DNA of 32,000 nucleotides from Halomicronema hongdechloris C2206 (GTDB lineage: Bacteria > Cyanobacteriota > Cyanobacteriia > Phormidesmidales > Phormidesmidaceae). This document shows positions 1-32,000 of this stretch, one piece after another. Where the stretch lies: assembly GCF_002075285.3 (NCBI RefSeq), contig NZ_CP021983.2, positions 1,860,001 through 1,892,000 of the forward strand, written 5' to 3'. Made by a program: the position numbers and the translations under genes. Position 1 is the first letter of the stretch. Each line of letters starts with the position of its first letter. The notes beneath the pieces are model-generated. The model was given only the letters and a program-made list of their open reading frames with translations, was not told where the DNA came from and made no database searches.

Positions 1-352
1 TAGCTAGACCCAAGCTAAAACATGATAGGCATAATAGTAACAACGATAAAAATAATAAATTGGCAGCACTCTCATCATCCTTGGTTATTGGAATAGCTAG
101 TTCGTAACGCAGCGAAGCAATAACGGCTAAAATTGCTGAAGCGGAAGCGTAAACAGTGAAAGTCCCCAATTCAGCTGGTGTGTAAATTCTAGTAATAATA
201 GGAGATGCAGCTATGACTAACGCCTGACTCAGCATCGTTCCAGCGGTCATCAGGAGAATATTTTTAATAAATTGCTTCCCTGCTAATCGTGTTATCAGCC
301 AGTTTGGCAAACTTGATAGCCTATAGTACATTTGCCAGATTTTGTTGAGCAT
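1..352 (-). CDS. Wzx-type polysaccharide/O-antigen flippase (MOP superfamily), N-terminal part only; gene runs off the left edge
   Basis: Not in the ORF track because it is truncated. My manual reverse translation from the ATG at 352-350 gives MLNKIWQMYYRLSSLPNWLITRLAGKQFIKNILLMTAGTMLSQALVIAASPIITRIYTPAELGTFTVY..., open to base 2. This matches the usual N-terminus of Polysacc_synt/Wzx proteins. The start lies 2 nt after the stop of the upstream gene (354). Confidence 0.55.
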   Translation of the reverse strand, partial: MLNKIWQMYYRLSSLPNWLITRLAGKQFIKNILLMTAGTMLSQALVIAASPIITRIYTPAELGTFTVYASASAILAVIASLRYELAIPITKDDESAANLLFLSLLLLCLSCFSLGLA

Positions 353-353
353 G

Positions 354-2351
354 TTAAAGAGCAAATTTCATATTCACTGAATTAAGATTTTCAAAAGTCT
401 CCTGATACGAAGCATCGCTGGAAGTATGTAAAACCACGAAACTATCATTTTGGTAAATGATCGGAAAATCACTATTATGGTTCATACGATCTTTAATTAA
501 AAGAAAATAATCAACACCGTAGGTTTGATTTATATTCAGTCGCCAACTATCGTCTAGACTATAGTATTTCTCACGAATAGCATCATTTAATTGCCTAAAC
601 CCTAATAAAGAAGGCTCTACCTCTAAATATTTGTCAATATCAATTTGGAACTCTCGAAATCTCCTCATCCCTTCTTGATAGACATTAAAATCACTTTTAT
701 AAACACAGCAAGATAGCAATATCCATTCGCGCAAATTTCCAAATGAACTGCGATGCGAATAGTCTCTCCAACCATAATAAATTGTTGGATCAACCATAAA
801 TAATGCACTCTTTTGAGTGTTATTTTTCGCCCAAATCTGTACTCTATAATAGTCCCTTCTTAGGGCGATTTCTTGAGAACTAAGAGATTGAGATTCTTGC
901 CATAAATAGGCTAAACCTAGGAATAAAACAAGGACAAGGTTTTTAAGCAAATTTAAATGCAGCAGCCTCAACAACAAAACTACCACAACTAAAACAATAG
1001 GTACAAGTAAAAAATATTTAGATGCAAGACCGGTGTAGGCAGATATCTTCCAGGAATCCAACATACCGTGTAGAGCATATAATCCAACTAAAGTAATGCA
1101 CACAACTATAAGTGATGTGACTGATAGCGTATGTAAAGATCTATCCCGCTGGCGTAAGAAACGAAAAACGATAGGGCTCGTTAGAATGATAGATAAAGCC
1201 AAAGGGAATCCTGGCTTAAAGACCAAAGGGGAGATAAGAATTGCTGATGCTACAGGCCTACGCCATACATATCCTTGTCTTATTTCTTGCCATAGCCCAT
1301 CAGTCACATAGATAATACTGATAAAAGTAATGATGTCATTAGCCCGATGTAGAGAGAGTTTGACAATGGTCGTACTCAATTGAGTCATAGAAAATACGAC
1401 TCCAATGCACACTAGAGAAACCATTGCCAAGCAGCCGTAGAATATTCTCCTTTTCTTCTCATCTAACGGAGTGCGCGTGAAGTAGTAAACAAATAAAAGT
1501 GTCAAAGAGAGAAAAGGAATGAATCTTTCCTGATGGTTAAATGTGAAGTGGCCATAGTCAACGGGATACCAATGGACACTGCCCAGCTTCGAAAAGCTAA
1601 ACCAGATATCTTTAGGGATCTCGTTTGCAAGATGAGCTTCAGGACTCACGACCAGCGAAATCCATAGAAACGCTGTAGCGCTCAGTAAAATAGCAAATCC
1701 TAAATACCTGAGTTTGAAGATTTTAATTGGTCTAGCAAGCGAAGCTGAAAACAAGAAAATTCCTCCCATCAACCCAATTGTGGGATGATTAAGAAAGGTC
1801 ATTAGAATTAAAACACCTGCGAGAAAGTATCTGCCTTTTAGAAGAGCTGCGATCGCCAGCAAGCGAAAAGAATGAGCTGTCACATAGTACAAGCCGTAAA
1901 CAATCCCAAACCGAGCTAGGTTCATATTGGGAGCATAGCTTGCAAGCAACAAGATTGTGACTAAGACGGGAACGACTTTAGAAGTCTTTGGCTTTAGGGT
2001 TCGTGTGAGGATAATAATAGCTGTGGCAAAAAGAATATGTTCAACAGCAATAAATATTGGCACAACGGCCTCTGGCTTGATTCCAAAACTGGAATAGAGC
2101 CAGGGATAGAGTCTCATTACCAAGGAGGCGTCATAGGCTTCGGCTCCGTTAGGAAAATCACGAATAAAATTTTCGGGTTGAAACTTTTGATATACATAGA
2201 TTAGGGGAGAAAACCCCTGCCAGGCATGCTGTAAATCGATGTGTCGAACTCTCTGCCACCAGACGTAAGTCAAATACAGCCCCAAGAGGACATACATCCC
2301 GACCTGAGAATTGAATCTGCGTAGGATGCTAGATGTGTGAAATGATTTCAT
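354..2351 (-). CDS. Polytopic integral membrane protein, function unknown (GT-C-like or polymerase-like architecture)
   Basis: 665-aa ORF. The first ~480 aa are a run of hydrophobic helices (MYVLLGLYLTYVWW, VVPIFIAVEHILFATAIIILT, LLVPIVLVVVVLLLRLL and others). The last ~180 aa look soluble. It is tightly packed in the operon. I recognised no family by eye, so confidence refers to the gene being real, not to its function. Confidence 0.7.
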   Translation of the reverse strand: MKSFHTSSILRRFNSQVGMYVLLGLYLTYVWWQRVRHIDLQHAWQGFSPLIYVYQKFQPENFIRDFPNGAEAYDASLVMRLYPWLYSSFGIKPEAVVPIFIAVEHILFATAIIILTRTLKPKTSKVVPVLVTILLLASYAPNMNLARFGIVYGLYYVTAHSFRLLAIAALLKGRYFLAGVLILMTFLNHPTIGLMGGIFLFSASLARPIKIFKLRYLGFAILLSATAFLWISLVVSPEAHLANEIPKDIWFSFSKLGSVHWYPVDYGHFTFNHQERFIPFLSLTLLFVYYFTRTPLDEKKRRIFYGCLAMVSLVCIGVVFSMTQLSTTIVKLSLHRANDIITFISIIYVTDGLWQEIRQGYVWRRPVASAILISPLVFKPGFPLALSIILTSPIVFRFLRQRDRSLHTLSVTSLIVVCITLVGLYALHGMLDSWKISAYTGLASKYFLLVPIVLVVVVLLLRLLHLNLLKNLVLVLFLGLAYLWQESQSLSSQEIALRRDYYRVQIWAKNNTQKSALFMVDPTIYYGWRDYSHRSSFGNLREWILLSCCVYKSDFNVYQEGMRRFREFQIDIDKYLEVEPSLLGFRQLNDAIREKYYSLDDSWRLNINQTYGVDYFLLIKDRMNHNSDFPIIYQNDSFVVLHTSSDASYQETFENLNSVNMKFAL

Positions 2352-2380
2352 ATAACTTACGCTTCAAGTTCTTTTGAAAA

Positions 2381-3379
2381 TCACCTTGACAGGTCGTTCA
2401 CAGGAACAGACTCTGGCTGAGGAGAACGAGCTTTTTGCATTACCCTAATAAACTCTCTCCCGTCAACAAACAGCTCTATTAGAAAACCAGATAAAGCAAA
2501 TACATACTTACTGGCAACCACGATCGCAACGACTGCAATTGCTGAAGCCTGTGTAACACCTAGTAACCCAGATAAGGCAATGATGGATGCTTCACCAAGC
2601 GCAATTCCCAAAAAAGACAGGGGGATAACATTAGAGAGCTGAGCTGTGAAAACAATAGACCATATGGAAAGTAGAGATACTGTGTTAACTTCTCGGAAGA
2701 GGAAGTAATAGCTAGAAGCGAAACACAAATGTCCGACAATAGAAAGCATTAAAGCATTTGCTATAGACTTGAAGCTCATCCTCTCTGCGATGGAAGAAAC
2801 GAAATTGAAAAGTTTCTTTCGATACCCCATCCATGCAATATAAATTATTAGAAGAAAAACGCAAAGAAGCAGTATCAGAATCCCCCAGGGGATTGAGATA
2901 TTTTGGTCTATTTTTGTTACAAGGACTGGAGATAGCGCTAGGGCTAGCATAATCATACTGATAAGCCCATAGACGCGATCTCCTACAATAGAAGCAGAAC
3001 ACAGATAAGGCTTTCTGGAGTATTCATAAAGTTTCATCAATCGAGTAGCTTCACTACTTAATGAAGATAGCATTGCTATTTCAACAAAATCAGCAAGAAG
3101 GTTGGTTCGAAAAAGAAAAATAACAGGAGAATATCCTACTTCAACAACCGCGCTGTACAGCTGAGACCAACGTGCCGCGTAAAACACTTTACTTACCAGA
3201 AGTAAAACACCAAAAATAATCAAGTTTAGTGATGATACTTTGATTAGTTTGTTAAATACTTCAGACCTCATAAAAAAATTAATAAGAACGAAGACTAGAA
3301 TCGATAAGCCAGTCCACTTGATTAGCTTGAGGTATTTGCTGTTTAATAAAATCTGTGCATTTTTGAGGAATCTAATCAT
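2381..3379 (-). CDS. Flippase-like membrane protein (LPG-synthase-TM/UPF0104-like), tentative
   Basis: 332 aa with about 8 hydrophobic segments. The basic N-terminus followed by LLLVSKVFYAARWSQLY resembles the flippase-like domain of MprF/AglD-type proteins that accompany GT2 enzymes. Assignment is from memory only. Confidence 0.45.
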   Translation of the reverse strand: MIRFLKNAQILLNSKYLKLIKWTGLSILVFVLINFFMRSEVFNKLIKVSSLNLIIFGVLLLVSKVFYAARWSQLYSAVVEVGYSPVIFLFRTNLLADFVEIAMLSSLSSEATRLMKLYEYSRKPYLCSASIVGDRVYGLISMIMLALALSPVLVTKIDQNISIPWGILILLLCVFLLIIYIAWMGYRKKLFNFVSSIAERMSFKSIANALMLSIVGHLCFASSYYFLFREVNTVSLLSIWSIVFTAQLSNVIPLSFLGIALGEASIIALSGLLGVTQASAIAVVAIVVASKYVFALSGFLIELFVDGREFIRVMQKARSPQPESVPVNDLSR

Positions 3380-3496
3380 ATTTAGACTGATGTCCCAAAG
3401 AAAAAAATCACCTTTTCTAGATTAATTAGCTTTCTATCAATTTCTAGAAGGTAATATCTAAAGGATATTTTAGTGTCAGCCATCTCTTTTTTCTGT

Positions 3497-4075
3497 TCAT
3501 TCTGTGAGAACTGAAGTTAATAAAGACAGTCCCGCATCATAAGCAATTTTCTCGTTTTCACAATATGATAGGTTTTTATCGAGCTTGTATGGCAAGCGCA
3601 ATAAAACTTCGCCAGAGTCAACGGAGGCGATAACCCTATGCAAGCACGCTTCTTGCTCAAAATCCTCCTCAACAAGAGCCTTATTAATAGCTCCTATACC
3701 TCCGTATGTTGGAATTCTGGCACAGTGTATGTTCAGAATATCTATGCCCGTACTTAAAACCTTACTGTTAATTATCAAGCCAGCTCTGAAAAGAACCATT
3801 TTGCTTGGCGAATTACTTGCAATTGTACGAAGAAGGTCTTTGTTTGAATTGATTCCTGGAAATGATTTAGGAGGAGAATTTCCGTCTCTTAAAAATTCAC
3901 AGCAAGCCATTTTTGATAACAATGAAAATTTAATTTTTTGTTTCCTTAAAAGATTCCAGATCCGAGATAAATTTGTTGACCTATCTACCAAGACTTGCAC
4001 ATTATCAGAAGTGTCTAAAAGCTGTATCGCCTTGTTTCCCAATTTGTCATTACCCACAACGACGAGAGTCTTCAT
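3497..4075 (-). CDS. Formyltransferase-family protein, N-terminal catalytic domain only (candidate sugar N-formyltransferase)
   Basis: LNIHCARIPTYGGIGAINKALVEEDFEQEACLHRVIASVDSGEVLL parallels the Fmt/GART core (N-[IV]-H...P-x-[WY]-[RG]-G...D-[ST]-G-[DE]-x-L). The ATG overlaps the stop of the upstream aminotransferase (ATGA at 4072-4075). Confidence 0.65.
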   Translation of the reverse strand: MKTLVVVGNDKLGNKAIQLLDTSDNVQVLVDRSTNLSRIWNLLRKQKIKFSLLSKMACCEFLRDGNSPPKSFPGINSNKDLLRTIASNSPSKMVLFRAGLIINSKVLSTGIDILNIHCARIPTYGGIGAINKALVEEDFEQEACLHRVIASVDSGEVLLRLPYKLDKNLSYCENEKIAYDAGLSLLTSVLTE

Positions 4076-5223
4076 TTTGACACAGTGAAATTGATAGTAG
4101 TTTTACTTGCCTGTTTCGAATTTGGATATGCACTTGGTTGGGTGCTATAAGACTTTAAACTTGGTATGCTGTATTGTATAAGCTCTCCAAGATGTAGTCC
4201 TTGTGAGGCAAATTCAGTGATCACTGATTGTCGATTTGGAACACGCACTACATAGTGTGAATAAGTTGCACCTTTGTATAAAGGTGGAAAAATCCATTGG
4301 TCTCTGCGCTCTAAATATTTATCATACCAGTGTGCTAGTCTTCGCCTATGTTCGATAATTTCTGGATATTTTTTGAGTTGTTCCGCCCCTACTGCCGCTT
4401 CGACATTCAGCATCTTATCGCAATAATCAGGTGGAAACCGGATCTGATCATCTAAATGGTAAGCCTTGGTCAAGCGGTTTAGAAGCGGTGTTTTTTCCTG
4501 GAGCCACCAAGTAAATCCATAAACTTGTTCATGGAAGGCGATGTAAACAGCCAGTAAATAGAGTCTACGCATCCAGGCTTTCCACCAGGTTGGTGTCTTG
4601 AAATGTTGATCGCGCCAGTATCTTACCTGATCAGCCAGGGCTTGATTCTGAAACGTCAACATTCCCCCGAAAATCGACGTGATAATTTTACTGATATTGA
4701 ACGCATAAACTGCCACATCTCCAGAAGTACCGACAAGACGGTCATTCCACTCTGCTCCGAAGGCATGACAACAATCTTGCATTAGCCAAACTTTATGCCC
4801 AAAGCGTTGTTCTGTCTCTGACACGATCGCCTCTAGCCGATCAAGATCCTGAGGATAACCAAAGGTGTGAGTTGCAATAATTCCTCGCGTTTTTTCATTG
4901 ATTGCAGCCGAAACTAGGTCCAAATCCATGTTGTAGTCATCGAGTTGGATATCGATAAATCGGGGACGATTACCACTCAAGGTCACCGCATGAGCGACAA
5001 CCGAACAGGTGTAAGCAGGCATAATAATTTCGGCATCCTTGAGACCGATCGCCTTAAAAAAAGCCCACTGAGCTGAACGTCCATAAGGAAACGCTACTGC
5101 GTCAACTGCCTGAAATGTCTGGGCGAACTCCCTTTCGAAGCGATCTACCGCCCCGTGACTTAGCCGAAATAAAGCGATAAATTCTTCCCAGCCTAAAGCA
5201 GGCTTAAATCGAGGAATCATCAA
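4072..5223 (-). CDS. DegT/DnrJ/EryC1/StrS-family PLP-dependent sugar aminotransferase
   Basis: 383 aa. It has DCCHAFG and the YAFNISKIITSIFGG lysine context typical of the family. ATGA overlaps occur at both ends (5220-5223 and 4072-4075). Confidence 0.8.
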   Translation of the reverse strand: MMIPRFKPALGWEEFIALFRLSHGAVDRFEREFAQTFQAVDAVAFPYGRSAQWAFFKAIGLKDAEIIMPAYTCSVVAHAVTLSGNRPRFIDIQLDDYNMDLDLVSAAINEKTRGIIATHTFGYPQDLDRLEAIVSETEQRFGHKVWLMQDCCHAFGAEWNDRLVGTSGDVAVYAFNISKIITSIFGGMLTFQNQALADQVRYWRDQHFKTPTWWKAWMRRLYLLAVYIAFHEQVYGFTWWLQEKTPLLNRLTKAYHLDDQIRFPPDYCDKMLNVEAAVGAEQLKKYPEIIEHRRRLAHWYDKYLERRDQWIFPPLYKGATYSHYVVRVPNRQSVITEFASQGLHLGELIQYSIPSLKSYSTQPSAYPNSKQASKTTINFTVSK

Positions 5224-6839
5224 GCGTCTCCAAGCTGTCCTGGTGGTTCTGAAATCTCATCCTGAATCTGCCAGTATCCCTGACTGGCCATATGGATTGG
5301 AACAAAGGAACCGAGAGTTGCTTGCACATGAAACCCGTTTTCCTGAGTCAGTTCATCACTCACGGTCAAGTCTCGACCCAAGTGAATAGTGCGGCGATTT
5401 CGTATCGGCCAAAGTTTGGTATTGGTAATCAACTGACGTACGAGTTGCTGCTTAATCCACTCACGTGAAAACTTGAAACGGAATAAGGTCAAGGACAGTA
5501 TCCGTAGGACTAGAAATTGCCAAGGCTGGGGGAGGACTTTTGGCATCGTGACAATAGGGGCCTCGATAGAGAGACTGTTTTCCTTCCACGTCGTGACTCG
5601 ATTCTCTTTTTGATAAGCCTGACTACTTCCCAATTGGCCTTTAGCATTCCGTACAACAACTCCTGCATTGAGAAGATGCAATTTCGTATCTTTGAAATGG
5701 TAGACGACGCCGCCCTTATGCGTAGAAATGATGGAGTAATGCTCTTTACCTCTATCGATGAGTAGTCCAGCTTCAGGGAAATATTGACGTTGTCGTTGTT
5801 TCTGTTCTGCTGGTAAGGTGTCATGGCTAAGCAACGCCTTATCATCAAACTTGTCCGATGTATGATTCAGCAAATTCTTCGCTAAAGTTGCCGCCCAACA
5901 ATAAGCATTAAACATCGGAATGAGATTAGGGTCATCCATTGCTGTGAGTGTAACGACGCGATTTTGAGCAATGCTCTGAACCATGAATCGGGATAAGGCC
6001 ATTGCTGCCGGTATGTCAGACGACAGCGCCAGGGGGCCTGCTGGATAGTAAAACCGAGTACAGCGGCTGCCATAGAGTCCACCAAACGACCCATCAGGAT
6101 GAGCAAAATACCTCAAAAAGCTCAGAGAATTTTGCAGGGGACGCTGCAAATCCCAAGCGGGGCGCAGTTTGTGGACATCTGCCAGATAGTAAGTACATAG
6201 GCTTTGATAACCAGGATCTGCCCCCTCATATTCTAGGAACCAACCTTCCTGAGACTGATGACACAAAATTCTTGTGAGAAGCTCCTCAGCACGCTGTTCT
6301 GCTTCTGGATCTCCCGTAAGGTCATGCCATCGAGCTAATGCAGCAACTGCAGTAGCGAGATGATTAGAGATAAGGGCGTGAGTTTCATCAGCGCTCTGCA
6401 AGTACTCAATCAGCGGTTGCACGATTCTCCGCCAGTTCTCCTGCTCAACAGCAGAAATCTCTTCGGACAGCAAGTCTATCGTGCACAGTAAATCGAAAGC
6501 GACTAAAGCTGTGACACAGAAAGACCCTTCATTCGGAAAGGCTTCCTCTACACTCCCGTCTCGTCGGGTCAGATATGCTGTTGCTTGGAAAAGCGCATCA
6601 ATGCGTCTGACAAAGTGTTCCTGAGTAGTTGGATAGGGCCATAGTTGATGACTCCACAATCGAGCGAAACCATGAGCCATGCCTTGAAAACTAGCATTAC
6701 CGAAGTCGATCAAGCCCCAAGCCCAATGATAGCGATCGCCCATCCCATAGCTTACACTTGTCGGGTCGGTATCTATTAACGCAAGAATTCTGGGCAGGAC
6801 TGAATATATCTGGAACAGGTACACCTCGTGGCTTTGCAT
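5220..6839 (-). CDS. Hypothetical protein, possibly an alpha/alpha-toroid enzyme (heparinase II/III-like?), function unknown
   Basis: 539-aa ORF translationally coupled to the aminotransferase. It has repeated helical-pair-like motifs (DRYHWAWGLIDFGN, EEAFPNEGSFCVTA, EGWFLEYEGADPGYQSL, HPDGSFGG) followed by a beta-rich C-terminal ~200 aa. The fold guess is weak. Confidence 0.6.
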   Translation of the reverse strand: MQSHEVYLFQIYSVLPRILALIDTDPTSVSYGMGDRYHWAWGLIDFGNASFQGMAHGFARLWSHQLWPYPTTQEHFVRRIDALFQATAYLTRRDGSVEEAFPNEGSFCVTALVAFDLLCTIDLLSEEISAVEQENWRRIVQPLIEYLQSADETHALISNHLATAVAALARWHDLTGDPEAEQRAEELLTRILCHQSQEGWFLEYEGADPGYQSLCTYYLADVHKLRPAWDLQRPLQNSLSFLRYFAHPDGSFGGLYGSRCTRFYYPAGPLALSSDIPAAMALSRFMVQSIAQNRVVTLTAMDDPNLIPMFNAYCWAATLAKNLLNHTSDKFDDKALLSHDTLPAEQKQRQRQYFPEAGLLIDRGKEHYSIISTHKGGVVYHFKDTKLHLLNAGVVVRNAKGQLGSSQAYQKENRVTTWKENSLSIEAPIVTMPKVLPQPWQFLVLRILSLTLFRFKFSREWIKQQLVRQLITNTKLWPIRNRRTIHLGRDLTVSDELTQENGFHVQATLGSFVPIHMASQGYWQIQDEISEPPGQLGDA

Positions 6840-6842
6840 TGA

Positions 6843-7625
6843 TCAGCTCTTTCTCTTTTGATAACGAAATCTGAGAATCAAACTGCAATCTAGCCAGCGA
6901 AGCCAGGGAAAGGGCCAATAAGTAACCTGTTGGCGTTGGAAAACGCGATCTAGATTAATCAAAATGTCGTCAGCAAAATTTGGATGTTCCCAACAGATAA
7001 TTTTGTCTGGATCAATCGTGGTGTTTTGTTTGAACCAACGGCGAGACGTCAGCAGTCTGCCCAGCCCCCAGGCTAATCCTCCTTCGGCAGGAATAGCTCC
7101 GATGAGGATTCCACCGGGTTTTAGCACGCGCCTCATTTCCATTAAGTAGGGACTGAGAGGATAGAGATGCTCCAGAGAGTAGAAGCTCACGATTGCATCG
7201 ACAGAAGCATCAGGCAACGGCAGGCGCTGACCTCGCTCTAACAATAATGTTTGATGTTTGACACCATGTTCCTGCAGGCGACGTTGGGCTTTCTCCATCA
7301 TGGCTGGATGAACATCTGCCAAAAGACAGGAGACTGGTTTTCCCTGCCAGTGAACAAGATGACGAATATCTCCAGCACCAATTTCTAGAACCATCTTTCC
7401 AAGCATCGGAAAGTCTTTCATCACTCGATAACCAGCGTCATTGACTTGGGTCCCGATGCCTTGACGCTGGTTGGCTATGTAAAAGTCACTGTATATTTGC
7501 TGCCATTTTTGCCAGCAAGGATCCGCCGTATTCGCGGTTAGTCCCCATCGTTGGCGATCGCCCCACAGAGGGATTTTTAACCAAAGAGGGAAGACTTGTC
7601 TTAATGTCCATTGAGCCATAAGCAC
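6843..7625 (-). CDS. Class I SAM-dependent methyltransferase
   Basis: VLEIGAGDIRH (motif I) and VDAIVSFYSLEHL...LKPGGILIG are typical of Methyltransf_11/25-type enzymes. Confidence 0.8.
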   Translation of the reverse strand: MLMAQWTLRQVFPLWLKIPLWGDRQRWGLTANTADPCWQKWQQIYSDFYIANQRQGIGTQVNDAGYRVMKDFPMLGKMVLEIGAGDIRHLVHWQGKPVSCLLADVHPAMMEKAQRRLQEHGVKHQTLLLERGQRLPLPDASVDAIVSFYSLEHLYPLSPYLMEMRRVLKPGGILIGAIPAEGGLAWGLGRLLTSRRWFKQNTTIDPDKIICWEHPNFADDILINLDRVFQRQQVTYWPFPWLRWLDCSLILRFRYQKRKS

Positions 7626-7713
7626 GTTGTTTTCATTTGATCAAAAAGCTGGAATTTTGCCCGGTTCAATATTCCTCCTTCTATTTGTCAGCATCATTCC
7701 ATGAAACCTCGCA

Positions 7714-9018
7714 TTATTTAAGTTTACAACTATCATTAACATGACAGCTAAAGCGATATCTATTTTCGGCAATCAATAGATATAAGTACCGGGATACAAA
7801 AATAATCCCCGGTATCTTTGTGAGAATTGCTAACGGATATAGAACCGGCAAACGAGATGCGACTTGTTCAAATGCATCAGCTCCATAATATACCTCACCG
7901 TTTTCGTCTTTAAGCCCCATCTCTAATTCAAGTCTTCTCATATCTAAGGAATGGGGTACATCATCTGAAATCGGTACTGTTTCAAGCCGATGAAACCAAT
8001 CTAGTTTCTTAAGCCCAAAGACTGTTCGACTGCAAAATAGACATTGGTCATCATAGTAAATAGTCACTCTCCTCAAAAGACTATTCCAATCAAGACATAA
8101 GAATAACAATATAGAGCTACCAACAAAATTAATTCCTGCCGTCAGAAATACCAAACAATGCATCAATGACATTGACGCTACAAAGAACAAGCGATAACGA
8201 GGGAGGAAAACAATAGTGACGAAGAATAGTTCACCAATTAAAGCAACGACACCCGCTATGACTGATAAAGGATATGAAAGATGAAAGCTAGATACCGATG
8301 GAGAGACATAGCGGCTTGACAAGAAAATGGAATTCTCAATTCCCACCTCTGCAAGGTGGTCAAGATGTAATACGAACGGCCAATGAATACCAATATCGAT
8401 GATTTTATTTATACCGGCAGAAGTATAAAAGGAACCAATAACAAAGAAGAGTAGAAATATCGGCCAGTGATATCGAGAATTCCGTTGGGTAAGCGAGTAT
8501 CCGTTGGCTAATCCGTAAAAGCTTTCTCTAGGAGAAAGTGCTAAAATAAGTAAACTACATAATGCTATAGTACCTCCATCAATTTCGGCATTAGTAATTT
8601 GCACCATGCCAGTTAAGTGAGTACTAAAAAGAAAAGCTATTAGAGCACAAGCTTTCGGGTGCACACCAAGAATGCCAAAAATACAAGAAACTATAATAGC
8701 CACTTGAATTAAAAGTATGATGTTTTCATTTGGACGTGGGAAAAACTGGTAAATAAACTGGAAAGTGGTGAAGTACGACATGGGGACAGGAAAGGGCCAA
8801 GTGCCATAAACAAATCTTTCTGGATAAGAAAAACTCGATTCGGGAAGCAACCCGTAGATTGTGTAGTTCCTGCTTAAAAAGCGATAAAATAAATATGAAA
8901 AGCTAACGAATTGAAAAATGTAAAAATGTAAGGGTGGTGAGTCCTTGAAAACACCATAGAACCGAAATTCCTGGTAATTTTTTAGACTATCAATTAATTT
9001 CCTCTTAACTTTATTCAT
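7714..9018 (-). CDS. HTTM (vitamin-K-dependent gamma-carboxylase-like) membrane domain fused to a DCC-family (DUF393) thiol-disulfide oxidoreductase
   Basis: C-terminal IYYDDQCLFCSRTV...GEVYYGADAFEQVASRLP...YLYLLIAENRYRF matches the DCC D-x-x-C-x-x-C family. In the N-terminal ~310 aa, FYTSAGINKIIDIGIHW and LFFVASMSLMHCLVF resemble GGCX VYFIAGVKKLDADW and LFFVSYFHCMNSQLF. Confidence 0.7.
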   Translation of the reverse strand: MNKVKRKLIDSLKNYQEFRFYGVFKDSPPLHFYIFQFVSFSYLFYRFLSRNYTIYGLLPESSFSYPERFVYGTWPFPVPMSYFTTFQFIYQFFPRPNENIILLIQVAIIVSCIFGILGVHPKACALIAFLFSTHLTGMVQITNAEIDGGTIALCSLLILALSPRESFYGLANGYSLTQRNSRYHWPIFLLFFVIGSFYTSAGINKIIDIGIHWPFVLHLDHLAEVGIENSIFLSSRYVSPSVSSFHLSYPLSVIAGVVALIGELFFVTIVFLPRYRLFFVASMSLMHCLVFLTAGINFVGSSILLFLCLDWNSLLRRVTIYYDDQCLFCSRTVFGLKKLDWFHRLETVPISDDVPHSLDMRRLELEMGLKDENGEVYYGADAFEQVASRLPVLYPLAILTKIPGIIFVSRYLYLLIAENRYRFSCHVNDSCKLK

Positions 9019-9860
9019 TTTTCTATTGAGATTAATTCTTTTGCATCAACTATCTTTATGGTATTTTCTTCGTGATCAGCATAAACAACGATTTCCCACC
9101 ATGAAATTCGGCCAAGGAGGTTTGCATCTGGAGTTCTTGTATAGTCAATCTGCATATAAGGAGTATGCACTGGATAGGTGATCTCAAGTGGAAGTAAAAA
9201 AGCCCGACCATTTTTGCGAAGCGCTAAGTTTTTAGAAAAGATTTCGAGAAATGATCTCTGATAAGTTTTTTCTTGAAGTGATTCTAGATTAAAAACATAC
9301 TGTGGAAAAACAAGCCCAGATAGCTCAAAATTTGTAGGCCATATTTCTCCATTGGAATAGTGCAGAAACATGGCATTTCCTGTGATATATCCAGACTTCT
9401 GGAAAAACAATATGTTTTCATCTTTGATGGATTTGTACAAAAATGAATCTGAGGGGATTGCTCTTGAAGCTTCTGGGAGTTCTACTGCTTCTCTTATTTG
9501 AGAATGCTTGTTCTCATATGTCCAGCCTGCAATTCCTGAGAACCAAAAGCCCCAAAAAATCTTAGTCTGGAAAGTGATCAGGACAAAAAGAATTGCACCA
9601 AAAATCAGCTTTCTTGGATAAAAATTTTCGTCTTGAATAGAGACCCATTCTGCTAATCTTGTTAAAATTTGTTTGGTTTTGCGAGGGAAGAAAAATAGTA
9701 AAGCAACATACAAGATGTTCATGACTAGGTATTTTTGATACCACGAAGTATGTCGCGAACCTAAAGCTATCGACATCCCAATCATTAGAATCGCCAAAAA
9801 GCTTATGGCAATCAAAAGATAATATAGTCTTGTCGACAAAGAATGAATGTAGTCTGGCAT
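9015..9860 (-). CDS. Membrane-anchored hypothetical protein (3 TM plus a ~170-aa extracytoplasmic domain), partner of the HTTM-DCC gene
   Basis: 281-aa ORF whose stop overlaps the HTTM-DCC start (ATGA at 9015-9018). Hydrophobic segments include LYYLLIAISFLAILMIGMSIAL, VMNILYVALLFFF and LIFGAILFVLITF. No family recognised. Confidence 0.65.
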   Translation of the reverse strand: MPDYIHSLSTRLYYLLIAISFLAILMIGMSIALGSRHTSWYQKYLVMNILYVALLFFFPRKTKQILTRLAEWVSIQDENFYPRKLIFGAILFVLITFQTKIFWGFWFSGIAGWTYENKHSQIREAVELPEASRAIPSDSFLYKSIKDENILFFQKSGYITGNAMFLHYSNGEIWPTNFELSGLVFPQYVFNLESLQEKTYQRSFLEIFSKNLALRKNGRAFLLPLEITYPVHTPYMQIDYTRTPDANLLGRISWWEIVVYADHEENTIKIVDAKELISIEK

Positions 9861-9894
9861 TTACGCGACTTTTCCTGATGGTTATTCTCAGTGA

Positions 9895-11184
9895 TTACAA
9901 AACTGAGAAGAGAGATTGCAACCCTTTTGCCCAACCATAATCCTGGGTTAACGTATGAGGATGCCAGAGCAGGGCTACTTGTCCACGTACCATACGACAT
10001 TCCTCTACCCAATACTGTATGGTTGCCACACGTTCATTGTCCGTCATTAAGGCGTAGTCATAGAGGTGAGAATCCATCAACATCGAAGGTAAGGCGATGA
10101 TCTGATGGGGAGTAGATGCACTTCTATGCCAAGGCCGCCAAGCAATAGCACTAGCATTACGAAATCCGGAGCGATCGTTGAACATCAATGTCGTATCTCG
10201 TTGTAGGCCAGCCTTGGTTTGGGCTGACCAGGTAGTATCCCAGCTAAACCTTAACCAGTGCTGACGACAATCTGTAATATTGATTCCCGTGGTTAACTGA
10301 AGGTGTTTTCGCTGGGCTGTAATCCTATCCTTATCGTGCCAAGCGTCGAAGCTGGGATGAATTCCAACACTATACTTTGCAACTTGTAGCTTTTCAATGA
10401 AGGATTGCACTTTGGGGGCTGTTATTGAGTATGCGGGATCCATCAACCAGCGTTTCAGGGTTTTGGGAGCCGGGTCAGCATAAAAATGAAATATACTGCG
10501 AATCCCCCTCTGTTGTTCCATTTGCAGCAGGTCATCCAAAACCCACCAGTCTTCTTGGCTCAGCAGAAACCGTATCGCTTGTTGCGTTTTCGCGATCGCT
10601 GCCGTCAGATCTTTTCGTCCTAAGGCTCGTAGGGCATTGACCCCATTAAAGACTCCTTGCTTGAGTCGGATTGCCCAGGTCTTGCTGACAGCATCTATAT
10701 CATGGGTCATGATAAATTCTGGAGAAGGAAGCGCTCCAAACAAATGTTCAACATCCTCTCCCCTGATCTGAGCTACCCATTCACGCAAGAATAAGGCAAC
10801 GCGATTAACCCAAGCCCGTTCCCAAACCCGTTTATCCCAAGCTCTCAATCGAAAACTGTAAGAATGAATGGGTCCGTTGGCATCTTCCCAAGAGCGTTCA
10901 TGCCAGCATTCGAGTAACAAAAAGCTTGCCAACCACCAATCAACCTGTTCCCAGTGAATTCCGCAAGGACAGGTTTCCGCAGGTACTAATAATATCCCTC
11001 CTACCCCCCAAATACTGGCCCAGTCTGGTAAAGGTATTTCTCTCAGAGAGAGCGCTTCAGAAATAACAGGATTGGATACCGACAAAATTGGCAAATCGGC
11101 AATGATGTGTTTATTCTTGGGCCAATAACGTGAGAGCGATCGCAGCACATGATCCCTGACTACATCAGGCGCTGGTAACTGCAT
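9895..11184 (-). CDS. Hypothetical protein, possibly a divergent polysaccharide deacetylase (CE4-like)
   Basis: 429 aa. FIMTHDIDAV, GIHPSFDAWHD and VALLWHPHTL loosely recall NodB-type motifs (D-D, H-x-x-x-H, L-x-H). The functional call is weak. Confidence 0.4.
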   Translation of the reverse strand: MQLPAPDVVRDHVLRSLSRYWPKNKHIIADLPILSVSNPVISEALSLREIPLPDWASIWGVGGILLVPAETCPCGIHWEQVDWWLASFLLLECWHERSWEDANGPIHSYSFRLRAWDKRVWERAWVNRVALFLREWVAQIRGEDVEHLFGALPSPEFIMTHDIDAVSKTWAIRLKQGVFNGVNALRALGRKDLTAAIAKTQQAIRFLLSQEDWWVLDDLLQMEQQRGIRSIFHFYADPAPKTLKRWLMDPAYSITAPKVQSFIEKLQVAKYSVGIHPSFDAWHDKDRITAQRKHLQLTTGINITDCRQHWLRFSWDTTWSAQTKAGLQRDTTLMFNDRSGFRNASAIAWRPWHRSASTPHQIIALPSMLMDSHLYDYALMTDNERVATIQYWVEECRMVRGQVALLWHPHTLTQDYGWAKGLQSLFSVL

Positions 11185-11191
11185 TGTCTTC

Positions 11192-13087
11192 TTAATTTGA
11201 ATCTATGAACTGTCGATGCCAGAGCTCTAGACAAAGCGCTCCCCAAAGTTGCCGTCCCCCTACACCCTGGTCTGACATCATTGCTTCTAAAGCCTCGGGA
11301 CGAAAAATTCCCCGATTTAGACTATGTTGAGAAAGTAGGGTGTCACCGACAAAATCCCGAACACATCCACCTTTCATCCATTCTTTTAAGGGAACTGGAA
11401 ATCCCATTTTGTCTTTACGATTCAGAATCTCTGGAGGCAATATATGACGAATCGCTTTCTTAAGAATATGTTTAGTACGTCCTCCCTTAAATTTCATCGG
11501 GGGAGGCATGGTCGTTATTAAGTCAACAATTCGTGTATCTAATAGCGGTACCCGTGATTCCAAAGACACAGCCATGCTGACTCTATCTTCAATCTGTAGC
11601 AAGGCAGGTAGCAACGTTTTTTGATCAAAGTGAGTCATCTTATTGATGTAAGACTGGGTATCTGGATGATTAAAAATGGCCTGGAAGTCAGCAAATAATG
11701 CTGTTCGGTCAAAGCCAGCTAATATCTCGGGATTCAGTAACCTCATCATCCCCTGGCTACGGTCAATCAGATGAAAGTAACGGGCATCCATAGGCTCAAA
11801 CAGCCCACGACTCCAAAAGTTGGCAAGTAATGGCTTATATTGTTTAAGAATGGATAAATGGGGAATAATTGACTCTAAAGTGACGACGTGTTTCCCTTCT
11901 TCTTGAGTTTCAAAAATTGCCCCCTTCAAGGCTTGCTCTAGATATCCCACCAGATATCTAGCATACCCGCCAAAAATCTCATCCCCTCCTTGTCCTCCAA
12001 GCACAACGGTCACCTGCTCCTTAGCCAGCTTACTCACCGCAAATTGTGGAAATAGTCCGGGACCTGCTAGCGGTTCATCAAGCATGTAAATCAGGTACGG
12101 CAAACTCTCTACAAACTGTTTAGCCGTGGGAACAGTCTCAAAGTATTGCCCTGATGAATTGGCTGAAACAATTCGCGCGTACTTAGATTCATCGTAGGCT
12201 AGCCCCTCTGCAAACCGTCCGTGAAACATTGGGAAAGAAGTTTCCAGATGTTGAGCTGCTAGAGTACAGATCAAACTGGAATCAATTCCACCTGAAAGGT
12301 ATCCTCCTAAGGGGACGTCAGAGCGGATTTGAAGTCGCAGCGTATCTTCTAATAAAGAACTCAGCCGATCAAGAAAGTAATCTTCCGTGTGGTACTGGTC
12401 AATTTGATAGTTGGTATCCCAATAAATGATCTCTTTTTTGATCTGATCACCTTGTCCCAGCAAATATGAACCAGGTCTTATTTTTTTGATTCCTTCAAAG
12501 AGGGTGTGATCGTCTAAACAGAATTGAAAACAAAGATACTGATGTAGAGCTTGATTGTCACGACTTGCAGCAATTTCAGGGTGTAAGAGTAATGCCTTAA
12601 TCTCTGAAGCGAATAAAAGCTCTTCTTGACAATGTGCGTAATAAAGTGGTTTGATGCCGAAGGGATCTCGAGCAGTAATCCACTTATTCTCTAAGCGATC
12701 ATGAAAGATGAAAGCAAACATGCCATTGAGTCGATCAATCGCTGCTGCTCCATCTCTAATTAATAATTTAAGGAGGACTTCTGTATCAGAAAATGTCTCG
12801 AATCGCTCTCCTTGCTGTATGAGCGACTGACGTAATTCTAAATAGTTATAAATTTCACCGTTAAAAATAAGTGAATATCGACCGTTCGAAGAGCTCATGG
12901 GTTGGGCCCCATGCTCTGCATCAATAATGGCTAAGCGTTGGTGCCCTAACAAAGCTTGACCAGGAATGTGCTTAACGCCTCTTCCATCAGGCCCGCGATG
13001 GAAAAGAGAAGCGAGCATACGGTCAATTAGGGGAAGTCGGTCTTCCAGACTTTGACCGGAGCTTAAAACAGCAACTAATCCGCACAT
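11192..13087 (-). CDS. Asparagine synthase (glutamine-hydrolysing) family amidotransferase, AsnB/WbpS-like
   Basis: The N-terminal MCGL provides the Cys2 nucleophile of class-II glutamine amidotransferases. LSGGIDSS is the PP-loop. Length is 631 aa. Confidence 0.9.
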   Translation of the reverse strand: MCGLVAVLSSGQSLEDRLPLIDRMLASLFHRGPDGRGVKHIPGQALLGHQRLAIIDAEHGAQPMSSSNGRYSLIFNGEIYNYLELRQSLIQQGERFETFSDTEVLLKLLIRDGAAAIDRLNGMFAFIFHDRLENKWITARDPFGIKPLYYAHCQEELLFASEIKALLLHPEIAASRDNQALHQYLCFQFCLDDHTLFEGIKKIRPGSYLLGQGDQIKKEIIYWDTNYQIDQYHTEDYFLDRLSSLLEDTLRLQIRSDVPLGGYLSGGIDSSLICTLAAQHLETSFPMFHGRFAEGLAYDESKYARIVSANSSGQYFETVPTAKQFVESLPYLIYMLDEPLAGPGLFPQFAVSKLAKEQVTVVLGGQGGDEIFGGYARYLVGYLEQALKGAIFETQEEGKHVVTLESIIPHLSILKQYKPLLANFWSRGLFEPMDARYFHLIDRSQGMMRLLNPEILAGFDRTALFADFQAIFNHPDTQSYINKMTHFDQKTLLPALLQIEDRVSMAVSLESRVPLLDTRIVDLITTMPPPMKFKGGRTKHILKKAIRHILPPEILNRKDKMGFPVPLKEWMKGGCVRDFVGDTLLSQHSLNRGIFRPEALEAMMSDQGVGGRQLWGALCLELWHRQFIDSN

Positions 13088-13108
13088 ACCTTAAAGGCCT
13101 TGACTTGC

Positions 13109-13912
13109 TCAAGGTCTGTCATTTGTAACTCTCCAATCCCGATGTTTTCTTTTGATCGCTGTCCGCCACCCTCCCCAGGGCCAGTGATACATGATTGTCA
13201 TCACCATGTATCCCAGCGTTGTAATACTGCCAATCATCTTGCTGGCACTCTGTTTCTGGTCGTAACGAAGAACAAACGGCACTTCTGAAAAAGTGGCTCC
13301 CAGCATTTTCAGTTTGATCAGCTTCTCTAAGGTTCCTGTGAATCCTAACCCTTTTAATTGCAGAAAATTATTGCCATAAAATGCGATCGCTTCTTTAATC
13401 AATTCAGCGCGATAGGCTCGAAACCCACAGGAGTATTCTCTGACACCTTGAATAGGAAAAAAGAACTTCATGAATAGATTGGCACACCAACTAATGAAGG
13501 CTCGGTAAGCGCTAACCCCCAGTTGCCCGCCTCCTGGTTGAAATCTAGAAGCAATCACCACATCGAAACCTTTATTCAACCTAGACACCAAATGAGGAAT
13601 GAAATGAGGTTCATGGGTATCATCACAATCTAGCCGAACAATTACATCTTCCGGGTGGGAAATTTCAGCAACATACTCAAATAAATCCCGTTCGGTTTCT
13701 CCTAAACCCCGATTGATTTTGTGGCAAAGAATATCTAAAGGAAGTAACTGGGCATATTCAGCTAAAAGCTCACGAGTTCTGTCTTGGCTACCATCATCAC
13801 AGACAATCACTTTGTATTCCCAGTTTGACTCTGCCATAACGTGATCAATTTTTTTTAGTAAACTTGGCAGAGACTTTTCTTCGTTGTAAGCTGGCAAAGT
13901 GATATATATCAA
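13109..13912 (-). CDS. GT2 glycosyltransferase, polyprenyl-phosphate sugar synthase type (GtrB/ArnC/DPM1-like)
   Basis: LPAYNEE, VIVCDDGSQD and RLDCDDTHEP motifs are present. The start is TTG at 13912, preceded by GGAGA (reverse complement of 13920-13924). Confidence 0.8.
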   Translation of the reverse strand: MIYITLPAYNEEKSLPSLLKKIDHVMAESNWEYKVIVCDDGSQDRTRELLAEYAQLLPLDILCHKINRGLGETERDLFEYVAEISHPEDVIVRLDCDDTHEPHFIPHLVSRLNKGFDVVIASRFQPGGGQLGVSAYRAFISWCANLFMKFFFPIQGVREYSCGFRAYRAELIKEAIAFYGNNFLQLKGLGFTGTLEKLIKLKMLGATFSEVPFVLRYDQKQSASKMIGSITTLGYMVMTIMYHWPWGGWRTAIKRKHRDWRVTNDRP

Positions 13913-14212
13913 CTCTTATTCTCCAATAGTCATCTAAACCTAAAGGAAATTTTTCAGAAAAAGAATCGTCGAAAAATTTGCAGAAATTTTTGCTAGCTGA
14001 TCTCAAGGCTTAAGTGAAAAATTGATGGTCGGAACTTTACTTAGCTTGCTGCAGGAATGATTTCAATAGATGGAATATCTGATAACCTGGCATTCAATCT
14101 GGCGTGGAGTGGATATCACTAAGTTAAGCGTCTCTAAGCATGACCGATCGACATTAATGATGTAAAGTAAAATGATGTAAAGTAATAGGACATCAATCAA
14201 AACATTATTCTA

Positions 14213-15352
14213 TTATTCAAAGGCACAAAGTAGAGTCTGAGAAACTCTTCTTTGCTTATCGAATGTTAATTCTGGCCAAATTGGAAGGCTTAAAACTTGA
14301 TTGGCAATTCTATCACTAACTGGATTAGGTGGATATTGCCCTTGATAAATTGGCAATTTATCTTGTGGTACTGGATAGTACACCATAGAGCCGATTCCTT
14401 GTTGTCTTAAGTGCTGAGCTACCGCATCTCGTTTATCTTTTATCGTAAGAGTATATTGATGAAAAACATGACCTTCAATGCATTCTGGAGGGATAATTCC
14501 GGTTACATCAGAAAATAGTTGATTATAATGCTGAGCTACTTTTCGCCTAGCATTATTCCAAGTGTCAATATGCGGCAATTTAGCTCGAAGAATAGCAGCT
14601 TGAATTGTATCCAGACGAGAGTTGTAACCGACTGTTTCGTTGTAGTATTTCTTCTTAGCTCCATGGACTCTTAACATCCGGGCAGTTTCAGCTACAACGT
14701 CATCATCCGTAGCAATCAGCCCCCCGTCACCATAGGCCCCTAAATTCTTACTGGGGAAAAAACTATATGCACCTACATCTCCAATTGTGCCAGTCTGCTT
14801 ACCTGCGTAAGCATTAGACAAATTATTATTACCTTGAGCAGAAAAGTAACGAGCTCCAAAACTCTGAGCGCAATCTTCAACCACCTTTAAATCGTACTTT
14901 TGAGCCAGTAGCATAATCTTATCCATTTCTGCTGGGCGGCCATAGAGATGAACCGGTAGAATGGCTTTCGTTCGCTCGGTAATTCTTTCTTCGATTAGGT
15001 CTGGATTTATATTGAACGTGTGTTCGTCAATGTCTACAAAGATAGGCTTGGCCCCAACATGACTGATGGCTTCTGCAGTAGCAAAGAAGGTAAACGGTGT
15101 TGTAATAACTTCGTCTCCAGGTCCGACTCCCAGTGAGCGCATGCTAATAAATAATGCATCGGTGCCACTATTAACACCAATGGCATGATTAACGCCTAAG
15201 TATTGGGCCACTTCCTGCTCGAACTGCTTTACATCTGGTCCCATGATAAATTGACCAGATTCAACAACACGTAAAATGGCTGCTTGAATTGTTTCTTTTA
15301 GCTGTTCATACTGAGGTTTAAGATCTAGAATCGGAATCTCTAACTGGTCCAC
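14213..15352 (-). CDS. DegT-family aminotransferase, WbpE/WlbC-like (UDP-2-acetamido-3-oxo-glucuronate aminotransferase type)
   Basis: GVNSGTDAL, VEDCAQSFGA and YSFFPSKNLGAYGDGG (PLP lysine) are present. GTG start with AAGAGGA upstream. It sits next to WbpD/B/A-like genes. Confidence 0.85.
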   Translation of the reverse strand: MDQLEIPILDLKPQYEQLKETIQAAILRVVESGQFIMGPDVKQFEQEVAQYLGVNHAIGVNSGTDALFISMRSLGVGPGDEVITTPFTFFATAEAISHVGAKPIFVDIDEHTFNINPDLIEERITERTKAILPVHLYGRPAEMDKIMLLAQKYDLKVVEDCAQSFGARYFSAQGNNNLSNAYAGKQTGTIGDVGAYSFFPSKNLGAYGDGGLIATDDDVVAETARMLRVHGAKKKYYNETVGYNSRLDTIQAAILRAKLPHIDTWNNARRKVAQHYNQLFSDVTGIIPPECIEGHVFHQYTLTIKDKRDAVAQHLRQQGIGSMVYYPVPQDKLPIYQGQYPPNPVSDRIANQVLSLPIWPELTFDKQRRVSQTLLCAFE

Positions 15353-15419
15353 TCGATTATCCTCTTAACGTTTAATAGATACGGTAGATAGGTTGTCAAC
15401 CGATTATAATGACTTCTAA

Positions 15420-16001
15420 TTAAGAAAGACGTTTTACCACTTGCTCAGCAACTTTCTGATAGGTGATTCCTGTTGTATCGGTGGCATAGCCATCAGAATC
15501 AAATTTCAAAATATCTCCATATTCGCTCATCCAACCCGTTACTCTTCCAGGTACCCCAGAAACGACTGCATAGGCTGGCACATCCTTAGTCACCACTGCA
15601 CCAGCCCCTATAAATGCATATTCATGCAATGTAACTCCGCAAACAATTGTGACATTGGCACCAATACTGACTCCTCGCTTCACCCAGGTTTTCTGATAAT
15701 CATCCGACGTGTTGCGCGGGAATTCACACCGAGGAGTTTTGATATTTGTGAAAACCATGCTAGGGCCGCAGAAAACATAGTCTTCTAAAATGACACCTTC
15801 ATAGAGAGAGACGTTATTTTGAATCTTGCAACCGTTGCCAATGTGGACATTGTTGGCGACAAAAACATTTTGTCCCAGGGAACAGTCTTGACCAATTTCG
15901 GCTTTGCCCATGATATGGGAAAAATGCCAAATCTTGGTTCCTGTTCCGACGATCGCCCCTTCATCCACATAGGCCGACTGATGCACAAAGTAGTCTGTCA
16001 T
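15420..16001 (-). CDS. Left-handed beta-helix N-acetyltransferase, WbpD/WlbB-like
   Basis: 193 aa of hexapeptide repeats ([45 protein letters not shown]...[25 protein letters not shown]). Confidence 0.85.
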
Positions 16002-16017
16002 GGCCCAAACTCCAGAG

Positions 16018-16464
16018 TTATTGCCTTGTCTCAGGCAGAAACTGCTGATTCAAAATTTCATCTAATGAAAATGGACAAGTTTCTGGAAATGTGTCCCGGG
16101 CTAATCCTGTCTCCCGCTGGGCATCTCGCACGGCCTTGGGATAAATCATCGCCAGTGTGGGGTCCAATTCTCGCCGTAAGCTAGGACTATCAAGGATAAG
16201 CATCTCGATTTCATCTCGCTGGTGATCAATCGTCGCCAGCCAGCTTTTACTCTGTCTGTCGGGTTGGTACTGCCATTTGAGCAGATGCATGACTAAGAGC
16301 TGCAGACGACTGCGGAGCTGACGCAGGTCTCGTTTTCCCATACTGTCTAGCTCTTCAGCAATGTGTTCTGCGTCGATGTCGCTCAGCTGACCTGCTCGCA
16401 GTAAGGCAACATTGCGAGTTATCCAGGCATAAAAGTCAAGCTCATATTCAGTCTTTAAATCCAT
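16018..16464 (-). CDS. DUF29 family protein
   Basis: [46 protein letters not shown]...LLKWQYQP...FPETCPF is the DUF29 pattern common in cyanobacteria. I prefer the internal ATG at 16464 over the ORF-track start at 16485. Even so it overlaps the upstream gene by 17 nt. Confidence 0.8.
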
Positions 16465-17425
16465 CTTCTTTATTCCCCACTGCATCTAATTGAATGTGAG
16501 CCCGCTCTAGGATTTCGACAACAGCTACCCCATTCCAGCCATCTGAGTGAGGTCTTTGTCGTGTTTCCAGGCAGTTCAGAAAATGTTGGCATTCCAGCCT
16601 CAGGGGTTGGTCTGCCGCGATTGCAATGGAATCTGTTCCTTCATCAAAGTGCTGCCGAGTCTCTCCATCGACCCGCTTGTGGTGAATCGTTACGGTCTGT
16701 GCCACTTCGTCATAGACCAGAATTTGATGTTCACAGAGTACCGTGGTGCGACGCTCTACCAAAGGCCAGTACCAGGAGCAGTGTATGTGAGCCGACTGCC
16801 CACCAGCAAAGGTAAGATCCACATGGACATAATCTTCAATGCCTAGCTGGATTATTGCCTGTCCCTGGGCTTGAACCGACTCTAGCGCCGGTCGGCCCAA
16901 CAGTTCCAGCACCACCGAGATATCATGGGGCGCAAAAGACCACCAGACATTTTCCTCCGCTCGCACCCGTCCTAGTTTGAGGCGTTGGGTTGCAATATGG
17001 CGAACGGCCCCCGCTTTACCTGCTGCTAGATAGTCGCGCATCCAGGCGATCGCCGGTTGATAGAGCAACAAGTGACCCACCATGAGAATGCGATCGTGTT
17101 CATCGGCGTAGGTGGTCAGGTCTCGTGCCTCCTCTGTCCGCAGGGTCATGGGTTTTTCTATAAATACATCTTTTCCTGCTTCCAAGGCAGCGAGTGCTAG
17201 TGAATAATGAGTAGAGGCTGGCGTTGCCAGCACAATTGCCATAGCATCTGCTATTAATGCTTCTTGGTAGTCGCTGTAAATAATAGTCTCGGGATAATTC
17301 ACTGACAGTGCATGGCGCAGGGAAGGGTTAACCTCTACCACACCAGCCAAGGCATTTAGCTCATGAAAGTTTCGAACCAAATTTTTTCCCCAATTCCCTG
17401 CCCCAACAACAACTACCTGATTCAC
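16448..17425 (-). CDS. Gfo/Idh/MocA-family oxidoreductase, WbpB/WlbA-like
   Basis: VVVVGAGNWGKN is the Rossmann motif and DVFIEKPM the EKP motif. 325 aa. ATGA overlap with the dehydrogenase gene at 17422-17425. Confidence 0.85.
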   Translation of the reverse strand: MNQVVVVGAGNWGKNLVRNFHELNALAGVVEVNPSLRHALSVNYPETIIYSDYQEALIADAMAIVLATPASTHYSLALAALEAGKDVFIEKPMTLRTEEARDLTTYADEHDRILMVGHLLLYQPAIAWMRDYLAAGKAGAVRHIATQRLKLGRVRAEENVWWSFAPHDISVVLELLGRPALESVQAQGQAIIQLGIEDYVHVDLTFAGGQSAHIHCSWYWPLVERRTTVLCEHQILVYDEVAQTVTIHHKRVDGETRQHFDEGTDSIAIAADQPLRLECQHFLNCLETRQRPHSDGWNGVAVVEILERAHIQLDAVGNKEDGFKD

Positions 17426-18750
17426 AATAATGTCACCTTATCAGAATTGCAGTTTAAATTCCGTGTCACTCCTCGAGTGTCTAACACCGCTTTAGCTTTT
17501 CTAACCAAATCCAGATAATCAATTTGGGTGTGGTCAGTGGCAATCAAAACTAAATCAGCTGTAGCAATCACCTCATCAGTTAGCTCAACTGAATAGAGAG
17601 TTTGGTCTTTGATAGTAATGTCTGCTACATAAGGATCATAGTAGATAAGATTTGCGTGATCTTTCAGCAAATGGCTAATAATGGCAATGGCAGGTGACTC
17701 CCGACAGTCGTCAAGATCTTTCTTATAAGCTACTCCCATAACCAAAATTTTCGCCTTAGCTGGTGCTACGCCAAGATTATTTAGAATCCGCCATGCTTTC
17801 TCCCGTACAAACTCGGGCATTCTACGATTGATTTCTCCAGCCAAGGCAATAAAATGGGTTTCAAAATTAAATTCTTTAGCTTTCCACTCTAGGTAGTGAG
17901 GGTCTAGAGGGATGCAATGTCCTCCCACACCTGGCCCTGGATAAAATGGCATGATGCCAAAAGGTTTGGTATTGGCTGCATCCAGTACTTCCCAGACATT
18001 TAAGTCCATGCGATCGCACAACATTGCCAGCTCATTCACGAGCGCAATATTAACAGCTCTAAATGTGTTTTCAAAGACCTTGACTAACTCTGCCGCTTTA
18101 GCACTACTAACCGGAACAATGCTATCAATAGTTTGCTGATAGAAGAAGGCAGAAATTTCACGAGAGCGAGGGTCAGAAGCACCTACTACTTTGTTAGTAT
18201 TTTTGGTGGTGTAACGCTTGTTGCCAGGATCTACACGCTCTGGAGAATGAGCCAAGAAAAAATCTTCCCCCTGTCTTAGCCCACTTATTCGTTCTAGTAT
18301 GGGGCACATAACTTCATCCGTAGTGCCAGGATAAGTTGTTGACTCCAGTGTAATTAGTTGTCCTGGCCTTAGCCGCTTTGCAACCTGCTCAGTGACGCTC
18401 TCAACATAGGTAAGGTCAGGAGTTAAATTGCGGGTCAGAGGTGTAGGAACACAAATGACAATAATGTCTAGCTTGGCAACATCTTCAAAATTTGTAGTGG
18501 CTGACAACTTTCCGGATGTAATTACTTGATATAGATCTTCAGTAGAAACATCAGCAATGTAGCTTTTGGCTTGACTAACTTGAGTTACTCGAGTATTATT
18601 TCGCTCAATTCCTAATACCGAAAATCCAACTTTCGCTTTCTCAACAGCAAACGGTAAGCCAACATAACCTAGGCCAACCACGCCAACTTTAGCTGATCGG
18701 CTTTGAATTTTTTGGCGTAGTTGCCTAAGTATCTCAAGACTATCGCTCAT
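17422..18750 (-). CDS. Nucleotide-sugar 6-dehydrogenase, WbpA/UDP-GlcNAc (or ManNAc) dehydrogenase type
   Basis: VGVVGLGYVGLP is the NAD motif and GVGGHCIPLDP the catalytic-Cys motif. 442 aa. It is the first gene of the cassette. Confidence 0.9.
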   Translation of the reverse strand: MSDSLEILRQLRQKIQSRSAKVGVVGLGYVGLPFAVEKAKVGFSVLGIERNNTRVTQVSQAKSYIADVSTEDLYQVITSGKLSATTNFEDVAKLDIIVICVPTPLTRNLTPDLTYVESVTEQVAKRLRPGQLITLESTTYPGTTDEVMCPILERISGLRQGEDFFLAHSPERVDPGNKRYTTKNTNKVVGASDPRSREISAFFYQQTIDSIVPVSSAKAAELVKVFENTFRAVNIALVNELAMLCDRMDLNVWEVLDAANTKPFGIMPFYPGPGVGGHCIPLDPHYLEWKAKEFNFETHFIALAGEINRRMPEFVREKAWRILNNLGVAPAKAKILVMGVAYKKDLDDCRESPAIAIISHLLKDHANLIYYDPYVADITIKDQTLYSVELTDEVIATADLVLIATDHTQIDYLDLVRKAKAVLDTRGVTRNLNCNSDKVTLL

Positions 18751-18829
18751 AAACTATTGCCATTACATTTTTGGAATAAAACCGAGATTTGATAGTGTAC
18801 TTCAAATACTCGTTAGATATAGAGCCAAT

Positions 18830-19252
18830 CTACTGAGCCCAACGAAAATCACGAATTTCCCCTCCGGCGCGGGCCTGGCGGCGGGTAAAGTCGCCCACCG
18901 AGGGATTACCGCGCGGATGAACTACCCCCGTCGCCTGCCGCCACAACGCCTGCGGCGCCAGTTGCACACGATACCCTCGCGCGCCAATTTTCTCCACGTG
19001 ATACCAGCTGCTGCGCTGGCATTGAGGGCACCAGAATGCCTCTAGCCATTCCCCCTCTAGCAGCACCGTCGAGCAATTCGCCACCAGCATCAAGGCCGAC
19101 AATCGATTCATCCCCTTGGCAGTCAACCGCTGCGGCGATTCGGCATAGAGCGAATACTTCTGACTCACGCTATCTAGATAGCACCCATGAAAAGGACAGT
19201 AAATGGCCCGGCGTTGAGAACGCTTGCGATTTCGGGTACACCTTCTCTGCAT
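18830..19252 (-). CDS. Hypothetical Cys-rich (Zn-ribbon-like) protein
   Basis: 140 aa with CPFHGC ... CPQC cysteine pairs and a basic N-terminus. A strong SD (AAGGAGG) sits 5 nt upstream of the ATG at 19252. It is the first high-GC gene after the island boundary. Confidence 0.6.
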   Translation of the reverse strand: MQRRCTRNRKRSQRRAIYCPFHGCYLDSVSQKYSLYAESPQRLTAKGMNRLSALMLVANCSTVLLEGEWLEAFWCPQCQRSSWYHVEKIGARGYRVQLAPQALWRQATGVVHPRGNPSVGDFTRRQARAGGEIRDFRWAQ

Positions 19253-19506
19253 TCGGCCTCCTTATATCCGTTCAGGCTCCAACCGAGCGTATCTAGCCAG
19301 GATGAAGAAGGCTACGGGGAAGGGACTGAGATCCGTAGACCATCGAAGCCCACTTCGCATCAAATGATAGGGGGACTGATTGTTCTCTGCAACTATACCC
19401 TAAGCCGCGCTCAGGTTGAACCAATTAGCTCATATTATGGCGGCTAAAATCGCATCTCTAGCCGACGACGCCCCCCAAATGGGCTTGGCAGAAGTGATCT
19501 TGCGAT

Positions 19507-19727
19507 CGGTAGGAGTCTGAGATAATCTCACCTAACTACCCGAGAGACCCACTACGGTCATTCCCGCGGCGGCGGGAATCCAGGGAATAAATCTCGGCTT
19601 TGGCTCAGAGTACTCTGCCTGGATTCCGGGTAGCGCTGCGCTTGCCCGGAATGACGGGATTCGGTTTCGCAGTAAGTCTGCTACCTCAGAGACGGTAGTG
19701 GTCTGAGATAATCTCACCTAACTACCC
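19507..19727. repeat. MITE-like hairpin element flanked by 35-bp direct repeats
   Basis: Direct repeats at 19507-19541 and 19693-19727 (cggtagNNgtctgagataatctcacctaactaccc, 2 mismatches). Inside are two inverted hairpin units: attcccgc-ggcg-gcgggaat (19560-19579) and attccggg...cccggaat (19623-19652). Confidence 0.6.
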
Positions 19728-19991
19728 AAATGTTCTCTCAGGCAGAAACTGATGATTCAAAATATCATCTAACGTGAATGGACAAGATCCTGAAAACGTA
19801 TCCTCTGACAATCCTGTGTCACGTTGTGCATCCCGCAATGCCTTGGGATAAATCATCGCCAGTGCTGGTTCCAGTTCTCGCCTTAAACTAGGACTGTCTA
19901 CGAGGAGTATCTCGATTTCATCTCGGTGATGGTCAATTGTTATCAGCCAGCTTTTACTTGGTTTCTCGGGTTGATACTGCCATTTGAATAG
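19722..19991 (-). pseudogene. DUF29 gene remnant (C-terminal 89 codons only)
   Basis: My manual translation gives [82 protein letters not shown]. Bases 19736-19991 align without gaps to 16029-16284 at roughly 80% identity. An in-frame TAA lies immediately upstream of the homology and there is no N-terminal half. Confidence 0.75.
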
Positions 19992-20144
19992 TCTTTATCC
20001 CTGACGACTGCGATCGCGAGCGGCTCTGTCCCGTCATCCTGATGTCTTGATGCTGCATCTCACGATCAGCCATGACAGCCGGTGTCGTATAAGGTTTTCT
20101 TGACCTGGGTTGACATACAACCATTCCCATCGGGTTTTTCCAGG

Positions 20145-20585
20145 CTAATTTGGCCAGAAATCCGGATCCATGACCTGTGGAAACTGATAGGGACAAGTTT
20201 CGGGAAATTGCTCATCGGGTAAGCCCGTTTCTGCTATGGCCAACAGCTTGGCCTCTTCCCAACTCTCCGCCATGGCCTCATCAACGCGAGACTGCAGACC
20301 AGGGTTGCGACGCAACAGTTTCTCAATGGAAAGTCGCTGGACTCGAATGGTTGCTCGCCAGCTATTCGAGCGTTGCCAATGTTGTACTTGCCACTTCAGG
20401 AGATGAGCGATTAATTGAACCAGTCGAGCTTCTAATTGATCGTAATGACGGTTTCCCAAGTCTTCAATCTCTTCAATTAAGTGATCCCGATCGAGCAACT
20501 GAAGCTCGCCCTGCCGTAGGAGTTCGGCCTGCTGAAGCGTCCAGGAGTAGAAATCCGTGTTGTAAAGGGACTCTGCCATTGCCAT
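20145..20585 (-). CDS. DUF29 family protein
   Basis: MAMAESLYNTDFYSWTLQQAELLRQGE...IEEIEDLGNRHYDQLEARLVQLIAHLLKWQ...FPETCPY. I prefer the ATG at 20585 (or 20579) over the ORF-track start at 20654. Confidence 0.8.
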   Translation of the reverse strand: MAMAESLYNTDFYSWTLQQAELLRQGELQLLDRDHLIEEIEDLGNRHYDQLEARLVQLIAHLLKWQVQHWQRSNSWRATIRVQRLSIEKLLRRNPGLQSRVDEAMAESWEEAKLLAIAETGLPDEQFPETCPYQFPQVMDPDFWPN

Positions 20586-20643
20586 CACCTGAGCTGATGC
20601 ACATTGAATACTGGCGATCGCTGAAACCTGGTTGGGATAGAGT

Positions 20644-21372
20644 CTACAGCTCATCCGGATCGACGCCCATGGCCCGCAATCGCTCCGCCAGGTGCTCGGC
20701 CCGCTGATGCTCCTGCTGCGCCCGTTGCCGCTCCTGCTCCGCCCGCCGCCGTTCCTGGGTCAGCAGATCATCCTTAGTCGGTAACCAGACCCCACTCGGG
20801 GTGGCCCAGCGCAGCCACACCGCCTCTACGCCTTGATACTGCCCCGACCAGCGCCCCAGGCTCAGTCCTAAGGATTCACTCGGCAGAAAACCGGCATCGT
20901 TCACCCCCAGCGGTTCGTAGCGGCCTCCCACCAAGCGAAACCCGGCCCAATCCTCTGGATTAAAGGGATCAAACCAGAAATACTCCGGCACCCGCACCTG
21001 TTGCTCGTAGAGACGCTTCTTGCCCATCTTGTCGTACCGGGCCGTACTGGCCGACAACAGTTCAATCACCACGTCGGGGCCTTTCTCTTCTTCCCACACC
21101 ACCCAGCTTTTGCGCTCTTTTTTGGGCACATCCACCACCACAAACACATCTGGCCCCATGTAATCCTGGTTACGCACCTGAGCCATGCTGTAGTAGAGGA
21201 ACATATTGCCGCCGGCATAGCCGTCATGGCGCTGGGCCAACCAGGGCTGCAGCGTCTCTAGCAATAGATCCAGCTGCAGCTTATGGCGCTGAGTTGCCAT
21301 GGGCACACCATCATCACAGGGCAGATCGTCCTGGGTTGGGGGTAAGGGGATATCCAACGGCTGGCTGACCAT
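20644..21372 (-). CDS. Uma2-family (DUF820) putative endonuclease with a C-terminal charged coiled-coil tail
   Basis: PTQDDLPCDDGVPMATQRHKLQLDLLLETL...PDVFVV...GPDVVIELLSAST...KKRLYEQQVRVPEYFWFDP is the typical long-form Uma2 pattern. The tail is RRRAEQERQRAQQEHQRAE. Confidence 0.8.
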   Translation of the reverse strand: MVSQPLDIPLPPTQDDLPCDDGVPMATQRHKLQLDLLLETLQPWLAQRHDGYAGGNMFLYYSMAQVRNQDYMGPDVFVVVDVPKKERKSWVVWEEEKGPDVVIELLSASTARYDKMGKKRLYEQQVRVPEYFWFDPFNPEDWAGFRLVGGRYEPLGVNDAGFLPSESLGLSLGRWSGQYQGVEAVWLRWATPSGVWLPTKDDLLTQERRRAEQERQRAQQEHQRAEHLAERLRAMGVDPDEL

Positions 21373-21420
21373 ATTTGCTCATTCCAAGCATGCAGTGTCT
21401 TTAAGGATAACCTCCTGTGC

Positions 21421-21640
21421 AGTGGGGGGTGATGGGGAGGACAAAGGACGGAGGACGGAGGACGGAGGAAAGTGATGAGTTTTGAGTTTTGAGTGAGTAG
21501 CGTGAGTCGTTTTACCTAGGTGGGGGAAATTATGAGTGGCCAGGGAAGGACCCACGGGAAATGGGGTGGTGGGGTGATGGGGTGGAGTGAAGAGTGTAGG
21601 GTGTTGGCGGAGCCTGCCCGTAGGGCTTAGGGGTGGTAGT
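21421..21640. repeat. Composite purine-rich (plus strand) STRR-like repeat locus with a conserved 71-bp module
   Basis: gtgatgggg motifs, ggacgga x3 (21446-21466) and gagtttt x2. Module 21491-21561 is about 93% identical to 29536-29607. It shares the 18-mer cggaggaaagtgatgagt with the 25.7-kb locus. Confidence 0.8.
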
Positions 21641-21692
21641 GAACTGGGTAAATCTCCCCAAAAGGCGACTTGGCCACTGGGCAGCGCGCTCG

Positions 21693-22298
21693 CTATGCTT
21701 GCAAGGCGCGTCGATAGGCTTTGACGGCTTGAGTTTGGTTAGGATTATCCACAAAGCTGGCCAGGAAGGTGGCATCAAGTTGGGGGAGGAGTTGATTCGT
21801 AGCGCTGGCTTGGTAGCCCGACTCAGGGTCTATCAGGCTGTAGATGCTAAGGTGCTGATGCTCCCAGAACCACACCTCTTGAACGCCTAAGCCTTGATAA
21901 ACCTTGAGTTTATCGATACCGCCACTGGTGAGGACGATTTCCAGGGCGATGTCAGGTACCTCGTGGAGTTCGCCCAGGCAGTAGCATTCATCGGGCTCTA
22001 GGCCACAGGCGGCAGCTTCTTGGCGGAAGGTTGTAGCGCCATAGCCATTGAGATCTACGTCCAGTTCTTCGGCAAAGGCTTCAATCAGGCGAGCAATGAT
22101 TGTCTTGAGGCGTTCATGCTCGGGGGAGGTGGTCATGAGTTCGAGGGTCCCCTCCAGGTAGGTCATCCGCAGCGCCGGAAACTGGTTCATGAAAAGAATG
22201 ACCAGGGCATCGTATTGCTGCCAGGTGACCCCCTCTAATACCAGTCGTTGTTCCTCGGCTGGGAGTGAATGGGGCAGATCGAGCCAGGATGCAGTCAT
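21693..22298 (-). CDS. Uma2-family (DUF820) putative endonuclease, short form
   Basis: LVLEGVTWQQYDALV...MTYLEGTLELMTTSPEHERLK...PDIALEIVLTSGGIDKLKVYQGLGVQEVWFW matches the Uma2 core pattern. Confidence 0.75.
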   Translation of the reverse strand: MTASWLDLPHSLPAEEQRLVLEGVTWQQYDALVILFMNQFPALRMTYLEGTLELMTTSPEHERLKTIIARLIEAFAEELDVDLNGYGATTFRQEAAACGLEPDECYCLGELHEVPDIALEIVLTSGGIDKLKVYQGLGVQEVWFWEHQHLSIYSLIDPESGYQASATNQLLPQLDATFLASFVDNPNQTQAVKAYRRALQA

Positions 22299-22553
22299 AG
22301 TGGGCTCATTACCTCTCTTTCCTTACTGTAGTTCAGGCAGCTCTCTGAGCGAGACTACGCCTCATGCTCCTAACCTGAATAGATGCCCTTTTCGTCAGTG
22401 CTTTCGTCAGTGCCATAGGTGTCGTTGCCATTGTAGTTAGCGATCTCGGTTCGAGTTTGTGAAGGATGATCCATATCCTATGCTGCTGGTCAGGCGTACA
22501 ATCGCTGGAGAAGGTCGTCATACTACGTGCCCTTGATTGCTTAAGGTGAACCC

Positions 22554-23414
22554 ATGAGTGAGTCGTCTACGACCCCAGCGCCGCAGTCCGACCCCGATGA
22601 GATTTCCCTAGTCGACATCCTGTGCTTCTTCGGTCGCACCTGGAAGGTGATTGCCCTGACGACGGTAGGGCTGTCAGCCCTAGGGGTGGCCTGGACGGCA
22701 ACACGGCCTCAGACCTATCAAAAGCACCTGACGGTTGCCATTGCCCCCAGACAGCAGACCATCGATGAGTTGCGGCTCTATGCAGCAACCGGGCTGAGCC
22801 AGGCCCAGGTGGATGCCGTGGCGACTCAGGCGTTATCAGACTACCGCTCCGAGGGGGTGACAACCCAAGTAGAGCACGACACCGAGACGGGCTTGGCGGC
22901 AGTGACCCTGCGATCATCGCAGCAGCCGTCCCCCCTCGAGAATGCGACTCCGGCCCTGCTAGAGGCCTTAGAAACCCAATTAGCAGAGCTTTTGGACTAT
23001 GCCTGCGAAGAAGTGCTGGCCGCCCTAGATAATCGGCTAGAGCGGCAGCGCAGTATTATTCAAGAACTCGAGACCGAAATCGCCCAGGCCCCGCCCCTGG
23101 AAGCCAACCTGGAGAGCCCCCAGCGCACTGCCCTAGAAATGCAGCGGGCGCGCACCCTAGTGGAGCTAGCCTCGCTGGAATATGAGCAGCGCTACATCGA
23201 GACGGCTCAAGCCGATTTAGACAATAGCGTCGACGATTTCTTTCGGGTCCAGGTAATCTCCGAGTCGGCGGTGCAGGCTTCCGGGCAGTCGTTGCTGCAG
23301 GTGGTGATCCTGGCTGCGATCGCAAGTATCATGATCTCTATTCTGGTGGCCATCATCGTCGACCAACTGCCGCGGCTGCGTAAAGAACTCAACCAGGCCA
23401 AGCGTAGCCCTTAA
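22554..23414 (+). CDS. Wzz-like polysaccharide co-polymerase / chain-length determinant (tentative)
   Basis: N-terminal EISLVDILCFFGRTWKVIALTTVGLSALGVAW (Wzz-type motif plus TM1), a long helical/coiled middle, and C-terminal TM2 LLQVVILAAIASIMISILVAIIV followed by basic residues. SD AGGTGA lies 4 nt upstream of the ATG. Confidence 0.55.
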   Translation: MSESSTTPAPQSDPDEISLVDILCFFGRTWKVIALTTVGLSALGVAWTATRPQTYQKHLTVAIAPRQQTIDELRLYAATGLSQAQVDAVATQALSDYRSEGVTTQVEHDTETGLAAVTLRSSQQPSPLENATPALLEALETQLAELLDYACEEVLAALDNRLERQRSIIQELETEIAQAPPLEANLESPQRTALEMQRARTLVELASLEYEQRYIETAQADLDNSVDDFFRVQVISESAVQASGQSLLQVVILAAIASIMISILVAIIVDQLPRLRKELNQAKRSP

Positions 23415-23572
23415 CCCTGGTGCTCATGTTGGCTAGTGAGTCAACCTCAGCATCATTTATAGCTGTAGCCAGCCAGGTTAGGCCATGCCAAATCAGTGAA
23501 TTCTTGACCTAGCAAGCATCCTGATTCTGCCCGCTGCCTTTTTCCGTCTACCAACGACAACTCGGCCAGAGA

Positions 23573-24271
23573 TTACACCAAGACCTGAGGCAACCCACAG
23601 CGCTCATTGGCCGGCACCGCTTCCATGATTTTTTTCGGAGCAGGCAAATCCAACTGGGCCATAAATTCAATAAAATTCTGACGATCGCGACCGACGAAGC
23701 GAGGATTGTAGCGCTTCTCTTCGCCGATGGTGGAGACAGTGTGGCCGCGGTAATCGTGCCCCGGATAAACCCAGGTGGCCTCGGGTAGGGTGAACAGACG
23801 TTGGGTGACGTGATCGTAGAGGGTGCCAGCATCGCCACTCTGAAAGTCGGTGCGACCACAGCCCCGGATCAACAGGGCATCACCGCTCAAGAGGTGGGTG
23901 CCGTTGACCAGATAGGCCATATGGCTGTCGGTATGGCCATGGGTTGCGATGGCCTGAATTGCGATTGCACCCACCGGCAGCGTTTCCTGATGCTGCACCT
24001 GGCGATCGGCACAGGCGGCCTCAGCATTGGCCGGCACAATTCCCTGACAGTCGGTGAGTTCCCGTAGTCGTCCGCTGCCGGTGACATGATCGGCGTGGAT
24101 GTGGGTCTCCAGGCAATAGACCAAGGTCAACCCTAACTCTTGCAGCAACGTGCGATCGCGCTCCACCTGCTCTAGGACCGGATCCACCAGCACCGCCTCC
24201 CCCGTGGCCGGATCCGCCACCAGATAGCTGTAGGTCCAGGTGGCGTAATCAAACAGTTGGCGGAATAACAT
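23573..24271 (-). CDS. MBL-fold metallo-hydrolase, ETHE1/persulfide-dioxygenase-like
   Basis: ETHIHADHVTG (HxHxDH), ATHGHTDSH and GDALLIRGCGRTDF are present. I prefer the start at 24271 (MLFRQLFD) because AAGGAGG lies 5 nt upstream; the ORF-track start is 24328. Confidence 0.8.
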   Translation of the reverse strand: MLFRQLFDYATWTYSYLVADPATGEAVLVDPVLEQVERDRTLLQELGLTLVYCLETHIHADHVTGSGRLRELTDCQGIVPANAEAACADRQVQHQETLPVGAIAIQAIATHGHTDSHMAYLVNGTHLLSGDALLIRGCGRTDFQSGDAGTLYDHVTQRLFTLPEATWVYPGHDYRGHTVSTIGEEKRYNPRFVGRDRQNFIEFMAQLDLPAPKKIMEAVPANERCGLPQVLV

Positions 24272-24515
24272 AGGACCCTCCTTGACGGCTTGCGTCAACA
24301 TGGATTTATTCACTATATTGCCATTCAAGAATATTTAGCCATCAAAAGATTTAGCAGCCCTAGTAGGTAGATGGCTGATTCCGCAGCCGCGGCAGGCCCA
24401 ACTTGTCGCGCCTAGCCCCAGGAAACGTAGCTCATCGGCAACAGAGGCTGAGAAACGATTTGAGTGTAAAGATTCAACTTTATCTTTGATGAGCGATAAA
24501 GCGGAATTAAAGTAT

Positions 24516-25217
24516 CTAGGCGATTTGCTCTCGCATCTGCCTCACTAGGTCCTTAGCATTCCTATAGAGCTGACTGGCCATCGCCTGGTCCGGCCCTTCG
24601 GTCCCAGCCACCGCATCTGGGTAACGCACCGATAGATAAACCCCGTCCAGGTCCGCCACCCGAGCAGGCCAATCAGTCGTCTGGTCTAGTGCTAGCAGGT
24701 TAAGTAAGTCTTGCAAGGTGTGTATCGACGGCGGTAACTGTCCCTGGGCTACTAAGAGACCCTTCAGTGCCTTCTCAACAGCCTGTTGACTATGGAAACA
24801 GGCTGGGCCATAGAGCTGAGCCTGCAGCAGCACCTCAGCAGCCTGCAAGTCCTCATCGGCAAAGCCAAACCACTGCTGAGCCCCATGCATAACTCTAGCC
24901 TTCGGTAAAACTTCCTGCTGAAAGAAGAGACGTTCCTGACAGAGCTGCTGAAATTCTCCTGGGGTGTAGACCAAAATATCTGCCCCAACTCGGGGCTGCA
25001 GTCGCCGTCGCATCGCCATTATTCGGGGCCAGAAGGGCAACGGCGTCTCTTGGATCACCACCAAGTCAATATCTGACCAGGGATGAATCTCTCCCGTCAC
25101 CAACGAACCAAACACGATCACCTGCTGCACCGTGGCATCGCCCTGCAGTTGCTGCAGATACCGGCTCAACTCCTGCTGCAATTGCCGTTGTCGTTCCTGG
25201 GCCGTTGCCATCCCCAT
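24516..25217 (-). CDS. Nucleotidyltransferase domain fused to a HEPN domain (single polypeptide)
   Basis: VIVFGSLVTGEIHPWSDIDLVVI is the G-S...D-x-D pol-beta NTase motif. The C-terminal half, EDLQAAEVLL...FHSQQAVEKALKGLL...YLSVRYPD, looks like a HEPN helical bundle. Confidence 0.7.
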   Translation of the reverse strand: MGMATAQERQRQLQQELSRYLQQLQGDATVQQVIVFGSLVTGEIHPWSDIDLVVIQETPLPFWPRIMAMRRRLQPRVGADILVYTPGEFQQLCQERLFFQQEVLPKARVMHGAQQWFGFADEDLQAAEVLLQAQLYGPACFHSQQAVEKALKGLLVAQGQLPPSIHTLQDLLNLLALDQTTDWPARVADLDGVYLSVRYPDAVAGTEGPDQAMASQLYRNAKDLVRQMREQIA

Positions 25218-25247
25218 CAGGTGACTCGATACTCCATTTTGACCTGA

Positions 25248-25664
25248 TCAGCGGGAGCTCACCAAAATCACCCCACAGATGATCAACCCCAAGCCCACAA
25301 TGCGGCTCAGGGGCAGGGGTTCCTTAAACACTAAATAGCCCGCCAGCACCGAAAACAGATAGATCAAGGCCGCGGCCGGAGCCGCTACGCTGAGAGGCAC
25401 CCGAGTCAGCACCAGAATGTAGGCAATGGCCCCCAAACCATAGGCGGCCAGCCCACCTAGCAAGGCCGGAATCGTCGCCATACTGATCATATGGCTGACC
25501 ACATTCGCGGCCGTCACCTGGCCCAGTTTTAGAGCCCCCAGCTTCAGCAGCAACTGCCCCAGGGAACTGGCGCAGACTGCTATCAGTAACAGGCCAAACT
25601 CATAGAGACTCACCGCCACCCTTCCCGCAAAAACCCATTTAGCATACCGCGCCAACGGGGACAT
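25248..25664 (-). CDS. Small four-TM EamA/SMR-like membrane protein (ArnE/ArnF-like)
   Basis: 138 aa. LGQLLLKLG, then three further helices ending in VGLGLIICGVILVSS. It resembles undecaprenyl-phosphate-aminoarabinose flippase subunits. Confidence 0.5.
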   Translation of the reverse strand: MSPLARYAKWVFAGRVAVSLYEFGLLLIAVCASSLGQLLLKLGALKLGQVTAANVVSHMISMATIPALLGGLAAYGLGAIAYILVLTRVPLSVAAPAAALIYLFSVLAGYLVFKEPLPLSRIVGLGLIICGVILVSSR

Positions 25665-25826
25665 GGGGAGTGGGGGAGTGGGGGAGTGGGGGAGTGGGGG
25701 AGTAATGGGGTGATGGGGAGGGCGGAGGAAAGTGATGAGTGATGAGTGATGAGTGTTGAGTGTTGAGTGAGTGAATGTTTTGGTTCCCTGCCCAACGGTG
25801 GATGGGGAAAGAGGGTAGGGGCGTGG
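25665..25826. repeat. STRR-like tandem arrays (gggggagt x4-5, gtgatga x3, gtgttga x2) plus a shared 23-mer
   Basis: 8-mer array at 25665-25703 directly abuts the start codon at 25664. Heptamer arrays lie at 25732-25766. The 23-mer ggggaaagagggtaggggcgtgg (25804-25826) is identical to 29601-29623. Confidence 0.85.
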
Positions 25827-25871
25827 GAAAAGGCAGAAGTTAGAGGGCAGAAGGCAGAAAACCCCATCGCC

Positions 25872-26058
25872 ACCTTGCCAATGCGACGCGCTCCATAACG
25901 ACCAACCGACATGCCCTTCCGCAGGTCCAGGGCAGCAGCGTGGGAAAAGGCAGCGGGCTTCAATTCAAAATTCAAAATTCAAAATTTATTGCTACCTTGC
26001 CAATGCGACGCGCTCCATAACGACCAATCGACCAGCCCTTCCGCAGGTCCAGGGCAGC
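25872..26058. repeat. Two 65-bp direct repeats separated by an attcaaa x3 heptamer array
   Basis: 25872-25936 versus 25994-26058 show 3 mismatches in 65 bp. attcaaa x3 lies at 25963-25983. Confidence 0.85.
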
Positions 26059-26257
26059 GGTTTGCCCTGGTCGTAGGGGGCCGGGGAAGCGAAATTCCCC
26101 GGGTGAGCACCCCGAGCTAAACAATTAAGTGTGGTCTTATCGAGGTTCAGCACCACTGATCGATAGATACGCCCTGCCAACGGTTCCAGGTTTATAGTCA
26201 GCAACCTGCTGGGGCGGCCTCAAGCCGGCAATACAAACTCAACGATGATCCTTGAGG

Positions 26258-26707
26258 CTACTCATACAGCCAGGGCCTCTGGCAAGACTCCCAAGCGATC
26301 AGTTCCCCGGCATCGAACCAGAGATCGATCTCGGCCTCAGCCGTCTCTAGAGCATCGGAGCCGTGGATAATATTGCGACCGATGGTGAGGCCGTAGTCGC
26401 CGCGAATGGTGCCAGGCTCTGCCGAGAGAGGATTGGTGGCCCCGATCAGCTTACGAGCCGAGGTAATCACCCCGTTCCCTTGCCAGACCATGGCGATCAC
26501 GGGGCCTGAAATGATGAAATCCACCAGGCTGCCGAAGAAGGGCTTGTCTCGGTGGACGGCGTAGTGTTTCTCGGCTAACTCTTTCGAGACGGTCATCGCT
26601 TTCATGCCCACCAAGGTGAATCCCTTGGTTTCAAAACGACTAATAATATCGCCTACCAGCCCGCGTTGTACCCCATCAGGCTTGATCATCAAGAAGGTCC
26701 GTTCCAC
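26258..26707 (-). CDS. ndk: Nucleoside diphosphate kinase
   Basis: [26 protein letters not shown]...NIIHGSD carries the catalytic His. 149 aa. GTG start with AGGAG upstream. Confidence 0.95.
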
Positions 26708-27200
26708 AGATTCCTGCTCCTAACTGCGTCGTTAACCTTCTCTATGCTCAGGATAAGGTGGCACCTTTGTAAAGTTGCTTAACTGAAAATTTGTCAGGGT
26801 GTCTAGCCCACCAGCAGCACGAGTAGAAGGAAAAGCATGGTGATTAGGGTAGAGCCCTGAAAGACTTCCGTAGCAAGCTGACGTTCGAATTTCATGATGG
26901 TTCTTCCAAACGAGAAGGGACATCGTGTTGACTCGTCTTAAGAATAGGGTGAGCATTTGCTCGCAGGCGAGTTTACAACGGCTTAGTGACAAGATGTTGC
27001 TCAAGGACACACAAAGGTATCGCTGTGTATCACATTCTCAGATTTCAGCGTTGGTCTTCGAGACGCACGGTAGCAGTCGGCCGAGTAGTTTGTTCCGCCC
27101 GATTGTCACCCAGATCGACCCGGCTTCGACCTTCTGGCCTGCCTCCGAGGAGCATCAACGCTCCTTCGAGAAACGGGCCGTCAGCCAGGGCAGGCCCTGA

Positions 27201-28304
27201 TTACCCCAGGGTGAGGGTGGTGTGATTATCGCGGCGCTGGGGCCGGCCATCGGGGCCTAGGGCGCTGAATTGTTCCAGATACCGGGCGGGGCTTGCCGGC
27301 AGGTGAGAAAAGTCGAAGAGGGGATCGCCGGCGGCGATGGTGGCCCAAAACTCGTTTAGATGGGGGACCACGGTGGCGGCTTCGGCGGCGGGCAGGTTCA
27401 AGGGTGGGGCTGTCAGGAATTTGGTCATGAAGGGGGTGGCGCGATCGCACATCCACTGGCGAGAGCTGGCCTGTAAATCAGGCCAGTCGGGTACGGTGGT
27501 GACGTGATGGGTCTCGATGGTGAGCTGTAGCGGACCACTTTGGGGCCGATATAGGTCAATTAGGCGATAGGGGTGGGGATAACTGACCAGAGAACCGGTG
27601 GTGATTTCGTAGAGGCTACCCTGCTGGGCCACGTCTTGGACATGGAGGTGGCCGGTAAACAGGAGTTGTACGCCGTAGCGGTGAAGAATATCCAGTAGGG
27701 TCTGGCGATTGGCCACCAGATATCGTTGCCCCAGAGGACTAGCTGCCTGGCCCGGCAAATGCTCTAGCACGTTGTGGTGCACCATGACCAACACCAAGCT
27801 ATGGCTGAGGCTGGCCAGGGTGGCCTCTAGCCAGGCCAGTTGCTCCGGGTCGATGTGGCCCACTCGTAGCTGCTGGCCCTGGGCATCGAACCCAATGGAG
27901 TTGAGGCCGATGAGATGCACACCGGCGGCTAGGGGTTGGCAGTAGTAGGGACGGTCGCTGTCGTAGCCTAGGCCTCGATATTGCCGGGAAAAGTCGGCCA
28001 GGCTGAGGGTGCGCTCATCTCCCTGCTGCACCAGCACATGTGGTTGCCTAGCACCCCATACACCGGGAAGGAAGGGTTTCCAGGCGCTGGGCCAGCCACC
28101 GATGTTCACCCGGCTCCCCGTGTTGGGTCAGATCGCCGGGGCAGCAGCAGGAAGTCCAGATCGAGACGGCACAGGTGGCCGGTTGGCAGAACCTGCTCCA
28201 GGCCGGGATACTGACCTCTACCAGATGAAAGCGATTGTCAATGGCCAGATGGTTTCGGGCAGGGCCACATGGGGATCACTGATGACGGCAAAGCGCAGGT
28301 GCAT
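27201..28304 (-). pseudogene. Calcineurin-like metallophosphoesterase disrupted by about five single-base indels in its 5' quarter
   Basis: The 302-aa ORF (27201-28109) lacks the N-terminal metal motifs. These are found upstream in shifted frames: MHLRFAVISDPH (ATG 28304), NRFHLVEVSIPA, LDLDFLLLP, GDLTQHGEP and VYGVLGNH. The minus-strand frame path is 2>0>1>0>1>2. Confidence 0.65.
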
Positions 28305-28476
28305 GGCGACGAAATGCTGGAGTGTGCTGGTCACGGCATGGACTGGTAGGGGCCAAGGGCATGGTCCTAGACCCCCTCCTCGATCCTAAGCCAACCTGGG
28401 CACAGCCTGAACCACTAGCGGGCTAGGATAGATAGCTGATGACAGCCAGCAAGGACAGCGAGGGAGGGTCAATCCC

Positions 28477-29132
28477 GTGGCCGTGGTACGTGTGCGACAA
28501 CATGTCAACCCCTTGAGTGAGAGGTACCAGCAGCCAGTGGATCCCCCTACCTGGTCGGCAATCTATGGGCGGCCTCAGCAGCCGCTGCATCTGGATATCG
28601 GCTGTGGCAAGGGCGAGTTCTTGTTCCAGATGGCCACCCTACAGCCAGAGTGGAACTTTCTGGGGGTAGAGATCCGCAGGCCGCTGGTGCAACGGGCCCT
28701 GCAGTGGCGGGATCAGGCGGCCCTGGAAAATCTGCATTTTCTTTTCTGCAATGTCAATGTGTCCCTCAGGCACCTCCTCGATAGCCCGGCAGCACCGCCC
28801 CTGCATCGGGTCAGCATTCAGTTTCCCGATCCTTGGTTCAAAAAGCGACACCAGAAGCGGCGGGTAGTGCAACCGGAACTGGTAGCCGAGCTGTCGGCCT
28901 TCTTGGTGTCGGCAGGCCAGGTAGTGGTGCAGTCGGATGTGGAGGCCGTGGCCCAGGAGATGTGCGATCGCATCGCCGAACACCCCGCCTTTCAACGATC
29001 CCACTCGGGTTGGCTACCAGCGAGTCCCTTCCCGGCCCGGAGCGGGAGCGAGAACGCATCACCCTAGAGAAAGGTGACCCCGTCTATCGAGCAGAATTTA
29101 TTCGATGCCAGGAGCCAGGGGACAGGGAGTAG
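28477..29132 (+). pseudogene. trmB: tRNA (guanine-N7)-methyltransferase TrmB with a frameshift near the 3' end (or a sequencing error)
   Basis: VRQHVNPL...LDIGCGKGEFL...FPDPWFKKRHQKRR is the TrmB signature. The expected C-terminus ERERITLEKGDPVYRAEF is in another frame (ORF 28833-29132). The switch occurs around ccggcccgg, 29031-29039. GTG start. Confidence 0.75.
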
Positions 29133-29145
29133 GGGGCAAGGTAGG

Positions 29146-29535
29146 GTGATGGGGAGCGGAGAGGTGGGGAAAGGATGAAGGATGAAGGATGAAGGATGAA
29201 GGATGAAGGATGAAGGATGAAGGATGAAGGATGAAGGAATGAAAGGCGGGAGGTGGGGTGATGGGGTGATGGGGAGCGGAGAGGTGGGGAAAGGATGAAG
29301 GATGAAGGATGAAGGATGAAGGAATGAAAGGCGGGGAGGTGGGGTGATGGGTGGATGGGGAGCCGGAGAGGTGGGGAAAGGATGAAGGATGAAGATGATG
29401 AAGGATGAAGGAATGAAAGGCGGGAGGTGGGGTGATGGGGTGATGGGGAGCGGAGAGGTGGGGAAAGGATGAAGGATGAAGGATGAAGGATGAAGGAATG
29501 AAAGGCGGGGAGGTGGTGGGGTGATGGGGTGATGG
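29146..29535. repeat. Higher-order tandem repeat: four 86-120-bp units, each containing a ggatgaa heptamer array
   Basis: The unit anchor gatggggagcggagaggtggggaaagg recurs at 29148, 29268, 29354 and 29442. Heptamer copies number 9, 4, about 4 and 4. The plus strand is almost pure purine. Confidence 0.9.
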
Positions 29536-29623
29536 GAGTGAGTAGCGTGGGTCATTTTACCTAGGCGGCGGAAATTATGCGTGGCCAGGGAAGGACCCAC
29601 GGGGAAAGAGGGTAGGGGCGTGG
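29536..29623. repeat. Dispersed 72-bp module plus the shared 23-mer (same family as 21491-21561 and 25804-25826)
   Basis: gagtgagtagcgtgggtcattttacctaggcggcggaaattatgcgtggccagggaaggacccacggggaaa is about 93% identical to 21491-21561. It is followed by the 23-mer identical to 25804-25826. Confidence 0.85.
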
Positions 29624-29651
29624 TTACCGCCGCCCAATGCAGAAAACCGGC

Positions 29652-31010
29652 CTAAATCCAAGACGGCAGCCAGAACCGCCGCTGCCAGGCTGCCGGCGTC
29701 AGCGGCCAGCCCAGATATAGCGGCAACCAAAAGAGAAAAGCCACGGCAATGGCCCCCAGCAGCAGCCATGCCGCCAGCCGGTGACGACCCTGGAGCCAGC
29801 CACTGATTAGCCAGGCCAGGGCCATCAGACTCACCACCAGAGACCCGAAATAGTGGTAGAGAAACGTGCAGCGGCTGACTAGCAGCCAGGGCAACCAGTT
29901 GGTGGCGTAATTCACCAGCAGGAAGGGAGCAATGCCATCTCCCGGCCTAGCCCCCCAGTGGCGCCACCGACTCAGGACCTTTGCCAGCAGGACCAGGATC
30001 GCCGCCGTCGACAACCACCAGAGGATGGGATTGCCCAAGCCGTGCACGTCATAGATTACCTCCGACAGATTCCCCGACAGCGGCCGCCGTTGATAGACAT
30101 AGGCAATGGGTCGCAGCAGCAGGGGCCAGGTATACCAGGCCGAACAGTAGGGATGACTGACCCCGCCGATCTGCTGGTGGGTCTGCCAGATCTGCCAGTG
30201 GATGCTCAGCAAATTGGTCTGGGCCAGGTGCAGATGGGGCAGCCACAGCAGGCCATAGGTGGCCAGGGGCACCAACCCCAGAGAGAGGATGCCTTGCCGC
30301 CAGGGCACTCCCCGCAGCGTGGGCGGCACCTGTTCCCGTAGTCGAGGCCAATGGCCGATGCCTGCCAGCAGTACTAGGGCCAGCCAGAAGCCAGCCCCGT
30401 TCCACTTCACCGCCATGGCGGCCCCCAGGGCCAGACCAGCCCCTAGACGCCAGGGTAATCGGGGCGACTGCAGCCACAGGGCCTGACCCAGCAGCCCCAA
30501 CAGCAGCCAGTAGATGTTAATCAGGCCATAGCGGGATTCCACCAGGCTAAAGCCCTCGACAGCCATGAGCCCGGCGGCCACCAGGGTAATCGTGGTCCGG
30601 CCAGCCTGGGAGCAGGGCCGGGCTAACCCATAGGCCAGCCCCGCCACCACTGGCACCAGCAGGCTACCGGTCACAGCATTCAGCCAGCGGTAGCTGATCG
30701 GGCTGAGGGCCAGGCCCGTTTCGCCATTGCTGGGCAGCCCTGCCAGGGGCACTTGCTGGGCCAGCCAGATGCCCAGGGCAATCAGGTATTTACCCAGGGG
30801 GGGATGGGCGTCGAAACTAGGGGTCTGGTGCAGGTAATCGACGGCGAACTGCACGTAGTAGACTTCGTCGAAGACTAGGGTATTGAAGCGGCCCAGCTGC
30901 CACAGCCGCAGCCCCAAGGCCAAGCCCCAGAACAGACCGATTCCCAAGGCCAGGGGGTGCTGGGTCAACAGTTTCCACTGCCGAATTAACCGATGCCAGA
31001 AAGCAATCAT
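29652..31010 (-). CDS. GT-C glycosyltransferase, GT39/PMT-like (phospholipid-carrier-dependent glycosyltransferase)
   Basis: FNTLVFDEVYYVQFAVDYL...FDAHPPLGKYLIALGIW carries the DE and HPPLGK motifs of the PMT/ArnT-like family. 452 aa and polytopic. Confidence 0.85.
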   Translation of the reverse strand: MIAFWHRLIRQWKLLTQHPLALGIGLFWGLALGLRLWQLGRFNTLVFDEVYYVQFAVDYLHQTPSFDAHPPLGKYLIALGIWLAQQVPLAGLPSNGETGLALSPISYRWLNAVTGSLLVPVVAGLAYGLARPCSQAGRTTITLVAAGLMAVEGFSLVESRYGLINIYWLLLGLLGQALWLQSPRLPWRLGAGLALGAAMAVKWNGAGFWLALVLLAGIGHWPRLREQVPPTLRGVPWRQGILSLGLVPLATYGLLWLPHLHLAQTNLLSIHWQIWQTHQQIGGVSHPYCSAWYTWPLLLRPIAYVYQRRPLSGNLSEVIYDVHGLGNPILWWLSTAAILVLLAKVLSRWRHWGARPGDGIAPFLLVNYATNWLPWLLVSRCTFLYHYFGSLVVSLMALAWLISGWLQGRHRLAAWLLLGAIAVAFLFWLPLYLGWPLTPAAWQRRFWLPSWI

Positions 31011-31078
31011 GCCCCCTACTGTGCCATGCCCCTACTGTGCCATGCCCCCTACTGTGCCATGCCCCTACTGTGCCATGG
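31011..31078. repeat. Tandem 17/16-bp repeat (a 33-bp unit x2) abutting the GT-C start codon
   Basis: Units catgccccctactgtgc / catgcccctactgtgc. On the minus strand each unit ends in ATG, at 31010, 31027, 31043, 31060 and 31076. Confidence 0.9.
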
Positions 31079-31107
31079 TGGAGACATAGCATTGGATAAT
31101 CCTAGGG

Positions 31108-31746
31108 ATGAGATCTCACGACCACCGCCGCCATGCCCCAGCTACGGCTCGCAACCGGGAGCCCATCTTGCAGGTGCTAGAGCGGGTGCTGCCCCCCCAA
31201 GGCACCGTTCTAGAAATTGCCAGTGGCAGTGGCGAACATGCGATTTTCTTTGCCCCCCGCTTAGCGGGCCGCCATTGGCTACCCAGCGACATAGATCCCT
31301 CGGCCCTGACTAGCATCGAAGCCTGGCGTCAGACCCACCCCTGCGATAGCCTGGCCGCACCGGTGAGATTGGATGCCACCGATTCTGCCTGGCCCCAGAC
31401 CGTCACCCAGCACGTCCCTGAGAATTGCCCGGTCGTGGCCATCGTTACCATTAATATGATTCATATCAGTCCCTGGCAGAGTTGCCTGGGGCTAATGGCC
31501 GGGGCTGGCGCCTTGCTACCCCCCCAGGGAGTGCTCTACCTCTATGGCCCCTTTCAGCGCCATGGCAGGCACACAGCTCCCAGCAATGAGGCCTTCGACC
31601 GGTCTTTTTGCGATCGCAAAACCCGGCCTGGGGCGTGCGTCCCCTAGAAGCGGTAGCCGGAGGTGGCTGCCGCCCAGGGGCTCACCCTGGATGAGGTGGT
31701 GGAGATGCCGGCCAATAACTTGTCGGTGATCTTCCGGCGGGAGTAA
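31108..31746 (+). pseudogene. DUF938-family SAM-methyltransferase-fold protein interrupted by two compensating single-base indels
   Basis: APATARNREPILQVLERVLP...VLEIASGSGEHAIFFAPRL...WLPSD is the DUF938 pattern. The expected tail LRSQNPAWGVRPLEAVA lies in a shifted frame, then EVAAAQGLTLDEVVEMPANNLSVIFRRE* returns to the original frame. The switches are at the T-run 31605-31609 and near 31659. Confidence 0.7.
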
Positions 31747-32000
31747 GGCTCTAGACGTGGTTGAAGAGGGAGACCAAGTTCCCAGCCTGGGCCTGAGTTC
31801 ATGAAACCTTTACGATTCCGGCATGCTATATGTCGCCGCCATCAAGCCTAGGAAGTGCTGGAACCCGTTGAGCCTTAATTCAGTCTTTAGAGCCAGCTAG
31901 CGCATCAGAGACTGTGGTTTTCTGATGATTCCTAGGAAATCTGACTAGGTTTGCCTAATGCCTAGGCAAGCCACCAGGGGGCTCATCTAACCGCGTTCAA

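What the first reader, a model, noticed from the sequence alone, without database searches (positions are those of the whole stretch)
7714..9860. HTTM (vitamin-K-carboxylase-like) domain fused to a DCC oxidoreductase, with a coupled 3-TM partner, sitting as an AT-rich cassette inside a glycan operon
ORF 7714-9018 joins a ~310-aa polytopic domain to a DCC/DUF393 redox domain. The membrane domain has FYTSAGINKIIDIGIHW and LFFVASMSLMHCLVF, which I recognise from GGCX VYFIAGVKKLDADW (catalytic-Lys region) and LFFVSYFHCMNSQLF. The redox domain has YYDDQCLFCS and ...LIAENRYRF. Its ATG overlaps the stop of a 281-aa 3-TM protein of no recognisable family. The pair is much AT-richer than its flanks: G+C is 17/60 and 19/60 in lines 8401 and 8701, against 29/60 at 7201 and 27/60 at 10141. 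Bacterial HTTM proteins have essentially no defined substrates apart from SdpB-type peptide maturation. One hard-wired to a thiol-disulfide oxidoreductase in a sugar-tailoring operon suggests an undescribed redox- or quinone-driven modification of an exported glycan, lipid carrier or protein.
Basis: partly seen in the sequence, partly recalled or inferred. Interest (0 to 1): 0.72.

Follow-up and report, generated by a model that had tools for sequence, protein, structure and literature searches.

The report
GGCX-like enzyme pair in glycan operon
A two-gene membrane module sits as a fixed part of a sugar-building gene cassette found in a cyanobacterium and at least three other bacterial phyla: it is a very divergent relative of the vitamin-K-dependent carboxylase fused to a small thiol-redox domain, plus a partner protein of no known family, and this hints at vitamin-K-type chemistry acting on a surface sugar, which has not been described.

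Summary
On the minus strand, ORF 7714-9018 (434 aa) and ORF 9015-9860 (281 aa) overlap by ATGA. The quoted motifs and G+C counts are exact.

The C-terminal domain is a clear DCC1-like domain (Pfam E=1.2e-18, DxxCxxC). The N-terminal 316 aa fail the Pfam HTTM model, but three lines place them in the HTTM/GGCX superfamily:
- A family profile reaches Pfam-positive HTTM proteins at E 1e-19 to 1e-12.
- The AlphaFold model's top 15 PDB hits are all human GGCX, and its top viral hit is the Yasminevirus vitamin-K epoxidase-desaturase.
- The catalytic pair K218/D263 is kept as invariant K205/E263.

The segment GGCX needs for carboxylation is absent in cis.

The partner is a new conserved family. It lies directly upstream of the fusion, overlapping or abutting its start, in all 11 contexts where upstream DNA was available.

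The pair is not a separate AT-rich insertion. It is a syntenic member of a diamino-uronic-acid glycan cassette in Cyanobacteriota, Verrucomicrobiota and metagenomes, and the whole 18-kb cluster is a low-GC island.

The CxxC is missing from 11 of 38 homologues, so the thiol chemistry looks auxiliary.

Best reading: a split, quinol-dependent GGCX-like enzyme that modifies a lipid-linked sugar. The reaction itself is unknown.

The parts
7714..9018 (-). Fusion gene, 434 aa: GGCX-like (HTTM-superfamily) membrane domain plus a DCC1-like domain. The true start is the ATG at 9018. The public gene model starts at M80.
8071..9018 (-). HTTM-superfamily membrane domain, aa 1-316, with about 8 TM helices. 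N-in/C-in topology is inferred from the positive-inside rule and from the GGCX topology.
   Evidence: No Pfam hit. Profile reaches Pfam-HTTM proteins. hhalign A2-A3 probability 100. Top PDB fold hits are all GGCX. Top viral hit is Yasminevirus VKED. Helices and loop charges.
8404..8406 (-). K205 codon. Invariant Lys, aligned to the GGCX catalytic base K218.
   Evidence: role of K218 from PMC12589487
8230..8232 (-). E263 codon. Invariant Glu, aligned to GGCX D263, the partner of K218. The giant-virus epoxidases also have Glu at this position.
   Evidence: PMC13486548
8158..8160 (-). H287 codon. Invariant His, aligned to GGCX H287 in the YFHCMN motif.
7744..8061 (-). DCC1-like thiol-disulfide oxidoreductase domain, aa 320-425. 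Inferred to be cytoplasmic.
   Evidence: Pfam PF04134, E=1.2e-18. Thioredoxin-fold hits. Topology inference.
8032..8043 (-). C326-L-F-C329 of the DxxCxxC motif.
   Evidence: Present in 27 of 38 homologues.
9015..9860 (-). Partner gene, 281 aa: three TM helices plus a soluble domain of about 175 aa, inferred to be periplasmic. It is a new conserved family. Invariant residues include W72, W113, H167, H232, Y229, Y235 and Y240.
9015..9018 (-). ATGA overlap between the partner's stop codon and the fusion's start codon (translational coupling).
   Evidence: Overlapping or abutting gene ends are also seen in related loci.
9895..11184 (-). Syntenic neighbour, 429 aa. A distant relative of the VimE deacetylase; the L012 copy matches DUF7033.
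11192..13087 (-). Syntenic neighbour: AsnB-like glutamine amidotransferase.
13109..13912 (-). Syntenic neighbour: GT2 closest to ArnC and other polyprenyl-phosphate sugar synthases.
6843..7625 (-). Syntenic neighbour: SAM-dependent methyltransferase.
5220..6839 (-). Syntenic neighbour, 539 aa, no family hit here. Precomputed Pfam annotation of homologues lists Ulvan_lyase_N: faint in L001 and L012, unmarked in L006. My own hmmscan of the L006 copy found no family at E<=1.
4072..5223 (-). Syntenic neighbour: second DegT-type aminotransferase.
354..4075 (-). End of the cluster: formyltransferase (3497-4075), LPG_synthase_TM-like protein (2381-3379), and a 665-aa membrane protein (354-2351) whose L013 homologue matches GT87 (a GT-C family).
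14213..18750 (-). Genes of Wbp type for a 2,3-diamino-uronic acid: nucleotide-sugar dehydrogenase, GFO-type 3-dehydrogenase, hexapeptide acetyltransferase and DegT aminotransferase, with a DUF29 gene inserted among them.

Best explanation
SHOWN. Genes 9015-9860 and 7714-9018 form a translationally coupled two-gene module. It is conserved across at least four bacterial phyla. In most loci it is an internal, syntenic member of a cassette that builds and tailors a 2,3-diamino-uronic-acid-type sugar. The larger protein has three notable features:
- A membrane domain of the GGCX/HTTM superfamily that keeps the Lys/acid pair (K205/E263) which in GGCX deprotonates vitamin K hydroquinone.
- No counterpart of the GGCX segment needed for Glu carboxylation.
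- A DCC1-like DxxCxxC domain at the position where GGCX has its cytosolic loop.

INFERRED.
1. The two proteins form one enzyme, a split GGCX-like complex. The partner's last TM helix and periplasmic domain would supply the substrate-binding part that is fused in GGCX and is provided by DUF5819 in other bacterial pairs.
2. The HTTM domain binds the host's naphthoquinol (phylloquinol in the cyanobacterium, menaquinol elsewhere). It oxygenates it at the outer face of the cytoplasmic membrane. The resulting strong base or oxidant acts on a polyprenyl-phosphate-linked, or just-transferred, uronic-acid-derived sugar. Likely reactions are proton abstraction next to the C6 carboxyl/carboxamide or on an N-acyl substituent, followed by carboxylation, oxidation or epimerisation.
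3. The cytoplasmic DCC domain helps return the oxidised quinone to the quinol using cytoplasmic thiols, in a VKOR-like role. This is auxiliary and has been lost in about 30% of homologues.

My probabilities:
- HTTM-superfamily homology: 0.9
- Obligate heteromer: 0.8
- Role in the glycan pathway: 0.7
- Quinol-dependent chemistry: 0.5
- Carboxylation specifically: 0.15
For: Homology:
- The N-domain family profile finds 1089 proteins at E<=1e-3 among 1.84 billion.
- Of 52 distant hits, 23 match Pfam HTTM and 2 match LMF1. Examples: P0110 at E=5.7e-19 and HTTM 4.7e-7; P0123 and P0149.
- hhalign A2-A3: probability 100.
- hhalign A3-human GGCX 51-324: probability 88.9, E=2.4e-6.
- AF2 model pLDDT 89.2, pTM 0.89. 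PDB ranks 1-15 are all GGCX, probability 0.66-1.00.
- The best BFVD hit is Yasminevirus A0A5K0UBG6, the 'vitamin K epoxidase-desaturase' of PMC13486548.

Catalytic residues: K205=K218 and E263=D263 are invariant in 38 sequences.

Partner:
- A homologous gene lies directly upstream, overlapping or abutting the fusion gene, in all 11 non-redundant contexts with upstream DNA.
- One copy is reduced to the last TM helix plus the soluble domain.
- Precedent: the DUF5819 + HTTM-DCC AF3 complex resembles whole GGCX.

Glycan link:
- The order GT2 - AsnB-like - VimE-like - partner - fusion - methyltransferase - 539-aa protein - DegT is kept in the window, L001, L010 (Opitutia), L012 and L014. It is rearranged in L013 and partial in L006 and L009.
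- An ArnC-like GT2 and a GT87-like GT-C point to a polyprenyl-phosphate sugar intermediate.

Topology: 15 K/R in predicted inside loops against 4 outside. The partner's TM2-TM3 loop carries 6 K/R (sequences).

No room for a precursor-peptide gene: the flanking gaps are 34 and 88 bp.
Against: - The Pfam HTTM model does not match the protein or any of 37 homologues.
- The family profile does not hit GGCX sequences in the PDB. Direct hhalign to GGCX finds only the 10-residue AGxxK motif.
- Foldseek E-values are weak (0.01-0.09), with TM-score 0.38-0.45.
- Several GGCX pocket residues are not kept: H160 is Asp here and N290 is Val.
- The partner shows no detectable similarity to DUF5819, to the GGCX C-terminal half, or to any PDB fold. 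Its model is only moderate, pLDDT 75.
- The complex itself was not modelled.
- The pair also occurs without the cassette: among TCA-cycle genes in Cytophagales, next to FkbH/ACP/AlgX-like genes, and with only a GT2 and a Wzy_C-like gene.
- No sugar known to me requires vitamin-K-type chemistry.
- If the DCC domain is cytoplasmic, it sits on the side opposite the presumed active-site opening.
Confidence: 0.4

Rival explanations
1. Quinone-linked thiol oxidase or reductase relay, like DsbB or VKOR-thioredoxin. The HTTM domain only holds a quinone that re-oxidises or reduces the DCC CxxC. The CxxC then acts on a protein or small thiol, and the sugar genes are bystanders or clients.
For: A DCC1-like domain with DxxCxxC is fused in cis. 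From my own knowledge, not tested here, the HTTM relatives LMF1 and SdpB have been linked to maturation of disulfide-containing secreted proteins. LMF1 appears among the distant hits. In giant viruses VKOR is paired with GGCX-like domains.
Against: 11 of 38 homologues, plus the Opitutia copy, lack the CxxC but keep K205, E263 and H287. They are scattered through the tree, which implies repeated loss. One CxxC-less copy (L013) and the Opitutia copy still sit in the full cassette. The DCC domain is predicted to be cytoplasmic, where disulfide formation is unusual.
Confidence: 0.17
2. A peptide or protein carboxylase or maturase, like GGCX, MloH or SdpAB. Its substrate would be a protein or amino-acyl group encoded elsewhere, and the glycan neighbourhood would reflect co-transfer only.
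For: All characterised HTTM enzymes act on peptide or amino-acyl substrates. The pair occurs alone, away from sugar genes, in L007. More distant partner+HTTM-DCC pairs lie in other settings: next to heme and cytochrome genes, and on a Halobaculum plasmid next to CARDB, sulfatase and beta-helix proteins.
Against: There is no small ORF or precursor gene next to the pair; the gaps are 34 and 88 bp. The position inside the cassette is conserved in 7 of 12 contexts across phyla. The GGCX 374-418 segment and the Glu-pocket His160 are missing.
Confidence: 0.12
3. A non-redox role. The HTTM domain would use its isoprenoid tunnel to bind, flip or hand over the polyprenyl-phosphate sugar, or to scaffold the pathway, without any quinone chemistry.
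For: The GGCX pocket accommodates an isoprenyl tail. The cassette has an ArnC-like GT2 and a GT-C, so it needs lipid-linked sugar handling. The window itself has no Wzx-type flippase.
Against: Other loci carry a Wzx-type flippase as well as the pair. Invariant K205/E263/H287 at the GGCX catalytic positions argue for catalysis. The window already has an LPG_synthase_TM-like candidate flippase.
Confidence: 0.1
4. One reading: the pair is a separately acquired AT-rich cassette dropped into a pre-existing glycan operon.
For: The pair is 36.8% G+C against 45-48% in the immediate flanks. GC3 is 0.33 against 0.45. The pair is also the least conserved part of the cassette between the window and Opitutia: 41% and 23% identity, against 45-65% for the neighbours.
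Against: The same position and neighbours are found in five other loci, including another phylum. Several other cluster genes have equally low GC3, 0.31-0.38. The real compositional boundary lies at about 19-20.6 kb, around the whole cluster.
Confidence: 0.05

Closest known systems
DUF5819 protein + HTTM-DCC1-like fusion pairs of Firmicutes (Melghirimyces A0A1G6IAS5/A0A1G6IBF2; SdpA/SdpB type), described in bioRxiv 10.64898/2026.08.19.745780
   Same: The architecture matches: a membrane protein of about 430-450 aa with an HTTM-type domain followed by a DCC1-like domain at about residues 320-430, and an adjacent smaller partner with a TM anchor and an extracytoplasmic domain. The conserved Lys is the same. 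The authors likewise propose a split GGCX-like complex.
   Different: Here the membrane domain is too divergent for the Pfam HTTM model. The partner is not DUF5819 and has three TM helices rather than one. The genomic setting is a glycan cassette, not a toxin or stand-alone pair. No function is known for either system.
[quoted passage not shown]
   Same: The fold of the transmembrane domain is the best PDB match. K218 corresponds to K205, D263 to E263 and H287 to H287. The inferred orientation is the same.
   Different: About 12-14% identity. No residues 374-418 and no lumenal propeptide-binding domains in cis. H160 is Asp and N290 is Val. A DCC domain replaces the cytosolic loop. No Gla-type substrate is evident.
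Giant-virus vitamin K epoxidase (VKE/VKED) + VKOR modules (PMC13486548)
   Same: A truncated GGCX-like domain that keeps Lys and has Glu at the D263 position, lacks the carboxylation segment, and is combined with a thiol-dependent quinone-recycling protein. The Yasminevirus VKED is the top viral structural hit.
   Different: The viral domain is fused to a sterol or fatty-acid desaturase and pairs with VKOR. Here the fusion is to a DCC domain, the extra subunit is a new family, and the context is sugar tailoring rather than lipid desaturation.
MloH (malonomycin biosynthesis), a bacterial vitamin-K-dependent carboxylase acting on a small-molecule aspartyl group
   Same: It is a precedent for an HTTM enzyme acting on a natural-product intermediate rather than a protein.
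   Different: In MloH the HTTM part and a DUF5819-like part are fused. It sits in a PKS-NRPS cluster.
Wbp/Vim pathway (P. gingivalis linking sugar, PMC7468200) and the Arn pathway logic
   Same: The neighbours are of WbpA/B/E/D type, an AsnB/WbpS-like amidotransferase, a VimE-like protein, an ArnC-like GT2, a formyltransferase and a GT-C.
   Different: To my knowledge, neither pathway contains an HTTM-DCC protein or this partner. The VimE-like protein scores only 62 bits against a 440-bit cut-off, so it is not an equivalog.

Membership tests
DCC1-like / DUF393 thiol-disulfide oxidoreductase (PF04134) | Match to the family HMM above the curated cut-off | tested here: met
   68.8 bits against a cut-off of 27.8, E=1.2e-18, aa 320-425, profile positions 1-112 of 113. 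36 of 38 homologues match at E<=1.
DCC1-like / DUF393 thiol-disulfide oxidoreductase (PF04134) | N-terminal DxxCxxC motif | tested here: met
   D323-D-Q-C326-L-F-C329. Across the family, however, only 27 of 38 keep both Cys.
DCC1-like / DUF393 thiol-disulfide oxidoreductase (PF04134) | Thioredoxin-like fold | tested here: inconclusive
   The weak structural hits for this part are mycoredoxins, glutaredoxins and thioredoxins (E 0.3-8).
DCC1-like / DUF393 thiol-disulfide oxidoreductase (PF04134) | Thiol-disulfide exchange activity | not testable with these tools
   Needs biochemistry.
HTTM domain (PF05090) / GGCX superfamily | Match to the Pfam HTTM HMM | tested here: not met
   No hit at E<=10 for the isolated N-domain. 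None of the 38 homologues hits at E<=1; one has LMF1 at E=0.19.
HTTM domain (PF05090) / GGCX superfamily | Significant profile similarity to proteins that do match the HTTM model | tested here: met
   The family profile hits P0110 (5.7e-19), P0123 (5.5e-16) and P0149 (1.1e-12) in a 1.84-billion-protein search. These match PF05090 at 4.7e-7, 1.5e-7 and 4.6e-9. 23 of 52 distant hits are HTTM-positive. hhalign probability 100. The bridge profile against GGCX gives probability 88.9.
HTTM domain (PF05090) / GGCX superfamily | Fold of the GGCX transmembrane domain | tested here: met
   PDB ranks 1-15 are all GGCX, probability 0.66-1.00, TM-score 0.34-0.45 over 300-460 columns. The E-values are only 0.01-0.3. 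The best viral hit is a GGCX-like epoxidase-desaturase, E=2e-3.
HTTM domain (PF05090) / GGCX superfamily | Catalytic Lys (K218) and its acidic partner (D263) | tested here: met
   K205 and E263 are invariant in 38 sequences and align to K218 and D263 through the bridging profile.
Vitamin-K-dependent carboxylase proper (GGCX orthologue) | Segment 374-418 and the lumenal substrate-binding domains; Glu-pocket residues N159/H160/Y395 | tested here: not met
   The chain passes from the HTTM core (about aa 310) straight into the DCC domain. The H160 position is Asp147. The partner shows no detectable similarity to GGCX 325-729.
Vitamin-K-dependent carboxylase proper (GGCX orthologue) | Quinol epoxidation coupled to carboxylation | not testable with these tools
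   Needs an enzyme assay.
SdpAB-type maturation system | Partner belongs to SdpA/DUF5819 | tested here: not met
   No DUF5819 hit at E<=5 in any of 10 partner homologues.
SdpAB-type maturation system | Adjacent toxin or precursor gene | tested here: not met
   The neighbours are sugar-pathway enzymes. The gaps of 34 and 88 bp leave no room for a precursor gene.
Wbp/Vim-type diamino-uronic acid pathway (context) | WbpA/B/E/D-type enzymes, amidotransferase and VimE deacetylase | tested here: inconclusive
   Domain-level matches exist for all, but none reaches an equivalog cut-off. VimE scores 62 bits against 440.

The most novel reading that the evidence does not exclude
This would be the first GGCX-type, naphthoquinol- and O2-dependent enzyme that acts on a carbohydrate. 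A split membrane complex (HTTM-DCC plus a new periplasmic subunit) would use vitamin-K 'base amplification' at the outer face of the cytoplasmic membrane to carboxylate, or otherwise functionalise, a C-H position of a polyprenyl-phosphate-linked diamino-uronic acid. The result would be a surface-sugar modification not yet chemically described, with a built-in thiol-driven quinone recycling domain.
Probability: 0.2. Interest if true: 0.85.

Novelty: new variant of a known kind. Interest (0 to 1): 0.62.

Why it matters
Vitamin-K-dependent chemistry is known for protein Glu carboxylation in animals, for one bacterial natural product (MloH), and now putatively for viral lipid remodelling. Bacterial HTTM proteins are numerous and almost all lack a known function.

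This subfamily offers an unusually tractable handle. It sits at a fixed place in a conserved sugar-tailoring cassette whose other steps can largely be predicted. The 'missing' chemical step can therefore be read out by comparing the sugar made with and without the pair. It could also explain an unassigned modification of 2,3-diamino-uronic acids in O-antigens or exopolysaccharides, and it would give the DCC/DUF393 family a concrete role.

On the practical side, the public gene model is truncated by 79 codons, which hides both TM1 and the translational coupling. The family is also invisible to Pfam HTTM, so it is currently annotated only as a 'DCC family oxidoreductase'.

Tried and rejected
- Direct Pfam and NCBIfam scans for HTTM/VKG_Carbox on the whole protein, on the isolated N-domain at E<=10, and on all 38 homologues: nothing.
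- Family profile against PDB sequences: only noise, a voltage-sensor phosphatase at E=0.14.
- Direct hhalign of the family against GGCX 51-324: only a 10-column AGxxK match, probability 0.3. A bridging alignment of distant hits was needed.
- The bridging profile against PDB sequences by hmmsearch: no hit.
- Partner searches, all negative:
  - Pfam, including DUF5819, at E<=5.
  - PDB fold search.
  - hhalign against GGCX 325-729.
  - hhalign against the 159-aa partner of a distant HTTM-DCC fusion.
  - hhalign against the archaeal partner.
  The tempting likeness of the partner's 'GFWFxGIxGWTY' to the GGCX TM9 linker is therefore only an idea.
- The genome-contig scan returned only 3 loci because a single peptide pattern was used. 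Context came mainly from the look-up of encoding contigs.
- PDB sequence searches for the 539-aa and 429-aa neighbours: nothing useful.
- Plasmid search: only DCC-only hits and one distant archaeal fusion.
- Promoter and terminator scan of 7400-10200: fewer sites than in shuffles, and nothing separating the pair from its neighbours.
- Literature: no paper in the library links HTTM or GGCX-like proteins to glycan clusters.
No multimer prediction was available.

Full report
**1. What is in the sequence**

The window is from Halomicronema hongdechloris C2206 (Cyanobacteriota, Nodosilineales). The two proteins are 100% identical to records from that genome.

On the minus strand, ORF 9015-9860 (281 aa) is followed by ORF 7714-9018 (434 aa). 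The first gene's TGA and the second gene's ATG overlap as ATGA at 9015-9018. The four G+C counts are exact.

Both genes lie in a long co-directional run of genes. The gaps to their neighbours are 34 and 88 bp. Promoter- and terminator-like sites are no more frequent than in shuffled sequence.

The public gene model for the larger protein is 355 aa and starts at M80. The homologue alignment shows that residues 1-79 are conserved, including invariant H31, Q36, Y42, S49, R50 and G56. The 434-aa form and the coupling to the upstream gene are therefore the correct reading.

**2. The C-terminal domain**

Residues 320-425 match Pfam DCC1-like over the whole model: 68.8 bits against a 27.8-bit cut-off, E=1.2e-18. 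They carry the DxxCxxC motif as D323...C326..C329. The structural hits for this part are weak matches to thioredoxin-fold proteins. Membership is not in doubt.

**3. The membrane domain**

- Neither the protein, nor its isolated N-domain at E<=10, nor any of 37 homologues matches Pfam HTTM.
- A family profile does not find GGCX among PDB sequences.
- Direct hhalign to human GGCX 51-324 aligns only the ten residues around AGxxK.

Indirect evidence, however, is consistent and strong enough.

(a) A profile of the N-domain (30 sequences, A2) was searched against 1.84 billion representatives. It gave 53 hits at E<=1e-30 (the family itself) and 1089 at E<=1e-3. Of 52 distant hits at E between 1e-19 and 1e-10, 23 match Pfam HTTM, 2 match LMF1 and 6 carry a DCC domain (individual examples).

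(b) hhalign of the family against these distant hits gives probability 100 over 271 columns. The distant set against human GGCX gives probability 88.9, E=2.4e-6, over 230 columns.

(c) The AlphaFold2 model is confident, with pLDDT 89.2 and pTM 0.89. Its 15 best PDB matches are all human GGCX: probability 0.66-1.00, TM-score 0.34-0.45 normalised to the whole 434 aa, E 0.01-0.3. Its best match among viral models is Yasminevirus A0A5K0UBG6 at E=2e-3. That is the 'vitamin K epoxidase-desaturase' of a 2026 PNAS paper.

I therefore file the domain in the HTTM/GGCX superfamily as a divergent subfamily that the Pfam model misses.

**4. Which catalytic features are kept**

Chaining the two hhalign alignments with GGCX numbering gives this mapping:

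| Window residue | GGCX residue | Note |
|---|---|---|
| K205 | K218 | catalytic base that deprotonates the hydroquinone |
| E263 | D263 | partner of K218; D263E keeps 25% activity and the viral epoxidases have Glu |
| H287 | H287 | |
| V290 | N290 | the viral proteins have Ile |
| D147 | H160 | part of the Glu pocket |

K205, E263 and H287 are invariant in all 38 aligned homologues.

GGCX residues 374-418, reported as essential for carboxylation, and the lumenal domains have no counterpart. After the HTTM core (about aa 310) the chain runs straight into the DCC domain.

So the quinol-activating half of the GGCX site is conserved. The substrate half is absent or is supplied in trans.

**5. The partner**

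The 281-aa protein has no Pfam or NCBIfam match, and DUF5819 (SdpA) does not match any of 10 homologues at E<=5. It is nevertheless a real family. Homologues of 23-39% identity (80% in the close relative L001) lie immediately upstream of the fusion gene, overlapping or abutting its start, in all 11 non-redundant contexts that include upstream DNA. The family has 16 invariant positions beyond the start Met, including H167, H232 and several Tyr and Trp.

One homologue (L003) consists only of the last TM helix plus the soluble domain. That is the layout reported for DUF5819 proteins.

The AF2 model is moderate (pLDDT 75) and matches nothing in the PDB. hhalign to GGCX 325-729 is negative (that sequence was verified).

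Charge distribution points to an N-in topology with the C-terminal domain outside: 6 K/R in the TM2-TM3 loop. For the fusion, 15 K/R in predicted inside loops against 4 outside, together with homology to the GGCX topology, places K205 near the outer face and the DCC domain in the cytoplasm. These topologies are inferences.

**6. Genomic context**

The window's genes 354-18750 form one cluster:
- a nucleotide-sugar dehydrogenase, a GFO-type 3-dehydrogenase, a DegT aminotransferase and a hexapeptide acetyltransferase (the classical route to a UDP-2,3-diacetamido-uronic acid);
- a GT2 closest to ArnC and polyprenyl-phosphate sugar synthases;
- an AsnB-like amidotransferase;
- a distant VimE-like protein;
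- the pair;
- a methyltransferase;
- a 539-aa protein;
- a second DegT;
- a formyltransferase;
- an LPG_synthase_TM-like protein;
- a 665-aa membrane protein whose homologue matches GT87 (GT-C).

A reciprocal BLAST table shows the block GT2 - AsnB-like - VimE-like - partner - fusion - methyltransferase - 539-aa - DegT in the same order in the window, L001/L002 (a close relative), L010 (Opitutia, Verrucomicrobiota), L012 and L014 (metagenomes). It is rearranged in L013 and partial in L006 and L009 (Bdellovibrionales).

In four other loci the pair stands without these neighbours:
- with a GT2 and a Wzy_C-like gene (L003);
- on a short contig (L005);
- next to FkbH, ACP and AlgX-like genes (L011);
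- between 2-oxoglutarate dehydrogenase and isocitrate dehydrogenase genes in a Cytophagales genome (L007/L008).

The association with sugar tailoring is thus strong but not absolute, and the two genes behave as a self-contained unit.

**7. The 'AT-rich cassette'**

The pair is indeed lower in G+C than its immediate flanks. GC3, however, is 0.33 for the pair and 0.31-0.38 for six other genes of the same cluster. The flanking genes at 0.45 are just the upper end of a mosaic.

The real discontinuity lies at about 19-20.6 kb. Cluster genes have GC3 0.31-0.50, while the genes beyond have 0.62-0.79. The whole cluster therefore looks like a horizontally acquired island, which fits its presence in unrelated phyla. 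The pair is part of it, not an insertion into it.

**8. The DCC cysteines**

Only 27 of 38 homologues keep CxxC. The 11 without it, and the Opitutia copy, retain the domain, including the conserved DENGE.YYG.DAFEQ stretch, and retain K205/E263/H287. They are scattered across a neighbour-joining tree, which implies several independent losses.

Two CxxC-less copies still sit in the full cassette. Thiol-disulfide chemistry is therefore unlikely to be the core function. I read it as an accessory.

**9. Mechanism**

The best-supported reading is a split GGCX-like enzyme. The HTTM domain activates a naphthoquinol with O2 through K205/E263. The partner provides the extracytoplasmic substrate-binding part. 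The substrate is the cassette's uronic-acid-derived sugar, probably while it is linked to polyprenyl phosphate; an ArnC-like GT2 plus a GT-C imply such an intermediate. The DCC domain on the cytoplasmic face helps regenerate the quinol, in the way VKOR does in the vitamin K cycle and in the viral VKOR + epoxidase modules.

What is shown: homology, conserved residues, coupling and synteny. What is inferred: complex formation, topology, quinone use, the nature of the substrate and the reaction.

The chemistry that vitamin K enables is abstraction of a weakly acidic proton. That suggests carboxylation, oxidation or epimerisation next to the C6 carboxyl/carboxamide or on an N-acyl group. I give carboxylation only about 0.15.

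Rivals, detailed in the structured fields:
- a quinone-linked thiol relay;
- a peptide or protein maturase whose glycan neighbourhood is incidental;
- a non-redox lipid-linked-sugar handler.

**10. Comparison with what is known, and novelty**

The architecture 'small partner + HTTM-DCC fusion' is not new. A 2026 preprint models a DUF5819 protein with a 447-aa HTTM-DCC1-like protein and notes the resemblance to whole GGCX and to MloH.

I also found the same two-gene layout in two further places:
- a more distant fusion next to heme and cytochrome genes;
- on weaker evidence (tblastn E=1e-5 over aa 193-429; hhalign probability only 1%), a Halobaculum plasmid.

Three things are new here:
- a subfamily invisible to the HTTM model;
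- a partner family with no relatives I could detect;
- a fixed position in a multi-phylum glycan cassette.

No paper in the searchable library connects GGCX-like proteins with glycan biosynthesis. I rate it a new variant of a known kind. There is a real but unproven chance, about 0.2, that it represents a new class of sugar modification.

Noticed in passing
window 7714-9018 (-): The public gene model (355 aa) starts at M80. The conserved N-terminal 79 residues (TM1 and six invariant positions) and the ATGA coupling to the upstream gene are missing from the annotation.
   Followed up: yes
window 354-18750 versus 20600-32000: The whole glycan cluster is a low-GC island: G+C 0.43 and GC3 0.31-0.50, next to genes with G+C 0.58 and GC3 0.62-0.79. 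The boundary lies at about 19-20.6 kb. This fits horizontal acquisition of the entire cassette.
   Followed up: partly
window 16018-16485 (-), 20145-20654 (-), 20644-21372 (-): A DUF29 gene sits inside the Wbp-like operon between the GFO and acetyltransferase genes, and a DUF29 gene is also called at the start of L001. A second ORF that looks DUF29-like by eye (not scanned) and a Uma2-family gene lie at the island border.
   Followed up: no
window 354-2351, 2381-3379, 13109-13912 (-): The 665-aa membrane protein is 32% identical to an L013 protein that matches GT87 (a GT-C family). Together with an ArnC-like GT2 and an LPG_synthase_TM-like protein, this suggests an Arn-like route through a polyprenyl-monophosphate sugar rather than, or in addition to, a Wzx/Wzy O-unit.
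   Followed up: partly
L001 3089-3931 and 12941-13567 versus window 13088-13108 and 3497-4075: The cassette varies between close relatives. L001 has an extra methyltransferase between the GT2 and the AsnB-like gene, and an Acetyltransf_1 where the window has a formyltransferase. This is the usual kind of diversification of surface-sugar decorations.
   Followed up: no
window 5220-6839 (-) and homologues (L006 5304-6992, L010 7984-9561, L012 8280-9854, L013, L014): A 517-563-aa protein without family assignment co-occurs with the pair in 7 of 12 contexts. Precomputed annotation of some homologues lists Ulvan_lyase_N, but my own hmmscan found nothing at E<=1. It may be a uronate-acting (alpha/alpha)-toroid enzyme. 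It has no signal peptide by eye.
   Followed up: partly
L015 3525-5335; L017 3707-5744: More distant HTTM-like-DCC fusions also have a small upstream gene that overlaps their start by 4 or 11 bp. One is next to heme-biosynthesis and cytochrome genes in a metagenome. One is on a Halobaculum (archaeal) plasmid next to CARDB, sulfatase and beta-helix proteins. Their partners are not detectably related to the window's partner.
   Followed up: partly
alignment A1 (homologues of 7714-9018): In a subclade (P0027, P0030, P0032-P0035, P0037, P0038) the Trp of the K-x7-W motif (W213) is replaced by Phe (for example GFPF or QFPL in place of HWPF), while K205 is kept.
   Followed up: no
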